Of a stretch of 64,000 nt of DNA, positions 1 to 64,000 are shown piece after piece. Position numbers and translations under genes: made by a program. A model generated the notes under the pieces. It saw nothing but the letters and a program-made list of their open reading frames with translations. It made no database searches and was not told the DNA's origin. The stretch covers positions 1 to 64,000 of IMG/VR virus record IMGVR_UViG_3300017971_002799. One strand, written 5' to 3'. Position 1 is the stretch's first letter. Each line of letters begins with the position of its first letter. The DNA comes from a virus (Duplodnaviria; Heunggongvirae; Uroviricota; Caudoviricetes).

Positions 1-220
1 CTATCAGCTCGGCCCAAATAGCCACGTAGGGACCTAGGTAGGGAGGTTTGTTTGGTCCTTTATCGCAATGCGGCAGGTGAGGGGAGGGGCCGGTTCGGGT
101 CCAATTTTTAAATATGTAAATTTTTAAGGACCTAGTATCGTACCGTCCGGTGAAATATTTGGGTTTGAAAATTTTTGTGGCGCGTAGGTGGGTTAGGTGA
201 GTGGTTATACAAGTAGGCAT

Positions 221-247
221 GAAAAAAGGGATGCCCGTAGACACCCC
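221..247 (-). terminator. Rho-independent terminator candidate at end of leftward operon
   Basis: On the minus strand a GGGGTG-loop-CATCCC hairpin is followed by a U6 run (A-run 222-227 on plus). It lies just downstream of ORF 289..618. Confidence 0.45.
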
Positions 248-288
248 TTTCTTCTGAGGGAAATGATGTTGGAGAATAAGCGCCTTAC

Positions 289-618
289 TCAGCGTTCCTC
301 CTTTGATATTATGTAACCATGTGAAATAGGTTTTGGGGTCGGCTTCCTTTCTCCTTCTTCTTCCTTTAGTAACTGCATTGTGGCGGAGGAGATGTGTATT
401 GTTGCTAAGTCTAGATCTTTTAGTATAATTTGTTGTTGTGGGTGTAATCTTTTTCTTAACTCAGAGATTTGGGTTACGATTTGTGCAAGTTCCGTCTTTG
501 CTTTTTTTATGTTCCCTAGATAAGCTTCTTTTATGGTATAGCAGAGAGTACAGGATCCATCTTCGTTTGTCACTGTGGCTTTCTGGCATCTAGGACACCA
601 GGAGGTTTCGTTGTTCAT
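289..618 (-). CDS. hypothetical zinc-ribbon protein with coiled-coil
   Basis: ORF track; CPRC...CTLC zinc-ribbon motifs; co-oriented and tightly packed with neighbours. Confidence 0.55.
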   Translation of the reverse strand: MNNETSWCPRCQKATVTNEDGSCTLCYTIKEAYLGNIKKAKTELAQIVTQISELRKRLHPQQQIILKDLDLATIHISSATMQLLKEEEGERKPTPKPISHGYIISKEER

Positions 619-634
619 TTGTTGGTTCCTCCTT

Positions 635-1039
635 TTAGTGGGGGTTCATCATTCGTAGTACATCTATCCCGGTTTTCTTTTTTATCTCCTCGTTTGCAGC
701 TTTTAGGTCTTCTAAGTCCATATTAGGGTTGACGAGGTTGAGGTAGCTCGACAGCACGACACCTCTTTTAGCTTCCCCAATGAAGTCGCCTTCGACAAAC
801 CGTAACACATCACGTTTGTCAATATCCCAGATAAAACTTTCGGACGCTTCGGGCATTTGAATGAAACAGAGATAGCCACTGTCGTCTGTAGCTATGTCCC
901 AGACCGGGAGTAGTTTAAGTCTCATAGCCTCGTTTTGACGTTCGGCTTGCTCCTCAGTTAACAGATAGCAGGATTTGATTTTACGAGTGTGTTCCAACTC
1001 TTTTTTCGTCCAGACCCAACCTTTTATATCGCCTAGCAT
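635..1039 (-). CDS. hypothetical protein
   Basis: ORF track; start lies next to a GGAGG-like SD (aaaggaggaaccataATG on the minus strand). Confidence 0.55.
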   Translation of the reverse strand: MLGDIKGWVWTKKELEHTRKIKSCYLLTEEQAERQNEAMRLKLLPVWDIATDDSGYLCFIQMPEASESFIWDIDKRDVLRFVEGDFIGEAKRGVVLSSYLNLVNPNMDLEDLKAANEEIKKKTGIDVLRMMNPH

Positions 1040-1155
1040 TATGGTTCCTCCTTTAAGACGTTGACTGCTCCAATTAACTCATTCGTAGCTACTTTGAAGG
1101 TGTTGGAGACTCCTGTTATACTGATTTCTACTTGTCCGGGATGCTGTGTCTTCCG

Positions 1156-1568
1156 TTACAACCTCTTCGAGAAGACACTAGCTGCTCCGAGTAATTCGTG
1201 GGTTGAAACTATAACAGATCGGTCACAACCTGTTATGTCTATTTGTATTTGGTCAGCCCTATCTGAACGTAGGGTAAGACTTTCGGTACTACTCGTGATT
1301 AGTGAACTACTATCGTTCTCGAATACTGGAACTAGTAATGGTATTTCAACTTTGATGTTCATTCGCCTCCCTCCTTTGATGGTATGTTTTCGTGGAAGTA
1401 CGTTTGGCCATACATTCGCCCGAAGTTGACGGTTTTACCGATTTCCCTTTGTGTATTAGTCACCTCGTTTGGGGGGATGTTGAATATTTTCGAGGCGGCT
1501 TCTACATGAGGATCAAGGTCTGTTAATGGAGATTCCCCTTCAACAAGGTCGTCAGGATCTATATACAA
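1156..1568 (-). pseudogene. Decayed 3' remnant of a family-A DNA polymerase gene (internally deleted, frame-shifted)
   Basis: ORF 1359..1568 contains YIDPDDL (PolA YIDPLPDL), DPHVEAASKIFNIPPNEV (DIHxxTAxxVFGV) and QREIGKTVNFGRMYG (PolA motif B / O-helix RRxAKxxNFGxxYG). The adjacent frame 1156..1362 contains KVEIPLLVPVFEND (PolA C-terminal VPLLVEVGxGENW). Motif A and motif C are absent. Confidence 0.55.
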
Positions 1569-1984
1569 CTCCTTTCACCTCCTTTTGGTTTATGGATTGG
1601 ACAGATGTAGCCTTCTGGATAGGTTTCGTTCGGGCCTTCACATTGACAGTTAATCTCTTCAGTTTCTGTTTTCTGTTGGTATTCTTTGAATCTTTCGTAA
1701 GCGCAGGCTGAACAGTAGCCGACTAGTGTGGAGGGGGCACCGCAAACCTTACAGGGTGGGCGTTCTTTCTCATCTTGCTCTTTAAAGAAAGCATCTAGTT
1801 GTGTCTCGTTGTCGTACACTTCTTTGTACATTATAGCGTAGCTAACGTTGTTGGTGACATAGGTTTTAAAAGCTTGTTTCCAACCTTCGGTGCGAAGATT
1901 ATCAGAAGCCTGGGACCACTCTTGAAAGCTATTGTAGTCGCTTTCGAGAAGGACTTTGGTCTCAACTCTTACTAGCTTTGACAT
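1559..1984 (-). CDS. hypothetical Cys-rich (zinc-binding) protein
   Basis: ORF track; CKVCG...CSAC...CQCEG...CPIH cysteine clusters. Confidence 0.55.
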   Translation of the reverse strand: MSKLVRVETKVLLESDYNSFQEWSQASDNLRTEGWKQAFKTYVTNNVSYAIMYKEVYDNETQLDAFFKEQDEKERPPCKVCGAPSTLVGYCSACAYERFKEYQQKTETEEINCQCEGPNETYPEGYICPIHKPKGGERSCI

Positions 1985-2297
1985 TGAGCTCCTCCAACAT
2001 TTTATCGATGACTTGAATCGCTTTGAAGACTTGTTTGGGGTCGTTGTTATCTATCCAACAGACAGAAAGTGCTCGTATTCTTTGGGCCACAGCCTCGACG
2101 GGACAATCTATTTCGGGAAACGTTGAACACTCTTTTCCTGTTTGTTGGAAAACATATTCACAACCATAACACTCAACATCTGCCGAGAAGTTTGTATTTC
2201 CGTGGGTACCTACATTGTCTACGTATCTACCTTCAAGGACGTTTATAGCCTGTTGTCGAAGCTTTTTTAGAGTGCTTCTATATGTTAGCTTTTCCAT
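1962..2297 (-). CDS. hypothetical protein
   Basis: ORF track; CYGC...C motif. Confidence 0.5.
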   Translation of the reverse strand: MEKLTYRSTLKKLRQQAINVLEGRYVDNVGTHGNTNFSADVECYGCEYVFQQTGKECSTFPEIDCPVEAVAQRIRALSVCWIDNNDPKQVFKAIQVIDKMLEELNVKASKS

Positions 2298-2542
2298 TAT
2301 ACAAGCTTGTCCTTTAAGGTATTATCCACATTTCCTTTTGTAAGAGCTGAGTTCATAATACTGCGGAGTTCTTCTTTAATCGCTCTTGTTTCGAAAACCC
2401 TTAGATTATATATGTCGCAGTAATCTCTAAAGGTTGTTTCCTCATCGCAGTGAAGGAGATGCCATAATAAAACAGCTTCTTCAGGTTTCTCGAGTGTAAG
2501 TGTTATAGGGTGGTATGTATCGTCTACGAATGCTTTTACCAT
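2297..2542 (-). CDS. hypothetical protein
   Basis: ORF track; start/stop abuts the neighbouring gene (translational coupling). Confidence 0.5.
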   Translation of the reverse strand: MVKAFVDDTYHPITLTLEKPEEAVLLWHLLHCDEETTFRDYCDIYNLRVFETRAIKEELRSIMNSALTKGNVDNTLKDKLV

Positions 2543-2629
2543 TACTCCTCCTTAAGCTCTTCTAGCGCTTCGATGTCGGGGCACCAACTGTCGTCGGGAT
2601 GTACCATACCGCAACGGTCGCATATATAG

Positions 2630-2851
2630 TTACCCATCGGAATTCTCCAACCAGGGATTCCCTATAACTAGCCAGGGATGGACAGTGTTTAGCAATGTGA
2701 AAAACTTCTCTTCCACTTCGGAGTCTTCAAACTCGATGGAGAGTTGATCCCCTTCTGAAACTTGTGCCTTGGTAGCTCCCATCCTTAAAGCTATTGCACA
2801 CCATTTATCTGCTAAGTACTTGTCGTGTTCTCGTCTATTTCTTATAACCAT
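2630..2851 (-). CDS. hypothetical protein
   Basis: ORF track. Confidence 0.4.
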   Translation of the reverse strand: MVIRNRREHDKYLADKWCAIALRMGATKAQVSEGDQLSIEFEDSEVEEKFFTLLNTVHPWLVIGNPWLENSDG

Positions 2852-2861
2852 TGGTATTTCC

Positions 2862-3182
2862 TTATCTGGGTGCGTGTGGAATTGTCATTCCGCGCTTAAG
2901 CATCTCGTCTTTAAGGTCAAAGTAAACCGGAGGAACGGACTGAAAGTAGGATGAGCCTTGATCATTCATTATGCTAAGCGTGAAGTTGTGAACTTTATTC
3001 ATAGCCGCGGAGAGATGGTAACGATTCATTTTGTGAATAGGAATACGTTGACCATTACTTCTTAACCATGTAGGTTTCTCGCGAATCTGTTGAGACTCTA
3101 CTACTTTCATATACTTCGCGAAGTCTTCAGAGTTCATCCTCTGGCGGGCGATCTCGATTGGGTCGACTTTGGATTCATTCAA
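2862..3182 (-). CDS. hypothetical protein
   Basis: ORF track. Confidence 0.5.
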   Translation of the reverse strand: MNESKVDPIEIARQRMNSEDFAKYMKVVESQQIREKPTWLRSNGQRIPIHKMNRYHLSAAMNKVHNFTLSIMNDQGSSYFQSVPPVYFDLKDEMLKRGMTIPHAPR

Positions 3183-3381
3183 AATAACCCTCCTCTCTTA
3201 ACCAGTTAGCAAAGCTTAGGCACTCTTCCTCTGTTTGGAAGATTACTTGAACAGAGTCGTGTATTGGTTTAATTGCTAATGCATTGTACTCAATAGCTTT
3301 CGGTACAATTTGTGAGAGAGCCTCCATTCGTTCTCTGTCAGCAGCTATTTGCACTAAAAGGTTATTACTCACTTCAACCAC
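3175..3381 (-). CDS. hypothetical protein
   Basis: ORF track; overlaps neighbours by a few nt (operon-like). Confidence 0.45.
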   Translation of the reverse strand: MVEVSNNLLVQIAADRERMEALSQIVPKAIEYNALAIKPIHDSVQVIFQTEEECLSFANWLREEGYFE

Positions 3382-3791
3382 TCCAATAGTTCGTTAACAT
3401 ACTCAATAGAGCAGGTTTTGCAATACATGTAGTTAGGGCGAGATGCTCCTCTGTACATCTCTTTAGAGGTTTTTGCTCTGAAGTGCATGCATCTATGGTC
3501 TGCTTGGATTTCCTTCTCGCAGTTACTACAAGGACCTGTTAGATCTTTACCTTTTAATATTACAGCTGCTTTAATCCTTAAAGTGCGAGGGATCTTTCTA
3601 GCTTGCAAAGCCTCTTTCAGGATTTCGAGATCTTTGATCGAGCAGGCTCTGCATGTACGGATGACTCTACCACCTCTGAGCCTTGAGATAAGTGTATATG
3701 ATTTAATGGGTATACGCTGGCCGCATTCAGGACAATCAGTTTCCTTTACTGAGGTGCTCAGATACATCGTTTTCCTCCGAACAGTGATCAC
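3369..3791 (-). CDS. hypothetical multi-zinc-ribbon protein
   Basis: CPECG...CRAC...CSNC...CKTC motifs. Confidence 0.55.
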   Translation of the reverse strand: MITVRRKTMYLSTSVKETDCPECGQRIPIKSYTLISRLRGGRVIRTCRACSIKDLEILKEALQARKIPRTLRIKAAVILKGKDLTGPCSNCEKEIQADHRCMHFRAKTSKEMYRGASRPNYMYCKTCSIEYVNELLEWLK

Positions 3792-3977
3792 ACACTACTT
3801 GTTCAGACTCGTAGTAGTCGAGTTCGAACTCTCTTTTACACGTAAGGCAGTGTCGTATATAATATCTTTCCTCGCGGTAACGTACTATAGGTCTCTCCAT
3901 AAGCATTCCCCCTTCTCTTTATTAAGGTCAAAGCCTCAGTTACAGCCCCCAACGAATTGAGGACTGTAGGCTGGGGT

Positions 3978-4448
3978 TTAGACTTCAGAAAGATCTATGC
4001 GATCTTGCGTCAGCTGCTTGATTTTGTTTAGTGCGTCGATCAGTTGAGTATTCTCATCAGTAAGTCTGGTTACTTCTGATTCCAGATACTCTAGATGATT
4101 TTCGATGCAAACACCGGCAGCATCGTCGATGATGTCTAGAATCTGATTGTCGAGACTATTGTTTACAGGAACGGCCTCGCTTACAGGTTCTTCCTTCGAC
4201 TTCATCAGCTTGGGCTCGTCTTCAATCTTCTGTCCGCAGTTGATATGGATGTGAGCCGTTTTGTAAGAAGTGGCTTTACCACATTTAGCACACTCAAGGT
4301 GTTGACGGGGTTTACCATTCTTCTCGTAGTGTTTGTACATAAGGCGCAGTTCTGGATGCTCCTCATTTATATGTACAAACTTGTCTCTGACGACTTTGCC
4401 GCAGACGGGACATGGACGAGTCTTCTTCTGTACCTCTGACATAATCAC
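3978..4448 (-). CDS. hypothetical zinc-finger / coiled-coil protein
   Basis: CPVCG...CAKCG motifs followed by a C-terminal heptad-like region. Confidence 0.55.
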   Translation of the reverse strand: MIMSEVQKKTRPCPVCGKVVRDKFVHINEEHPELRLMYKHYEKNGKPRQHLECAKCGKATSYKTAHIHINCGQKIEDEPKLMKSKEEPVSEAVPVNNSLDNQILDIIDDAAGVCIENHLEYLESEVTRLTDENTQLIDALNKIKQLTQDRIDLSEV

Positions 4449-4538
4449 CTCCTTTTTTATTTGAGGTCACAACCTCAGGGACAGATCCAACGTGAGCAGG
4501 GAAATGGTTACGTTGGATGTGTCGTCTAAGCTTGTGAT

Positions 4539-4883
4539 CTAACTCGTTTTATTTTTTATAACTCCTTGGCTCGCGAGATAGTCAATAAGCTCCTCTTCCT
4601 TTAGGAGTCTACACCACTCAGGAAAAGGTCTACTGTACGACGAGTAAATTACTCGACGGTCAAGAGAGCACGACGTATGGATCTTGGTCTCTTCTTCTGT
4701 GTAGTGCGGACAAGTCTTACAATCCGTTATCATTATATAACGACGCCCTTTTATTTCGTTAGAGGGTTTGTCTATTTGTATAAACGGTTGTAGACTTTCA
4801 CAGGAGACGCAGAATTGTGCAGGGTTTGCCTCTTCGTGCTCTGAATGTATCCAGCCGCAGGTTGTACATCTAAAATAAGCCAT
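4539..4883 (-). CDS. hypothetical zinc-ribbon protein
   Basis: CTTCG...CVSC...CKTC motifs. Confidence 0.55.
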   Translation of the reverse strand: MAYFRCTTCGWIHSEHEEANPAQFCVSCESLQPFIQIDKPSNEIKGRRYIMITDCKTCPHYTEEETKIHTSCSLDRRVIYSSYSRPFPEWCRLLKEEELIDYLASQGVIKNKTS

Positions 4884-4991
4884 TAGACATACTCTACAAT
4901 GTTTAGCTCGAAGTCTGTAATGCCTTCGCGTTCTTCGTTTGAGGCGATAATGTTTGCTATGACTTCGTCTGCAGCTTCTTCATGGGTTGCC

Positions 4992-5348
4992 TCAAAGGTT
5001 ATCTCGAGATTGTAAGTTATCATTACTCCTCCTTTCGGTGTTTAGCACTTTAGACCCGTGACTTTTTGCATAGTCGAGGAATTCAGGATCAAATCTATTC
5101 TTTTCTTGGAATTTTGTTTTCAGTTCTTCAACGAGTTCTTCTTCGGTTGGTGGTTCAGGTAGGAATTTGATTTTGATTGGGTCAATCTCGCCTATTGTAT
5201 GGTAAGCGACTTGCTCACAAGTTTCACAATGCCAGACAGCGTAGGCGACACCACAATCGATTTGGACAACAGGCCAAATTTCTCTACCATCACAACAAAT
5301 CAGAACTGTCTTCTTATCGGGGTCTCCGCTTCTAACTCGTTCCATCAT
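4992..5348 (-). CDS. hypothetical protein
   Basis: ORF track; CETC motif. Confidence 0.5.
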   Translation of the reverse strand: MMERVRSGDPDKKTVLICCDGREIWPVVQIDCGVAYAVWHCETCEQVAYHTIGEIDPIKIKFLPEPPTEEELVEELKTKFQEKNRFDPEFLDYAKSHGSKVLNTERRSNDNLQSRDNL

Positions 5349-5510
5349 TTTGACGCCTTCAATAGTTCGGTGAGACCCTTTGACTTACGAATGACGTTGT
5401 CAACAGCTTCATCCCTACCATCACTATGGGGTAGGTCATATATGAAGGTAACGTCTTCCGTGATTTCCTTGATTAACATCAAGATTGTACTTTTCCCCAT
5501 ATTGTCCTCC

Positions 5511-5711
5511 TTATTGCTTCATTGATTTGAGCATAGACTTCATCGAGTCACATTTCTCAATAGCAGAGTTAATGGCTCGTATTCGATCTAGTGCGCTTTT
5601 AGCGTTGTCGATGTGTTTCAGGTCCTTCTCGATTTCCTTGAGTATCTCTTTACATATCTCGATGCTAGTCACACCCTTCTCCTTTCGTGTGATCAGGTTT
5701 GACAGACCCAC
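5511..5711 (-). CDS. hypothetical small protein
   Basis: ORF track; coiled-coil-like composition. Confidence 0.4.
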   Translation of the reverse strand: MGLSNLITRKEKGVTSIEICKEILKEIEKDLKHIDNAKSALDRIRAINSAIEKCDSMKSMLKSMKQ

Positions 5712-6195
5712 ACGAAGATCCCCCAGGAGTTACGCAGTAGAGGAAAACCTGTTTATCGAGCTCGTTAGCGAACCGTTGAGCAATTTCTTCTCCACGTTTA
5801 AATCTTCCTATCTCTGGTTGTTCGTCTTTGTATAGGATGTTTAACATATTCCAACCTTGATTAGGAAGATACTCACGCCCTTCTGAGACAACTACAAACG
5901 TCTCGTGTTTGTCTCTAACATCGTAACCCGTGTCCTCGAATAGAGCGTCGGAGTTAGAATGCCAAGGTCCCTTGTGATGTTCAATTGTACCGTCCTCGAG
6001 AGTAAATGAGAGTACAGCTCCGCCGAATCCGAGGTTGGATCCCCCAGTTGGACAGAAGTAAATGTTCTGTGCACAGGCTTCTCGCATTGCCACCATCCAA
6101 GTACCTCGAGACCCTACAAGCTTCCTGTAGACAAGACCTGAGGCGTCTTGTGCCGCGCTCATTGAGTGGTCATGTTGCTTTATAAGTAGATCCAT
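5665..6195 (-). CDS. hypothetical protein
   Basis: ORF track; no family recognised by eye. Confidence 0.5.
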   Translation of the reverse strand: MDLLIKQHDHSMSAAQDASGLVYRKLVGSRGTWMVAMREACAQNIYFCPTGGSNLGFGGAVLSFTLEDGTIEHHKGPWHSNSDALFEDTGYDVRDKHETFVVVSEGREYLPNQGWNMLNILYKDEQPEIGRFKRGEEIAQRFANELDKQVFLYCVTPGGSSCGSVKPDHTKGEGCD

Positions 6196-6207
6196 ATTAA
6201 CTCCTTT

Positions 6208-6471
6208 TTAGTAGTAGATATGTGTATGAGACCAATCACAACCAAATCTACGACAGTAAAAACTTTCGCTGCCAGTTTCGGAATTAGCATAAGACTCACA
6301 TTCCACGTCGTGACCTTTAATCCTGCATAGGGGTTTTGATATAAGAGACATGCCCGCTAACGTAACAGCAAGGCGAACATACTCTAGGAAACTTGGTTTG
6401 TCTGTAGATCTCTCGCCGAAGAAATGCTCTAGTCCTATATCCTGTTTGTACTCACTCCACGAGTAATACAT
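6208..6471 (-). CDS. hypothetical protein
   Basis: ORF track. Confidence 0.45.
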   Translation of the reverse strand: MYYSWSEYKQDIGLEHFFGERSTDKPSFLEYVRLAVTLAGMSLISKPLCRIKGHDVECESYANSETGSESFYCRRFGCDWSHTHIYY

Positions 6472-6572
6472 GAAACGTTACCTCCTTTCTTTTTATTTCA
6501 GTGTTCAACCACTGATTAAGGAGCCGAAGTAGAGAGGGTGAAGAGGCTTCGACTCCATAGATCAGGGGGTGA

Positions 6573-6866
6573 TCATTCCTGTTTTGTTGTAGTACTTCTT
6601 CTTTCTGGGTTGCGGAGATATTCTATTACTCCACTAATCTCTTCGAGTATAGAATTAAGACTGTCTTGAAAGGCGTCACTGCTAGATAGAGCAGGAGCGA
6701 TACAGTCTTTGAGATCAGTATGCAAGCGCAGACGAAAATATTCCTCAACTTCGTCTAGATTCATCTCGAAGGCTATTGAGTGCTTGATTGTAGTTGTATG
6801 CATAAAACCGGCCCAGATTTCTTTCTTTTTTTCTTCAGGGAGATTTTCCCAATCCTTTAGATTCAT
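6573..6866 (-). CDS. hypothetical protein (N-terminus similar to ORF 7510..7839)
   Basis: Its N-terminus MNLKDWENLPEEKKKEIW resembles MEFKDYDSLTEDEKRRVW of ORF 7510..7839. Confidence 0.5.
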   Translation of the reverse strand: MNLKDWENLPEEKKKEIWAGFMHTTTIKHSIAFEMNLDEVEEYFRLRLHTDLKDCIAPALSSSDAFQDSLNSILEEISGVIEYLRNPERRSTTTKQE

Positions 6867-6868
6867 TC

Positions 6869-7135
6869 CTATCCTCCAAAGTGTTGTTCGATGATGTCCG
6901 GAAACACATCAGATAACCAACGAACTTCTCCTTCTGTAAGTCTGCCAGCAGATGCAGGCTTTTCGTTCTGAGAGGCATCGATGAAGGTTCTGTGAAATGA
7001 GACTTTTAGTGGACCGTTATCGTACCGCATAACGGAGACATGGAACTTTGATCGTTCTGACGTTGCTAGACTATCAGACCAGATCTCCACATCTTTATCG
7101 GGGTCGTACTTCGACATGAGTTGGATCCTCCTCAT
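6869..7135 (-). CDS. hypothetical protein
   Basis: ORF track. Confidence 0.5.
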   Translation of the reverse strand: MRRIQLMSKYDPDKDVEIWSDSLATSERSKFHVSVMRYDNGPLKVSFHRTFIDASQNEKPASAGRLTEGEVRWLSDVFPDIIEQHFGG

Positions 7136-7239
7136 CTTTTTTCAGTGCGTAGGACACTGATTATGAGAGCTGGAATGTCACTGCCACACTCCAGCTCCCC
7201 AATCACTATGCTACGAACTCGACGAATCCAAAGTTGGAT

Positions 7240-7362
7240 TTACTCGTCGTCATCACAATCATCGTCGTCGTCGTTATCATCTGGAGGAAGATACGCTTGA
7301 GGTTTTAGACCCCAGCCATTCATCCTTCTAATGGTTTCCTTCTCAAGGGGATGTAGAGCCAT
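7240..7362 (-). CDS. small acidic protein (40 aa, poly-Asp C-terminus)
   Basis: Not in the ORF track. Minus-strand ATG at 7362 sits behind a strong SD (aaaaggaggaaccaatcgaATG). Translation is MALHPLEKETIRRMNGWGLKPQAYLPPDDNDDDDDCDDDE. Confidence 0.45.
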   Translation of the reverse strand: MALHPLEKETIRRMNGWGLKPQAYLPPDDNDDDDDCDDDE

Positions 7363-7420
7363 TCGATTGGTTCCTCCTTTTCGGCTTGTGTTCGGATGTT
7401 TGGGGTTGGATCTTCAAGGC

Positions 7421-7447
7421 AAAAAAAGTACCCGTAGAAACGGGTAC
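7421..7447 (-). terminator. Rho-independent terminator (strong)
   Basis: GTACCCG-TAGAAA-CGGGTAC hairpin, followed on the minus strand by U7 (plus A-run 7421-7427). It lies downstream of ORF 7510..7839. Confidence 0.7.
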
Positions 7448-7509
7448 TTATTACTCTTCTTCAGAGTTTTTAGGTTTCTATATTCAATTGTAAGGCGGTG
7501 ACGGTTAAG

Positions 7510-7839
7510 CTAGGCGGCCATAAGTTCGTCGTAACGATCTTTATGGTTGGCGATCAGCTGAGTCTTAGCACGATTCTTCGCGCTGTTGTCCATCGATTTT
7601 TCCTCAGCTTTCTTGAGGATGTCTTCTTTCTGCTTATCAGTGAAGACAGGACGCTCAACCGTTTTCCGGATCTTAGCCTGGATTTTCTTGAATTCTTCAT
7701 CGAATTCCGAAATCAGTGTTGATATGGCTTGATTCCGCTTTTTGTTTGTTTCCTGTCTCTGCATGGAGGACTTAACGTAGGTATCCCATACCCTTCTTTT
7801 TTCGTCCTCGGTTAGCGAATCATAATCTTTGAATTCCAT
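7510..7839 (-). CDS. hypothetical protein (paralog-like to 6573..6866)
   Basis: ORF track; basic, alpha-helical composition. Confidence 0.55.
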   Translation of the reverse strand: MEFKDYDSLTEDEKRRVWDTYVKSSMQRQETNKKRNQAISTLISEFDEEFKKIQAKIRKTVERPVFTDKQKEDILKKAEEKSMDNSAKNRAKTQLIANHKDRYDELMAA

Positions 7840-7872
7840 TCCTTTTCTCCTTTAAAATAGAGTTTAGACACG

Positions 7873-8079
7873 TCAACCGTTTTTAGAGTTAGCGCATTTA
7901 GGTTCACCTCCCTCAAAATGAAGTAGCTGACTTTCGGGTGCTCGCTCGAAATACAACTTCCAGTTTACCACCCAGTGTTGCATTTCCTCGTGTATGTACC
8001 CACACACGTTGCACACCCTCTCTTCTGTCTTTTTCTCTGCTATGTTCACCCCCTTAACACTTCGATTGAAAAAGAGCAT
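7873..8079 (-). CDS. hypothetical zinc-ribbon protein
   Basis: CNVCG...C motif; promoter-like motif immediately upstream. Confidence 0.5.
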   Translation of the reverse strand: MLFFNRSVKGVNIAEKKTEERVCNVCGYIHEEMQHWVVNWKLYFERAPESQLLHFEGGEPKCANSKNG

Positions 8080-8088
8080 CTCTTCCTC

Positions 8089-8106
8089 TAATTATATTAT
8101 ATAGCA
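8089..8106 (-). promoter_or_regulatory. Conserved promoter-like motif TGCTATATAATATAATTA (copy 1)
   Basis: The minus strand reads TGCTATATAATATAATTAG and contains a TATAAT -10 box. It lies directly upstream of the RBS/ATG of ORF 7873..8079. Near-identical copies occur at 9093..9107 and 53524..53538. Confidence 0.45.
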
Positions 8107-8204
8107 GTTTACTAAATCCCACACGCTTTTTTCCTTTAAGATTTAACTCCAAAGGATTGCAAGTCGAAAGTGAATTTCTGAAAAATGCATCTTTGTATTC
8201 TTCC

Positions 8205-9077
8205 CTAAGCATCATGATTCCCTCTTACAGAAAATCCATTCTTCCGTAAGTATTGAATAAAGGTGTTATACTTTTCGTCGTTAATAAAGCTCCCAGAAAG
8301 TACATGCTCGTATCGGGCCTTATCCCTAACAGCGAGCTTGGATGTGACATCGAAGGCGAATTCGGCGGAATGGACAAAGTCGGATTTTAATACAAACTCG
8401 GATTTTTCGGCGACTTTGGATTTCGTCACGGTTCGAACGTTTTCACAAACCTTACACTCCTCATACCAGGAATCAGGACTAGAAGGCAGGTCTAAGCAGG
8501 GACCCCACTGACAAATGTGGACTTTCACATCTTCATAGCAGTGGCAGTTGAAACAGTAGTAGTGAATTTTGTGAATAGAATAGGGGATTACGTTATTACA
8601 GTGACGACAGAGAATCGGTTGGAGGTTGATCTCTCTGTTGAGCCCGGCGTGGTCTGTGAGCAGTTGGTCTAAGACTTGCATGTTGGTGTAGGACATTTCT
8701 TCTCTCGGCGGATATTTAGTCTTAGATCTCTTCTTCTCCTCTACGTGAGCTTCAAGTGTCTCAAGTACTTTGAGGAACGTCTCCTCCGTGATAACTTTGA
8801 TATCGTATTCATTCCATTTCTCCATAGGCAATTCCTCTTCGGGTAGCTCTTCTAGAAGGTTTAGAAGCTCTCCCTCTGTTATACGAGGTATACCTAGAAC
8901 TATGGCTTTAGCTTCCTTTGATCCAGGCTTCTCACCAACAACGAGATAGTCAGTGTTTCGAGAGACAGAGGAACCAACGAAACCACCTGCTTTTCGTGCT
9001 GCTTCAGAGGCTTGGTTACGAGTGACAGCGAGCTTGCCGGTGAACACAAACACCTTGCCCTCAGCTAGAGTAGCCAT
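8205..9077 (-). CDS. BRCT-domain protein with C-terminal Cys/His-rich region
   Basis: N-terminal [10 protein letters not shown]...[40 protein letters not shown]...[14 protein letters not shown] matches the BRCT fold of NAD-ligase C-termini. The C-terminus has CRHC...CFNCHC...CKVC clusters. Confidence 0.55.
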
Positions 9078-9092
9078 TCTTATCCCTCATAA

Positions 9093-9107
9093 GTATATTA
9101 TATAGCA
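9093..9107 (-). promoter_or_regulatory. Conserved promoter-like motif (copy 2)
   Basis: The minus strand reads TGCTATATAATATAC. It lies about 20 nt upstream of the GAGGGA RBS and ATG of ORF 8205..9077. Confidence 0.45.
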
Positions 9108-9170
9108 TCTTTCGAAAAATGTCAACCTGATAGCATACGCATTTTTTAATTTTTTATGGAATACTTTTTC

Positions 9171-18195: not shown

Positions 18196-18390
18196 TTAAT
18201 CTATAAATGGACACAAGTCTTCGCTCTTTTCGGATCGTGCTTTGTTTGAGATAGCAACTGCATAAACACAACAACCGTTAAGTAAGTATCGTGCTACATG
18301 CTCGCCACAAACAAGTGCATCAGGTTTAATACCCGTATGGTCAACAACTCTCCAAACGGCAGGACTTTCACACTTCCTACAACTTATCAT
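18196..18390 (-). CDS. hypothetical zinc-ribbon protein
   Basis: CRKCE...CGEH motif. Confidence 0.45.
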   Translation of the reverse strand: MISCRKCESPAVWRVVDHTGIKPDALVCGEHVARYLLNGCCVYAVAISNKARSEKSEDLCPFID

Positions 18391-18455
18391 CCGTTACCTC
18401 GCTACAGAGTTTTGAAAAGTTAACCAGGTTAGCGATCTCTAACAATATCCTAGTT

Positions 18456-19019
18456 TCATTCTAATGTCTCCTCTAACTTCGGTATACTAGGTTTCTTACT
18501 GATAATACGGTAATAGTGTTTATTCCTGATAGAAGACATATCCGTTTCGGAAGCGAGCCAAGTGTTCAGGAGTGTAGTCGTATCTGAATATAACTTGTGG
18601 TAGTTAGTAGCATCAACCTTCCATTGTCCACCAAGAATAAGCTGTACAGCGTTCATAGAGGCTTGTCTAGTAAGAAAAGGACTAGAGCTTATCAACGTCA
18701 TATTGGTATTGCTAGCTAACTCCTCCGCTTCCGATGTTATATGGTCTCTAATGCCTCGATCAGTCAATTCTTGTCTCGTCGACAGTAAGACCCTCATCTG
18801 CAGCCAGTTCTGAATCAGATCCTGAACTGCTGCGTCCAAATCTTTTCCCTCCAAGATGCCGAGGAAGTTTAACTCTATCACATTCACTTCCACTTGGGAG
18901 AATATTGTTTTCTTCATCTTGGTTGAGTGGGCTACTTTCCACGGGAAGTTGTTCACTTTCGGGTCTATCCAGGTTATCGTCTCCACTCTTATTTCCGGAA
19001 GAAAGTCTTGACTGCTCAT
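18456..19019 (-). CDS. hypothetical protein (overlaps 18760..19707 in another frame)
   Basis: ORF track; shows ordinary amino-acid composition throughout. Confidence 0.45.
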   Translation of the reverse strand: MSSQDFLPEIRVETITWIDPKVNNFPWKVAHSTKMKKTIFSQVEVNVIELNFLGILEGKDLDAAVQDLIQNWLQMRVLLSTRQELTDRGIRDHITSEAEELASNTNMTLISSSPFLTRQASMNAVQLILGGQWKVDATNYHKLYSDTTTLLNTWLASETDMSSIRNKHYYRIISKKPSIPKLEETLE

Positions 19020-19707
19020 CTACGGTCTCCTTACTCACAGGCATTAAGTAACGCCGTGACTGATTTGTTATAGTATTAACAAACACAACCCAGGCAGTTA
19101 AATGACTACTACCAGGACTGCAGTGAAACACTGAACCGATTCTCATTCTGATAAGGGGATGAAGGAAGTCCATTTTGGCGATACTTATTAAGAAGTATCG
19201 ATTATCCACTATTGACGAGTCAAGTTTAGCAAGAAGATTGTCTAACAAGGCTTGAGACTCTTCATCTGAAAATCCGAGAGGAGCAAACATTCCATCAGCG
19301 TAGTAGCCTATAGTATTTTCGGGTGTAACTTGATTTGGAACTGTTGAACAAACCCACAATTCTGGTTTGTCAACACTTAACCCGATAGCAATCTGCTTCA
19401 TAATGAAATTCCTGGCATCGGTTTCTAAACCCGTAAAGACCCAAACCCTTTCGATTGGAGAGGCGTCTCTTCTAATAGTCGGAAGCTCGGCGTGGACGGG
19501 TGCACCCCGCTCGGTTATCCCAAGAGCTTTTCTAAAAGCTTCAACCTTTCCATCATCTAAGCAAATAGCGTTGGTAGAATCAGCATAAGGACAAGAGGTA
19601 AGACCAATACGTTCTATCTCACTCCAAAGCTTTAGTTGGTATTGCTTACCAATAGCCTCAACTTGATCGGCTGCTGACATATTGGGTATGATATTGATGT
19701 TGCTCAT
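18760..19707 (-). CDS. hypothetical protein; C-terminal ~80 aa low-complexity and probably read-through into the next gene
   Basis: The N-terminal ~230 aa look protein-like; the tail SGNKSGDDNLDRPESEQLPVESSPLNQDEENN... overlaps 18456..19019. Confidence 0.4.
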   Translation of the reverse strand: MSNINIIPNMSAADQVEAIGKQYQLKLWSEIERIGLTSCPYADSTNAICLDDGKVEAFRKALGITERGAPVHAELPTIRRDASPIERVWVFTGLETDARNFIMKQIAIGLSVDKPELWVCSTVPNQVTPENTIGYYADGMFAPLGFSDEESQALLDNLLAKLDSSIVDNRYFLISIAKMDFLHPLIRMRIGSVFHCSPGSSHLTAWVVFVNTITNQSRRYLMPVSKETVDEQSRLSSGNKSGDDNLDRPESEQLPVESSPLNQDEENNILPSGSECDRVKLPRHLGGKRFGRSSSGSDSELAADEGLTVDETRID

Positions 19708-19708
19708 A

Positions 19709-19972
19709 CTACTTTCCCTTTACTAATACTTTTAGAGCTTTAACATTGTCGATCGTTCCTTTCAATACGTCACTGTATAACCAGCTGATGAAACCAGCCA
19801 TCTCTTTATGGGGGTAGCAAAGTTTGCTTGGGTACACAGTTGTATTTCCACATTTTGGGTAAGCACAAGTTTCAATATTTTTCCACCCACAATCGCAAAC
19901 GTGCGTACCAGCACGCGTTACGAATATAGCTTTACCACCGCAATCTGGACACTTTACATGTTCAAGTGACAT
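19709..19972 (-). CDS. hypothetical zinc-ribbon protein
   Basis: CPDCGG...CDCG...CAYPKCG...C motifs. Confidence 0.5.
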   Translation of the reverse strand: MSLEHVKCPDCGGKAIFVTRAGTHVCDCGWKNIETCAYPKCGNTTVYPSKLCYPHKEMAGFISWLYSDVLKGTIDNVKALKVLVKGK

Positions 19973-20222
19973 CGTCTTCCTCTCCTGTTTTACCCAATAC
20001 TTGGTTCAGTTGATTTAAGCACTCCGATAAGGCTCTATGAGGAGACTTGCCTGTACCGAATACCCTATGACCAAAACCATACTCGATGGTGAATGTCCAT
20101 CTATCCATATGTTCAGAATAAAAGAAGTCTCCGCGACGAAACATACGATTGTATAGTCTCTTTGGTACATACGAAAGCTCTTTTAAGAGATCTCTCTTCG
20201 ACTTCTTAACTGGTGTTGCCAT
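19962..20222 (-). CDS. hypothetical protein
   Basis: ORF track. Confidence 0.45.
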   Translation of the reverse strand: MATPVKKSKRDLLKELSYVPKRLYNRMFRRGDFFYSEHMDRWTFTIEYGFGHRVFGTGKSPHRALSECLNQLNQVLGKTGEEDDVT

Positions 20223-20415
20223 CTTTCATCTTCCAAATCTTTTTTCTTTTGTTAACTTGTTCCTGCATAATTAAGTCGCTCTCCTCTAAAGCCCTTAGAT
20301 AATTACGAATCGATGCATCGGTATAGCCAGTACGCTCTTGCAACTGAGCTATAGACAAGCCACCACCTGATAAATTTCTATACACACGCCAAAGCCTGTC
20401 TTTGTGAACAGCCAC
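20206..20415 (-). CDS. small winged-helix DNA-binding regulator
   Basis: HTH segment LSIAQLQERTGYTDASIRNYLRALEESDLI. Confidence 0.5.
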   Translation of the reverse strand: MAVHKDRLWRVYRNLSGGGLSIAQLQERTGYTDASIRNYLRALEESDLIMQEQVNKRKKIWKMKDGNTS

Positions 20416-20427
20416 ATCCTTCTCCTC

Positions 20428-20730
20428 CTACTCGTAAAAGTCTTGAGCTCTGGTGTCAGGAATCAATAGAGCATCCCGCCTCCTGAACCCTACTATTATC
20501 GGTTCGAAGTAAGGTCTGCTTCTGGAGTTTACACAAGTACCACTTGCTAGTCGACACCTTAGCACGTACGTGGATTCGTAGTGTGTACAGTCGTGGCAAG
20601 AATGTTTTGGAGGTCCCAATTCATCTATCTCTTCAGACAGAGCGCCTGTTTTACGTCTACTGTACCAAAGCTTAAAAGCTACCGGCGGATTCTTGGGAGC
20701 AGGGGGCAATTCATCCTTTTGAGTTATCAT
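20428..20730 (-). CDS. hypothetical Cys-rich protein
   Basis: CHDCTHY...C motifs. Confidence 0.45.
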   Translation of the reverse strand: MITQKDELPPAPKNPPVAFKLWYSRRKTGALSEEIDELGPPKHSCHDCTHYESTYVLRCRLASGTCVNSRSRPYFEPIIVGFRRRDALLIPDTRAQDFYE

Positions 20731-21070
20731 TCAGTTCCTCACTTTCTTTTTGTAACTTCAAGAAGTCGTTAAAAGTCTTTCCTGGATTGTCTTTCAACCA
20801 CTTATGAGCTCTTCTAAGCATTTTCTCATTTTCATTCTTTTTGTTCTGAAAAGCTTTTCCCTTGGGAGAGTGTCTATATTTCTCCTTCGAGAGCTTTCCC
20901 TTTTCAGACTTAGCATATCTACTAGCAGTCCCTTTACCCTTTTCGGACTGCTGATGTTTTTTGTGAGCAACTCTCCCTTTTTCGGACTTATTATATCTAC
21001 GTTGTGCTGCATCTATTTTCTCCGCAGGATCTTGATCGTCAAATAAATCTGTCTTAGAGGACATGCTCAC
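20711..21070 (-). CDS. basic repeat protein (tandem ~13-aa KSEKGK repeats); first gene of leftward operon
   Basis: RYNKSEKGRVAHKK / QQSEKGKGTASRY / AKSEKGKLSKEKY / RHSPKGKAFQNKK repeats, mirrored by DNA repeats at about 20830-21010. Confidence 0.5.
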   Translation of the reverse strand: MSMSSKTDLFDDQDPAEKIDAAQRRYNKSEKGRVAHKKHQQSEKGKGTASRYAKSEKGKLSKEKYRHSPKGKAFQNKKNENEKMLRRAHKWLKDNPGKTFNDFLKLQKESEELNDNSKG

Positions 21071-21249
21071 CTCGCAAATTTGAAATCGTTGTGTAATATA
21101 AATGAAGGGTCTCTATTATAATAATAATGCATCTTGCCAAAAACATCAAGCTTTCTAGCTTAAAATTTTATTTCAATTTTATGTAAGACAAATAGAGCGA
21201 AATTCCTTTTAGCTATACATTCGCAGAAAGGTCCTTAATAATATGACTA

Positions 21250-21279
21250 TTGAAATTTAGTCTTTAAATTGTTATAATA
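21250..21279 (+). promoter_or_regulatory. sigma70-like promoter for rightward block
   Basis: TTGAAA (21250-21255), 18-nt spacer, TATAAT (21274-21279), about 50 nt upstream of ORF 21328. Confidence 0.45.
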
Positions 21280-21327
21280 TATCAGTGGGTTTCAATCTGT
21301 ACGTAAAACTCTTGGGAGCGCGTTGTA

Positions 21328-21615
21328 GTGAGGAAATTTGAAGTAGTTATTCGTCGAGAAACAGATGAAAGGGTTTACACTATGGAGTCCGTGACTCGCT
21401 ACGAAGCAGTTGTAAATGCAATCGCTAGCTTTATAAGCGAGTTCAGGATTGAGGGTAGACCTTATTTATTTTACCCTGGACAGAAGAGAGGTAACGAACT
21501 TGAGATTCAAACGAGGACACTAGAAAGTACAGATAAGAGACGTAGAAAGAGAACGAATCTCAAGATATATGAAGGTGCTACACCTCAAGCAGTTGTAGGA
21601 GTTGACAATGTCTGA
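21328..21615 (+). CDS. hypothetical protein, first gene of rightward block
   Basis: ORF track; lies downstream of the promoter candidate. Confidence 0.5.
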   Translation: MRKFEVVIRRETDERVYTMESVTRYEAVVNAIASFISEFRIEGRPYLFYPGQKRGNELEIQTRTLESTDKRRRKRTNLKIYEGATPQAVVGVDNV

Positions 21616-22360
21616 ATTCAAAGTAGTTGATATTAGTACAATTGAGAATGAACAGTTAGTCAATGAGCTTGCGCTAATTCAAAAAGAACAACATGATCAA
21701 GCTCTTAAAAACCTTATCACAGGAATAACTCCTACAGAAGAATTTGAAAAAGGGGAGATACCCCGTAGAAAGGGAAGAGGTGGAAAGTTCTTTCCATACT
21801 TACCTAACTGGTGGTTTATTAGAGAAGCCAACGCAGTATTCAACCGTGCTTGGGATTTTGAAATAGAAGATGTAAAGATATTCGGTCCTCCTGGTAAGGA
21901 AAAACAGGCAAGTGTGCAAGGTAGAGTAACTGTTAAAATCCCTGGACAGAAGATAACTAGAACGTATTCGGACGGTACTGTTGAAGTAATTGAGATTGAA
22001 GGCTTAACACTAAGCAAATCACAATTCGGTAGTACTGATATAAAACAGCTCAAAGATGGAAGCGGACCTGTTTCGATTGGTGATGACCTTAAAGGGGCAG
22101 CTACTGATTCTATGAAGAAGAGCCTTTCACAATTTGGTTTTGGTGCTGATGTTTACGGAATGAGAGAAGGTGACGAAGATAGCGCTGAGGCCCAAGAGGA
22201 AAGACAAAACAGTGCTGTGCTAAAGATAATGGAAGATAAGGGTATTACAGAAGAGCAAGTCGAAGAACTTAGTATGAAGCTATTCGGCAAACCTTCTACA
22301 GAACTTCCAAACACAAAAACCCTCCAGCTTATCAACGAGTTGAGAAAACTCGAAGTATAA
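21602..22360 (+). CDS. Rad52/Sak-family single-strand annealing protein candidate
   Basis: GRGGKFFPYLPNWWFIREANAVFNRAWDFEIEDVKIF resembles the Rad52 N-terminal motif GGxxLxYLxGWxVIxEANRIFGFDGW; the C-terminal tail is acidic. Confidence 0.45.
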   Translation: MTMSEFKVVDISTIENEQLVNELALIQKEQHDQALKNLITGITPTEEFEKGEIPRRKGRGGKFFPYLPNWWFIREANAVFNRAWDFEIEDVKIFGPPGKEKQASVQGRVTVKIPGQKITRTYSDGTVEVIEIEGLTLSKSQFGSTDIKQLKDGSGPVSIGDDLKGAATDSMKKSLSQFGFGADVYGMREGDEDSAEAQEERQNSAVLKIMEDKGITEEQVEELSMKLFGKPSTELPNTKTLQLINELRKLEV

Positions 22361-22382
22361 GACCCGGGAAACCCCAAAAACT

Positions 22383-22853
22383 TTGGTGTGGGACAAAAAA
22401 AATAACCTTGCAAGGAGGAACATGGCAAAAGAAAAACCGGTAACCGTCAACATGACAGATGCAATCGCGCTCGGACCTTTGGATCCTAAGCTTATGTATC
22501 TGTTCGCCATCAGTAAGTGGGCTTATGGCAAGACCGATAAAGGTAATAAGGTAGATGTAGTGTTCGAAGTTGTGAAACCCGAAGGAATTAAGGGTAAAGT
22601 CTTCGATGCTATCAATCTGGAGAATGAGTACACTAAAACCCGGGCCCGCGATATCATGGTAGCCACCGGTGTTACTACTGTGGAAGAAATGTCAGAGAAC
22701 ACAAGCTTTGAAATGCCCTCTGAAGAGGAAATGCTTGGTCGCCAGTTCGCCGCTCGAGTCAGAACACAAGCCGGCACTGACGGTTATGATGACCGCAGCC
22801 AGCTTCGAAAGGTCCTGCCTGAGTCCGAGTATACAGAAGAAGACGAAGAATAG
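22383..22853 (+). CDS. putative ssDNA-binding protein (acidic C-terminal tail)
   Basis: The C-terminus PESEYTEEDEE is typical of SSB tails; position next to the annealing protein supports the call; there is a strong SD (caaggaggaacATG). Confidence 0.35.
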   Translation: MVWDKKNNLARRNMAKEKPVTVNMTDAIALGPLDPKLMYLFAISKWAYGKTDKGNKVDVVFEVVKPEGIKGKVFDAINLENEYTKTRARDIMVATGVTTVEEMSENTSFEMPSEEEMLGRQFAARVRTQAGTDGYDDRSQLRKVLPESEYTEEDEE

Positions 22854-23806
22854 CAAGAGACTCTAGGTGGATTTGACAGAGTAAAAGATCTTAACCGGGT
22901 TTGATCTTGGGGTTTTGCAAGTGGGCGAACACCTTCCTTTCCGCACCGGGAAGGTTAGTAACTCACTTACTTCAAACTTTTCTTGGTTCCTATCAGTTAT
23001 TATGAAGTGCCTCCCGTACTTTTTATGTTCCGGACTGATGGGAGCCAACAAGAGCTTGAGGATCGAGACAACCTCCGAAGTTCTTGAACTCAACCTCGAA
23101 AGGGGTTGTATCACTGGGAAGAGGCTGGACCCGAGGACAGACTGGCATCCTGAGGGAATTGAACAACCGCCTTATTGTAAAGCTCTCAGGCGAATGCGGA
23201 CGGAGTGGAGTGGTGCGGGGTGAAATAGCCCGCGAGTAGGGTCCAGTCCTCACATCAACACGGCATATGGCGCTAGAGAGTAGGCGTCACCGGTAACCAA
23301 CCCGGAGATCTTGGACAACGTATCTGAGATCTAGGTTTTCGACGGAGAACCGAATTCGTGCGGGGTTTGATTCCCAGCGGCCGTGACCAGAAAACTTATG
23401 ATCGGAGGATAAAAAGGAAGGACTAGTACCCCTTCTGATTATCCCTCGGTTTTGTGTAGATACTAGTTAAGACACGAAGTCGAAATTTGCTTCCTTCCGA
23501 CGGAAGCAGTTGAGAAAGTAGGGAATAAACCCTCTCCGATCACCAATGTACATACTAGACTTGTTAACTTGGGAGTTCATAAAACTATATCTCCTAATGC
23601 AAGAACTTTTTATTACACTTGCAATACCTTATATCAAAGATCCTAAACTCGGTAACAAAATTCAACACCACTTAATCAGTTGCCAGGTGTTGAGAACGAT
23701 GAGTTTAAATGAATTACCTAGTATCGCGAGAGATAAGATACTCTGGCAAGGTAGACTAATGTTAGTACTGTTACTAGGTACAATCGTTTTCAAAGAGTTA
23801 TACTAA

Positions 23807-23881
23807 TGCAGGGTAGAGCAGAGGCAGCTCGCTTGGCTCATAACCAAGAGGTCGACGGTTCGAGTCCGTCCCCTGCTACCA
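23807..23881 (+). tRNA. tRNA-Met (anticodon CAT) with initiator-like features
   Basis: Hand-folded cloverleaf: acceptor (T)GCAGGG/CCCTGC(T), U8, D-stem GAGC/GCTC with A11:U24, anticodon stem CTTGG/CCAAG, loop CTCATAA, T-arm GACGG-TTCGAGT-CCGTC, discriminator A, encoded CCA. There is a 1:72 mismatch. Confidence 0.7.
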
Positions 23882-23882
23882 A

Positions 23883-24000
23883 GGAGTAGTGCCCGAGAGG
23901 TTAGGGTTACAGTGTCACGAGAGGGTAAACATGTGACTACTGGGGGCACCCAGTTAAAGCTGTATTAAACACGTAGGTTCGAATCCTACCTACTCCCCCA
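23883..24000 (+). tRNA. 118-nt tRNA-like gene with ~39-nt insertion in the anticodon arm (putative intron; anticodon possibly CAC)
   Basis: Perfect 7-bp acceptor GGAGTAG/CTACTCC, U8, D-loop GAGAGGTTA, canonical T-arm GTAGG-TTCGAAT-CCTAC, discriminator C, encoded CCA. The anticodon helix ACAGT/GCTGT encloses a GTCAC/GTGAC helix and a CTGGG-GGCA-CCCAG hairpin. Confidence 0.45.
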
Positions 24001-24008
24001 AGAAAACA

Positions 24009-24110
24009 GGAGTGGAGGCTTCTAATCGCACCACAGGGTTAGAACTGGTCACTGGGACTGTGGAATAATCATTCGGGAGAATGAACGAGTCAACCCAGTG
24101 AGCCTCCTAC
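24009..24110 (+). ncRNA. structured RNA element candidate (7-bp closing helix GGAGGCT/AGCCTCC with interleaved helices)
   Basis: GGAGGCT (24014-24020) pairs with AGCCTCC (24101-24107). Internal CCACAG/CTGTGG and CACTGGG/CCCAGTG helices interleave, so the fold would be pseudoknot-like. The element sits immediately downstream of the tRNA pair. Confidence 0.25.
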
Positions 24111-24266
24111 AAATGGGTGAAAGCCTTAAAGGGAGAAAATGAGACCGATTGACGCTATAGAGAAACATTGCACTTTCTGCGCAACAAGAGGATTGAGATT
24201 CTCCTGTGACCTTCAAAATAGTATTCAATACTATGATCACCCTTGTTATATGAGACATGAACACGT

Positions 24267-24719
24267 TTGTCTCAAAGCGGAAGAGGTGAGAAAAGAAATG
24301 CATCTGAGAGTAGTTGGCAGAAGTGCTCCTGTGAGGGGAAAAAGAGAGTGATAATTAATATGCCTTATATCGGTAGGGTTCTTTCTGTAAACTACTATAA
24401 AGTTTACGATCGTAGAGGAGTTCCTACAAATACTACCAAATCAGTTACACAAGACTGGATGGATACCCTAACACGATTAATTAGGGAACATCCCGAATTC
24501 GAAAGTGTTCATCATAAAGATGTTACAATAAAGTTAACAGGACATTTCAAGGATCAGCGTTATCCCGACTTACATAATCTACACAAGATAATCGGAGACG
24601 CTGTAGAGCCTGCAATTGAAGTAAATGACAAGTATATCAAGTTTGAAGACGTTGGTTCCTTTATCGGTGCAAGAGTTCCCATACTGAAAATAGAAATCGT
24701 TCCTGATAACAAAATCTAA
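24267..24719 (+). CDS. RusA-like Holliday junction resolvase (probable true start at ATG 24360)
   Basis: MPYIGRVLSVNYYKV matches RusA LPxPPSVNxYW; PDLHNLHKIIGDAVE matches RusA DxDNxxKxxxDAL. Confidence 0.5.
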   Translation: MSQSGRGEKRNASESSWQKCSCEGKKRVIINMPYIGRVLSVNYYKVYDRRGVPTNTTKSVTQDWMDTLTRLIREHPEFESVHHKDVTIKLTGHFKDQRYPDLHNLHKIIGDAVEPAIEVNDKYIKFEDVGSFIGARVPILKIEIVPDNKI

Positions 24720-24735
24720 CAGGAGGTAGTTTAGA

Positions 24736-25041
24736 GTGCCTGACTACAAACTGAAAATTAAACCTGAATCAGCTCAAGCTCTCAGAGACGCTTTAGAAAC
24801 AGCTGAGATACTTCACCAGGCTGGAGAGTGTCCTAAATCAGTTGTAACAAACTTACAAAGCTTGGTAACCAGAGTCAAGCGAGCAGAAATGCATCACGAT
24901 ATTTACTACTCGCCAATCACCAAAGCGTACGAGATACAAATCCAAAAACCAGAGTACGAAGCAGCTTTATGGGCTCAACAGGCTGCAGACAAAATGCTGG
25001 GTACAGGTTCAGTTCAGTTCGGACCGACAAAAGTAGTTTAA
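24736..25041 (+). CDS. hypothetical protein
   Basis: ORF track; SD caggaggtagtttagagtg; probably a GTG start. Confidence 0.45.
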   Translation: MPDYKLKIKPESAQALRDALETAEILHQAGECPKSVVTNLQSLVTRVKRAEMHHDIYYSPITKAYEIQIQKPEYEAALWAQQAADKMLGTGSVQFGPTKVV

Positions 25042-25056
25042 GGTATAGGAGGAGAG

Positions 25057-25749
25057 ATGACAGTAAAAGCTGTTATACTATTATCTGGCGGCCTAGACAG
25101 TTCAGTAGTCGCCTACATAGCGAGGCATGACATAGGAGAGTCAGGGGATTTATATGCTCTGACTCTTTCTTATGGTCAAAGACACGAAAGAGAAATAGAA
25201 AGTGCTATGGACATCGCGAGAGCTGTCGGGGCTTGTCAGCATATTATACTCAAAGGCTTACCAATAGATGTCCTAGTTAAAACCGCTTTAACAGGGGATT
25301 TCGAAGTTCCAACAGATGGAGTCAGTGCCGAGATACCTTCTACTTGGGTTCCACAAAGAAACAGTATCTTCCTAGGACTTGCTTTCGCTCTTGCGGAGAC
25401 TGTTGACGCTCGCGCTGTTTACATAGGTGTTAATTCTGTAGACTACTCTGGCTACCCAGATTGTCGACCAGAATTCATATCGTCAGCAGAAAAGACTTTT
25501 AACCTAGCGAGTAAAAGGTTTGTAGAGAAGCGCAGAGCAATCGAGTTAAGAACTCCGATAATTAGTAAGTCTAAAAGAGATATTGTTCGTTGGGGTATGG
25601 AGTTGAGGGTTCCATTCGATTTAACTTGGTCTTGTTATCAAGGTAACGAAAAGGCCTGCGGGGTCTGCGATAGCTGTCGGATAAGAGTAGCAGCTTTTAG
25701 GAGTCAGGGATTAACAGATCCTATTGAGTATGAAGAGGTTGTAAAATGA
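25057..25749 (+). CDS. queC: 7-cyano-7-deazaguanine synthase QueC
   Basis: PP-loop LLSGGLDSS; YGQRHEREIE; C-terminal zinc motif CYQGNEKACGVCDSCRIR; size ~230 aa. Confidence 0.85.
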   Translation: MTVKAVILLSGGLDSSVVAYIARHDIGESGDLYALTLSYGQRHEREIESAMDIARAVGACQHIILKGLPIDVLVKTALTGDFEVPTDGVSAEIPSTWVPQRNSIFLGLAFALAETVDARAVYIGVNSVDYSGYPDCRPEFISSAEKTFNLASKRFVEKRRAIELRTPIISKSKRDIVRWGMELRVPFDLTWSCYQGNEKACGVCDSCRIRVAAFRSQGLTDPIEYEEVVK

Positions 25750-26069
25750 TCGATGACCCAAATCTAGTCACGGAATCACCCAAGAAAACCTTAATTGGCA
25801 AAGGCTGGTTTGCTTTTATCTTCGTGGTAGTCGTCTTAGTAGCTATCACAATAGCAGTGGGGACCTTGCCGCGAGGAGACGATTCTCCACCAAATGTAGT
25901 TTCTGCTCCGTACGAAGTCAAATCGTCTTTTGGAACCTACTATGTTCAAGGTTACCAGATTGACGACGGCATTCTTGTAATACAATTCCCCACTTTAGGT
26001 ACTCCAACGGCTGAGGATATCTTGATTATTGGGGGAGACTTCGAAATTAGGCCCAGAGTATTAAAATAA
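25746..26069 (+). CDS. small membrane protein
   Basis: TM helix WFAFIFVVVVLVAITIAVG. Confidence 0.45.
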   Translation: MIDDPNLVTESPKKTLIGKGWFAFIFVVVVLVAITIAVGTLPRGDDSPPNVVSAPYEVKSSFGTYYVQGYQIDDGILVIQFPTLGTPTAEDILIIGGDFEIRPRVLK

Positions 26070-26083
26070 AAATTTTTAGGAGG

Positions 26084-26677
26084 TTGTCCGTGTTGGACGA
26101 GCAATTTAAACAAGCCAGTAGCGATTTGGTAAGCAGCCTTAGAGAGATGTATAAAGATTGGGATGGTGTAAGTCAGTTCAATGATACAGAGAATCGACTA
26201 ATCCGATTGTTTGACGAATTCTGTTGGCCTCCCGATAAGATTGAGACTGCTTTGGATAAACACTTCAAAGCAACCTTTCCACATCAGTTTGATGAGATGC
26301 TGGTGTCAGGCCCTTTTAAAGTCTTCACTTTATGCCCACACCACTTAGTACACTGCGAACTCCAGACGACCATCGCTTATGTACCTAGTGACAATAAGGT
26401 ATTAGGCTTGTCGAAATTTATCAGAATAGCAGAAACGATGGCTCGCAGACCTATACTCCAAGAACAGTTCTGCAACGAACTTGCTTGTGAGTTTGAAAAG
26501 AGACTTCACCCCAAAGGCGTTGCTGTTTATGTCGTAGGTAAGCATGGATGCATGACTTCTCGAGGCGTTAGACAACACTCAAGAGTCACAACAAGTGTCT
26601 TAAAGGGGACATTTGAAACGCAAGCAGTAACGCGTGCAGAGTTCTTTGCCATAGCTAGAAACGGGAAGGTAGAATGA
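26084..26677 (+). CDS. folE: GTP cyclohydrolase I (FolE)
   Basis: CPHHLVHC (FolE CEHHLxPF zinc site); VLGLSKFIRIAETMARRPILQEQF (FolE GLSKxxRxVExxxRRLQVQE). Confidence 0.8.
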   Translation: MSVLDEQFKQASSDLVSSLREMYKDWDGVSQFNDTENRLIRLFDEFCWPPDKIETALDKHFKATFPHQFDEMLVSGPFKVFTLCPHHLVHCELQTTIAYVPSDNKVLGLSKFIRIAETMARRPILQEQFCNELACEFEKRLHPKGVAVYVVGKHGCMTSRGVRQHSRVTTSVLKGTFETQAVTRAEFFAIARNGKVE

Positions 26678-27630
26678 TCAGCGTTGATGAAGAACAGCTT
26701 GAGGTTGTTGAACACAAAGGCAGTACAATATGTGTTGCAGGTCCAGGAAGCGGTAAGACTCGAACATTGCTCGCCAAAGCCGAACGCCTCTACGAAAAAA
26801 ATAGAGATCTGATCTGTTTAACGTTTACAAGAGCAGCTGCTGAAGAATTAATAGACAGAATGCCAGGAATAACAGCTTCCACAATACACTCTTACTGTTG
26901 TAGAAATGTTGGTTGGAATGGTAGTTACGATAGACTTCTATTCGACTTTCAGAATCGGAAATACAAAGACAAATACGAATACGTTTGTATTGACGAAGTC
27001 CAAGACTTAACAATCGAACAAATGGATGTAGTACTCTCTATAGCTGGTGAGAAGATTTTTGCTATTGGAGACCCTTATCAATCAATTTATGGTTTTAACG
27101 GTGCTTTAGGTTTAGAAGCTATCAAAATGCTGAAGCAGTGGGGTTGTGAAGAATTTACATTACATAACAACTACCGAAGTGAACCTAAAATTGTTGATTT
27201 CCTAAACAAGATCTACGCAAGGAAGTTGATAAGTAAGGGTTTTAAAACCAATGGAAAGACAGCAATACTTTCTCGCACGAACAAGTTAGTCAAAGAGGTC
27301 TCTACACTCTTAAGAGGTTTGGGGATTGCTCATACTGTGAGATTTGGTAATGCCAGTGAGGGAGAGTCAAAAGAAACAAACTATGGCAGTGGCAACTTAA
27401 TTGTACAAACGTGTCATCAATCGAAAGGTACAGAGTTTGATTATATTCTCCTCTACAAGTGGGAACAACATCGCTTCCTTACAGACGAAGAAAAAAATCT
27501 TTTCTACGTAAGCGTTTCCAGAGCAAGTCATGGCTTTGCTCGTATATACAATAGACATCAGTTAATGGAAGCTTTAAAAACAGTAGGTCATGGCGAAAAA
27601 ACACAGTCAGGAAACTCGCAAGCGTCTTAG
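26674..27630 (+). CDS. minimal UvrD/Rep-like SF1 helicase
   Basis: Walker A GPGSGKT, motif II DEVQD, motif III GDPYQSIYGFNGA, motif V/VI-like CHQSKGTEFDYILL; lacks the 2B insertion. Confidence 0.6.
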   Translation: MISVDEEQLEVVEHKGSTICVAGPGSGKTRTLLAKAERLYEKNRDLICLTFTRAAAEELIDRMPGITASTIHSYCCRNVGWNGSYDRLLFDFQNRKYKDKYEYVCIDEVQDLTIEQMDVVLSIAGEKIFAIGDPYQSIYGFNGALGLEAIKMLKQWGCEEFTLHNNYRSEPKIVDFLNKIYARKLISKGFKTNGKTAILSRTNKLVKEVSTLLRGLGIAHTVRFGNASEGESKETNYGSGNLIVQTCHQSKGTEFDYILLYKWEQHRFLTDEEKNLFYVSVSRASHGFARIYNRHQLMEALKTVGHGEKTQSGNSQAS

Positions 27631-28009
27631 TGAAGCTGCTAAACGCCATTACGATAAGCACCCAGAGACGCGTATGCAAATAAGCCACACGCTTCGAGGC
27701 AAGCGTAAAAAACCAAATAAACAAGAAACCAGAGTTCTAAACTTCCTCAATAGAAAGTATCCAAATTGTTGGTGTTGGAATGGTGGTTGGCTAACTTTCG
27801 AAGGGAAGATACCCGATTTTATTCACGAGCCAAGTAAACTGAAAATAATTGAGTTCTTCGGTAACTACTGGCATAAACTAGAGGAAGAGGAAGAGAAAAT
27901 AAAATTCTACGCCAAGTTTGGTTACAAAGCTTTTATTATTTGGGAAACGGAGCTTGAAAACGCTTCCGGGATGGTAGAAAGACTTGATAAATTCATGCAG
28001 GAGGAGTAA
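27590..28009 (+). CDS. homing-endonuclease-like protein (NUMOD3-like N-terminus + Vsr/DUF559-type nuclease core)
   Basis: HSQETRKRLSEAAKRHY is NUMOD3-like; IPDFIHEPSKLKIIEFFGNYWH matches the Vsr-type D...E.FDG.YWH motif. Confidence 0.4.
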   Translation: MAKKHSQETRKRLSEAAKRHYDKHPETRMQISHTLRGKRKKPNKQETRVLNFLNRKYPNCWCWNGGWLTFEGKIPDFIHEPSKLKIIEFFGNYWHKLEEEEEKIKFYAKFGYKAFIIWETELENASGMVERLDKFMQEE

Positions 28010-28741
28010 ATGTTACTATCATTGGAAATACCAACGGGGATGTTAAAATTGATAACACCGTTAACGGACTTCGAATTCGCCTTAACACACCTTGTACTAA
28101 GCGATCAGGAGTATCAAAAACATTACGCGGAATCCGCAAACTTCAAAATTCTCGACAACTCTGTTAATGAAACCGGTACTCCCACCACGATTGCGGAACT
28201 GGAAGAAGCTGCGAGGATTATTCTACCAGATGTGATTTGTCCACCAGACTATTTTCTAGATGCTGACAAAACTCTGGACGCTCTAGAGGACTCGCAAGAT
28301 GTTTTCGACTTTGAAAAAATTCTACCAATTCTCCAAGGAGACTCCCACGATGTCGCTACTGATTGCGCTTGGGAAATACATAAAATGGGGTTCAACAAAC
28401 TAGCAATCCCGTATAGTATAACAAAAGATAGAAAAGCTGACTCTAGAGATAGTATGGCGGAAGCTCGTTATAACATTATCTATACTATATCTGGGCTGTT
28501 CGAGTGGATACATCTTTTGGGCGTGACTACACTAGACGAGCTCGGGGCTTATAGTGAGTTTCGCAACGTTTCCACTCTTGATACAGGAGTACCGATTACA
28601 GCTGCTTTTAAAGACTATAGCTTAGCAAGTCAAGAGTTACACCCCAAGAGTCAAAAGATGGTTTGGGATGGAGAGATTACTCCTGCGATTTGCAATCTAG
28701 CGCTCTACAACATAGCGTACCTAAGAACAGCTATGGTATAA
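28010..28741 (+). CDS. TGT-family DNA transglycosylase DpdA-like protein (paralog 1)
   Basis: FKILDNS aligns with the TGT DSGG loop; ILPILQGDSHDVATDCAWEIHKMGFNKLAIPYS aligns with TGT GIVQGGxYxDLRxxSxxxLxxxGFDGYAIGG; lies next to the preQ0 synthesis genes. Confidence 0.4.
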   Translation: MLLSLEIPTGMLKLITPLTDFEFALTHLVLSDQEYQKHYAESANFKILDNSVNETGTPTTIAELEEAARIILPDVICPPDYFLDADKTLDALEDSQDVFDFEKILPILQGDSHDVATDCAWEIHKMGFNKLAIPYSITKDRKADSRDSMAEARYNIIYTISGLFEWIHLLGVTTLDELGAYSEFRNVSTLDTGVPITAAFKDYSLASQELHPKSQKMVWDGEITPAICNLALYNIAYLRTAMV

Positions 28742-29009
28742 GAAGGTGCGGTGCCCTCGGAAGACCTAGGAGGTGTAGACCCCCGTATCACGCGATTACA
28801 TTCGCAGGGTGGAAGTCCTTTTTAAGATAACGGGTAAGGCTGCTCCTAGAGTCTGAATGTCTTGCTTGCTAGCGAAGTGAGGATATAAACTGTATGATCT
28901 AGAGACCTCGTGGGGAGATAGAATTCTCCATGCAGTTGGGTGTGCTTGGGTGAAAAGTGCCGAGCCCAATAGTCGGCCTACCGCATCTTAATGAAGAAGT
29001 GGTTGAGGA

Positions 29010-29588
29010 GTGGGAGAAAATAAAATGATTGAAGTGGAAAAAATTTATGACGACATAAGGACTGAAGGATTGTACTGTGGTACTCCTATGACCTTTGTCA
29101 AACTAGGTTTGGGTACTGAATATCCAAGCTGTAGACAGCTTCTAGAGAATGTTGTTCTCTTGGGAAGAAGAAGATGGGTTTGTCTAATCGGTGAGAATAC
29201 TACAAGAGCTGGTATAGGAAGATTCTTCGAAGGTTTAAAGTCTTTTGGTTTCTCTAGCGAGGTAGTTATTACTGGTAATAGAAAAGAGCCCGGTTGGAGA
29301 AACAAAACCACAAGCATTATAGTAGAACTCGGAGAGGAACTTCGATACGACCTTACAACTCTTAGAATGGGAGATGCTATTCGAATCTCTTTACATACTG
29401 TTGATGATGTAAAGAATATTCAATCTGTATTGGATAGATTCGAAGAAGATCCTTTCTGGAAGTTTCTCTTCATCGACCCTGTTCTAGGAAAGGGTGAAAA
29501 AAGGAATCTCGTCTTGAAACGTATGATCATGGAAGCTGCCGAAGCTGCTAACAAGTGTGAGAAAGCGAGGGTTTTCTGGAATGTTTGA
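29010..29588 (+). CDS. QueE-like paralog lacking the radical-SAM CxxxCxxC triad
   Basis: Aligns with the QueE of this window (IYDDIRTEGLYCGTPMTFVKLGLG vs [24 protein letters not shown]; RRRWVCLIGEN vs [11 protein letters not shown]; GFSSEVVITGN vs [10 protein letters not shown]), but the CNLKCKYC site is replaced by LGTEYPSC. Confidence 0.45.
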   Translation: MGENKMIEVEKIYDDIRTEGLYCGTPMTFVKLGLGTEYPSCRQLLENVVLLGRRRWVCLIGENTTRAGIGRFFEGLKSFGFSSEVVITGNRKEPGWRNKTTSIIVELGEELRYDLTTLRMGDAIRISLHTVDDVKNIQSVLDRFEEDPFWKFLFIDPVLGKGEKRNLVLKRMIMEAAEAANKCEKARVFWNV

Positions 29589-29737
29589 TATATCTTTACA
29601 CACCAAAATAAAGTACTGGATTCAAGTTAAATTAGGACAGAAGCTTTGCTCAGGTCACAAAGTTTATCCTAACGGAGTAAGTTGTCCTGGTTGTCGAGAT
29701 TGTAAGTAGATAAACAACACCAAGTAAAAGGAGTAGG

Positions 29738-30706
29738 ATGTTAGCACAAGCCGTAATAGCAACTCCGGCTGAAGAAACGCATGCACCAGGATTTTCTGTA
29801 ACACAAGCTTCCCCGTGTTCTTATGCTACCTATTTAAACTACCATAAACTGGATCCTAAAGAAAGAGACGAGAGCGCTCATCTCACTTTCGAGGACGGAC
29901 ACGAGCAGGAAGCATCAATTGTAAAACAACTGGCACGTGCAGGCTTTGCTATGCGTTTCACAGGCGAGGATCAGTTGGAAGTCAAAGTCGGACGATCCGA
30001 AGTTCCAGGACATCCTGATGGTCTTGTAACACCTAAAGCTAAAGAGCTAATGCTTGAAATCAAAGCGATGCACGACTACAGATTTCAAACTGTTAGAGAA
30101 AAAGGTCTCACATTCGAGCCTCTTATTTACAATCAAGTTCAGATGTACATGCCTGGTTTAGAACAAACATTTGGTATTAAGGTTGAAGGTACTCTCCTCT
30201 ATTGTAAGAACAAGAACACTTGCGATCCCTTTGACATGTTTGTCGAAAGAGACGATTCATATTCCAAACCCATTATCGAGGCTATGGACGAAATCATTTT
30301 AGGTAATTGGGAACCTAAACCAGAAGTTTGTCAAATATGCACGACGTGTAGACACTCTAAGTTCTGTTGGGGCGCTCCAGTCCTTGATTTTACTGGCGGA
30401 CGTGTAATAACAGATCAACAACTTGTAGAGAAATGGATGCAAGGAAAGTCTTATAAGACTATGGGTGAAGAGCTCTACGAACAAGCGAGAGAGCAGATGA
30501 AGAAGCTTCTTGGAACAGACGATGTCATCTACTTTGAAGCTACCTTTGGGGAAAATGTAATTGTTGTTGAAGCTAAGTTAACACCTACTACCTATAGAAA
30601 CTTTAGTTCTGGTAAATACGCAAAGATACACGGAGTCAAATATTTGGAAGACTGTTACAACATTACAGATAGCTTTCAATTCAGAACACAAGAGATAATA
30701 AAGTGA
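29738..30706 (+). CDS. Cas4/RecB-family PD-(D/E)xK nuclease with Fe-S cysteine cluster
   Basis: N-terminal SPCSY cysteine; HPDGLV...LEIKAM (D..E.K); C-terminal CQICTTC...C cluster. Confidence 0.5.
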   Translation: MLAQAVIATPAEETHAPGFSVTQASPCSYATYLNYHKLDPKERDESAHLTFEDGHEQEASIVKQLARAGFAMRFTGEDQLEVKVGRSEVPGHPDGLVTPKAKELMLEIKAMHDYRFQTVREKGLTFEPLIYNQVQMYMPGLEQTFGIKVEGTLLYCKNKNTCDPFDMFVERDDSYSKPIIEAMDEIILGNWEPKPEVCQICTTCRHSKFCWGAPVLDFTGGRVITDQQLVEKWMQGKSYKTMGEELYEQAREQMKKLLGTDDVIYFEATFGENVIVVEAKLTPTTYRNFSSGKYAKIHGVKYLEDCYNITDSFQFRTQEIIK

Positions 30707-31077
30707 GTCAAGATAAAATGAGATACCGACCTTCAAGAGTAACTAAATCGATTCTCGATATGAGAATTCAGGCATATGAAAATAAGGGCTTTGCTAAAAC
30801 AAAGTGGATAGAGTTCTGTGAATTGATGTTAGCTAAAGGATTCATCCTACACATGTATGAAGCGAAGTCTACAGTCTCAAAGTATATTACAGTATCTCAT
30901 CCGAGTAAGCCTGGTAAGCGTTTCAGAGTAAGATTCTCTAATCACAAACCTATTAAGCATCGTGAACTAAATGGTGATTGTGATTTCTTTGTAGGTATTA
31001 CTAACTTAGCTACTACTAATACTGAACAAGCTATCGAAGCAACTCTAAAACATTTTTCGGTTGGGGTTAATGCTTAA
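30703..31077 (+). CDS. hypothetical protein
   Basis: ORF track; start overlaps the upstream stop. Confidence 0.5.
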   Translation: MSQDKMRYRPSRVTKSILDMRIQAYENKGFAKTKWIEFCELMLAKGFILHMYEAKSTVSKYITVSHPSKPGKRFRVRFSNHKPIKHRELNGDCDFFVGITNLATTNTEQAIEATLKHFSVGVNA

Positions 31078-31294
31078 CATAGCTGACATTAGATTCGGAG
31101 ATAAGGTACACTATAAACCACCTTACTACGGCGAGGATAGGTGGGAGAATGGTAAAGTAAAAGAAATACGTTCGGATGTAGACGATGCGATATGGGTAGT
31201 ATTCCACTGCGCAGGAGAATGGGAAAGATTTACAGAATACACTGCTGCAATGACTAAAATAAAAGACCTATACCCAGGGTGGAGACATGGCTAG
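31061..31294 (+). CDS. hypothetical protein
   Basis: ORF track. Confidence 0.45.
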   Translation: MGLMLNIADIRFGDKVHYKPPYYGEDRWENGKVKEIRSDVDDAIWVVFHCAGEWERFTEYTAAMTKIKDLYPGWRHG

Positions 31295-31505
31295 CTTTAC
31301 TTGTGATAATTCGAACTGTCTTCACCAGTGGGACGACGACATCATGGAAGGTAGAATCGAATGCCCCAAGTGTGGATTGTCACGTCCTAGAGTAATAAGA
31401 GCTACCTTTATTGAGCTAAATAGATCATGTACAACAATGGAATTCAATTTCGGACCTGGGCAGAGATATGGAACCCCTGTATATCACCTTAGCCAGAACA
31501 ACTAG
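31287..31505 (+). CDS. hypothetical zinc-ribbon protein
   Basis: CDNSNCLHQW...CPKCG motifs. Confidence 0.45.
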   Translation: MASFTCDNSNCLHQWDDDIMEGRIECPKCGLSRPRVIRATFIELNRSCTTMEFNFGPGQRYGTPVYHLSQNN

Positions 31506-31686
31506 CAAGCTATTACAACTCAAAGCTTACTATACACACGAGGGAAAGCTTTATTGCTTCGACTGTGGAGTAGGTCCTACTCTTATAGAAAACAGTTTAG
31601 AGTGGATAGAGCCGGGCACTTCAGCACATGAGGCTAGTATTATAATCGATGAAGTTGAAGACTGGCTAAAGAAGCGTAAAAAATGA
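31468..31686 (+). CDS. hypothetical protein
   Basis: ORF track; CFDCG motif. Confidence 0.4.
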   Translation: MEPLYITLARTTSKLLQLKAYYTHEGKLYCFDCGVGPTLIENSLEWIEPGTSAHEASIIIDEVEDWLKKRKK

Positions 31687-31721
31687 ATTACAAGGGGAAG
31701 TATTATTAAAAGGAGGTTAAA

Positions 31722-31850
31722 ATGAATTTATGGAACTTTGGTAACAAGGGGCCGCGCTACAATCGAGGGAAGAAGTTTAAATACAACTGGGGCTTCTTCC
31801 TAATGGCAGCTGCTATCATAGGTGCCATCATTCTATTCGTAACGAAGTGA
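31722..31850 (+). CDS. small membrane protein (42 aa)
   Basis: Not in the ORF track; SD aaaggaggttaaaATG; sequence MNLWNFGNKGPRYNRGKKFKYNWGFFLMAAAIIGAIILFVTK. Confidence 0.4.
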   Translation: MNLWNFGNKGPRYNRGKKFKYNWGFFLMAAAIIGAIILFVTK

Positions 31851-31857
31851 GGAAACA

Positions 31858-32253
31858 ATGCTATATATTTGTAAGAGATTCAAATTCGATGCCGCACATC
31901 GACTACCGCATTATAACGGGCCCTGTAAAAATCTTCATGGACATACCTACTTCCTAGATGTGAAGGTAAGCGGTCCGAAACAAGTAGAAGGACCTTGCAA
32001 AGGTATGATAATGGACTTCTCCATCTTGAAGACTGTAATACAAGAGAACGTCATCAGTCTGTATGATCATAACGATCTTAATAACTTCTTTAGTAACCCT
32101 ACTGCCGAGTTAATGGTTGAACAAATCTGGTATGACATCGTGGGTCAACTCGAGTTCAAAGGGGTTGTTCTAGAGGAATTAAGACTATGGGAAACTCCTG
32201 ATAGCTATGCAGAGATGAAAAGAGATCTTCCAGGAGTTGTAGGACCTTTATAA
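31858..32253 (+). CDS. queD: 6-carboxy-5,6,7,8-tetrahydropterin synthase QueD
   Basis: FDAAHRLPHYNGPCKNLHGHTY carries the QueD/PTPS zinc motif Cx5HGH; size 131 aa. Confidence 0.8.
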   Translation: MLYICKRFKFDAAHRLPHYNGPCKNLHGHTYFLDVKVSGPKQVEGPCKGMIMDFSILKTVIQENVISLYDHNDLNNFFSNPTAELMVEQIWYDIVGQLEFKGVVLEELRLWETPDSYAEMKRDLPGVVGPL

Positions 32254-32576
32254 TGGAATTCATTCACGCTAATTGCGGCGGGGACATTAGGGATAGAGTG
32301 TGTCAAGGCTGTGGTAAAAAGTGGGGCCTTGCAGCATATATGTCTGCAACGGATATTAGACCAAAGCCTGTCAGTCGGGAGGAGAGATTGGCTAAGTTAG
32401 CTGAGAAGCCACCGAAACCTGTTACCACTTATGCTTCTTGGGCTGACAATATCCCTTTTGTTCCCGTCATAGCAAAGTTATACCCCAACTGGCCTAGGAA
32501 GTGGAGGATTTTATCCTTTGTAATCTTCTATGGGATAATCATAACAGGAATTATATATTGGATAAAAACATGTTAG
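32253..32576 (+). CDS. zinc-ribbon protein with C-terminal TM helix
   Basis: CGGD...CQGCG motif; C-terminal ILSFVIFYGIIITGIIYWI. Confidence 0.45.
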   Translation: MEFIHANCGGDIRDRVCQGCGKKWGLAAYMSATDIRPKPVSREERLAKLAEKPPKPVTTYASWADNIPFVPVIAKLYPNWPRKWRILSFVIFYGIIITGIIYWIKTC

Positions 32577-32872
32577 GAGGAAAAATGAAAAAGGGACAGT
32601 TAATCGCAAAGCTTTTCATATTCACTGCAGGTATGGTATGGATGTTACTCTTTTTGTATATCTGTATCGTTTGCTTTGACTTCTTCAGAGAAGTTATGTT
32701 TGCCTACGGTGAAATAGACTTGGATAACTGGTTTATGACTGTGCTAGAGACATGGTATTTGCTTACCTGTATCGCTAGCGGCATCTGGCTTGCTCGCAGA
32801 ATGTTTCTAGTCGTTGGAGAATGGCAAAGGGAGAAGGTAAATGGTAATGGAAACCAAAAATCCAATTCTTAA
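32501..32872 (+). CDS. small membrane protein (likely true start MKKGQL at 32586)
   Basis: Two TM helices; SD ttaggaggaaaaATG precedes the ATG at 32586. Confidence 0.45.
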   Translation: MEDFILCNLLWDNHNRNYILDKNMLGGKMKKGQLIAKLFIFTAGMVWMLLFLYICIVCFDFFREVMFAYGEIDLDNWFMTVLETWYLLTCIASGIWLARRMFLVVGEWQREKVNGNGNQKSNS

Positions 32873-33554
32873 AGTAAACGAAGTTTTTTACTCCATTCAG
32901 GGAGAAGGTCTCACTGCAGGCGAGCCTACAATCTTTGTCAGACTTCAAGGGTGTAACTTAAAATGCAAGTACTGCGATACCACTTACGCACAAAACGGCG
33001 CTAGGGGTCTTCTTATAGGTACAGACGAGATCGTTAACTTGGTAAAGTCCCGATCAGAAAATAGTGTAATCGGAAAACGCTGGGTTTGTATTACCGGCGG
33101 CGAACCTCTCAAACAAATGATAGCGTTAGGGAGTCTAGTTCCTAAATTAAAGAAAGAAGGCTTCCTTATTGAGATAGAAACAAACGGGACTTATCTAAAA
33201 CCCTCCTGGTTTAACACTATCGACTCCTGGGTAGCTGATATAAAGTGTCCCTCTTCTAACTACTCCCCAACTGAAGGCATGATAACACTTTGGTTAAACA
33301 GTAGAGAACAAGATCAAGTAAAATTCGTTGTGGATAGTCATGAAGATCTACGCTTCGTAAGAAGACTACTCACAGAAGGATTTAACAACCGAAAGTACTT
33401 CAAGCCCAAGATACTGGTTAGTCCAGCTGCTAACGAGGATGCAGAGTTTAATCGAGACTGGATGGAAGAGGTCGTCGAGTTCTGTAAAGAATTGAACATT
33501 CGATTTTCTTTACAGATACATAAACTCATTTGGAAAAATAGAATAGGAGTTTAA
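32841..33554 (+). CDS. queE: 7-carboxy-7-deazaguanine synthase QueE (radical SAM)
   Basis: [32 protein letters not shown] (CxxxCxxC); GGEP motif; size 237 aa. Confidence 0.85.
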
Positions 33555-33555
33555 A

Positions 33556-33981
33556 GTGCAACAATTTGGCGAGAAGGATAGAATAGATATGGGAAAGAAT
33601 AGATTTAAATTTCTACAAAGGGTTGCAGGAGGTGAGTCTGGTAGTATGACAGGAAAGGCCAAAAGAGACTTCATGCAGGCCGCGGAGACTATGGATAAAG
33701 AAGACTTCCTTGGCCAGTTACTGGAGCAGTGGTATCCTATCATCAAAAAAGATGCCGATCCGGATGAAGAAGTAAAGAAAGCTAGAAAGCGCATAAACAG
33801 TAACTGGTTCAAAAACGTCTTCGACAAAGTCGGCATCACTGATGAGGATATCAAGCAAGTAATCCTCGATATACAGAAAGTTAAACCTGAAGTCGCGAAG
33901 AATGAAGGACCGAAGGTTGGAAGAAACGAGCTTTGTCCTTGTGGTAGCGGTAAGAAATTTAAACGCTGTTGCGGAGCGTAG
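33556..33981 (+). CDS. SEC-C motif protein
   Basis: The C-terminal [14 protein letters not shown] is identical in form to the SecA C-terminal metal-binding (SEC-C) motif. Confidence 0.5.
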
Positions 33982-34271
33982 CGATGAACCAAAGTATATT
34001 CGGGTTAATACTTATAGTAATCATCATGTGCGTAGCGATTGTATTACTACCCATAGGTATGGACGCTGTCTTTGGAGAAGATGAGTGTAAACTCAGTGAC
34101 TGCAATCTACCAGCTCCTAATTACTTATCACATAAGTACAAGAGAATAGCATACGCCCCGCCGGCTACATATGTGACTTCATACTATGTACACTGTACTG
34201 ACGGTAGGGAGCTACAGATCACAAAGGATAAGTATGACTCCTTATACTGGCTAGGAGAGAATCCAACATAA
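33969..34271 (+). CDS. small membrane protein
   Basis: TM helix [21 protein letters not shown]. Confidence 0.45.
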
Positions 34272-34513
34272 TGTTCGGCTGGAAGACAGTGAAAAACTGG
34301 CTACTGATGTTAGGTATTATTCCACTTAACATAGTATGGGTATTTATATTGGGACAGGTAGGCACACACTGGCCTAGTTTCCTACCCAACTGGCTTTGGC
34401 GGCTATTTGGTTCGTGTTGGATAGTTGCTTACCTATACATATTCTGGAGGCTCTGTAAGCCAGCTTTGAAGAAACTTTGGGATGACATTCGAAAGATCGG
34501 TGATGTGAAATGA
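34271..34513 (+). CDS. small membrane protein
   Basis: Two TM helices. Confidence 0.45.
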   Translation: MFGWKTVKNWLLMLGIIPLNIVWVFILGQVGTHWPSFLPNWLWRLFGSCWIVAYLYIFWRLCKPALKKLWDDIRKIGDVK

Positions 34514-34830
34514 AGTGGATCACGCGATACGAAGTGAAGCCTGAGTGGGCCACAACTCTTATCTGGGTTTGGGTTTGTTTAAACGTTCTAGACTACATCA
34601 CTACAGTTGTGGGAATTCAAAACGGTTTAAACGAAGGAAACCCTCTCGTAATTCCTTTTGCAGCCAACCCACTTAGCCTAGCTGGCCTAAAAATATTCGG
34701 AGCTTTATTTGTCATATTTTGGGCTCAGAAGTTTAAGTTGTGGGAAATGTTCAAGCTGCTTGTCCTTTTCTTATGGATCGTTTGTGCTTGGAACCTTCTT
34801 TGTTTATTAACAGTAATACCAGAAGGGTAA
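34510..34830 (+). CDS. small membrane protein
   Basis: Three TM helices. Confidence 0.45.
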   Translation: MKWITRYEVKPEWATTLIWVWVCLNVLDYITTVVGIQNGLNEGNPLVIPFAANPLSLAGLKIFGALFVIFWAQKFKLWEMFKLLVLFLWIVCAWNLLCLLTVIPEG

Positions 34831-34831
34831 A

Positions 34832-35329
34832 ATGAAGTTTAAACTCACAATAGACATGATCCCCGCTTGTAACTGGGGTGAGAATCTGCATAACTATCTC
34901 GACGCTCCAATCTGGGATTCTGTTAGAAGAGAAGTCTATACTCACTTCAATCTTAGATGTGCAATCTGTGGCGCATCAAATACAAAACTACACTGTCATG
35001 AAGACTGGGATATCAATGACAAGAAGTGTGCCCAAAAGCTTAGAGGCTTTCTCGCTCTCTGCGAAGATTGTCATAACGTAAAACATTGGGGGAGAACCAC
35101 AGCTGTTATAGAACAAGGGAAGTTAGATCCCTATTACAAAATAACTCTAACTAAACACTTCTGTCGAGTCAACGATTGTGGCACAAGTGATTTTGAGAAA
35201 CACGCCGCAGAAGCTAGATCTAAATGGTCTTTTAGAGCAAACAGAAGATATAAACTGAACTGGGGCAAGTTTAGTCCCGATAGAATAACAAGGGAGTATA
35301 TGAAACAAAATGCTAAGCGAAAACGCTAA
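34832..35329 (+). CDS. HNH endonuclease-like protein
   Basis: CAICGASNTKLHCHEDWD...CEDCHNVKH (HNH His-Asn-His with zinc cysteines). Confidence 0.5.
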   Translation: MKFKLTIDMIPACNWGENLHNYLDAPIWDSVRREVYTHFNLRCAICGASNTKLHCHEDWDINDKKCAQKLRGFLALCEDCHNVKHWGRTTAVIEQGKLDPYYKITLTKHFCRVNDCGTSDFEKHAAEARSKWSFRANRRYKLNWGKFSPDRITREYMKQNAKRKR

Positions 35330-37361
35330 AGATCTACTGAAAAGAAAATACTGTGCACCAGGAGAAGACTTTACAGACCTCTGTAAACGAGTCGCTACAC
35401 ATATCGCTCAAGCTGAAGAAGAAGGCAAGCGAGGATACTGGGAGCAATCCTTTTTCGACATTCTCAGCCATTTAGAGTTTCTACCAAACACTCCTACACT
35501 TGTCAATGCAGGAAAAGGAACAGGTCAACTATCTGGCTGTTTCGTTGTTCCTATAGAAGACTCCATCGAAGGAATCTTTGAAGCGATCAAGCATACAGCT
35601 ATGATACATAAAAGTGGAGGCGGAACAGGTTTTTCCTTTTCTCATATAAGACAGAAGGGAGCAGAGACCAGTAACGGGATAGCGAAAGCTGCTGGTCCAA
35701 TTGCTTTCATTGATGCCTTTAATACTTCTGTGGGAGCAGTAACTCAAGGTGGAAATAGGCCTGGTGGTAATATGGCTATTCTATCTGTAAATCATCCAGA
35801 CGTCATGGACTTTATAGAGGCGAAGAGAGTTGAGGGCGTTCTTAGTAACTTCAATCTGTCTGTCGCAATAACAGACGAGTTTATGAAAGATGTTGAATAC
35901 GATAGAAAGTCAGACCTGATAGATCCTCATACAGAATTGTTATACGATAGAATAAACGCAAAAGATCTTTTCGAGTCTATAGCCAAAGAGGCTTGGGAGA
36001 AGGGTGATCCTGGTGTAGTCTTCATTGACAGAGTAAACGCAGACGATCCAACTCCTTGGCTAGGACCAATTGAAGCTACTAATCCTTGTGGCGAGCAACC
36101 GCTACATCCTTTCGAATCTTGTAACCTCGGATCGATAGATCTAAGTAAATTCATTATTGAACGAGACCGCGACTTTGATTGGGTGCGTCTACAAGTTGCA
36201 GTACGAACAGCTGTAAGATTCCTAGACGATGTAATTGATGTAAACGTTTATCCTCTTGACATAATAGCTGAAACCACTAAGAATACCCGTAAAATTGGTT
36301 TAGGCGTTATGGGCTGGGCAGACGCTCTTATCAAGATGGGTATAATATATGATAGTGAAGAAGCTCTTAAACGTGCTGAGTTCGTAATGAGATTCATCCA
36401 AAGTGCAGCACATGAATACTCAATAGAGCTCGCAGAAGAAAAAGGAGCTTATCCAGCTTACATTGAGGATACGAGAACATTTCACAATCCTGAACAAGTG
36501 CAAAAGCCGCAGAGAAACGCCTGCGTTACAACAATAGCGCCGACGGGAAGACTCAGTATCATAGCTGACTGCTCAGGCGGAATTGAACCTATTTGGGATA
36601 TAGAGTTCCCTAGAACCCAAGCTGGAGAAACTGTTATAGACAAACATCCTCTTTGGGGTCACTATGACATTGAACTCTTTAGAAAAGCCCTCGAGATACC
36701 TTGGGAGTGGCACGTTAAGATGCAAGCAGCTTTCCAGAAGCATGTTGACAACGCTGTTTCAAAAACAATCAACCTCCCCAATGAAGCTACTTGGGAAGAT
36801 ATTTTGGGAGCATACTCACTCTCATACGAACTCGGCTGTAAAGGCGTTACTGTATATCGAGACGGCTGCAGAGATTTTCAAGTATACGGAACGAGAAGTC
36901 CCGAAGAAGAAGCGAGAAGTCGAAAGAGGCCGTCAGTAACATTTGGTACCACAGAAAGCATTCCTATAACCTGTGGTAAATTATACGTCACAGTTAACCA
37001 AGACGGACAAGGTATCTGTGAAGTGTTTGCTTCTCTAGGAAAGTCAGGTGGCTGTATCAATGCTCACCTTGAAACGATTGGGAGACTTGCATCTAACTCT
37101 TTAAGGAGTGGTGTTGCTATTGATCAAGTTATTAGAACGCTAAGCGATGTGAGATGCCCCAAACCTAGTTGGCATCAAGGTGTTAACCTTACATCGTGTA
37201 TTGACGCTATAGCTTCCGTACTGAGAGCCAGAGCCAATCTAGCTGCCACAGGTGGGAATACTAAACAAATCACTGGACAGTGTCCCATCTGTAGTGGGTT
37301 GTTGGTTCATCAAGAAGGATGCGATATTTGTCTCTCCTGCGGCCACTCAAGTTGTGGATAA
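35310..37361 (+). CDS. nrdJ: Ribonucleotide reductase class II (adenosylcobalamin-dependent, NrdJ)
   Basis: N-terminal LEFLPNTPTLVNAG...CFVVPIEDS; active-site NPCGEQPL; C-terminal zinc-ribbon CPICSG...CDICLSCGHSSCG. Confidence 0.8.
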   Translation: MLSENAKDLLKRKYCAPGEDFTDLCKRVATHIAQAEEEGKRGYWEQSFFDILSHLEFLPNTPTLVNAGKGTGQLSGCFVVPIEDSIEGIFEAIKHTAMIHKSGGGTGFSFSHIRQKGAETSNGIAKAAGPIAFIDAFNTSVGAVTQGGNRPGGNMAILSVNHPDVMDFIEAKRVEGVLSNFNLSVAITDEFMKDVEYDRKSDLIDPHTELLYDRINAKDLFESIAKEAWEKGDPGVVFIDRVNADDPTPWLGPIEATNPCGEQPLHPFESCNLGSIDLSKFIIERDRDFDWVRLQVAVRTAVRFLDDVIDVNVYPLDIIAETTKNTRKIGLGVMGWADALIKMGIIYDSEEALKRAEFVMRFIQSAAHEYSIELAEEKGAYPAYIEDTRTFHNPEQVQKPQRNACVTTIAPTGRLSIIADCSGGIEPIWDIEFPRTQAGETVIDKHPLWGHYDIELFRKALEIPWEWHVKMQAAFQKHVDNAVSKTINLPNEATWEDILGAYSLSYELGCKGVTVYRDGCRDFQVYGTRSPEEEARSRKRPSVTFGTTESIPITCGKLYVTVNQDGQGICEVFASLGKSGGCINAHLETIGRLASNSLRSGVAIDQVIRTLSDVRCPKPSWHQGVNLTSCIDAIASVLRARANLAATGGNTKQITGQCPICSGLLVHQEGCDICLSCGHSSCG

Positions 37362-37411
37362 TGGGTCTAGTGTGATGACTAAATACGGATATTTGTTTCA
37401 GGAGGATTAGT

Positions 37412-37603
37412 ATGGCTTGGATATGTCGAAGATGTAGAAGAGCACATGTAGATGGGCAACCCTGTCCCCGTCTCTTTGACACACGAACCTCTGAAGAAAG
37501 AATCGAAGATCTTGAAACTGAGATCGAGAGACTGAAAAGAGATAAATACTCAAGACGAGAAATATTCCGAAAGAGACTTAGAGGTATTAGGTGTAAAGTA
37601 TAA
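37412..37603 (+). CDS. hypothetical zinc-ribbon/coiled-coil protein
   Basis: CRRCRRAH...C motif; SD caggaggattagtATG. Confidence 0.45.
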   Translation: MAWICRRCRRAHVDGQPCPRLFDTRTSEERIEDLETEIERLKRDKYSRREIFRKRLRGIRCKV

Positions 37604-38317
37604 ATGGATATAGCAACAATAGCACCAAAGTCTCTCCTAAGTTTATGCGAGTTAACAAAACTACAATTATGTTACGCTGAGTTGGCTCTCAAGGACAATG
37701 AATATAGAAAGTTCTACCAAAACGTTAAAGGTATCGTTGTCTTAGACCACTCGCCAAGGATACCTAGAAAATCTCTTTCGGAAGAACACTTCCTGGAAGC
37801 AATTGAATTAATCAATCCAAATGTAATAATCTTACCAGACGTAGATTTCTCGGCTGGTACTACGGTGTCAAAATCTCTAAAACTCCTTCAGAGTATCGAG
37901 CCAAAACGTCGGGATCGCTGTGTTGGAGTATTACAAGGAACGAACTTCAAGGAAATAAAAGAGTGTTACAAAACTTTCAAGAGGCATTGTGGGATCATAG
38001 GACTAGCTTCCTCCGCTGAGAAGGTAATGCCTAGAAAACAAATAGCTGATAAGCTTAAGATAAAGAAGCTTCTCCTTTTGTTAGAAGTATTTTCAAACCC
38101 TGTTGACGAGCTCATAACCGACGAAAGATTGTTAGGAATTTGTACCTCGTATCATATACGTTTAGCTGCAGAAGGGCGTACTCTAAAAAACTACACACCA
38201 ACACCTAAACTACTCGATTTTTACGTAGACTACGAAATGCATTACGCTCTAGCAGAGCATAACCTGCAGACATATAAAAAACATTTTAAGAAGGAGATAA
38301 ATCGTGAAACTAGATGA
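37604..38317 (+). CDS. TGT-family DpdA-like protein (paralog 2)
   Basis: Aligns with ORF 28010 (L..D.EY.K.Y...LD.S....EA...I.P.VI.PDV; CVGVLQGTNFKEIKECYKTFKRHCGIIGLASS vs ILPILQGDSHDVATDCAWEIHKMGFNKLAIPYS). Confidence 0.4.
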   Translation: MDIATIAPKSLLSLCELTKLQLCYAELALKDNEYRKFYQNVKGIVVLDHSPRIPRKSLSEEHFLEAIELINPNVIILPDVDFSAGTTVSKSLKLLQSIEPKRRDRCVGVLQGTNFKEIKECYKTFKRHCGIIGLASSAEKVMPRKQIADKLKIKKLLLLLEVFSNPVDELITDERLLGICTSYHIRLAAEGRTLKNYTPTPKLLDFYVDYEMHYALAEHNLQTYKKHFKKEINRETR

Positions 38318-38639
38318 ACTAAAAGCTATAGTAGAAGAGATGGATAAGGAGTGCACAGAGTTACTAGGTCTCAAAAACGCTGATTACTCCAACGAAGAAG
38401 ACGCTTTGGATAACTTCAAAAAGACTTCCGCAATCTGTGCTATTCTCGATATAGACACTCGAAGGGACGGTCAAGACTCGGCGCTATTCCTCGCAATATT
38501 GAAATTAACTCGTTGGTGTAACCTGCGAAATAAGACTACCAAACCTGTAAACGAGCCCATACGTGGCTCAGTAGCAGATCTACATAACTATATCAATCTC
38601 GGTTACGCTCTCAGTGTGGAATCTAAAGAAACTCTCTAA
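38304..38639 (+). CDS. hypothetical protein
   Basis: ORF track; lies within the nucleotide-metabolism cluster. Confidence 0.5.
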   Translation: MKLDELKAIVEEMDKECTELLGLKNADYSNEEDALDNFKKTSAICAILDIDTRRDGQDSALFLAILKLTRWCNLRNKTTKPVNEPIRGSVADLHNYINLGYALSVESKETL

Positions 38640-38649
38640 GGTGAGATAA

Positions 38650-39102
38650 ATGAGTCTACTGAGAGGATTTATAGGTATAACAGTTGCCATTGGTGTGTAC
38701 TGCTTTCTCACTTATGGCATACTCGCTTCTCATGAAGACGACCTAGATCTAAGACAACAAATCGAGGACGACGGTTGGCAGTACAAGGGAGAAACTATAA
38801 TCGAGCACTCTTTGTATGAGGAAATAGTGGCAACAGAAGGTGTTAGCTCTCTAGCTGCTGACGAGATTAGGATCGTAAGAGTTGAGGACAACAATACAGT
38901 GCTAATCGACTACGCTTTCTTGTCTCTAAACGAGTATGAAAATCTAGACAAAGCCGATTGGGGTTTCGATCGAAGATTTTACAATCACACCGAGCCCATA
39001 GTTAGAGTATTCATATTCCTAGGTTCTATAGTAACATTCCTCATGATAGCCTTTGGACCAACCACCCGGAGAGTAGAACGTGGACAGTCAGAAACTGTAT
39101 GA
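38650..39102 (+). CDS. membrane protein (TM at both ends)
   Basis: Hydrophobic N- and C-terminal segments. Confidence 0.45.
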   Translation: MSLLRGFIGITVAIGVYCFLTYGILASHEDDLDLRQQIEDDGWQYKGETIIEHSLYEEIVATEGVSSLAADEIRIVRVEDNNTVLIDYAFLSLNEYENLDKADWGFDRRFYNHTEPIVRVFIFLGSIVTFLMIAFGPTTRRVERGQSETV

Positions 39103-39445
39103 TGAGGCTCTCGAACAATGGGGCATGGACTCTCAAAAACTAATGCTCGTAGAGGAATGTCTTGAACTGGCTTTAAATATTGTAAAGACTTACAGAGCCG
39201 ACTGTCAAATAACTCGAGAGGACATCGCTGAAGAAATCGCTGACGTGAGAATAATGATAGAACAAGTCGAACAAGCAATGGAGTTAGATGACTTGACAAG
39301 CCACTCGTACGTATATAAACTAAGAAGACTCGAAACAAGACTGTTTCCACCGAAAGTAGATATGGAAGGCGCAATAGAAATAGATCCCAAAGACAAATTC
39401 GTCTTGGAGGAATTCAATGTGTCTAAAGAAGATTTGTCCGAATGA
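39080..39445 (+). CDS. MazG-like nucleotide pyrophosphohydrolase (start ambiguous: duplicated MDSQKL)
   Basis: LVEECLELALN...REDIAEEIADVRIMIEQV resembles the MazG EExxELxxA...EELADVLxY motif. The hexapeptide MDSQKL is encoded twice with synonymous codon differences. Confidence 0.5.
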   Translation: MDSQKLYDEALEQWGMDSQKLMLVEECLELALNIVKTYRADCQITREDIAEEIADVRIMIEQVEQAMELDDLTSHSYVYKLRRLETRLFPPKVDMEGAIEIDPKDKFVLEEFNVSKEDLSE

Positions 39446-39864
39446 TGAGTCTTGTAAAAAGTATACCAAAGAATGTTGGAAAGGTGACTACGCATGCTGG
39501 CGTGGATGGTTTTTCCTCTTCTTCTTTATTTGGGCTACCTGGTTCAGACTACGAAAATGGGAGCGAAAGAATGATGGAGATACAGATACAGATAACAAGC
39601 ACAGGTAACGAAAAGGTAGACGGTGTAATACGTCGTGCTATATTAAACGCCGTCCAATCTGGCACTGTTGGTTGTAAAGAGAAGTCCCATAGGCATGTGC
39701 CGAAAGAGAGTCGTACATACACCTTCATACTTGATAGGCCTTTATGTGTCGGAAAAAATAACGGAATGATTGGCTGTCCCGACGGTTGTGAGAAGTATCC
39801 TGTAAAGTGTTGGAATCCTGGAATGAATGAATGCTATGTTCCAAAGGTTGACGAAGAAAAATGA
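39442..39864 (+). CDS. hypothetical Cys-rich protein
   Basis: CKEKSHRH...CVGKNNGMIGCPDGCEKYPVKCWNPGMNECY. Confidence 0.45.
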   Translation: MMSLVKSIPKNVGKVTTHAGVDGFSSSSLFGLPGSDYENGSERMMEIQIQITSTGNEKVDGVIRRAILNAVQSGTVGCKEKSHRHVPKESRTYTFILDRPLCVGKNNGMIGCPDGCEKYPVKCWNPGMNECYVPKVDEEK

Positions 39865-40040
39865 GTAAAGGCTACACAGAACCAATACCTATAATAGTCG
39901 CAATAATTGTAGGAACTCTTATCGCTTCAACAATAAATCTAGCCTCACAAGGAACCTACCTTGCGATCGTTCCCGCAATCACTGCAACCATAGCTTTAGG
40001 AATGTATGTATATCACTTAAGGAGAAAGCTGCGTGATTGA
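39861..40040 (+). CDS. small membrane protein (59 aa)
   Basis: Not in the ORF track; MSKGYTEPIPIIVAIIVGTLIAS...AIVPAITATIALGMYVYHLRRKLR; overlaps the polymerase start. Confidence 0.35.
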   Translation: MSKGYTEPIPIIVAIIVGTLIASTINLASQGTYLAIVPAITATIALGMYVYHLRRKLRD

Positions 40041-42414
40041 CCTAAGACTTTGCAATTGTGAAGAGTGTCCTCTATTCGGCTCCGGTATGGTTGTTACCAG
40101 ACGACCTTTTATATCTCCATACAATGTGATATACAAAGCAGTTACACGCAACAACGTTTTTCTGCAGCACTTTCGGATAGCTGAAGTCGAAGAGATCGAC
40201 CCTGTAGAAGTTCTTCTTATTGGAATGGCCCCCGCTTATGAAGAACTTCGCCAAGGAGATTTCTTTGTAGGCCAATCGGGTTTGCTCCTCAATGCTGTTA
40301 TGGGACAGTTAGACTACGATAGCTACGCTGTCTCTAACGTTTTGCTTTGTAGAATACCTGAAGAAGCTACACAATCTGAAATAAACAAAGCCGCTGATTG
40401 TTGCTTTCCAAGGCTGGAAGCTCAAATAAAGGAGTACCAACCAAAGTTATTAGTTGCTTTGGGAAACCTGCCTTTACACACTCTAACAGGTTTAAACATA
40501 GGTATAATGACGGCCGAAGGAAGGGTTCTCCCCAGTGACTATGGAGACGTTCTCGCAGTACAACACCCTGCAGCTGTTTTAAGATTTCCAGACAACTACC
40601 CAGACTTCCTAGAAGCTTTAAAAGGCGGTCTCAGATGGAAGTATGGAACTTACAAACAAATCACAGACGAACCTAATACTGTAGTTGTCGATGAAAACAA
40701 TATGGCCGATGTTTGTCAAAGAATCGAAAACGCCGGACTGGCAGCTATAGATCTCGAAACAACTCGTACAGGACTTAACCCTTATGGCCGAGAGCCTGAT
40801 GGTATTCGTTGTATGGCTATCACAATCGAACCAACGACAACATATATAGTACCAGGAGAAAGCTCTCCATACTGGCCTGAGCACCCTAACTTCATAAATC
40901 ATCCTGCTTTGATGGAAGTTATTCCTAAAGTTAAAGGTGTTTACCACAACGGACAATTTGATTGTGCTTTCATGTGGCAGACTGGCTATCGAAACAAAAT
41001 GTATTACGATACGATGATAGCACATCAAATAATGGATGAGAGGCCGAGATCCCATGGTTTGAAGGTATTAGCAAGAAAGAGATTGGGAGCGCCTGACTGG
41101 GAACATGATATAAAAAGGTATTTGCCTACTGGGAAAAGTAGTTATGACCTAATCCCCGACGACGTGCTCTATAGATATGCCTCTTTCGATACGATAGCCA
41201 CATATTTACTCTATCAACAATTCGAATCGGAAACTCGAGGGACGTTTTTCGACAAGTTCCTTATGAGAGCCGCTAACATGTTTGTAGATCTTAGGCACAC
41301 GGGAATTCGAATAGATCCTTGGGTTCTCATGCAAGCTGATGAGCTACTGGAGCAAGATCTGGACCAGAAAATAAAAGAGCTTTACGAAATCATCGGCCAT
41401 TATATAAACCCTCTGTCGTGGGCACAAGTTGCTGAACTACTGTACGATGAATTAGAACTACCACAAATAGCTGGACGTTCAACATCGGTTGACATACTTA
41501 AGAGATTACCTTATCATCCCGCTATAGAAAAGATTATAGAAATTAGACAGGCATCCAAGTTACGTTCTACTTACGTTTTATCTCTAATAGGGTTTATGGA
41601 TAACGATTATAGAGTACATCCAACAATCAAACTAGCAAGCACTGTAACAGGGAGAGCTTCGTCTGAAGATCCCTCTGTCATGACAATTGTGAGAAACAAT
41701 AACATCAAAAAGATGTATCTGCCCGAAGACGGTTCTCTCTTTATGGAAGCTGATGCAAAGCAGATGGAAGTAAGATGGTTTGCTATTTACAATCAAGACG
41801 AGGTGTTAAGAAAACTCTTAAACGAGGGCGACCCTCATGACATGATTAGAAAGCACATCTTAAAACTCACAGGGAAAGATTACCCAAGAGTGAGAGTAAA
41901 AGGTGCTGTTTTTGGTAAGATGTATGGCCGAGGAATTGATTCCTTCATGGCTGAATTTGGTGTACCTGCAGATGAAGCACAAGAGATCATTAATGGTATA
42001 ACAGAATTACTACCTACACTAAAACAGTACAACGATAGAATCGAGCACGATATAAAAACACTCGGTTACTTAACCAGCTACTTCGGAAGAATAAGAAGAT
42101 TCGGATTGTTAACGAAACGATCTTTTTATGAAGCACTCAAACAGGGAGTCAACTTTCCAATTCAATCAGCTGCCTCAGATACTAACTTATGGACGATGGT
42201 TCATCTCTATGAGAATGCTGATAAGTTTGGTATAGTGCCGCACTTCCCAGTTCATGACTCTGTTATCATGAGTATACAAGACAAGGATATGGTTCCGCTT
42301 GTGAAGAAGGAAATGGAGACCTTTAGTCAGGAAATTGTTAACAACGAAATGGAATTCGACATTGAAGTTAAAATAGGCCCTAACTGGGGCGAAACAAAGT
42401 TGTTAGAGGTATAA
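40033..42414 (+). CDS. Family A DNA polymerase with 3'-5' exonuclease and N-terminal UDG-family-4-like domain (catalytic Glu replaced)
   Basis: N-terminal LLIGMAPAYEELRQGDFFVGQSGLLLN (UDG4 GEAPGxxExxxGxPFVGxAGxLL, with E->M) and QHPAAVLR (UDG motif B). Exo I AIDLETT, Exo II YHNGQFDCAF, Exo III YASFDTIATY. Pol motif A EADAKQMEVRW, motif B RVKGAVFGKMYG, motif C VHDSV. Confidence 0.85.
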   Translation: MIDLRLCNCEECPLFGSGMVVTRRPFISPYNVIYKAVTRNNVFLQHFRIAEVEEIDPVEVLLIGMAPAYEELRQGDFFVGQSGLLLNAVMGQLDYDSYAVSNVLLCRIPEEATQSEINKAADCCFPRLEAQIKEYQPKLLVALGNLPLHTLTGLNIGIMTAEGRVLPSDYGDVLAVQHPAAVLRFPDNYPDFLEALKGGLRWKYGTYKQITDEPNTVVVDENNMADVCQRIENAGLAAIDLETTRTGLNPYGREPDGIRCMAITIEPTTTYIVPGESSPYWPEHPNFINHPALMEVIPKVKGVYHNGQFDCAFMWQTGYRNKMYYDTMIAHQIMDERPRSHGLKVLARKRLGAPDWEHDIKRYLPTGKSSYDLIPDDVLYRYASFDTIATYLLYQQFESETRGTFFDKFLMRAANMFVDLRHTGIRIDPWVLMQADELLEQDLDQKIKELYEIIGHYINPLSWAQVAELLYDELELPQIAGRSTSVDILKRLPYHPAIEKIIEIRQASKLRSTYVLSLIGFMDNDYRVHPTIKLASTVTGRASSEDPSVMTIVRNNNIKKMYLPEDGSLFMEADAKQMEVRWFAIYNQDEVLRKLLNEGDPHDMIRKHILKLTGKDYPRVRVKGAVFGKMYGRGIDSFMAEFGVPADEAQEIINGITELLPTLKQYNDRIEHDIKTLGYLTSYFGRIRRFGLLTKRSFYEALKQGVNFPIQSAASDTNLWTMVHLYENADKFGIVPHFPVHDSVIMSIQDKDMVPLVKKEMETFSQEIVNNEMEFDIEVKIGPNWGETKLLEV

Positions 42415-42596
42415 AGGTTTGTATAAATACGTTGTCTGTTTCTTTAACAAGAAAAACGAAGTGGTAGCTACTTATGACAACGTAGATGCTTGGTCTAACT
42501 TCGAAGCATATGCAGAGGTTAAATCAGACTTCACTTCCTGGTTTACCGAACAATATTCCTACTTAACAGAAAGACTTAACGAGGATTGGTGATATA

Positions 42597-42905
42597 ATGA
42601 ATCTTTGTTTTAGACATGCAGTGCTAAGAGTAGCTCAAAAAGGCGAAAAGATTTATCCTACTACCTTTAAAGTGAAAAACGAATGTGCCGACTGTCAAGA
42701 GGAAGAGCGAATTGAGACTTTAAGACACCGGACTCAAGACGTCGTTGAAGTCGCTCGGATGAAGGATCCCGAATACAAAACCTGGAAGGAAGAAACTCTA
42801 AAAGATTGCGAGTACGGAAGCTACGAAACAGTCTGCAGGCATCCCAACAATAGCACAAGAGACCTAAAAGGTAATTGTGACTTCGAAAAGTGTCCGAGAA
42901 GGTAA
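42597..42905 (+). CDS. hypothetical Cys-containing protein
   Basis: ORF track. Confidence 0.4.
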   Translation: MNLCFRHAVLRVAQKGEKIYPTTFKVKNECADCQEEERIETLRHRTQDVVEVARMKDPEYKTWKEETLKDCEYGSYETVCRHPNNSTRDLKGNCDFEKCPRR

Positions 42906-43272
42906 AACAGGAGGTATAGTGTTAAAAGAAGAACTGCGATTAAGAATAGGTCATCTAATCACAGAAGGACAACAAAAGGAAAGTGACAAGCTGTGGCCTA
43001 CTGTAGATCAAATAATCGAACTATTTGAAAAACGAAAACAAGAAACTGCAGTCTCAAGAGCACAACTTCACTACTGTAGATCTGAAATCAACGCAATATT
43101 CCAGCTAAGCATTTTTAGTGACTGTTGTACCTGGAAACGAGAAAACAAATGTTTGCACCTCCACGCTGATAAGTGCACTTATAACGGAGTTATGTTGACG
43201 TGTATTCGTAACGAAAAATACGAAAAAGCCTTAAAGGAACTTTACAAAGTGTACGATAAACTGGAGATATAA
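42877..43272 (+). CDS. hypothetical protein
   Basis: ORF track; probably a GTG start. Confidence 0.4.
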   Translation: MTSKSVREGKTGGIVLKEELRLRIGHLITEGQQKESDKLWPTVDQIIELFEKRKQETAVSRAQLHYCRSEINAIFQLSIFSDCCTWKRENKCLHLHADKCTYNGVMLTCIRNEKYEKALKELYKVYDKLEI

Positions 43273-43329
43273 AGATAATGAGATTAAGAACTAAGATCTT
43301 AATAACTCTTCAAATAGGAGGATTGAACA

Positions 43330-43980
43330 GTGATTAAAGGAGAACTAAAACCAATCACAATAAAGGCTTTCGATCTGTCACAAGCTTTCTACAGATGCTG
43401 CAAGTCAATTCTCGTAGAAGGATTTGACTACAAAATCGATAAGGGAAGCTCTGAAGGAAGATTTAGAAAAGAGTTTGACTTCGTGACCATCCAAATATCA
43501 AGACCAGACGCACGACCTCTGTATCCTGATATTCCAGATGGTATACCTTCTCCCTGTAACATGAGTCAAATAGAAGATTACATGGACTATCTCATAACTC
43601 CTACTAAACAGGAGAACGAACAATATACCTATGGAGAGTTTATACATCACCAAATACCCACAGTAATAGAGAGATACAAAAGAGACGGTGAAGGTTGCAA
43701 TCAGCTTTACATGACTATAGGAGATCAATACTCAATGCAAATGCCCGATCCCCCTTGTCTCAGAGGGATAGATACACGAATAAGATATGGAAGATTACAC
43801 TTCATGGTATACTTCAGGAGTTGGGATCTCTGGGCGGGTTTTCCAGTCAACCTAGGGGGCATACAACTCTTAAAAGAGTATATGGCTAACGAAATTGGGA
43901 TTGAAGATGGTGAACTCATTGCCTGTAGTAAAGGACTTCACTTATATGATCACTGTTGGGAACTAGCGGAGGCTTTGTAA
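43330..43980 (+). CDS. Thymidylate-synthase-family enzyme (short; ThyA / pyrimidine hydroxymethylase-like)
   Basis: PDPPCLRGI (ThyA PPCH nucleophile region); LHFMVYFRSWDLWAGFPVNLGGIQLL (ThyA QFYVxxxxLSCQLYQRSxDxFLGxPFNIASYALL); GELIACSKGLHLYDHCWE (ThyA GDFxxxxGDTHLYSNH). Confidence 0.6.
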   Translation: MIKGELKPITIKAFDLSQAFYRCCKSILVEGFDYKIDKGSSEGRFRKEFDFVTIQISRPDARPLYPDIPDGIPSPCNMSQIEDYMDYLITPTKQENEQYTYGEFIHHQIPTVIERYKRDGEGCNQLYMTIGDQYSMQMPDPPCLRGIDTRIRYGRLHFMVYFRSWDLWAGFPVNLGGIQLLKEYMANEIGIEDGELIACSKGLHLYDHCWELAEAL

Positions 43981-44061
43981 TGTTAGTAACAGAAATCGTA
44001 CTCGTCGGTTTAGTAATCGGCGTAGCTATAATAGTAATCAAAGAGCGAAACTAAAAAGAGG

Positions 44062-44661
44062 TTGCAAATAATGGACATCATTCCTTATGGGAAAAAGTAT
44101 CCAGACGTTACTAAGCTACTATATGACAAAGGCTATCTAAGGAGATATCCAAAACAACACAAAAGAGATGATCTACAGTACGACGATGGCATAGACATTG
44201 TCTACGATCTGAAAAACCTACCACCTGCAAAGTTTACGGAAGCATCTGACTTGTTACTACTAGCTGCCTATACAGAAGCACAAAGATATAAAGACGCTAC
44301 GTACAAATTCGCAAAGTTCATGGTGCACCTCAACAGAACAGCGCAAGGGAAAAAGCAGGTAAAGAAAGAAAGAGGTTATATAGCAAGTAGACATCGCGAT
44401 CCTGAAATCATGGTATACGGAGAACAAGGTCTTGGATACGAACTACCGGAAGAAGAGAAAAAGCCTTTCTTGATCAACAAAGTACAAGAGATACTAGGAA
44501 TTCCCGATAGCCCTAGCCCTGGTCCTTATGTCAAAAAACAACAACCATATAAAGTAATCAGACTAACAATTGGAATCAGAGCTGGCAAGATGTGGGAAGG
44601 TGTTCCAGGTCTTCTTATTCCTGGTGTGACTAATGTTAGCGAAGAAGCTACAGAAGAATGA
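44062..44661 (+). CDS. hypothetical protein; candidate terminal (priming) protein for the adjacent PolB
   Basis: The stop overlaps the PolB start (gaagaATGAaagg) and the protein is Lys/Tyr/Ser-rich. There is no sequence-level proof; the call rests on synteny with protein-primed replicons. Confidence 0.3.
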   Translation: MQIMDIIPYGKKYPDVTKLLYDKGYLRRYPKQHKRDDLQYDDGIDIVYDLKNLPPAKFTEASDLLLLAAYTEAQRYKDATYKFAKFMVHLNRTAQGKKQVKKERGYIASRHRDPEIMVYGEQGLGYELPEEEKKPFLINKVQEILGIPDSPSPGPYVKKQQPYKVIRLTIGIRAGKMWEGVPGLLIPGVTNVSEEATEE

Positions 44662-46391
44662 AAGGAATAGCAACCTTTGACATCGAGGCGGTAGCATGGG
44701 ACCAACCTATCGCTGTTGGCTTCTACGATGGAGAAAAGTATTTCGAGTTCCTTAAGATTAATGAAGATCACGATGTTATTGGTAGTTTCCTCGACTTCCT
44801 AAAGGTAAACTACCAAGGAATAAGAATCTACGCTCACAACGCTGGTGAGTATGATAACAAATTCATACTCCAAAGTCTACATCGTCGAGGTCAACGTGTA
44901 GCTATGAGTTTGGGTCAAGCCAGGCTTGAGTGGCTAGGTTTGCATATAACATTCGAAGACAGCTACCTAATGCTAAGTAGAAGACTGAGCGCTATCTGTT
45001 ACGCCTTCAATATCCCTATGAAACTAGACTGGGATCACTCTCAAACGAAGAACATTTGGGAGATGGGTGATCTAGAAGAGTTTAGAGCCTACCTGAAAAG
45101 AGATTGTGTATCTCTATCTGAAGCCATAGCAGCATATGCACAAGAACTCATCAGCAAATTCGGGGTTGCCCCCTCTACAACCATGGCTCTGACATCAGTA
45201 AAGGCCTTCAATAAAAGATTCTATCCCGTTAGTAAAATAAACGCTAACTTCGAATACGAAAACAGAATTAGACAAGCAACCTTTGGAGGGCGAAACGAAG
45301 TATATAACAAACATGGCTTAGGTATTTACTTTTACGACGTTAGAAGTATGTACGTATCTTGCTATGATACACCTGTTCCTATAGGCAAAATGTCTTGGAC
45401 TTCAAACGAGTTAGAGAAAGGAACAGTAACAGAGGCTATTGTAAAAGTTCCCACTTGGATGAACATTGGGCCTCTTCCCTATAGATATAGACCTTACAAC
45501 AACAGTGGATACGGACATTTAATGTTTCCAGTAGGAACTTTTCCTGGCGTTTGGGATACCATTGAACTAATGAATGCTGTAAATCTAGGTTGCGACGTTA
45601 CAGTTATAAAACAACTAGCCTGCGAAGAATCTCCCATACTAGACAAATTTGGAAAATACATTGCATACCTAAGAGAACAAGCAGAGAATGAAGAAAGAGA
45701 AAGAATCTGGAAAAACGTTGGTGTGCGATTAAGTGGAAAGTTTGGACAGCATCGTATCATGCAGGAGATTAAGCACGCAACAGAGATAGAGGACTATGAA
45801 GGTTGGTGTGCTATAGATGACGACGAAATATACTTCGAAAGAATGGTAGCAAAAGACCCAAAAGGATCGCCTTACATCAAGCCAGCCGTTAACATGAGAG
45901 TAAGATCAGAAGCCAGGATAAGACATCTACGAAAATTGCTTGAAGCAGAAGATAAAGGAACATTATACTATTGCGACAACGACTCCGTTTGCTCTAGTAC
46001 GCCTTTATACAATGGAAGGAAGGCTGGGGAGTTGCAGCTCTTAGACTACGCTAAAGAAGCTTTCTTTATTAGATGTAAGTTCTACGGTTACCTAAACAGA
46101 AAAGGACACCTGAATCAAAGAACAGCAGGATATAGGGATTTTAAATTAACGGAACAAGACTTCAGAGATCTGCTACAGGGAAAAACCTTGTACAATACCT
46201 TCCAAAGTCTCAGTCACTGGAAAAGTTCTTTAACAGAAGAAGGTGTAAAGATGATCGACCGTAGCAGGTCAGTAGCGATGTCTAGAGGGTTTGACAATAG
46301 AGAGTCAGTGGGATTGAAGACCCGCCCTATAGAGTTAGGTATGAAGGATGGTGAAGTGTTTAGAGTTAAAAGAAATGAGGAGAAAGAGTAG
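44658..46391 (+). CDS. Compact family B DNA polymerase of phi29/protein-primed type (577 aa)
   Basis: Exo I FDIEAV, Exo II YAHNAGEYDNKFIL (phi29 YHNLKFDGAF), Exo III YLKRDCVSLSEAI (phi29 YIKNDIQIIAEAL), motif A FYDVRSMYVS (DxxSLYPS), motif B KNVGVRLSGKFGQ (KxxxNSxYG), motif C YYCDNDSV (YCDTDS). Confidence 0.65.
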   Translation: MKGIATFDIEAVAWDQPIAVGFYDGEKYFEFLKINEDHDVIGSFLDFLKVNYQGIRIYAHNAGEYDNKFILQSLHRRGQRVAMSLGQARLEWLGLHITFEDSYLMLSRRLSAICYAFNIPMKLDWDHSQTKNIWEMGDLEEFRAYLKRDCVSLSEAIAAYAQELISKFGVAPSTTMALTSVKAFNKRFYPVSKINANFEYENRIRQATFGGRNEVYNKHGLGIYFYDVRSMYVSCYDTPVPIGKMSWTSNELEKGTVTEAIVKVPTWMNIGPLPYRYRPYNNSGYGHLMFPVGTFPGVWDTIELMNAVNLGCDVTVIKQLACEESPILDKFGKYIAYLREQAENEERERIWKNVGVRLSGKFGQHRIMQEIKHATEIEDYEGWCAIDDDEIYFERMVAKDPKGSPYIKPAVNMRVRSEARIRHLRKLLEAEDKGTLYYCDNDSVCSSTPLYNGRKAGELQLLDYAKEAFFIRCKFYGYLNRKGHLNQRTAGYRDFKLTEQDFRDLLQGKTLYNTFQSLSHWKSSLTEEGVKMIDRSRSVAMSRGFDNRESVGLKTRPIELGMKDGEVFRVKRNEEKE

Positions 46392-46585
46392 TGTTTATTA
46401 AAATAACCTGCAAGATACATCCAACGGAAAGTCTAAATGCAAAACTAGAACCTACAGAAGATAGTTTCGAGATAAGAATTACTCCCTGCACCAAATGTAT
46501 GGAAGATAAAATCAGATTCGGAAGAGATTCCGGTGTGGCTGAGTTTATTAGATCTGTTAAAGAGAAAGTGGGAATGAAAGATTGA
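46391..46585 (+). CDS. hypothetical small Cys-containing protein
   Basis: ORF track; last gene of the rightward block. Confidence 0.4.
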   Translation: MFIKITCKIHPTESLNAKLEPTEDSFEIRITPCTKCMEDKIRFGRDSGVAEFIRSVKEKVGMKD

Positions 46586-46599
46586 GGATGGGAAAGAAG

Positions 46600-46630
46600 A
46601 GGAGACATGTTAGTGGAACCACATCTCCTC
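46600..46630. terminator. hairpin between convergent blocks (possible bidirectional terminator)
   Basis: GAGGAGA...TCTCCTC inverted repeat between the last plus gene and the last minus gene; no clean U-run. Confidence 0.25.
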
Positions 46631-46688
46631 TTGCTATCCCTGTATAGGAGGAGAGACCGTATTTCTTCTTAACCGGACAGTCTCGGGA

Positions 46689-46847
46689 TTATCCTTTCTT
46701 TCCGCCAGGCTTACCGCGCTTGTAACCGCTTACCTTGACAGTTTTGTTACCACGTTTGTAAGAGAAGCCCTTAACAGAAACGGCACTGCCTCGCTGCTTT
46801 CCCTTCATTTTACCCTTCGGTAACTTTTTCTTCGGTTTCGTAGCCAT
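46689..46847 (-). CDS. small highly basic KG-rich protein (52 aa)
   Basis: Not in the ORF track; SD aggaggtattttctaATG; MATKPKKKLPKGKMKGKQRGSAVSVKGFSYKRGNKTVKVSGYKRGKPGGKKG. Confidence 0.5.
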   Translation of the reverse strand: MATKPKKKLPKGKMKGKQRGSAVSVKGFSYKRGNKTVKVSGYKRGKPGGKKG

Positions 46848-46892
46848 TAGAAAATACCTCCTGTTAGATTATAGAACCCTCGAGGGGAGAAT

Positions 46893-47387
46893 TCACTTAG
46901 TCTTCCATCGTCCTTCCTTCTGCATGCGGCTCTTAATCCTCTCAGCTTTACCAGCGCCGAGGTACTTCGAAGCCATGCTAAAGTTGTCCTTAACCATACT
47001 CTCTTCCATGTTCTTCCGTTGCTGATAAGCCTGCTTGGCGTAATTCTGACGATAAGCCTTATCTTGCTCTTCAGTACGTTTTGGACCGCGCCTTCGAGGA
47101 GCAAGCCCTACTTTCTCCAGCTCCTCTCGTTCTTTCTCACGCTTCGCTTTAGCTCTTGCAGCCTGGGCAGCTTTACGCTCAGCTTCCGAACCATACTTTT
47201 TCTTAGTACCCTTCATTCCGGTAATGCGAAGAACTAACGCGCCCTTCTCCTTCTTGTCAAGGTTCTTAGCCTTCTTACCCAACACGATATCCGCAACACT
47301 AACCTCTTCAGGCCCGCTGCCGATATCAATCATGGCCGTCATCTCCATGATCGAGGGATCAAATTTTGGTGCTAACTCCTTAGACAT
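46893..47387 (-). CDS. basic Lys/Arg/Ala-rich protein
   Basis: ORF track; AQAARAKAKREKEREELEKV low-complexity basic region. Confidence 0.5.
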   Translation of the reverse strand: MSKELAPKFDPSIMEMTAMIDIGSGPEEVSVADIVLGKKAKNLDKKEKGALVLRITGMKGTKKKYGSEAERKAAQAARAKAKREKEREELEKVGLAPRRRGPKRTEEQDKAYRQNYAKQAYQQRKNMEESMVKDNFSMASKYLGAGKAERIKSRMQKEGRWKTK

Positions 47388-47388
47388 T

Positions 47389-47661
47389 TTAGACTACCTC
47401 CGATAGAACTTTCTCTAACTCATTAACGGGTTGGTGCCCGTTCTTTTTGCTTTGAATAAACTCCTTCATCAAACGTTCAGGCAGATCGTTGAACTCTCCA
47501 ACGTGATAAAGCTCTTCCTTACTAACCTTCTGCACTCGAAGAAACTTCTGACCTTTCGACTTCATCTTCTTTTTCTTGCCGTTCGTAAAAACGAGTTTTG
47601 ACTTAACACCCTTGTCATCCTTAAATCGAACCCTTAAAGTTAAACCTCTTCCTTTACCCAC
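47389..47661 (-). CDS. small basic protein
   Basis: MGKGRGLTLRVRFKDDKGVKSKLVFTNGKKKKMKSKGQKF. Confidence 0.5.
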   Translation of the reverse strand: MGKGRGLTLRVRFKDDKGVKSKLVFTNGKKKKMKSKGQKFLRVQKVSKEELYHVGEFNDLPERLMKEFIQSKKNGHQPVNELEKVLSEVV

Positions 47662-47676
47662 GAAACCTCCTTCAAA

Positions 47677-49293
47677 CTAAAAGGGCCTTATTCTCCTACT
47701 AAAAGGAGACATCCCTCTAACTCCCCAAGGCATTCTAGTAACACCCATAGCACCAGAAGGAACAGATCCAACAGGGCTAGGAGTAACTCCAGGTTCAGTC
47801 AATTCTCTTAAATGAGCAAGTGGAGCAACTGTTGTTGGTCCGAAAGCTGGTGTCGGCACCGTAGCACGAGCTAAAGCGCCCATCGGTTGTATTTCTTCTG
47901 GGTGTATATAAGGACCAGCCAAAGTACTACGTCCTCTCTGGAAAGCACGAGGACCGGTCCTAACTGCTTGCGCAGTAGCTGTTGGTAGAGTCTGAGCAGC
48001 CCACTTTGAAGGCTCCTTGATCATCTTCTCAGTAACTTCAAGGGCTGTTTTATATTTAGGAGGTTCAAGCTTTCTCATCTCCCTTTTATGCTTAGAAACT
48101 TCAACCTTTAACTCTGCTAAGGATTTTGGTCTACCACCCTCAACTTTCCACTTATAAACAGTAGGAGCGTTGGGATCTTTCTCCCTAGCACTCTTAGTAG
48201 CCTCAACATCCTTAACTCTTTTCTTCTTAGAAGCATGGTAAAGGGAAATACCTAAACTCATCGCTTCAGATTTAACCTTCGGCAAATCTTTTTGGTATGC
48301 CCTTTCGAGTCTCTTAATATCTTTCTCTTGAAGACCTTCTGTCATCTCTGCTAAGAGCTCTCTTCGCTCTGCTCCAACTCTTGCTTTTGTTTCCTCAGAA
48401 GGTTTTCCTCTTAACTCTTCAGTAGTTTTCTCCCAACGAGCCCGCTGTTCAGGGCTACCAGCATACTCACCAAAGAGAGCGTAACCCTGTTCTTTTCGCT
48501 TCATCTCTTCAGCTTCACGTCTACGCTGAGCTTCAGCTCTTGCTAACTGTCTCTCCTGAAAAGCTCTTTGACCTCTTTCCCGACCTCTTTCTGCAAGACG
48601 TTGCGCGGTACCGTAAGCTTCTCTAACAGTAGGACCTCTACCAGTCGTCCTTTCTCGAAGATGTCCTAGAGATTCTCTAACACTCCTACGCTCTCGAGGC
48701 TCATCAGTTACATCTCTAACAACTACAGCAGTGGTCGGTCTTTCCTCTGTAACCCTCGGCTGAGCAACTACCATAGGCAAAGCTCTACCAGAAGTAGGCT
48801 CGGTATGAACGGTGGGTCGAGCACTAGGAACTTCCGTTACAGCTTCAAGCTCGGCTTCGCCTCCAGGGATTTCAACAGTGCGGCCAAAGGGCTCCTCAAT
48901 CTTCATAGGAGGTAATGTCCTAGAAGGAACGCCAACTTCTTCAACGACAGCCTCCTCTAAAACATCTTCATCCTCTTCGCCTTTCTTCTTTCGAGCGATC
49001 TTATCCTTAATCCACTTTATGGGATTAAAGTTATGAGCACGAACAACGGCCTCCCAACCGCCAGCAGGTGAAGGCTGTACGGACATTATCTCAACTTGAT
49101 CCAAACCAGCATCAAGGGCAAAACCCTGCATCTTGGTAATAATACCCATTACCTGATCAGCAGAGTTGCCGCGAACAATAGCAGTTACACCTCTGCCACC
49201 ACTCTCACGAGTCACGCCTCCACGAGTAAAGGTTTTCTTTGGAGCACCGTGAGGCTTACTGGTTTTCTTTTTCGTTACTCTCTTGTTAGCCAT
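47677..49293 (-). CDS. large charged coiled-coil protein with basic N-terminus (function unknown)
   Basis: Basic N-terminus MANKRVTKKKTSKPHGAPKK; central Arg/Glu-rich heptad region; Pro/Gly/Thr-rich C-terminus. Confidence 0.55.
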   Translation of the reverse strand: MANKRVTKKKTSKPHGAPKKTFTRGGVTRESGGRGVTAIVRGNSADQVMGIITKMQGFALDAGLDQVEIMSVQPSPAGGWEAVVRAHNFNPIKWIKDKIARKKKGEEDEDVLEEAVVEEVGVPSRTLPPMKIEEPFGRTVEIPGGEAELEAVTEVPSARPTVHTEPTSGRALPMVVAQPRVTEERPTTAVVVRDVTDEPRERRSVRESLGHLRERTTGRGPTVREAYGTAQRLAERGRERGQRAFQERQLARAEAQRRREAEEMKRKEQGYALFGEYAGSPEQRARWEKTTEELRGKPSEETKARVGAERRELLAEMTEGLQEKDIKRLERAYQKDLPKVKSEAMSLGISLYHASKKKRVKDVEATKSAREKDPNAPTVYKWKVEGGRPKSLAELKVEVSKHKREMRKLEPPKYKTALEVTEKMIKEPSKWAAQTLPTATAQAVRTGPRAFQRGRSTLAGPYIHPEEIQPMGALARATVPTPAFGPTTVAPLAHLRELTEPGVTPSPVGSVPSGAMGVTRMPWGVRGMSPFSRRIRPF

Positions 49294-49304
49294 AATAAAC
49301 TACC

Positions 49305-49736
49305 TTAGCGGGCTTGGTCATATAACTCTTGACGCTTCCTCGCCCACTCGACAGCTCCCTCTGAAGTAGACACCTTGTGTTGAATTAATTCCTGAGCTAA
49401 CTCCCTATCAGAGAAAGTCTCATCTATATCGGAGCCAGTACCTACACCTACAACAGAATCCTTCCGTACAGCAGTTACTAAGCGCTGATAATTGACCTCT
49501 TCACTCGCCTTGGGTAAAAAAGCTTCCCAGCCTCTCGTGTGCTTGTTCTCTCTTACAGAAACATTGTAACCCTGATGCTTTGCCCAATCAAACTGATGAG
49601 CAAGAGTAGCTTTAGCGTCCTGGAGATCATCTGTATAAGCTGTAGGACCTTCTTTATAGACACCATCTTCGTACCAAGGAACAGAAAACTCTTGCCATTC
49701 AGGGTCCCACTTTATTGAAAGAAGAATGTCCTTCAT
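49305..49736 (-). CDS. hypothetical protein
   Basis: ORF track. Confidence 0.5.
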   Translation of the reverse strand: MKDILLSIKWDPEWQEFSVPWYEDGVYKEGPTAYTDDLQDAKATLAHQFDWAKHQGYNVSVRENKHTRGWEAFLPKASEEVNYQRLVTAVRKDSVVGVGTGSDIDETFSDRELAQELIQHKVSTSEGAVEWARKRQELYDQAR

Positions 49737-49742
49737 TACAAA

Positions 49743-50354
49743 CTACCTCACAGGATAAGTCACTGTTAAATCTCTTAACTTAGAGCCAACGCTACCCATT
49801 TGCTTTGAAATCCTTCCTATTGGAGTTCCGGCAGCTTCAGCTACTACAGAACCAGGAGTAGGAGCAGTCATAGGAGTAGGCGCTCCGGCCGTAGCTTGTT
49901 TCAATCTTTGCATCTGTGCTCCGGAAGGTCTAACGTCTGGTACCTGGCTAGGTCTCACGCGAACATCAAGGTCACCAGTACGCTGCGGGGTGACTGAAGG
50001 TCTCTGCTCAGTAGGTTCAGCATAAGCCTCTACTAAAGCCATTGCGTCGTCCATGTCGAGGTCTTCATAGTCCCCTCCAACTCTAGGAGTAGGTCCAACA
50101 CCCATCATCTGAGATGGAACATCAGAAGAATCTCCCATGTCATAATCGAGCTGGACAGTGGTTTGGACTTCTCCAGGTTCCACTCTCTCAGTCTTTATTT
50201 GTTTTCGAACAGCTTGACGCTCTTTCCATCTAATCATACCGTTTCTAGACATATAATCCAGAAAAGCAGTTCTAGCGTGTTTGGAGTCAGGAGCATCAAC
50301 TTCTGCATTCAGATTCTGTCCAGGTATCCAAGTTAAATAAGTAGGCATTGTCAA
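49743..50354 (-). CDS. hypothetical protein (N-terminal MTMPTY like ORF 50373..50594)
   Basis: ORF track; Pro/Thr/Val-rich C-terminal half. Confidence 0.5.
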   Translation of the reverse strand: MTMPTYLTWIPGQNLNAEVDAPDSKHARTAFLDYMSRNGMIRWKERQAVRKQIKTERVEPGEVQTTVQLDYDMGDSSDVPSQMMGVGPTPRVGGDYEDLDMDDAMALVEAYAEPTEQRPSVTPQRTGDLDVRVRPSQVPDVRPSGAQMQRLKQATAGAPTPMTAPTPGSVVAEAAGTPIGRISKQMGSVGSKLRDLTVTYPVR

Positions 50355-50372
50355 TTACCTCTAAGCGACTCT

Positions 50373-50594
50373 CTATCCAAAAACATCGAAGCCTCGAGTA
50401 CTATACACAACTTCTATGCGATCCGGTGATATTCTCAAATGCTTTGCAACTACGTTAACTATAGGATCTGCCTTGGGATACTGATAATAAATATCTAAGT
50501 ACTCCTGATCCTTATAGTATTCAGCAACGAGGTTATCATTCTCGTCACGAACCGTAAGGGTGGTATCCTCGTCAAAAACTTCGTAAGTAGGCAT
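50373..50594 (-). CDS. hypothetical small protein (N-terminal MPTY)
   Basis: ORF track. Confidence 0.45.
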   Translation of the reverse strand: MPTYEVFDEDTTLTVRDENDNLVAEYYKDQEYLDIYYQYPKADPIVNVVAKHLRISPDRIEVVYSTRGFDVFG

Positions 50595-50605
50595 TGTTAG
50601 TTACC

Positions 50606-50977
50606 TCAGTTCTCACTAATAAAAGGCTTCGGGTAATCTTTTTCGGTCCATCTTTCCAATTCAGAAGTCTTGTAACTCTCTCTAAAAGGTAAGTCCTCAA
50701 ACTGTTTAGCGACATCGTACTCCGACAAAGTAGAAGCTTCTCCCCAAGGAATTTTTTTAGCACCGGTCTCACTCATAAAGAACTCAAATTCCTCTTCAGA
50801 GAAAGACACGCTACGACGCCCAACTTTAAGACTCGACTCGAGTTTTCTAACTATAGCCTCCAATAGATCTCTTTCGTCAGAAGGGGGATACTCAGAAACC
50901 TTGTTTCTAAACCTCTCTAGGATTTTAATCATCTGCCCCTTATCAACGAATCCTATAGTACTATCCCCTATAGCCAT
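50606..50977 (-). CDS. hypothetical protein
   Basis: ORF track. Confidence 0.5.
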   Translation of the reverse strand: MAIGDSTIGFVDKGQMIKILERFRNKVSEYPPSDERDLLEAIVRKLESSLKVGRRSVSFSEEEFEFFMSETGAKKIPWGEASTLSEYDVAKQFEDLPFRESYKTSELERWTEKDYPKPFISEN

Positions 50978-50978
50978 G

Positions 50979-51389
50979 TTAATTCAACCTGCGTTTAAAA
51001 TCCTCTTCGCTAGTAGGAACACCTCTAGGAAACTCTGGCAGCGGAGCTTCAAGACTAGAAGACGTTCTATCAGAAATAGCCTCCAACCGTCTTTGCATCT
51101 TATCCATAGGAGGGGCAACTGCTCCAATTGTCTCTGGAGCGATCGTTCGGTAGGATGAAGGCTCTGCCCAATCTTTGTTGTGTAACATACCTAAAGCAGT
51201 CATAACGGAATAAATATCAAGACCAATTAGAATCTCAAGTTCCCGGGCTGACCTATCCATTCTAGAGAGTTCTTCAAGTATAATCTCCAATCGAGGAAAC
51301 TTCCTAAAGATCTCAGGGTCAGCCTCCATTTCAAGAGCTACTACTCCTCGAGGAGTAATGCTCCACTTGGTTTGAGGTCCGACCTTCAT
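50979..51389 (-). CDS. hypothetical protein
   Basis: ORF track; abuts neighbours. Confidence 0.5.
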   Translation of the reverse strand: MKVGPQTKWSITPRGVVALEMEADPEIFRKFPRLEIILEELSRMDRSARELEILIGLDIYSVMTALGMLHNKDWAEPSSYRTIAPETIGAVAPPMDKMQRRLEAISDRTSSSLEAPLPEFPRGVPTSEEDFKRRLN

Positions 51390-51392
51390 GAG

Positions 51393-51701
51393 CTATCTAC
51401 CCTCTTCCAACCAACGCATATAACCTTCGGGATCTTCCGTTAGAGGTATAACGTCAACAGCGTAACCGTCTACAATATTATATCGAGCTACCATCTCTGG
51501 AAAAGGAGATCCGTCTATCTCAACAATAAACACGTCACCATCCCTCGCTCTTCTAGCAGCTCTATCGATAAACAAACCAGCTTCCCCAGGACTGTTAAAC
51601 CTCGCAACCTCTTTGAAAGGAGCTAACTCACTTTCCGTTTGTCTACTAACAATATAAGTAGCCCCAGAAGGTAATCTGCTCATTCGACTTTCACTCTCCA
51701 C
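51393..51701 (-). CDS. hypothetical protein
   Basis: ORF track. Confidence 0.5.
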   Translation of the reverse strand: MESESRMSRLPSGATYIVSRQTESELAPFKEVARFNSPGEAGLFIDRAARRARDGDVFIVEIDGSPFPEMVARYNIVDGYAVDVIPLTEDPEGYMRWLEEGR

Positions 51702-52059
51702 TCTGTAGAAGTCTAGGATTAGGATCCACTCTAAAAGCTATCTCAAAAGGTTCCGCAGCTTGCATAGCTCTTAACCCGTGTCTTCTGCTTGATAAGAGCT
51801 CAGAAAAACTTCCAGCGTGAAAGCCCCCAGGTGTGCCGGTGTGACGATACAAACCACCCAAGTCTTCTAAGGAATACTGCATAGCCTCTCTCTCTTTAGA
51901 AGTAAACTGAGGTTGAGGAGAGCTTTCTAACTTCTTAGCAGCGGAACGCAAATGCTTCGCCAGATAGTAAGAATCGTCTGGAAAGCCTTCTACGTTTTCC
52001 TCAAGAAGTTCGGCTTCCTCAACGAGTATAGCCGCTAAGTGTTTTCGCTTCGCATTCAT
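51691..52059 (-). CDS. hypothetical protein
   Basis: ORF track. Confidence 0.5.
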   Translation of the reverse strand: MNAKRKHLAAILVEEAELLEENVEGFPDDSYYLAKHLRSAAKKLESSPQPQFTSKEREAMQYSLEDLGGLYRHTGTPGGFHAGSFSELLSSRRHGLRAMQAAEPFEIAFRVDPNPRLLQSGE

Positions 52060-52101
52060 AGTTACAACCCTAATAATCTATTAGACATGATTAATCACCA
52101 C

Positions 52102-52629
52102 TTAATCTTCTTCGTCGGAATCATCTTCACCAAACTTTATTACTATTTCCTCATCGTCGTCAGTAAGAGCTCGACCCTCAAACGAGCTAACTCCAGCAGT
52201 ATAAGCGTCAAACCGTTTTTTAGCTCTAGTCGTCTCTCCGGAAGTAAGTTCCCAGGGTTTTAATCCTGGTCCGGGAACTTCCACAGGAGCAGCAACTGCG
52301 CGCGTTCTAGCTTCAAAGCTATTATCGAATAATGGGAGAGTTCTGAAAGCATATTCGTCAGCTAGCTTACGGAGTATCTTCGCTAAACCTTTCTTTCCCC
52401 TATTGACGATTACAACGTAATTGGCATCGACTCTTGGCTCCCTAATTTGTCTACGAGGAGCATACCAACGAGAGTAAGCATTGGACCACATCATAGCATA
52501 GACAATACCTTTAGAAGGAACATCTCTATAACCTAAAGAAGTTAACTCGCCAATAGCCTCATCGATCTTGGTAAGAATATCCTCTTCGGTATCATCCTTC
52601 TGTATTACAGCTACGCCTCTGTAATCCAT
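52102..52629 (-). CDS. hypothetical protein with acidic C-terminus
   Basis: C-terminal FGEDDSDEED. Confidence 0.5.
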   Translation of the reverse strand: MDYRGVAVIQKDDTEEDILTKIDEAIGELTSLGYRDVPSKGIVYAMMWSNAYSRWYAPRRQIREPRVDANYVVIVNRGKKGLAKILRKLADEYAFRTLPLFDNSFEARTRAVAAPVEVPGPGLKPWELTSGETTRAKKRFDAYTAGVSSFEGRALTDDDEEIVIKFGEDDSDEED

Positions 52630-52631
52630 AA

Positions 52632-52871
52632 TTACAACCCCAAATCAGCGAGACGCGGATAGACTCTTGCTCTACCTCTATGCATCTCACCCTGCATCCT
52701 CCTGGCACGTCGAAGACCATTACCAGCAGTCGCCTCAGCAAGCTGTCGTTGACTTTGTACACGCCTACGTCGTATAACTTCAGAAGGAGGCTCCTGCATC
52801 TCCTGAAGCTTGTAGAATCGCGGAACTCTCCGCCTCGCTTCCGTTACCGGAAAACCGTACAGTATTGCCAT
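52632..52871 (-). CDS. small Arg-rich basic protein
   Basis: RRRVPRF...RRRRVQSQRQ...RRARRMQGEMHRGRAR. Confidence 0.45.
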   Translation of the reverse strand: MAILYGFPVTEARRRVPRFYKLQEMQEPPSEVIRRRRVQSQRQLAEATAGNGLRRARRMQGEMHRGRARVYPRLADLGL

Positions 52872-53034
52872 AGCTATCTACCTCGATAACCACCTGCGAA
52901 CATAGCTCGCTGTTGACGCTCCGCGTCTTTCTTGTTCTTGTATCAGGTACCAGAATCTCCGAACTTCCATCCCATAATGACTTTCGGTTTTCTAGCACCT
53001 TTAGGCTTCTTTTCCTTCCTCAGAACACAACGTT

Positions 53035-53166
53035 TCAGGGGCATATCTTAATCCTCTTACTCTTCTTGGCTTTCGATTGGAGCTTGGGACTAAGTAGACC
53101 ACCTTTCGGAACTGTCTTTATGTACTGAGTAATCGTAGGGATTTTTGTTGTTAGTGAACCTTGCAT
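53035..53166 (-). CDS. small basic protein with KTVPKGGLLSPKL motif (43 aa; start chosen at MQGSL behind a GGAGG SD)
   Basis: The track ORF 53035..53226 is trimmed to the ATG at 53166, which follows ggaggctcagaATG. The motif is shared with ORF 53216..53452. Confidence 0.4.
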   Translation of the reverse strand: MQGSLTTKIPTITQYIKTVPKGGLLSPKLQSKAKKSKRIKICP

Positions 53167-53215
53167 TCTGAGCCTCCAAAAAGAGGAGGGCTGTTTAGAC
53201 CCTCCCCTCTGAAGA

Positions 53216-53452
53216 TTACATACCAAGATTCGAGAACTTGCCCTTAGGCTTCTTCATGGGTCTGATCTTCGAAACGTTCTTACCCATTCCCAAGCCAGCG
53301 CCTTTGCGAAGACCAGGATTAAGAAGGCCGCCTTTCGGTACTTTCTTTGCATAGTCGTCAAGGTTTGGCATTCTCTTGCCAAGCTTAACCTTCGCAGACC
53401 GTGCTCTGATTTTCTTGAAAGCTTTCTGACCACCGCCTCTAACCTTTTTCAT
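53216..53452 (-). CDS. small basic protein with KKVPKGGLLNPGL motif
   Basis: SD aaaggaggtaatttcagATG; MKKVRGGGQKAFKKIRARSAKVKLGKR... Confidence 0.5.
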   Translation of the reverse strand: MKKVRGGGQKAFKKIRARSAKVKLGKRMPNLDDYAKKVPKGGLLNPGLRKGAGLGMGKNVSKIRPMKKPKGKFSNLGM

Positions 53453-53523
53453 CTGAAATTACCTCCTTTAGAATCTTTTTTCCCAACCCAAAGGGGTTAC
53501 TGAATCGTGAGTAGTTTCTTCCC

Positions 53524-53538
53524 TAATTATATTATATA
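53524..53538 (-). promoter_or_regulatory. Conserved promoter-like motif (copy 3)
   Basis: The minus strand reads TATATAATATAATTAGGG, about 70 nt upstream of ORF 53216..53452. Confidence 0.4.
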
Positions 53539-53578
53539 TTTTTTATATGGAAAATTCCATAGTCATATTATTAAGGAT

Positions 53579-53806
53579 CTATGTACTCTTCTCCATCACG
53601 CGAAGTCTCGTGTAGTAATCAGAGTGTTCCTTTAAGTGATCAAGAGATACTCTAGCAAACACCTCCGGATCTTCACCTAAAACATCGGAATGCTCTTGTT
53701 CAACATTCATTCCCATAGTAAACTCTTTCAAGCTTACTTTACGGAAGTCCACCCCAAGTTTCTTACCTATCTTCCGCGCTTCTTCTTTTGTATATCTCTT
53801 CGCCAT
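53579..53806 (-). CDS. hypothetical small protein
   Basis: ORF track; MAKRYTKEEARKIGKKLGVDF... Confidence 0.5.
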   Translation of the reverse strand: MAKRYTKEEARKIGKKLGVDFRKVSLKEFTMGMNVEQEHSDVLGEDPEVFARVSLDHLKEHSDYYTRLRVMEKST

Positions 53807-53940
53807 CCTTTACTCCTCGGCTTCGCTCCAGGGCTCATAGCATCCCAAACTCCCCAGAGAAAATCGCCACTAATTTGTTTCATTCCCTGAGTGAATCCCT
53901 TTGGCAGCAGCTTTCTTTGCCTTTGCATCATCGGCCTCCT

Positions 53941-54108
53941 TCAAGAAATCCAATACAAACCTTCGAACTCAGAAACATCCCAACCAAAAAGGTTGTGCAA
54001 AAACCAGTTCCAGTAAATCTCTACATAAAAGTAGCTTAGCACAAGAAGTACGCAAAGCAAAAAGATTAGCAAGGCGACTTGTTTATCACCCAACTTTCTC
54101 TTTGCCAT
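53941..54108 (-). CDS. small membrane protein (55 aa)
   Basis: Not in the ORF track; SD aaggagtatagtctttATG; MAKRKLGDKQVALLIFLLCVLLVLSYFYVEIYWNWF... Confidence 0.4.
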   Translation of the reverse strand: MAKRKLGDKQVALLIFLLCVLLVLSYFYVEIYWNWFLHNLFGWDVSEFEGLYWIS

Positions 54109-54218
54109 AAAGACTATACTCCTTAAGCATACTAGGAATGTCTAACGCCGCTCTAACGAAAGCAAGAAAGAGTGCACTAAGAACTAACCCCCAAGCGAGT
54201 GTTATTGACCAAAATTCG

Positions 54219-55439
54219 TTATGCTTGTAAAGAACTTTTCTTAAAACCCTTACCAACATAATTACTCCTATACCTAATCCATTTGGGAGTTAACTGCTTA
54301 TCCTTAATCTCCAAAGCTACTAACCCAAGTAAAGCGAAGTAAAAAGGCATCCACAGATTAAACCACCACCAATCGGCGCTCCCAGTAGCAGACATGATAA
54401 AGATAGCAAGTAATGCATATCTGTATCTCTTACTGTGGTAAATAGCAACAAGTGTAACAAACAACCAGGAAAGAGCAGCCACCACTCCCATATTGTCAAG
54501 TAATACCAGAGGAACATTATGTAAATTTATACCATATCTGTTAGACTGCCCATGAAGACCTCCATCTTCATCTTTTTCCAAATCCAATCCGTGTCCCACG
54601 AAACTAAAGTTCCGTAAAGCCTCTCCATTAGCATCAAGCCTCGTATTCAAGGACTGTGCTCCCCTCAAGCTACCCTTTTCCCAAGCATCCTGAACCTGAT
54701 TCACTTGCCAAACTCTCTCTTGTATACTAGTTGAGGAAGCAACAACCACGACTAGGAGTAAAACAAAACATCCGAGGGTTGTTAAGAACTTCTTGCTTAA
54801 ATTTACTTCTTTCTTCACTAAAGCAATAAAGCCACAACCCACTAAGGCCATTAAGGCCCAGTACGAACCCGTAAAGAGTATTGTTATCATAGCAGGAAAC
54901 GCTAACCACTTCCACCTACCTCCCAATAGAAAAATACAAACTACAAGTATAGAAGCTACCTGATCGGTGTTCTCAGAAAAACCGGTTGCCCTCGCTATAA
55001 AAGCCTCATGCTCAAGTAGTCTGTTAACACCATCCCACATTACACTTGCACTGAGAATCATAATTATAGGAACAGCAAACCAGGTTAAGTTATATCCCTT
55101 GCGCATCGAAGCTAGATAAAGTAAGAACATAAAAGTAAGTGTGACGAAGTAAAATATACCAATACTCAAATCATCGTCTAGAAAAATCCACATAAAAGAT
55201 GAAGCCACGATTAAGAGTAACGGTATATAAACTACCTTTGGACCAAAGGACAGCTCCTTCCTCTTAAACCATAGTGTTCCGAATACTCCTGCAAAGAAGA
55301 GCATAAAAGCCAATACAGTGGACGAACCCGTTCCCCAAGGCATTCCTCTAAAAGACAGAAAGACGAAACCAATTATCATATACAATAAAAGAAAGTCAAC
55401 CTTCCTGCCAAATAACATCTTACCCTGATTCTTTTCCAC
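54219..55439 (-). CDS. O-antigen ligase/polymerase-family (Wzy_C-like) polytopic membrane protein
   Basis: About 10 TM helices and a large loop with VGHGLDLEKDEDGGLHGQSNRYGINLHNVPLVLLDNMGVVAAL (Wzy_C GxG...H.HN..L..L.E.G..G). Confidence 0.5.
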   Translation of the reverse strand: MEKNQGKMLFGRKVDFLLLYMIIGFVFLSFRGMPWGTGSSTVLAFMLFFAGVFGTLWFKRKELSFGPKVVYIPLLLIVASSFMWIFLDDDLSIGIFYFVTLTFMFLLYLASMRKGYNLTWFAVPIIMILSASVMWDGVNRLLEHEAFIARATGFSENTDQVASILVVCIFLLGGRWKWLAFPAMITILFTGSYWALMALVGCGFIALVKKEVNLSKKFLTTLGCFVLLLVVVVASSTSIQERVWQVNQVQDAWEKGSLRGAQSLNTRLDANGEALRNFSFVGHGLDLEKDEDGGLHGQSNRYGINLHNVPLVLLDNMGVVAALSWLFVTLVAIYHSKRYRYALLAIFIMSATGSADWWWFNLWMPFYFALLGLVALEIKDKQLTPKWIRYRSNYVGKGFKKSSLQA

Positions 55440-55692
55440 TTGTAAGACTCCTCCTCGCTCTTCTACTCAGTTTCCAACCTATGTAACCCAAGCAACCACC
55501 GATCACTGATATCGCAAAGAGCCACAACCACGTCTTATTAGAATAAGTAGTCCACAACCACTCATCCCACTCGAAATCACCTCTCAACAGACGTCGACTC
55601 TCTGTCCCAGCAAGAGTTAAGACTATTACTGTAAGTACTGGCATCAGTAAGATCAAAAAACATCGGATCCTCTCGCTCCATGTACGCAACAT
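55420..55692 (-). CDS. small membrane protein (overlaps 3' end of the next ORF by 116 nt; boundaries uncertain)
   Basis: Two TM helices. Confidence 0.35.
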   Translation of the reverse strand: MLRTWSERIRCFLILLMPVLTVIVLTLAGTESRRLLRGDFEWDEWLWTTYSNKTWLWLFAISVIGGCLGYIGWKLSRRARRSLTSGKESG

Positions 55693-57034
55693 AAACCCTC
55701 CTATCAGAATTTAACGCGGCAACAAGGTGACACCACTCCTCAAAGTTTTCATTCATCTTTGGTTGATCAGCCTCTTCGAAAACCGCAGGAACTACTACAC
55801 CTTCTTTTTCCAAGTTCTCAATATAAGTAGCATAACGATCATCCCAATAAACCTTAGCATAACGCATTAAAGCTATGTCGTTATCTTCTTTTAAGTTATG
55901 GTACTCTGTTATCAATCCCGGATGAGCCCAAGCACTTGTAATAATAATACTACCATCCTGTACTTCATCAAGGATATGGTAAAACTGTCTAGCAGTAGTT
56001 GGGTCTTCGTCAACATTTCTGTCGAGATCGTAAGTGATAACGTTATTAGCCATTAACACTATCGGTATCAACAAGAATATCGGGGTCGCCCACTTATAGG
56101 GAACTCGACTAAATCCCCAACCCGCGAGGACTGCAGCAAATGCTGAAACGAACGTGAGATAAGTCACCCATTGAGGAAGTAGCGAGAACATATAAAGACC
56201 CAACACTGCTAGACAGATTGAAGAAACTAAATACACCTCCTTACTCCTCTTCAAGTACAGATACAGAGGTATAGTAAAACCGAAACTGAGCCCGCCAACA
56301 AGAGCAAACTCATACCATCTATCAAGCGTGCTGCTAAAAGGAACAACAGGTAAAGCTCCTACTATTTGTAGTATATCAAAGACAGTCATTCCCGATTCTG
56401 CTAAGCCGTTGTCTGCACTGCTATCAGAAAAGACCATCTGAAGATAAGCTAAGAACCCTAATGAACCAAAAGCTGACAATTTGAGAACGTACTTCCAATC
56501 CTTATTCTTATGGAAGAAGACGTAAACCATACAGGGTATAATAGCAAACGTGACAATTGGATGAAGACCTAAACCCAAAGCAAACACAAATGTGGCCCAG
56601 TAAAAGCGATGCTTCAAAACGAAATAGGTACCGCCTATCATTACTAGTAACGTAGGGGTATATACTTCCGGGATCGTACTTTGAGTCCAAGCTATGAAGG
56701 AACCTGCATAAACAAGAGCTCCAACATAAGGAGCCCACTTATTTGGTGTAAAGTGTCTAACAGAAAGGAATATAAATATACATACACCCAAGGAACACAA
56801 AGCACTGAGGACAGCGCCCCACCAATAAGGATTGCCTGGCATGTGAACGAAAGGCCACGCTATTATCATCCACATCGGGTAACCAGCGAGAATAGCCGGT
56901 TCCATATACTCAGCAGAACCTACGTAACTAAACATGTCTGAACCTAAGTTCATCCATGTCATGTCAGTTGTTAAGCCAAAAAGGTAATAAACAAAAATAA
57001 CACTAAAGAATAAAATCTCTCTCCAGTATCTCAC
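55577..57034 (-). CDS. GT-C-fold membrane glycosyltransferase-like protein (ArnT/PMT-like topology)
   Basis: About 12 TM helices, an acidic motif in the first loop (TTDMTWMNLGSDMF), and a C-terminal soluble domain; GTG start. Confidence 0.4.
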   Translation of the reverse strand: MRYWREILFFSVIFVYYLFGLTTDMTWMNLGSDMFSYVGSAEYMEPAILAGYPMWMIIAWPFVHMPGNPYWWGAVLSALCSLGVCIFIFLSVRHFTPNKWAPYVGALVYAGSFIAWTQSTIPEVYTPTLLVMIGGTYFVLKHRFYWATFVFALGLGLHPIVTFAIIPCMVYVFFHKNKDWKYVLKLSAFGSLGFLAYLQMVFSDSSADNGLAESGMTVFDILQIVGALPVVPFSSTLDRWYEFALVGGLSFGFTIPLYLYLKRSKEVYLVSSICLAVLGLYMFSLLPQWVTYLTFVSAFAAVLAGWGFSRVPYKWATPIFLLIPIVLMANNVITYDLDRNVDEDPTTARQFYHILDEVQDGSIIITSAWAHPGLITEYHNLKEDNDIALMRYAKVYWDDRYATYIENLEKEGVVVPAVFEEADQPKMNENFEEWCHLVAALNSDRRVYVAYMEREDPMFFDLTDASTYSNSLNSCWDRESTSVER

Positions 57035-57154
57035 ACATCACCACCCTAACACATTACTTGAGACATAAGCCAGAATGCAAGAAGAACTCCACCAACAATT
57101 ACTAATTTCTTTCCCACTAATCTCCTCCTATACTATACTTGAATACAACTGAAA

Positions 57155-57718
57155 CTAAATCTGCAAACCCTTTAACTGTTCGACAAAAGGTGTTTCGGTA
57201 TCGCTTCCTTCCTCGGGCATTAAACTAACCTTAAGAAGTTTCCTCTGTTCTGTAAGATCTACAACAAAGGTTTTCCTTCTACTGAATCTTCTTTCATGCG
57301 CATCAATTACAGACGTAAAAGGTTTTATACCCAATCTACACTCAATAAGGACATCACAAGAACGCCGAATCCTCTTATCTATGTGATAAAACTCGTTCGC
57401 ACCTATTAGCACGATATTATCACGAGTCCGGGAAGTAACTGTAAAATAAGTAAACAACTTATTGAGCTTACCCATCACGTTCCTGGAGTCAAAGAATGCG
57501 TACGCTCTATTCAAGCAGACACACGAATTACATATTCCATCCCCTTCAAGTACCTCCACTAACACATCCGCATCGAAAATCTCGGAGCCTTCAAAAGCAA
57601 ACTCATCTTGTGCCCCAGCGTAGTAAAGTGTTCTACCACCGTCCATCTCTTCTTTAGCCAAGTAGGCTAGGTACTCCCTTGCACCCGAGTAATCATGACC
57701 CACAACAGCTGCAATCAT
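57155..57718 (-). CDS. Zot-like NTPase paralog with degenerate Walker A
   Basis: Shares FFDSRNVMGKLNKLFTYFTVTSRTRDNIVLIGANEFYHIDKRIRRSCDVLIEC with ORF 58991 (LLDSRNSVGKINKLLTYFVVQTRKRNVDLYVCTHHIDHVDKRLRRAVDIRGTC) but lacks GxxGKS. Confidence 0.4.
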   Translation of the reverse strand: MIAAVVGHDYSGAREYLAYLAKEEMDGGRTLYYAGAQDEFAFEGSEIFDADVLVEVLEGDGICNSCVCLNRAYAFFDSRNVMGKLNKLFTYFTVTSRTRDNIVLIGANEFYHIDKRIRRSCDVLIECRLGIKPFTSVIDAHERRFSRRKTFVVDLTEQRKLLKVSLMPEEGSDTETPFVEQLKGLQI

Positions 57719-57742
57719 TAAAATCCTCCTATACTATAAACT

Positions 57743-57862
57743 CTACAAGTCCTTTGCAGTAATCTCTTTCTTATTTCTTTTTAAACGAATAAAGAGACCT
57801 ACAAGACCAACTGCTACAGTGACTGCCCCGGCAATAACACTTAGCCTTCGCTTGTTAACCAT
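57743..57862 (-). CDS. small membrane protein (39 aa)
   Basis: Not in the ORF track; SD gaaggaggggggtgatatATG; MVNKRRLSVIAGAVTVAVGLVGLFIRLKRNKKEITAKDL. Confidence 0.4.
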   Translation of the reverse strand: MVNKRRLSVIAGAVTVAVGLVGLFIRLKRNKKEITAKDL

Positions 57863-57902
57863 ATATCACCCCCCTCCTTCTGAGTCAATTAATAGCTCTG
57901 AC

Positions 57903-58406
57903 TTATTCGCTATTCAAGACAGTAACCAAAGCCTCTCTCTTGGAACGCCAGTCACGCCCAAACTGTCCGTTTATACCACACTTCAGTAATATTATTTGGT
58001 AATTCCACCAAACAGTTGTTGTAGACATTCCCAAAATACCAGCCACCCTCTGATGCGAGTGTCCCAAAGCAAACAGGTCAGCCATTAAGCGCTCTTTCTT
58101 TGTTAAGTGAAAAGAGTTCTTAATACTGGTATCAAGAGTACCGTCCTCCTGCAAGCGATCTACAATTCCGTCTCTCATAAGTAACCAAACCAAAGCGGCT
58201 CGGGGATTATGATCACTCTCTTTATCAGGCGCCAGTCTTGTTTTATTGTAAATCGCATTTATATGTCTCTCAGCTGAGTTCAGCTCCAAAAAGAGTTTTT
58301 CCGATATAGCAGAATTTCTATAACCTCTAGCAATCCAGTAACAAACCTGCAACTCCCTTCGAGTTAAGAGACTCCAATCCACCTTTGTAGTCTCGTGCGT
58401 ATACAT
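57903..58406 (-). CDS. tandem LuxR/GerE-type HTH transcription regulator (two HTH domains, no receiver)
   Basis: LTRRELQVCYWIARGYRNSAISEKLFLELNSAERHINAIYNKT and LTKKERLMADLFALGHSHQRVAGILGMSTTTVWWNYQIILLKCG. Confidence 0.5.
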   Translation of the reverse strand: MYTHETTKVDWSLLTRRELQVCYWIARGYRNSAISEKLFLELNSAERHINAIYNKTRLAPDKESDHNPRAALVWLLMRDGIVDRLQEDGTLDTSIKNSFHLTKKERLMADLFALGHSHQRVAGILGMSTTTVWWNYQIILLKCGINGQFGRDWRSKREALVTVLNSE

Positions 58407-58436
58407 ACAACCTCCTTTAAATTTAAAACAACCCCT

Positions 58437-58739
58437 TTATAGTTTCGTTCTCTTCATTGGCAAAGGACTCAAAGCGGGGTTGTGAGTCATCACACCAGCT
58501 TGCTTCATGCTTCCCTTGGCAGCAGTAAGAAAAGATCTCAAAGTGCCTAAGTCAGTTAATCTATTGAGACCCAAATCCCTCATCCAATTCGGACCATACT
58601 GCTTCTTCAACTGCTTGATAACAGCCTCCCTCTGGGCTATCGTTTCCTCTCTGGAAGTAACCTCTTCCTCAATCTCAAGTCTGGCGGCTTCCTCATACAG
58701 TTGGTCCTCTGATCTCTTTTTCCCGTCTAACACTCCCAT
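58437..58739 (-). CDS. hypothetical protein
   Basis: ORF track. Confidence 0.45.
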   Translation of the reverse strand: MGVLDGKKRSEDQLYEEAARLEIEEEVTSREETIAQREAVIKQLKKQYGPNWMRDLGLNRLTDLGTLRSFLTAAKGSMKQAGVMTHNPALSPLPMKRTKL

Positions 58740-58972
58740 TAGACTCTACCTCCTGTAAGCTCTTGGACAAGTCCTGCTCTCTCAAGCTTACGCATCTCAC
58801 TCAACAACACACCTCGAGTATAACCGGAAGTAGCTAAAAGCTCGCTTTCCGTTGCTGTGTGTCCATGAGCCGAATAGAGATAATCGAGTAGAGGATCTCT
58901 ATCGCCCATAACGATACTACCTGCTTTCTTTTTCCCCAACTTCATAATTTTCCACATTCTCTCTACAGACAT
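58739..58972 (-). CDS. small winged-helix DNA-binding protein
   Basis: ATESELLATSGYTRGVLLSEMRKLERAGLVQEL. Confidence 0.5.
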   Translation of the reverse strand: MSVERMWKIMKLGKKKAGSIVMGDRDPLLDYLYSAHGHTATESELLATSGYTRGVLLSEMRKLERAGLVQELTGGRV

Positions 58973-58990
58973 CTACTCTTCCTCCTATGT

Positions 58991-59659
58991 CTACATAACG
59001 TCTTCGAGACTAACCGACTTTTGCTTGGATGTTAGAGCTATTCTCTCCTCTGTATCATAAAGATTCCAATACATAGCTGCGGGAACAATTATCTTGCGAA
59101 CACGTTGCCAGCTTCTGGAAGCTCTTCTGTTAAAGAACGTTACCTGTGAGAAGCCAGTCTTGCCCTCGCCAAAGCAACGACCACAAGTATTAGGAGGCAT
59201 TCTCTTTTCCCAAGCATCATAGGTTACGTCGCCCTTAAACTCACCAGTTCCACCACAACGTTTACAAGGCTCTTCAAGAGTAAACTTACAAGTGCCTCTG
59301 ATGTCTACAGCCCTGCGTAGTCGTTTATCAACGTGATCAATATGATGAGTACAAACATAAAGATCCACATTTCTTTTCCTAGTTTGTACAACAAAGTAAG
59401 TCAAAAGCTTGTTTATTTTACCAACGGAATTTCGACTATCAAGTAGCTGGTACATCTCATCTAGCCATATATCACAGTTGGTAAGCTCGTCGTCTTCAAT
59501 ATGCTTTAAGAAGTAAGCTAAGTCGAAATGAGTATACTCAAAATTGAGTGTAGTGTTAGCGATTATCCTACGATCGTGATGAAAATAGTCATTATGTAAG
59601 AGAGCGCATGCGGAGATAGACTTACCTGCACCCTGTATCCCCTCCAGTGTAATTATCAT
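58991..59659 (-). CDS. Zot-like P-loop NTPase with C-terminal zinc ribbons
   Basis: Walker A ITLEGIQGAGKS; Walker B IWLDE; a Zot-like THHIDHVDKRLRRAVD segment; CKRCGGTG...CGRCFGEG. Confidence 0.45.
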   Translation of the reverse strand: MIITLEGIQGAGKSISACALLHNDYFHHDRRIIANTTLNFEYTHFDLAYFLKHIEDDELTNCDIWLDEMYQLLDSRNSVGKINKLLTYFVVQTRKRNVDLYVCTHHIDHVDKRLRRAVDIRGTCKFTLEEPCKRCGGTGEFKGDVTYDAWEKRMPPNTCGRCFGEGKTGFSQVTFFNRRASRSWQRVRKIIVPAAMYWNLYDTEERIALTSKQKSVSLEDVM

Positions 59660-59973
59660 TAGTCCTCTCCTACATCCATACCCCTTCTGACAGCAAGAGC
59701 AACTTCTGCATATTCATCACGTCCCTTTCTGTCTTTACTAACCTCAAGAGTGTACAGCTCCCTTAACATGCTCTCAATTATTGGAGACTTATACCGCTTT
59801 TGAATAACACCTGCCACAGTCAATGGAAACATTAATTCAGGAGTAATCTCCGTTAACTGCTTCAGCCTAGCCATCTTACGAGTCTCAAAGTAACTGTCAA
59901 TTAAAGCAGTTTCTTCACCACCCCCTCCCATTGAGACTATGCCACCGATAGCTCCACTAGACCTACTAGACAT
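59659..59973 (-). CDS. hypothetical protein
   Basis: ORF track; start abuts the upstream stop. Confidence 0.45.
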   Translation of the reverse strand: MSSRSSGAIGGIVSMGGGGEETALIDSYFETRKMARLKQLTEITPELMFPLTVAGVIQKRYKSPIIESMLRELYTLEVSKDRKGRDEYAEVALAVRRGMDVGED

Positions 59974-59988
59974 TTACAACCTCCCTTT

Positions 59989-60237
59989 TTAAGATCTTAA
60001 TAATATCTGGCCCTGATTCAACTCCTTTACACGAATAGAGAAAGGCGGCTCAAGAACTCCCGACCTCTTAGCCTCTCGCGCCATCATTTCCAACTTAGAC
60101 TTACTAGTACCGAGCACAACAAAAGAACCCGTCTGAGCTAAGTCTGGCCCATGAGCGTTAAAACCCCTATCTCTCAAAAAGTCATGAAAAGACACAGCAG
60201 CCATAGGTGAACCTGTTGTAATAAAATAAGAAGCCAT
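59989..60237 (-). CDS. hypothetical protein
   Basis: ORF track. Confidence 0.45.
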   Translation of the reverse strand: MASYFITTGSPMAAVSFHDFLRDRGFNAHGPDLAQTGSFVVLGTSKSKLEMMAREAKRSGVLEPPFSIRVKELNQGQILLRS

Positions 60238-60497
60238 TAAAACCTCCTACGAGCGCGCCTCTCAGACTTCTGATCCAACCAAGACTGTCGTCTAGCATTT
60301 GACTTGTCTCTATAGCTTTGCTTAGCAGGTCGACCACTCGTATACTCTTTAATAGCAACGATCAACATCCAGAAAGCTAATAGCAAACAAGTATATTGCA
60401 AGTATACAAAACTTGAATGTGTACTCGTATGCTCGGCAAAGAAAAAGAAGCCAAATAAACCAGCGGTCGTAGCTGCTAAATAAAGAACCAAATTCAA
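60237..60497 (-). CDS. small membrane protein with basic C-terminus
   Basis: Two TM helices and an RRQSWLDQKSERRARRRF tail. Confidence 0.45.
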   Translation of the reverse strand: MNLVLYLAATTAGLFGFFFFAEHTSTHSSFVYLQYTCLLLAFWMLIVAIKEYTSGRPAKQSYRDKSNARRQSWLDQKSERRARRRF

Positions 60498-60512
60498 AAC
60501 GTCACCTCCTTA

Positions 60513-60770
60513 CTACGTCGACTTGCTTTGAACGTAAAGAATCATATCCAAAACGTCGAGCTCACCATCACCATTCCGGTCGCCAATCTTTTTCCAGTCA
60601 ACCTCATTAGAAGGAACAGTTACAGGAATTTCAACAACCTCGGACCCCGACTCCTTATCCGTAAAAATTAAAAATCCTCCTAAAGTGACGAGACCAACAA
60701 CAAAAGCAATACCTATAAACCGCTTATTGTTAAATAGACTTTTCAACATAAAACCTCCCCCTCCATACAC
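60513..60770 (-). CDS. membrane-anchored protein with dockerin-like Ca-binding repeat
   Basis: N-terminal TM helix; IGDRNGDGELDVLDMILYVQ resembles the dockerin type I repeat (GDxNGDGxxNxxDxxLLxxY). Confidence 0.4.
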   Translation of the reverse strand: MYGGGGFMLKSLFNNKRFIGIAFVVGLVTLGGFLIFTDKESGSEVVEIPVTVPSNEVDWKKIGDRNGDGELDVLDMILYVQSKST

Positions 60771-60778
60771 TTTTTTTT

Positions 60779-62854
60779 TTAAAAGAACATTCCACCAGGA
60801 CCACCAAAAGGACTTATCAAACTATTACTTCTACCTGGAGGCCCCCCCGGCTCTGGTTCTGATATTTCGTAGGTAATCTTTAATACAGGTCTGTAAGATC
60901 CTCCTTGCTCTACCATATAAGCGTAGAAATACTCAGCACCATCTGCAACCAAATTCGGATCTGTAACAGACGCATCACCCACCATCCGTATTCCAAGGTC
61001 TGTCCAACCACCCACATCTACCTCGGCTAAGCCACTAGCATTAAGAACCCAATGGTTATACCCTGCAGTGTTAATACTACTACTAGTTATTGAATTATCT
61101 GATAATGCTGTACTCCCCCAATTAGCCACGTTATAGTCTGAGGCTTGTACTGCTGTATGTGTCCCAGGACTGCAAGAGTATACATTCCAACTAGCAGTAT
61201 ACCCAGCGTGCTCATCAACTACTGAGTGTCCGTATAAAGAAAATGTGCCAGATATAACAATTGCATTACTAGGTAAATCCGAAGTATCAAACATGAAGAC
61301 AGTTCTAGAATTCTGCTGATACTCAGCTGTACCACCTGCATCCTTATTGAATCCTGCGTAATCATTTGCATTTGTAGCATTAGAGTGAGTACCTGCACTT
61401 TCTACTACAGTAGTCCAAGACTGGCCCGCCGCGGGAATATATCTAGTAACTCTACCATCTGCACTAGGATAGTAAGTAGCCTTAACTTCCTCCGTGTATG
61501 TAACCTCTAATTTAGGTCTTGTAGCTCCTCCCTGATCTGTGGTGTAAAAGACGCAAGCCGTAGATTCATTATCGGCACCTGAAGAAGGTGTATTCCCTGC
61601 AGCATCGTAATAGGCTTCCCTTATACCAAACTCCGAAACACTTGTTGTACTAATTTTTGCTAAGCCTGTGCTATTTAAAGTAAAGTTATTAAATCCCGAC
61701 GTGTTATAGGAACCGTAACTAATCGAAGTAGCTAACTCAGTCGTCCCATAAGTTACATGATCAGCAGTCACCAACGCAGTGTTACTAGCCGGATTTGAAG
61801 TGTAGACATTTAAAGCAAAATTCGCACTTAAACTAAGAGCATCCTGCTTACTAGTGCCATAAATCGACAGAGTAGCTGCACTAATATTCGCATCATCCGG
61901 TAAAGAGCTAGTATCAAATAGCTCTATCTCTCTATATATACCCTTCCAATCACTACCCGTTCTAGAATTAAACTGAATTTGAGCGCTAGTCCAATCATCA
62001 TAAACATGAGTACCGGCTCCAGCCCTAATAGTAGCCCAATTCTCAGTTACATCCCATCTTAATGTACTGCCATCTACACTAGCACTCTCTGGATGAGCAT
62101 CGGGATAAAATGTAGCGCTATCACTTATTCTAACAGTGCCAAACTCCTCTAGAAGACTTTCAAGGTCCTCTATAGGAATAAATTCTCTATCCAACCCTCT
62201 GGCAAAAGTACCAAGAATCAGATTAAAATCCCCTTCCTGATTATAAACAAAGGTTACATCTTCCCCTGGAGACTCTGTAAACTCCCAATACCCTTGTATC
62301 TTACCTTCAATAAGACGAAGGTATCTACTACAGTATTTGTAATCCCATACCAGTACATTACTGGAATAATAAGAATTTATAGAATCAACATCCAATAGTT
62401 TAGGCGCAACACTTTTAGGAAAAACTTCACGCCCACCTAAAAACATTTGAGGGCTATACTGTAGTGTATCACCATTATTCAAACCATTACCCTGATCATT
62501 CTCGACTACGATAGTAGTTAAATTGTCGTCAACTATACATATGAAAGTATTCTGCTTAGAACTAAAATAACTACCATAATCAAGCCACTCAGGTTCTATA
62601 AGACTATTACGAGCATCCACATGAGGTAACTGGTCTATAACCATTACCTTCTCACCTGTTTTTGTGTTTCTATACACCTTAGAACAGGCCAGGCTCATAT
62701 CTACGCCTATAATATCATCATCAATACCCTCTCCATAATCTCGTTCGAGAACTAAGTCAGAGGTATTCGCCGTGACACTACCTATAGGCAAACCGCCTAA
62801 TATTAAAGCAAGTGTAAGTAGTAAGTAAAGTATTCTAAATTTCATTCCCATCAC
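60779..62854 (-). CDS. large Ser/Thr/Gly/Asn-rich beta-protein with N-terminal signal-like segment (tail-fibre or adhesin-like)
   Basis: N-terminal MMGMKFRILYLLLTLALILGGLPIGSVTA; long low-complexity TDxxGxT-rich sequence; Gly/Pro C-terminus. Confidence 0.45.
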   Translation of the reverse strand: MMGMKFRILYLLLTLALILGGLPIGSVTANTSDLVLERDYGEGIDDDIIGVDMSLACSKVYRNTKTGEKVMVIDQLPHVDARNSLIEPEWLDYGSYFSSKQNTFICIVDDNLTTIVVENDQGNGLNNGDTLQYSPQMFLGGREVFPKSVAPKLLDVDSINSYYSSNVLVWDYKYCSRYLRLIEGKIQGYWEFTESPGEDVTFVYNQEGDFNLILGTFARGLDREFIPIEDLESLLEEFGTVRISDSATFYPDAHPESASVDGSTLRWDVTENWATIRAGAGTHVYDDWTSAQIQFNSRTGSDWKGIYREIELFDTSSLPDDANISAATLSIYGTSKQDALSLSANFALNVYTSNPASNTALVTADHVTYGTTELATSISYGSYNTSGFNNFTLNSTGLAKISTTSVSEFGIREAYYDAAGNTPSSGADNESTACVFYTTDQGGATRPKLEVTYTEEVKATYYPSADGRVTRYIPAAGQSWTTVVESAGTHSNATNANDYAGFNKDAGGTAEYQQNSRTVFMFDTSDLPSNAIVISGTFSLYGHSVVDEHAGYTASWNVYSCSPGTHTAVQASDYNVANWGSTALSDNSITSSSINTAGYNHWVLNASGLAEVDVGGWTDLGIRMVGDASVTDPNLVADGAEYFYAYMVEQGGSYRPVLKITYEISEPEPGGPPGRSNSLISPFGGPGGMFF

Positions 62855-62855
62855 C

Positions 62856-64000
62856 TTATCTCTCAGAAGGCCAACTTATCTCGGCCATTATCATATGAGC
62901 GTCACCAGTCATACTAGTACTACTACTCCTAGCAAACTGCCATACAACTATATCTCCAGCATCCCACCCAGGATCGAAGGCACTGAACGTGGAAGTATTT
63001 ACATCATTAGTAGTACTATCTATTGTAGTGGTAACTGAAACAGTTCCACCCAAAGCGACGTCATACTGTTCACTATCAGCAACTCCCACTGTACTAGCCC
63101 ACCAAACCACATCACCTGTAGTAGGAGTACCTGTCCATGATATAGTAGGTGTTATATTACCACCCGTATAAGTAAGAGGAATTTCAAAATCCCAATAACA
63201 CTTGGACAACGTACCCGAAGCAAAGCTTAGAGTATAGTAACTATGATTAGTTCCATCAGTCATGGCCTGTGTAGGACCGCCACTTGTAGGAATGATTGCA
63301 CCTCCAGGGGTAAGTACGATACTGTAACTGGTATCTGCTAGCGAAACACTCCCAGGTCCTGTTATATCGAAATCGTCTACATCAAACTTACCAGTCAAAG
63401 CTACAGTACCACTTTCACTAGGAAAAGCAATCACATTGCCATTAACAGTAATAGTAGTAGTACCAGAAAGACTGAAAGTATCCGTAACTACTGCACCAAA
63501 AATACCATCTGTAATATACGCTGTAGTAAACGCGGCGGAACCGGGGTTATTCGCCCCTATTATAACCCCATCTAAACTACCAGAATTTATATCCACATTA
63601 GTGAGATTCTGGTTATTAAAGTCTTGAGCAGCATTCCAAGTAAGTCCCCCTGATACTGTGAGAGCAGACACATCACCACCATTTATGTCAAAATTACTGC
63701 CTTCTATTTCCTGAGCACCGCCTGTTAACTTACCATCTAAAGTAAAGGCTGCTATAGTAGAAGCATTTGCAATACCAAAACTATTCATATCTAGTGTAGT
63801 AGAAACAGTATTACCTTGCTCCATTACTTCTCCAAGTGTAGGTGTTCCACTAGCACCAGCACCTGTATAACTAATAGTCAAAGTATCACCTGTTATACTA
63901 GTCGCAACATTAGTACCTCCACTAATGGTAAGGGTGTCTGGATTGTCATCTGCAGTAGCGCTACCACTATCTGCAATTACTTTATTAAAGGCCTCATACT
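62856..64000 (-). CDS. fibre/adhesin-like repeat protein, 5' partial (reading frame open to the window edge)
   Basis: The frame continues open upstream of the track start to 64000 (…YEAFNKVIADSGSATADDNPDTLTISGGTNVATSITGDTLTISYTGAG…). It has internal TLTIS repeats and Thr/Gly/Ser-rich composition. Confidence 0.45.
   Translation of the reverse strand, partial: YEAFNKVIADSGSATADDNPDTLTISGGTNVATSITGDTLTISYTGAGASGTPTLGEVMEQGNTVSTTLDMNSFGIANASTIAAFTLDGKLTGGAQEIEGSNFDINGGDVSALTVSGGLTWNAAQDFNNQNLTNVDINSGSLDGVIIGANNPGSAAFTTAYITDGIFGAVVTDTFSLSGTTTITVNGNVIAFPSESGTVALTGKFDVDDFDITGPGSVSLADTSYSIVLTPGGAIIPTSGGPTQAMTDGTNHSYYTLSFASGTLSKCYWDFEIPLTYTGGNITPTISWTGTPTTGDVVWWASTVGVADSEQYDVALGGTVSVTTTIDSTTNDVNTSTFSAFDPGWDAGDIVVWQFARSSSTSMTGDAHMIMAEISWPSER

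Follow-up and report, generated by a model that had tools for sequence, protein, structure and literature searches.

A short-form ThyA-family enzyme encoded between two DNA polymerase genes of a Caudoviricetes phage

INTRODUCTION

The locus described in this work raises the question of whether a phage enzyme bearing the core motifs of thymidylate synthase (TS) makes ordinary dTMP or, instead, a modified pyrimidine. The gene resides in a stretch of 64,000 nucleotides (referred to here as the window) that comprises positions 1 to 64,000 of the IMG/VR record IMGVR_UViG_3300017971_002799 (Caudoviricetes). An initial annotation of this DNA proposed a possible pyrimidine hydroxymethylase, based on the residue believed to set the preference for dUMP or dCMP. 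Our analysis of sequence, predicted structure, and gene context indicates that the product is probably a short-form ThyA-type TS, i.e., an ordinary dTMP maker. It belongs to a family of ∼215-aa proteins that occurs widely among anaerobic bacteria and CPR/DPANN organisms and among the viruses of these hosts.

RESULTS

A TS superfamily gene in the phage replication module

Only one long open reading frame is present in the window sequence at the position of the gene, and this frame is a genuine gene of the TS superfamily (Table 1). Both the GC content (0.40) and the GC3 (0.36) of the gene are the same as in the remainder of the phage, which argues for a long-resident phage gene. An identical protein is encoded on independently assembled contigs of ∼87.8 kb from an ENA metagenome and a JGI metagenome. 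The PPC, RSxD, GxPxN, and HLY motifs by which the initial annotation recognized the superfamily are all in place, as is the YDHC segment (residues 206 to 209). Across 160 members of the short TS family, the catalytic cysteine is invariant (160/160), while the RSWD motif, N174, H204/Y206, and Y101 (equivalent to Y94 of Escherichia coli ThyA) are invariant or nearly so.

Table 1. Coordinates of the TS gene, its motifs, and neighboring genes in the window
Feature	Position	Strand	Basis
Ribonucleotide reductase (Ribonuc_red_lgN/lgC + TSCPD)	35310..37361	+	Pfam
MazG-like nucleoside triphosphate pyrophosphohydrolase	39080..39445	+	PHROG 2245, E 2.6e-21
Family A DNA polymerase with N-terminal UDG domain and 3'-5' exonuclease	40033..42414	+	PF03167, PF01612, PF00476
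Shine-Dalgarno AGGAGG, 7 nt 5' of GTG start	43317..43322	+	Read from sequence
CDS, short-form (methanogen-like) ThyA-family enzyme, 216 aa, GTG start	43330..43980	+	
D140-P141-P142-C143, catalytic cysteine loop; C143 = E. coli C146	43747..43758	+	Alignment
R163-S164-W165-D166 = E. coli R166-S167-C168-D169; predicted dUMP phosphate and cofactor binding	43816..43827	+	Alignment
G170-F171-P172-V173-N174; N174 = E. coli N177, dUMP/dCMP selector	43837..43851	+	Alignment, PMC8670742
H204-L205-Y206-D207-H208-C209; H204, Y206 = E. coli H207, Y209	43939..43956	+	Alignment
DNA_pol_B_2-type polymerase	44658..46391	+	PF03175

The genomic setting is as initially annotated: the TS gene adjoins the polymerases, being located between the polymerase-UDG fusion (PolA-UDG) and the DNA_pol_B_2-type enzyme, and it is accompanied by 7-deazaguanine genes, with QueC, FolE, QueD, and QueE all found in the window upstream of TS. 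In two related phages (L091 and L099), TS is kept in the same module with QueD/QueE, ribonucleotide reductase (RNR), PolA-UDG, and PolB. Among the neighboring genes that carried no annotation, PHROG and Pfam scans added only the MazG-like pyrophosphohydrolase, which may supply dUMP from dUTP. Pfam analysis of the called genes at record positions 1 to ∼69,700 detected no dNMP/thymidylate kinase, dCMP deaminase, dUTPase, or DHFR and no glycosyltransferase, 5-HMUDK, or aGPT-Pplase; no dTTPase was found in the ∼70 kb. Local seed and HMM searches of the window ORFs for hydroxymethyl-pyrimidine accessory genes were negative, with no GT4 homolog retrieved. Because this phage diverges strongly and has few Pfam matches anywhere, the missing accessory genes provide weak evidence.

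Assignment by profile and fold

The protein was matched by Pfam PF00303 (E value of 1.4e-9; 37.9 bits versus a cutoff of 24.3) over residues 108 to 211 only, and by the PHROG thymidylate synthase families. In contrast to the partial Pfam match, TIGR03283 (methanogen-type TS, NCBIfam) covered the full length, with residues 10 to 211 aligned to positions 2 to 199 of the 201-position profile (E value of 4e-27). The TIGR03283 score of 95 bits is below the equivalog cutoff of 174.55, which suggests a sister family to methanogen-type TS rather than a member of it. The canonical ThyA equivalogs (TIGR03284 and NF002497) gave 34 to 37 bits against cutoffs of 108 to 327 and were not reached.

When the family profile was compared to those of named relatives using hhalign, the best-ranked match was the methanogen-type TS of Methanobacterium virus PhiF1 (probability of 98%, E value of 2e-13, 183 columns). 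This was followed by AB434P2 (E value of 1e-11), Ab18 ORF14 (E value of 5e-11, P of 97.1, full length), the SP8 dUMP hydroxymethylase (E value of 1e-9, P of 96.4, full length), and, in fifth place, E. coli ThyA (E value of 1e-8), for which only the C-terminal half was aligned. T4 gp42 trailed far behind the other relatives, with a probability of 16%. At the level of family profiles, the phage protein is closer to phage proteins of the dUMP hydroxymethylase type than to E. coli ThyA, and this ranking counts against the TS reading.

The predicted structure has the alpha/beta fold of TS. In fold comparison, the top solved structure was AfhB, a flavin-dependent 5-hydroxy-dCMP synthase; MilA was also among the closest, T4 dCH was structurally similar as well, and all BFVD fold matches were at or below 20% identity. 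Judged by these sequence criteria, the phage gene is placed outside canonical ThyA, TIGR03283 proper, and every established hydroxymethylase family. It appears best filed as a viral member of a known, uncharacterized kind whose nearest named relative would be methanogen-type TS.

Several features are held in common with that relative, represented by ORF59 of PhiF1. Methanogen-type enzymes are ∼200 to 220 aa, like the phage protein; both groups have the P-C-L and YTYG motifs and a polar or acidic residue 3 positions before the catalytic Cys, and both are without the C-terminal lid. PhiF1 ORF59 also adjoins a polymerase-UDG fusion, as the phage gene does. However, identity is only 27%, and the short family is found in bacteria, CPR/DPANN organisms, and phages, not in methanogens; the cofactor is therefore presumably folate rather than methanopterin. 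A literature search on the methanogen-type enzyme (TIGR03283; MJ0757) found no papers.

A large family of ∼215-aa proteins in cells and viruses

The phage protein is 55 to 62% identical over its full length to chromosomal ∼215-aa proteins named "thymidylate synthase" (a name given by database annotation only) in Dehalococcoidia, Desulfobacterota, CPR, and Nanoarchaeota. A word-indexed search retrieved 7,967 database proteins at an E value of ≤1e-3. The best 120 of these are 57 to 82% identical and almost all 211 to 240 aa, and several, from Desulfobaccales, Chloroflexi, Dehalococcoidia, and Daviesbacteria genomes, are named thymidylate synthase. Representatives at 50% identity, searched exhaustively, yielded 144 clusters at an E value of ≤1e-30, and a one-genome-per-species scan gave at least 585 relatives. 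Hosts among the listed relatives include Dehalococcoidia, Chloroflexia, Desulfobacterota, Nealsonbacteria, and Nanoarchaeota, with some cellular relatives located on chromosomal contigs of 1.2 to 2.3 Mb. IMG/VR contains 172 viral relatives. A tblastn search of 50,697 deposited phage records returned no relative above ∼30% identity, and a megablast of window positions 40000 to 47000 against deposited phages returned no match. We know of no biochemically characterized member of the bacterial and viral short family. The cellular homologs have a median length of 216.5 aa; the initial description of the enzyme as short and divergent is accurate insofar as it is a short TS superfamily protein, but its shortness is not unusual, as 216 aa is the family norm.

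The phage and chromosomal copies agree in length and in their catalytic and active-site-shell residues. At C143, L144, R163, S164, D166, N174, H204, Y206, Y99/Y101, N124, and Q125, the phage residue is that of all 80 cellular homologs compared. Differences are found elsewhere: the phage copy departs from the cellular homologs at 16 positions where these are ≥90% conserved, including R14F, W20F, R38K, Y80Q, E106H, and Y208H, and it lies in a replication module, whereas the cellular homolog is found in a housekeeping operon.

The substrate-selector residue

Preference for dUMP or dCMP is set by the residue at N177 in the E. coli enzyme, N229 in Lactobacillus casei, and D179 in T4 gp42 (PMC8670742; PMC13326640). 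Residues 107 to 211 of the phage protein align to E. coli ThyA at a constant offset of 3, which places N177 at Asn174, the last residue of GFPVN. The selector is Asn in the phage protein and in 159 of the 160 family members. The initial annotation had located the selector in the YxNH segment, where the phage protein has His; this was the wrong residue, as the true selector lies within GxPxN and His208 aligns with E. coli N211. All 80 cellular homologs have Tyr at position 208, and the 80 viral homologs include 55 with Tyr and 18 with His. With His-bearing viral copies scattered over the tree at a Tyr/His-variable position, His208 was rejected as a specificity determinant.

Gene context across the short family

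A homolog 58% identical to the phage protein is encoded on a Daviesbacteria contig, preceded by pyrG (CTP synthase) and by genes for dCMP deaminase, a kinase, dUTPase, and thymidylate kinase and followed by rpsB, tsf, and frr. Similarly, a Nealsonbacteria contig carries dCMP deaminase, dUTPase, Tmk, and the short TS contiguously on one strand. Such an arrangement follows the de novo dTTP branch in its textbook order and provides the strongest evidence for dTMP synthesis by the family. At the Dehalococcoidia loci, the neighbors are ordinary chromosomal genes; Dehalococcoides genomes are reported to encode ThyX in addition to ThyA (PMC3224940), and the short enzyme may thus not be the sole TS there. 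A conserved 233-aa protein is encoded 5' of TS at 45/80 cellular loci; it was found neither at any viral locus nor in the window, and we rejected it as a TS partner, since its position probably reflects clade synteny.

No FolA/Frd-type DHFR was detected within 8 to 10 kb of the short TS at any of 80 viral or 80 cellular loci. At canonical viral ThyA loci, DHFR lies directly 3' of thyA in 24/80 cases in a control set biased to relatives of the E. coli enzyme, and the 24 DHFRs form 13 clusters at 60% identity. This result fits an enzyme that does not oxidize tetrahydrofolate (THF); host lineages without FolA would account for it equally well.

An association between the short TS and preQ0 genes was also considered and rejected, as QueD, FolE, or QueC is found near the short TS at ∼4 to 6 of 80 viral loci versus 2/80 for canonical ThyA, a difference that is not significant. 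The 19 "QueE" matches are probably generic radical-SAM activases.

DISCUSSION

A probable role in dTMP synthesis

Synthesis of dTMP is the best explanation for the phage enzyme because of the CPR operons and because the active-site residues are identical in the phage and chromosomal copies. By inference from the superfamily, Cys143 would attack C6 of dUMP. The uracil face would be read by Asn174, the phosphate held by Arg163, Ser164, and the loop at residues 36 to 46, and the deoxyribose held by His204 and Tyr206. A one-carbon unit from methylene-tetrahydropterin would then be added at C5 and reduced to methyl, giving dTMP. We infer both the identity of this cofactor and that the product carries a methyl and not a hydroxymethyl group. 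In the proposed pathway, RNR would provide the deoxynucleotide supply upstream of the TS step, and TS and RNR, possibly with the MazG-like pyrophosphohydrolase, would deliver dTTP to the two phage polymerases.

The dUMP hydroxymethylase alternative

The main rival reading, which we consider unlikely, is that the protein is a dUMP hydroxymethylase. Such an enzyme would transfer the methylene-THF carbon to C5 and quench the intermediate with water rather than hydride, yielding 5-hmdUMP; 5-hmdU in the DNA would then represent a second (pyrimidine) modification beside 7-deazaguanine. The signature of this activity, an Asn selector combined with an acidic residue 3 positions before Cys, is present as N174 and D140. 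Position 143 of the E. coli enzyme is occupied by a bulky hydrophobic residue in enzymes with methyl products and by Asp/Glu in T4-type hydroxymethylases and MilA, such that the residue 3 positions before Cys correlates with a hydroxymethyl product (PMC13326640). In the ungapped MAFFT alignment, Asp140 takes the place of L143, and the corresponding residue is Asp in T4 gp42, the SP8 dUMP hydroxymethylase, Ab18 ORF14, and AB434P2 and Glu in the PhiF1 methanogen-type enzyme. However, in the hhalign alignment, L143 is matched by the hydrophobic M138 and P139-D140 falls in an insertion; given this disagreement, the equivalence of D140 and L143 is alignment dependent. Moreover, D, H, N, and S all occur at position 140 across the family, chromosomal homologs included. 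The same D140 and N174 residues and the same active site occur in chromosomal homologs, among them those in the CPR dCMP deaminase-dUTPase-thymidylate kinase operons, which renders the signature uninformative within the family. To our knowledge, hmU DNA is not known in organisms carrying a chromosomal short TS.

Characterized relatives give a similarly divided picture. The SPO1 gp29/SP8-type and Ab18 ORF14-type dUMP hydroxymethylases share with the phage protein the Asn selector, the Asp 3 positions before Cys, and the full-length profile similarity described above, all of which favor the hydroxymethylase. On the other hand, identity is 25 to 26%, these enzymes are 348 to 383 aa with a large C-terminal extension compared with 216 aa here, and they have C-N after the catalytic Cys and RSND, where the phage protein has C-L and RSWD. 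In hmU phages, dUMP hydroxymethylase is accompanied by dNMP kinase, dTTPase/dTMPase, and dCMP deaminase (PMC8989533). No such companions were found in the ∼70 kb examined here, nor were 5-HMUDK, aGPT-Pplase, or a glycosyltransferase, which weighs against the hydroxymethylase.

Additional observations in favor of a dUMP hydroxymethylase are the lack of a C-terminal lid and of a Trp loop, which would leave the intermediate unshielded, the nearby MazG-like NTP pyrophosphohydrolase, and the enrichment of His208 and several other substitutions in viral copies. The 0/160 count for DHFR near the family would be expected if THF stays unoxidized, but this may only reflect FolA-less host lineages. GT4 families were matched by 7/150 viral neighbor proteins, and GT4-TS-GT4 arrangements occur in 3 to 4 IMG/VR contigs (L094, L104, and L155/L156). 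These were rejected as evidence for glycosylation of hydroxymethyl-pyrimidines, as in L094 and L104 the GT-flanked TS genes group with those of cellular Desulfobacterota and the window is without GT4.

Nonclassical chemistry and dCMP-directed activity

A broader reading, to which we likewise assign a small share, is that the whole short family departs from the classical conversion of methylene-THF to dihydrofolate, with the phage copy making 5-hydroxymethyl-dUMP or using an unconventional cofactor. The polar or acidic residue near Cys, the missing folate-loop Trp residues and lid, the lack of DHFR neighbors, and the AfhB/MilA-like structure suggest this reading. The departures from canonical ThyA (E. 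coli, EC 2.1.1.45) are extensive, as only the C-terminal half of that enzyme aligns to the phage protein. The IWDEW folate loop (E. coli W80/W83) falls in an alignment gap and is absent from the phage protein, and the C terminus is shorter by ∼45 residues, lid included: the phage protein stops 10 residues past HLY, while E. coli ThyA runs 55 further. Within the aligned region, H147 is replaced by Leu, Q165 by Phe, C168 by Trp, R126/R127 by Cys/Asn, and, in the ungapped alignment, L143 by Asp.

A narrower and quite improbable version is that a TS fold operates with a nonclassical cofactor (flavin-assisted or another pterin), yielding dTMP without dihydrofolate or another C5 product of dUMP. The folate contacts of classical TS (W80, W83, L172, F176, and the C terminus) are lost or altered, and new aromatic residues (F162, W165, W168, and F171) are present, both of which are consistent with a changed cofactor site; the DHFR count can be read in the same way. 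Cofactor use by methanogen ThyA, described as unresolved (PMC9012536), also lends itself to this reading, as does the fact that, in several phage lineages, the short TS adjoins genes of tetrahydropterin chemistry (QueD, QueE, and FolE). Nevertheless, the frequency of Que genes at viral loci is not clearly above that of the canonical ThyA control. AfhB (phage HY126, PDB entries 9iqu/9iqc; RB69 gp48 type), the most similar solved structure, is a compact protein of 217 to 234 aa with 19 to 20% identity to the phage protein, and the likeness may reflect only this shared compactness. In addition, the phage protein has D166 in place of the hydroxylase-diagnostic Asn and N174 in place of Asp.

A dCMP-directed enzyme (hydroxymethylase, methylase, or hydroxylase), as implied by the initial annotation, finds support only in general membership of the superfamily and in a structural resemblance to MilA, AfhB, and T4 dCH and is essentially excluded by the near-invariant, uracil-type Asn174 selector on the published criterion, by the poor hhalign match to T4 gp42, and, for a 5-hydroxy-dCMP synthase, by Asp166 (E. 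coli D169), since such synthases carry D169N and N177D (PMC13326640) and the AfhB-type pair is absent here. Of the initial proposal of a pyrimidine hydroxymethylase, the specificity argument and the dCMP enzyme are thus set aside, and a dUMP hydroxymethylase is retained as a minority option on the other grounds given above.

Implications for the phage and the family

Taken at face value, the short-form TS would be a routine auxiliary metabolic gene, giving the phage its own thymidylate supply beside RNR and the polymerases. If the nonclassical reading were true, the phage lineage would have a modified pyrimidine along with 7-deazaguanine. The wider value of the locus lies in the very large family of compact, ThyA-like proteins to which it leads, annotated everywhere as "thymidylate synthase" and with a predicted cofactor site far from that of classical ThyA. 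The true activity of this family bears on annotation across thousands of genomes, or on new TS-fold chemistry, as well as on whether the 7-deazaguanine phages of this lineage may modify thymine too.

Phage genome and annotated features

The phage of the window was assembled independently in ena:ERZ27256798:k141_2096736 (87,816 bp) and jgi:3300028840 Ga0309773_1000552 (87,777 bp), and because these assemblies are nearly equal in length, the contig may represent a near-complete genome. Megablast of positions 40000-47000 gave no match to deposited phages. The GC content is 42%, and Pfam and PHROG families could be assigned to very few of the genes.

Features of the window discussed in this section
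Feature	Position	Strand	Assignment
tRNA-Met (one)	23807-23881		
QueC (preQ0 pathway set)	25057-25749		Pfam
FolE (preQ0 pathway set)	26084-26677		Pfam
243-aa ORF	28010-28741		No Pfam family
QueD (preQ0 pathway set)	31858-32253		Pfam
QueE (preQ0 pathway set)	32841-33554		Pfam
MazG-like nucleoside triphosphate pyrophosphohydrolase	39080-39445	+	PHROG 2245, E = 2.6e-21
Family A DNA polymerase, fused UDG and exonuclease domains	40033-42414		
Hydrophobic mini-ORF, 24 codons, MLVTEIVLVGLVIGVAIIVIKERN	43980-44054	+	
DNA_pol_B_2-type polymerase	44658-46391		

7-Deazaguanine genes and the short TS

The DpdA-type transglycosylase is missing from the annotated set, and the 243-aa ORF is a candidate for this role. 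Its only relatives in phage records are ∼26% identical over the full length and are hypothetical proteins of Campylobacter phages (CP20/CPt10/CP21 type) and Cellulophaga phages. Both phage groups have 7-deazaguanine in their DNA. In a second phage lineage, represented by two loci with short TS homologs (L092 and L093), QueD lies directly 5′ of the short TS (L092:9610-9996 and L093:8129-8515), and QueE and FolE follow 1 to 3 kb downstream; the short TS of this lineage is thus embedded in a 7-deazaguanine cluster. Measured against the 80 viral loci with canonical ThyA, the association of the short TS with 7-deazaguanine genes was not clearly above the control.

Neighbors and possible insertions in the short TS family

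A FolA/Frd-type dihydrofolate reductase was found within 8 to 10 kb of the short TS in none of the 160 loci, compared with 24 of 80 viral loci in which it is the next gene downstream of canonical thyA. dCMP deaminase occurs near the short TS in 12 of 80 viral loci. Upstream of the short TS, at a distance of ≤1.7 kb, 45 of the 80 cellular loci (among L011 to L089; e.g., L016:7294-7995) encode a conserved protein of ∼233 aa, which appeared in no Pfam family's tally in the neighbor scan (E ≤ 1e-5) and was found neither in any viral locus nor in the window. In cellular loci, a gene for a 292-aa radical-SAM protein often lies between it and the short TS.

Two GT4-family glycosyltransferase genes bracket the short TS in the IMG/VR contigs L094, L104, L155, and L156. 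They flank it directly in L104 and L155/L156, whereas in L094 a small ORF separates it from one of them; the arrangement could conceivably reflect base glycosylation. Because the TS proteins of L094 and L104 group with copies from Desulfobacterota chromosomes, these contigs may be of cellular origin.

Many family members, among them the 50%-identity representatives P0122, P0124, P0125, P0130, P0135, P0153, P0156, and P0173, are 490 to 990 aa long, and the 216-aa query matches them in two or three separate stretches. This pattern suggests large insertions within the short TS gene, which are probably inteins.

Polymerase neighborhood of the short TS

The two DNA polymerases of the window are spaced 2.2 kb apart, and a related IMG/VR contig (L091) keeps both, together with the 199-aa ORF that lies between them in the window. 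In Methanobacterium virus PhiF1, a methanogen-type TS likewise adjoins a polymerase fused to UDG. The ATG of the mini-ORF, which is missing from the calls of public gene sets, overlaps the short TS stop codon (TAATG). The mini-ORF may encode a small membrane peptide whose translation is coupled to that of the short TS. The MazG-like gene is located between RNR and PolA, and its product could serve as a dUTPase-type source of dUMP or could exclude a canonical dNTP.

Follow-up and report, generated by a model that had tools for sequence, protein, structure and literature searches.

Results

A widespread, uncultivated and so far undescribed lineage of large (~80–115 kb), probably linear dsDNA viruses carries a family B DNA polymerase of the protein-primed type (pPolB) beside a canonical family A polymerase (PolA), linearity being taken from the agreement of left ends between assemblies of the genome to which the window belongs. 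Genome size in this lineage is well above the <50 kb range reported for viruses using the pPolB class. The window, meaning the whole stretch of 64,000 nucleotides that was analysed, belongs to a genome assembled at 87,777 nt (JGI 3300028840, Ga0309773_1000552), 87,771 nt (ENA ERZ27256783, k141_2502037) and 87,816 nt (ENA ERZ27256798, k141_2096736).

Identification of a compact family B DNA polymerase

For characterization of the ORF beginning at position 44658, a combination of profile searches, an AlphaFold (AF2) model, Foldseek and hhalign was used. A previous sequence-only reading had described this ORF as a phi29-type compact pPolB bearing six hallmark motifs and preceded by a candidate terminal protein gene. 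Both ORFs are real, and all six motif strings could be found in the 577-aa translation. The features of the polymerase are as follows.

44658–46391, plus strand: pPolB, protein-primed-type family B DNA polymerase, 577 aa (PF03175, AF2 model, Foldseek, hhalign)
Residues ~1–190: pPolB exonuclease domain
45336–45359, plus strand: pPolB motif A
45369–45635, plus strand: pPolB TPR1-like insertion
45711–45746, plus strand: pPolB motif B
45753–45860, plus strand: pPolB TPR2-like insertion
45969–45986, plus strand: pPolB motif C
46077–46085, plus strand: pPolB KxY
46155–46388, plus strand: pPolB thumb, beta-rich

The 577-aa ORF matched Pfam PF03175 (DNA_pol_B_2) with an E value of 2.9e-34 and 119 bits, against a cut-off of 25.8 bits, and phrog_1907 ('DNA polymerase') with an E value of 3.7e-25; the family match is far beyond chance. 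PF03175 was likewise carried by all 120 of the 120 listed pPolB homologues. Foldseek searches with the AF2 model (pLDDT 93) returned phi29 DNAP as the best match over the full length (E 4.7e-24, TM 0.69–0.70), whereas TM values against archaeal RNA-primed PolBs were 0.35–0.42 (~0.38). No match to the Pfam families of RNA-primed PolBs, PF00136 and PF03104, was seen for pPolB. Membership of the RNA-primed group, the outcome that the earlier reading had set against itself, thus did not hold, and the hallmarks of that group (a large N-terminal domain, a helical thumb and absence of TPR insertions) were not found in pPolB.

By hhalign, pPolB aligned with the PRD1-type PR5 P1 polymerase at 99.3% probability (E 2.5e-20, 432 columns) and with the phi29 polymerase at 87.5% (E 3.6e-6). 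Sequence searches of the PDB, using either pPolB alone or a 34-sequence profile, found no polymerase; the phi29 likeness came from the fold search. Exo I–III, motifs A and C and KxY of phi29 all align with pPolB, as do equivalents of TPR1, TPR2 and the small thumb, at an identity of only 15–16% in the structural alignment. For the TPR1 region, the hhalign alignment was unbroken between phi29 261–358 and pPolB 238–326, which were modelled at high confidence. For TPR2, pPolB 366–401 aligned to phi29 398–420, with 10 additional residues in pPolB, and the AF2 model places a beta-hairpin at residues 367–398 (strands 367–373 and 392–398). The check for both insertions proposed in the earlier reading therefore came out positive in hhalign to phi29 and in the model, and pPolB is predicted to contain TPR1- and TPR2-like insertions.

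Exo I (FDIE) occupies residues 7–10, Exo II (YAHNAGEYDNKFIL) residues 58–71, Exo III (YLKRDCVSL) residues 145–153, motif A (DVRSMYVS) residues 227–234, motif B (KNVGVRLSGKFG) residues 352–363 and motif C (YCDNDS) residues 438–443. Across 34 homologues of 43–57% identity, residues D8, E10, D66, Y145, D149, D227, K352, K361, D440, D442, K474 and Y476 were invariant or nearly so. Motif B retains K352, G360 and K361 and has V, R and S at the positions of phi29 N387, S388 and Y390; this deviation from the canonical Kx3NSxYG counts against a protein-primed reading. The corresponding motif in PR5 is KLILNSSYGKFAQ. Judged by its residues and its model, the 577-aa ORF is an intact compact family B polymerase of the phi29/PRD1 class, predicted to be functional, as the earlier reading had held. 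A pseudogene or relic was considered and rejected, because the catalytic residues are kept across the 34 homologues. The context of pPolB, on a large and probably linear viral contig and lacking a neighbouring integrase, does not resemble that of the piPolBs in pipolins.

The upstream partner protein p22

Translational coupling of the two genes, as previously proposed, is borne out by the sequence, where the pPolB start codon (ATG, 44658) and the stop codon of the preceding gene (TGA) are interlocked in an ATGA. The upstream ORF, read earlier as 199 aa from a TTG, exists; its start is most likely the ATG at 44071 and not the TTG at 44062. This ATG is preceded 8 nt upstream by an AAGAGG Shine–Dalgarno sequence, and public gene calls likewise give 196 aa.

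44071–44661, plus strand: p22, conserved basic partner protein, 196 aa (listed from TTG 44062 in the sequence-only reading)

The suggestion that this protein is conserved was upheld, since a p22 homologue lies directly upstream of pPolB in 7 of 9 relatives and 2–3 kb upstream in the other 2. Its proposed likeness to known terminal proteins was not: p22 has a compact ferredoxin-like alpha/beta fold, and neither sequence nor fold similarity could be detected to the terminal proteins of phi29 (which is helical and unrelated to p22), Bam35 or PRD1-type viruses, nor similarity to any viral protein in BFVD. A priming Ser, Thr or Tyr had also been anticipated, yet no such column was strictly invariant among 38 diverse representatives. 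The best-conserved tyrosines are Y6, within the N-terminal coil, and Y73, each kept in at least 90% and replaced in 1–2 of the 38; S152, part of an SPSPG motif, varies. The terminal-protein gene lies directly 5′ of the polymerase gene in the records of phi29, Bam35 and PR5, and p22 occupies the same position in the same orientation. p22 is thus a candidate terminal protein, chiefly by where its gene lies; alternatively, it may be a DNA-binding accessory protein or SSB.

These observations bear on whether protein priming takes place at all. pPolB could instead be a DNA-primed, strand-displacing enzyme serving repair or recombination-dependent synthesis, perhaps on DNA that carries 7-deazaguanine modifications, with p22 as an SSB-like or processivity accessory. 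Such an arrangement would agree with the missing invariant hydroxyl residue in p22, with the non-canonical motif B of pPolB and with the location of p22 between two polymerase genes, from which it could serve either; a preQ0 pathway plus SSAP, nuclease and resolvase genes are also present in the genome. Characterised members of the class with both TPR1 and TPR2 are, as established knowledge has it, all protein-primed (PMC4889955), and what looks like a linear genome with fixed ends would pose an end-replication problem needing some solution. We therefore regard DNA-primed synthesis as rather unlikely and retain p22 as the candidate terminal protein in what follows.

A three-gene module with a family A polymerase

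The presence of a PolA in the same genome, noted earlier, was confirmed as a full-length fusion of UDG-like, 3′-5′ exonuclease and PolA domains upstream of p22. A second PolA-like sequence reported near the left end is also real, as a short remnant on the opposite strand. These and two neighbouring ORFs are listed below.

40033–42414, plus strand: 793-aa fusion of a UDG-like domain, a 3′-5′ exonuclease and a family A DNA polymerase, first module gene
1359–1568, minus strand: PolA remnant ORF, 69 aa, O-helix-like motif B REIGKTVNFGRMYG, precomputed PF00476 hit
37604–38317, plus strand: conserved 237-aa protein, tblastn matches in related loci L003, L010, L011, L012, L013 and L014
46391–46585, plus strand: Cys-containing ORF, 64 aa, GTG start overlapping the pPolB stop by one base

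Pfam matches of the fusion were PF00476 (E 2.8e-57), PF03167 (E 1.8e-16) and PF01612 (E 1.4e-12). Throughout the lineage the fusion keeps Exo I–III and polymerase motifs A, B and C (HDS), and homologues of 36–51% identity were found in 9 of 9 related loci. The closest known proteins are the UDG-fused PolAs of Bacillus phages, at ~26–28% identity.

Considering only those loci with enough upstream DNA (n = 9), UDG–exo–PolA, a p22 homologue and pPolB co-occurred in all nine, and their identities to the window co-varied across loci (r 0.91–0.95). Because the three genes stay together in every locus examined and diverge together, the module is, by these sequence comparisons, ancestral to the lineage and vertically inherited. 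The suggestion of a captured linear-plasmid or polinton-like module does not survive this result. Recent acquisition of pPolB and its upstream ORF from a linear plasmid or a tectivirus-like or polinton-like element, by a phage replicated by PolA, would have some appeal given that small linear plasmids and tectivirus-like elements typically carry pPolB genes, and that the annotated relatives nearest to this pPolB come from tectiviruses, Bacillus linear plasmid-prophages, autolykiviruses and Methanosarcina spherical virus. Identity to these relatives is only ~23–29% (~25–29% for the nearest plasmid and phage polymerases), however, whereas more than 190 homologues (counted as sequence clusters) lie at 43–57% identity, the longest of their contigs reaching 115 kb, and in every locus examined pPolB keeps company with the same PolA and p22. 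GC content near pPolB is not atypical, and the gene is flanked by neither an ITR-bounded insert nor an integrase. Recent capture is accordingly highly improbable. Strict co-conservation of a replicative-type PolA with pPolB would be odd if pPolB did everything.

The plus-strand block ends with the 64-aa ORF, immediately ahead of the strand switch; this ORF gave no family match and had no homologue in related loci at E 1e-4, and is probably outside the conserved module. The 237-aa protein is usually found between ribonucleotide reductase and PolA in relatives and had no match in Pfam, PHROG, NCBIfam or PDB. A promoter and terminator scan around the module gave counts equal to the shuffled expectation.

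Genome ends and form

To place the window within its genome, its left end was compared with the three public assemblies.

1–230, no strand: left terminal region, non-coding (public contigs reach 23–48 nt further left)

The first base of the window lies at contig position 49 (JGI), 46 (ERZ27256783) and 24 (ERZ27256798), so that the left ends of the three assemblies agree within 3–25 nt, in the same orientation. The JGI contig begins 5′-GGGGAGTGATCTAGACG, and one ENA contig begins 3 nt further in. Near-coincidence of the left end in three assemblies is suggestive of a linear genome, and this end looks like a physical terminus. The PR5 genome starts with GGGGA, like the JGI contig. The left terminal region showed neither a hairpin-like nor an array structure. 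A 39-aa ORF at 197–316 was found at the left end only, so any inverted terminal repeat, the chief genomic hallmark of protein priming, would be shorter than ~360 nt. In the relative L012, a 40-kb contig that is probably a fragment, an exact 36-mer of the contig end occurs at that end only, and a degenerate array motif was not found at the opposite end.

Contig sequence was followed rightward to position 69,707 of ~87.8 kb. A partial 171-aa protein from 69 kb gave nothing in a homologue search. The longest-ORF starts (TTG) of two genes differ from the public calls, and one of the two genes runs off the window. At 87.8 kb, and up to 115 kb in relatives, these genomes depart from the small size (<50 kb) and short list of replication genes of protein-primed replicons, which is a correlate of the class and not a defining feature.

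Other genes of the genome

Genes for nucleotide metabolism and replication include ribonucleotide reductase, a thymidylate synthase-like protein and a helicase-like protein. Typical bacterial-phage genes are present in the window (the UDG–PolA fusion, RusA and LuxR-type HTH proteins). On the minus strand a morphogenesis gene was identified, with a paralogue nearby.

58991–59659, minus strand: pI/Zot-like morphogenesis ATPase, 222 aa, without transmembrane segment (PF05707, E 1e-4, above cut-off)
57155–57718: ATPase paralogue

The best matches of the 222-aa ATPase in a virus collection were the AAA+ ATPase of Lokiarchaeota virus WyrdV1 (31% identity, E 1e-9) and that of Muninn virus, a likeness to spindle-shaped viruses of Asgard archaea. 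No capsid or terminase gene was recognisable in the 70 kb examined, and with this the lineage merits description. An HMM built from three sequences gave no credible match to a His1-like capsid protein, nor was a double-jelly-roll capsid module recognised. A crAss-like phage was considered and rejected, as no structural gene had a PHROG match.

Among window ORFs of at least ~120 aa and the precomputed annotations (64 of 88 kb), no primase or DnaB-type helicase was recognised, in keeping with pPolB systems, which work without either (PMC4889955); the 24 kb beyond the window may carry a gene for a primase, helicase or terminase. Recombination genes are present in the form of Rad52-like, RusA, Cas4-like nuclease and UvrD-like helicase sequences. 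These could support PolA-driven synthesis, and they raise the alternative that PolA replicates the genome from an internal start, using host or recombination primers, while pPolB and a terminal protein would do no more than fill the 3′ overhangs at the telomeres. The PolA is of replicative type, with 3′-5′ exonuclease, polymerase and conserved motifs, and is strictly co-conserved with pPolB; moreover, the 88-kb genome exceeds the <50 kb limit of full protein-primed replication (PMC4889955). Precedent may be found in Streptomyces linear replicons, for which terminal-protein-primed patching after internal initiation is described (PMC3273824), although the patching enzyme there is not a pPolB. 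End-patching is also at odds with the retention by pPolB of TPR2 and a whole proofreading domain, traits of a processive replicase and not of a short-patch enzyme, and with the lack, in 64 of the 88 kb, of any recognised primase or replicative helicase and, inside the window, of any origin-like iteron array or tandem repeat. Restriction of pPolB to the telomeres is thus considered improbable.

Proposed replication mode

We favour a reading in which the genome is replicated by protein priming from its ends and PolA plays a secondary part, a proposal that we would put at about evenly balanced. pPolB would start DNA synthesis at the linear genome ends from the hydroxyl of a protein primer, for which the translationally coupled p22 is the positional candidate. 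It would then copy the genome by processive strand displacement, requiring neither helicase nor primase, on the model of PRD1, phi29 and spindle-shaped viruses of archaea. Secondary synthesis by the UDG-fused PolA may consist of gap filling linked to uracil, of recombination-dependent synthesis or of converting the displaced strand. A dual or alternative replication mode, as suggested in the sequence-only reading, is plausible.

Reports of protein-primed replication are limited to genomes <50 kb, and the mode is described as self-contained, in genomes with no other replicase (PMC4889955). If pPolB primes at the ends, the lineage would show protein priming scaling to large genomes, with two replicases sharing the work; if p22 primes at the telomeres and PolA does the rest, the <50 kb ceiling of protein-primed replication would be broken. 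A more elaborate proposal is possible but doubtful: that these are large linear viruses (80–115 kb), possibly giant relatives of spindle-shaped archaeal viruses, with an obligatory two-polymerase replisome in which pPolB acts at protein-capped telomeres, p22 represents a new terminal-protein family priming via its near-invariant N-terminal tyrosine, and the UDG-fused PolA makes the remaining genome. The lineage may yield a new family of terminal proteins, as well as a new polymerase capable of strand displacement, whose nucleotide-binding motif B is unusual.

Comparison with known viruses and replicons

The best sequence matches of pPolB were the polymerases of the tectivirus group (tectiviruses PRD1, Bam35 and AP50, an autolykivirus and Methanosarcina spherical virus), which belong to the same Pfam family, PF03175, and share 23–26% identity over ~75–85% of pPolB. 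They are similar in size (553–577 aa), with the Bam35 enzyme longer, and in tectiviruses a small lineage-specific gene lies directly upstream of the polymerase on the same strand, as p22 does here. The genomes differ: those of the tectivirus group are 10–15 kb with ~30 genes and a single polymerase, in contrast to ~88 kb and an additional PolA in this virus. phi29, the closest by fold, is a 19-kb tailed phage. Chaacviruses were considered as large pPolB viruses and rejected, their genomes being 10–11 kb.

Two polymerase families occur together in the barbaviruses and similar Caudoviricetes, in which PolB and a divergent PolA are found in one genome of 80–105 kb (PMC11348598). The likeness lies in the combination of families A and B in one large viral genome. 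The barbavirus PolB is RNA-primed, serves as the replicase and is embedded among replication genes, whereas the PolB described here is of the protein-primed class; their PolA is divergent, truncated and variable in its neighbourhood, whereas this one is canonical and syntenic with PolB. In a survey of 18,382 tailed-phage genomes, two polymerase families were found together in only two genus-level groups, neither of them with a pPolB (PMC11348598). Among cellular replicons, protein priming and a family A polymerase coexist on the large linear replicons of Streptomyces (PMC3273824). Telomere patching in that system employs terminal proteins with Pol I or translesion polymerases and involves no pPolB, and nothing homologous to the Streptomyces telomere proteins could be recognised in this virus.

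A further set of similarities is with spindle-shaped archaeal viruses. In Muninn virus, WyrdV2/3 and the halspiviruses, linear genomes and terminal inverted repeats go with pPolB, although the genomes are at most ~20 kb and lack PolA. The Muninn virus pPolB itself is only ~24% identical to that of the window over 435 residues. Typical bacterial-phage genes stand beside archaeal-virus-like features, so that the host may be archaeal or bacterial; relatives of the window virus have been binned with archaeal MAGs. Gene layout is shared with Muninn virus, in that a plus-strand block ending in pPolB is followed by a convergent block that, in both, encodes the ATPase together with small hydrophobic proteins and large proteins of membrane or adhesin-like type. 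The pI-like ATPases of Muninn virus and the wyrdviruses, which have no transmembrane domain, are the closest to that of the window, and WyrdV1, like the window, encodes a carbohydrate O-methyltransferase.

Polymerase gene and catalytic motifs

The polymerase gene and the ORF directly upstream were both found where the sequence-only reading had placed them, and all of the protein-primed PolB motifs that it had cited were present in the 577-aa translation. The described overlap of start and stop was also recovered, the ATG of the polymerase (pPolB) and the TGA of the upstream ORF forming ATGA.

44658-46391, plus strand, pPolB, 577 aa
pPolB residues 7-10, Exo I, FDIE
pPolB residues 58-71, Exo II, YAHNAGEYDNKFIL
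pPolB residues 145-153, Exo III, YLKRDCVSL
pPolB residues 227-234, motif A, DVRSMYVS
pPolB residues 352-363, motif B, KNVGVRLSGKFG
pPolB residues 438-443, motif C, YCDNDS
pPolB residues 474-476, KxY motif, KFY

In a 34-homologue profile of proteins that are only 43-57% identical, both active sites keep their catalytic residues invariant or almost so, and pPolB is therefore under purifying selection. Motif B reads K-x3-V-R-L-S-G-K-F-G against a family consensus of KLFGLRLSGKFGQ, with substitutions for Asn, Ser, and Tyr of the canonical Kx3NSxYG.

Assignment of pPolB to the protein-primed class

An HMM search bore out the proposed class, with pPolB matching Pfam DNA_pol_B_2 (E 2.9e-34) as well as PHROG family phrog_1907. 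Among 50,697 phage and virus records, only protein-primed polymerases were matched, at ~23-30% identity; these came from tectiviruses, autolykiviruses, Methanosarcina spherical virus, and one archaeal virus, and the plasmid matches were Bacillus tectivirus-like linear plasmids. The 34-homologue profile aligned with the PRD1-type P1 polymerase over 432 columns (probability 99.3%, E 2.5e-20) and, using hhalign, with phi29 polymerase (probability 87.5%). A plain sequence search of the PDB with pPolB gave no match. The AlphaFold2 model was very confident (pLDDT 93, pTM 0.90), and its nearest structures were nine chains of phi29 polymerase, aligned over the whole length with TM 0.66-0.72 and E down to 4.7e-24, whereas RNA-primed archaeal PolBs reached a TM of only ~0.35-0.42.

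The TPR1 and TPR2 insertions are the defining features of protein-primed PolBs, and the hhalign alignment with phi29 spans both without large gaps: TPR1 corresponds to pPolB residues 238-326 (phi29 261-358) and TPR2, a beta-hairpin in the prediction, to residues 366-401 (phi29 398-420). The model also has a small beta-rich C-terminal thumb, as in phi29. By every feature testable here, pPolB belongs to the protein-primed PolB family, in which it forms a clade of its own, marked by the non-canonical motif B.

PolA, p22, and pPolB across the lineage

An identical pPolB protein was encoded on three separately assembled ~87.8-kb contigs, and a search of 5.8 billion protein clusters returned at least 190 homologues. 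The 120 matches listed all carried PF03175, were at least 43% identical, and lay on contigs of up to 114.6 kb. Ten related loci were gathered from metagenome assemblies, IMG/VR, and GTDB genomes, nine of them with enough upstream DNA for the genes before pPolB to be compared. In all nine, pPolB (42-57% identity to the window's protein) is encoded together with a homologue of p22, the protein of the upstream ORF (35-57%), and a full-length fusion polymerase, PolA (36-51%).

40033-42414, plus strand, PolA, family-4-like UDG domain, 3'-5' exonuclease, and family A polymerase

The order PolA, p22, pPolB is contiguous in six loci; PolA is separated from p22 by other genes in locus L004 and in the window, and p22 lies 2-3 kb upstream of pPolB in L003 and L011. 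In every locus that reaches past pPolB, the plus-strand block ends with this gene and is followed by a convergent minus-strand block, except in L012, where a ribonucleotide reductase gene follows on the same strand. The exonuclease and polymerase motifs of PolA are conserved lineage-wide.

Identities of the three proteins to those of the window co-vary among loci (r 0.91-0.95), indicating that PolA, p22, and pPolB have been inherited together since the origin of the lineage. The presence of two replicative-type polymerases in one genome, read as unusual from the sequence, is therefore real and a conserved lineage trait. The accompanying suggestion of a captured linear-plasmid or polinton-like module is contradicted by this joint presence and co-divergence, and recent capture of a pPolB module is very improbable.

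Protein-primed systems have been reported only in genomes below 50 kb with few replication genes (PMC4889955). In a set of 18,382 Caudoviricetes genomes, only two genus-level groups had two polymerase families per genome, in each case an RNA-primed PolB combined with a divergent PolA (PMC11348598). No description of a lineage with PolA and pPolB was found in the limited library searched, where absence of evidence is all that can be claimed. The genomic context of this pPolB is new, namely its setting beside PolA on lineage contigs of up to 114.6 kb; the pPolB family itself was already known.

The PolA remnant that had been noticed near the left end was recovered as a 69-aa ORF at 1359-1568 (minus strand) with an O-helix-like motif B. 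Its motif, REIGKTVNFGRMYG, differs from that of the resident PolA, RVRVKGAVFGKMYG, and the ORF is apparently a fragment derived from a second PolA unlike the resident one.

The upstream protein p22

The most likely start of p22 is the ATG at 44071, preceded by the ribosome-binding site AAGAGG, which gives a protein of 196 aa, a length on which public gene callers agree. The gene is real: p22 has 27 close homologues, and a profile search of 1.84 billion cluster representatives collected 45 members, all stand-alone proteins of 59-263 aa. The family is basic (median pI 9.1), and in the model (pLDDT 81) a compact beta-alpha-beta-beta-alpha-beta sandwich is followed by a disordered C-terminal tail. 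Foldseek comparison of this model with predicted viral structures found nothing (best E 0.015), and profile comparison with the phi29, Bam35, and PRD1-type terminal proteins was null.

Of the proposal that this protein is a terminal protein, the conserved gene in the position upstream of pPolB stood, and similarity to known terminal proteins did not. As to a conserved priming Ser, Thr, or Tyr, Y6 (N-terminal coil, motif K/R-P-Y) and Y73 (R-Y) occur in at least 90% of 38 diverse representatives, in whose alignment no residue is strictly invariant, and conservation does not extend to the Ser of SPSPG, another motif of p22. The gene position, which is that of the terminal-protein genes of phi29, Bam35, and the PRD1-type tectivirus PR5, the translational coupling to pPolB, and the co-evolution of the two proteins count for such a role, as does the general lack of conservation of terminal proteins from one virus group to another. 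Against it count the non-helical fold, the want of an invariant hydroxyl residue, and a gene equally adjacent to PolA. A terminal-protein identity for p22 is tentative, the weight lying somewhat on the other side. The alternative that pPolB is DNA-primed and non-telomeric, with p22 an SSB-like or accessory factor, is itself unlikely.

Replication genes and proposed mechanism

Replication genes were surveyed among window ORFs of at least about 120 aa together with precomputed annotations. Recombination and nuclease genes comprised a Rad52-like annealing protein, RusA, an HNH endonuclease, a short UvrD-like helicase, and a Cas4-like nuclease. Genes for ribonucleotide reductase, for a thymidylate-synthase-like protein, and for a protein with a BRCT domain were also identified. 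The survey, which covered the 64 kb of the window and reached contig position 69,707 of the ~87.8-kb genome, gave no primase, no DnaB-type helicase, and neither clamp nor clamp loader. Replication by pPolB works without helicase or primase (PMC4889955), and the gene set fits such a mode and fits poorly a T7-like PolA replisome.

The genome thus encodes a pPolB that is intact and has both TPR insertions, together with a PolA and a small basic partner inherited along with it. We consider the chances evenly balanced that pPolB would initiate at the genome ends on a protein primer and then replicate the genome via strand displacement, with PolA performing secondary synthesis. A division of work in which PolA would carry out bulk synthesis and pPolB would only patch telomeres, on the pattern of Streptomyces telomere patching (PMC3273824), is improbable. 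The remaining weight falls to unforeseen arrangements.

Genome ends

Position 1 of the window corresponds to positions 49, 46, and 24 of the three ~87.8-kb contigs. The JGI contig starts at its 5' end with GGGGAGTGATCTAGACG, and one ENA contig begins three bases further in. Circular or terminally redundant genomes usually break at arbitrary positions on assembly, so the common left end favors a physical terminus, and the viral genome is probably linear. Inverted terminal repeats, if any, cannot exceed about 360 nt. At its left end, 48 nt upstream of window position 1, the JGI contig reads GGGGAGTGATC, and the PR5/PRD1 genome begins GGGGATACGTG. PRD1-type initiation involves sliding back on a terminal CCCC template; as only the GGGGA start is shared, the likeness may be coincidence.

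In locus L012, positions 18833-19350 (contig positions 1-518 of IMGVR_UViG_3300011013_002204) hold a 36-nt periodic array of at least 14 copies of GAGTGAACC-N9-GAGAGTAyC-N9, which runs to the contig end 7 kb downstream of the L012 pPolB. The motif is also arrayed, often internally, on further IMG/VR contigs as long as 122 kb, and does not occur in this window. Possible roles for the array are iteron, origin, or telomere binding.

Virus type and host

Among the large proteins encoded on the minus-strand right arm, none matched PHROGs or Pfam capsid, portal, or terminase families. Also encoded there are several proteins of 683-1003 aa that are secreted or anchored in membranes, numerous small hydrophobic proteins, GT-C-type membrane glycosyltransferases, and two related ATPases.

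58991-59659, minus strand, pI/Zot-like ATPase without transmembrane segment (PF05707)
57155-57718, minus strand, paralogue of the pI/Zot-like ATPase

The only significant matches of the ATPase in the virus collection were the morphogenesis ATPase of WyrdV1 (a Lokiarchaeota virus), a Muninn virus region, and an inovirus assembly protein. In the spindle-shaped archaeal viruses to which wyrdviruses and Muninn virus belong, the morphogenetic module combines this ATPase with an adhesin and a His1-like capsid protein, and pPolB is accompanied by terminal inverted repeats on linear genomes. Muninn virus shares the window's layout, a plus block closing with pPolB and then a convergent morphogenesis block. 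No His1-like capsid protein was detected in this virus with a three-sequence HMM. The 70 kb examined held no recognizable capsid, portal, or terminase gene, so this virus may have a membrane-associated or spindle-like virion; that it is a giant relative of spindle-shaped viruses is a lead, not a result.

The three relatives found in GTDB genomes had been binned with Bathyarchaeia, Woesearchaeota, and Thermoplasmatales MAGs, and the 216-aa thymidylate-synthase-like protein (43330-43980) best matched the methanogen/archaeal model TIGR03283 (E 4e-27, below cut-off). These two observations are further pointers to a possible archaeal host, notwithstanding the phage-type PolA. Pointing the other way are genes more usual in bacterial phages, those for the UDG-PolA fusion, RusA, and regulators of LuxR type.

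Other genes of the window

A complete-looking preQ0 (7-deazaguanine) synthesis set is encoded at 25057-25749, 26084-26677, 31858-32253, and 32841-33554, comprising QueC (E 4e-65), GTP cyclohydrolase I, a QueD-type 6-pyruvoyl-tetrahydropterin synthase, and a radical-SAM QueE-like protein. Together with a weak, sub-threshold DpdA match of a 243-aa protein (28010-28741), these genes suggest 7-deazaguanine modifications in the viral DNA. At 34832-37361, a ribonucleotide reductase gene with a TSCPD domain follows directly on a gene for an HNH endonuclease, which overlaps its start.

Just past the strand switch, at 46689-49293 (minus strand), are genes for four K-, R-, and E-rich proteins of low complexity (52, 164, 90, and 538 aa), very basic or charged and partly conserved in relatives, which may be DNA-condensing or nucleoprotein components. 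The window also carries an unusual load of membrane and glycosylation genes (11704-14597, 16149-17884, and 54219-57034 on the minus strand), including an SPFH/Band-7 protein, GT-C-type membrane proteins (Wzy_C-like and TMEM260-like), and a sugar O-methyltransferase; the membrane protein beside the SPFH/Band-7 gene resembles NfeD by reading, not by database match. A single tRNA-Met (CAT) is located at 23807-23881 in the plus-strand early block.
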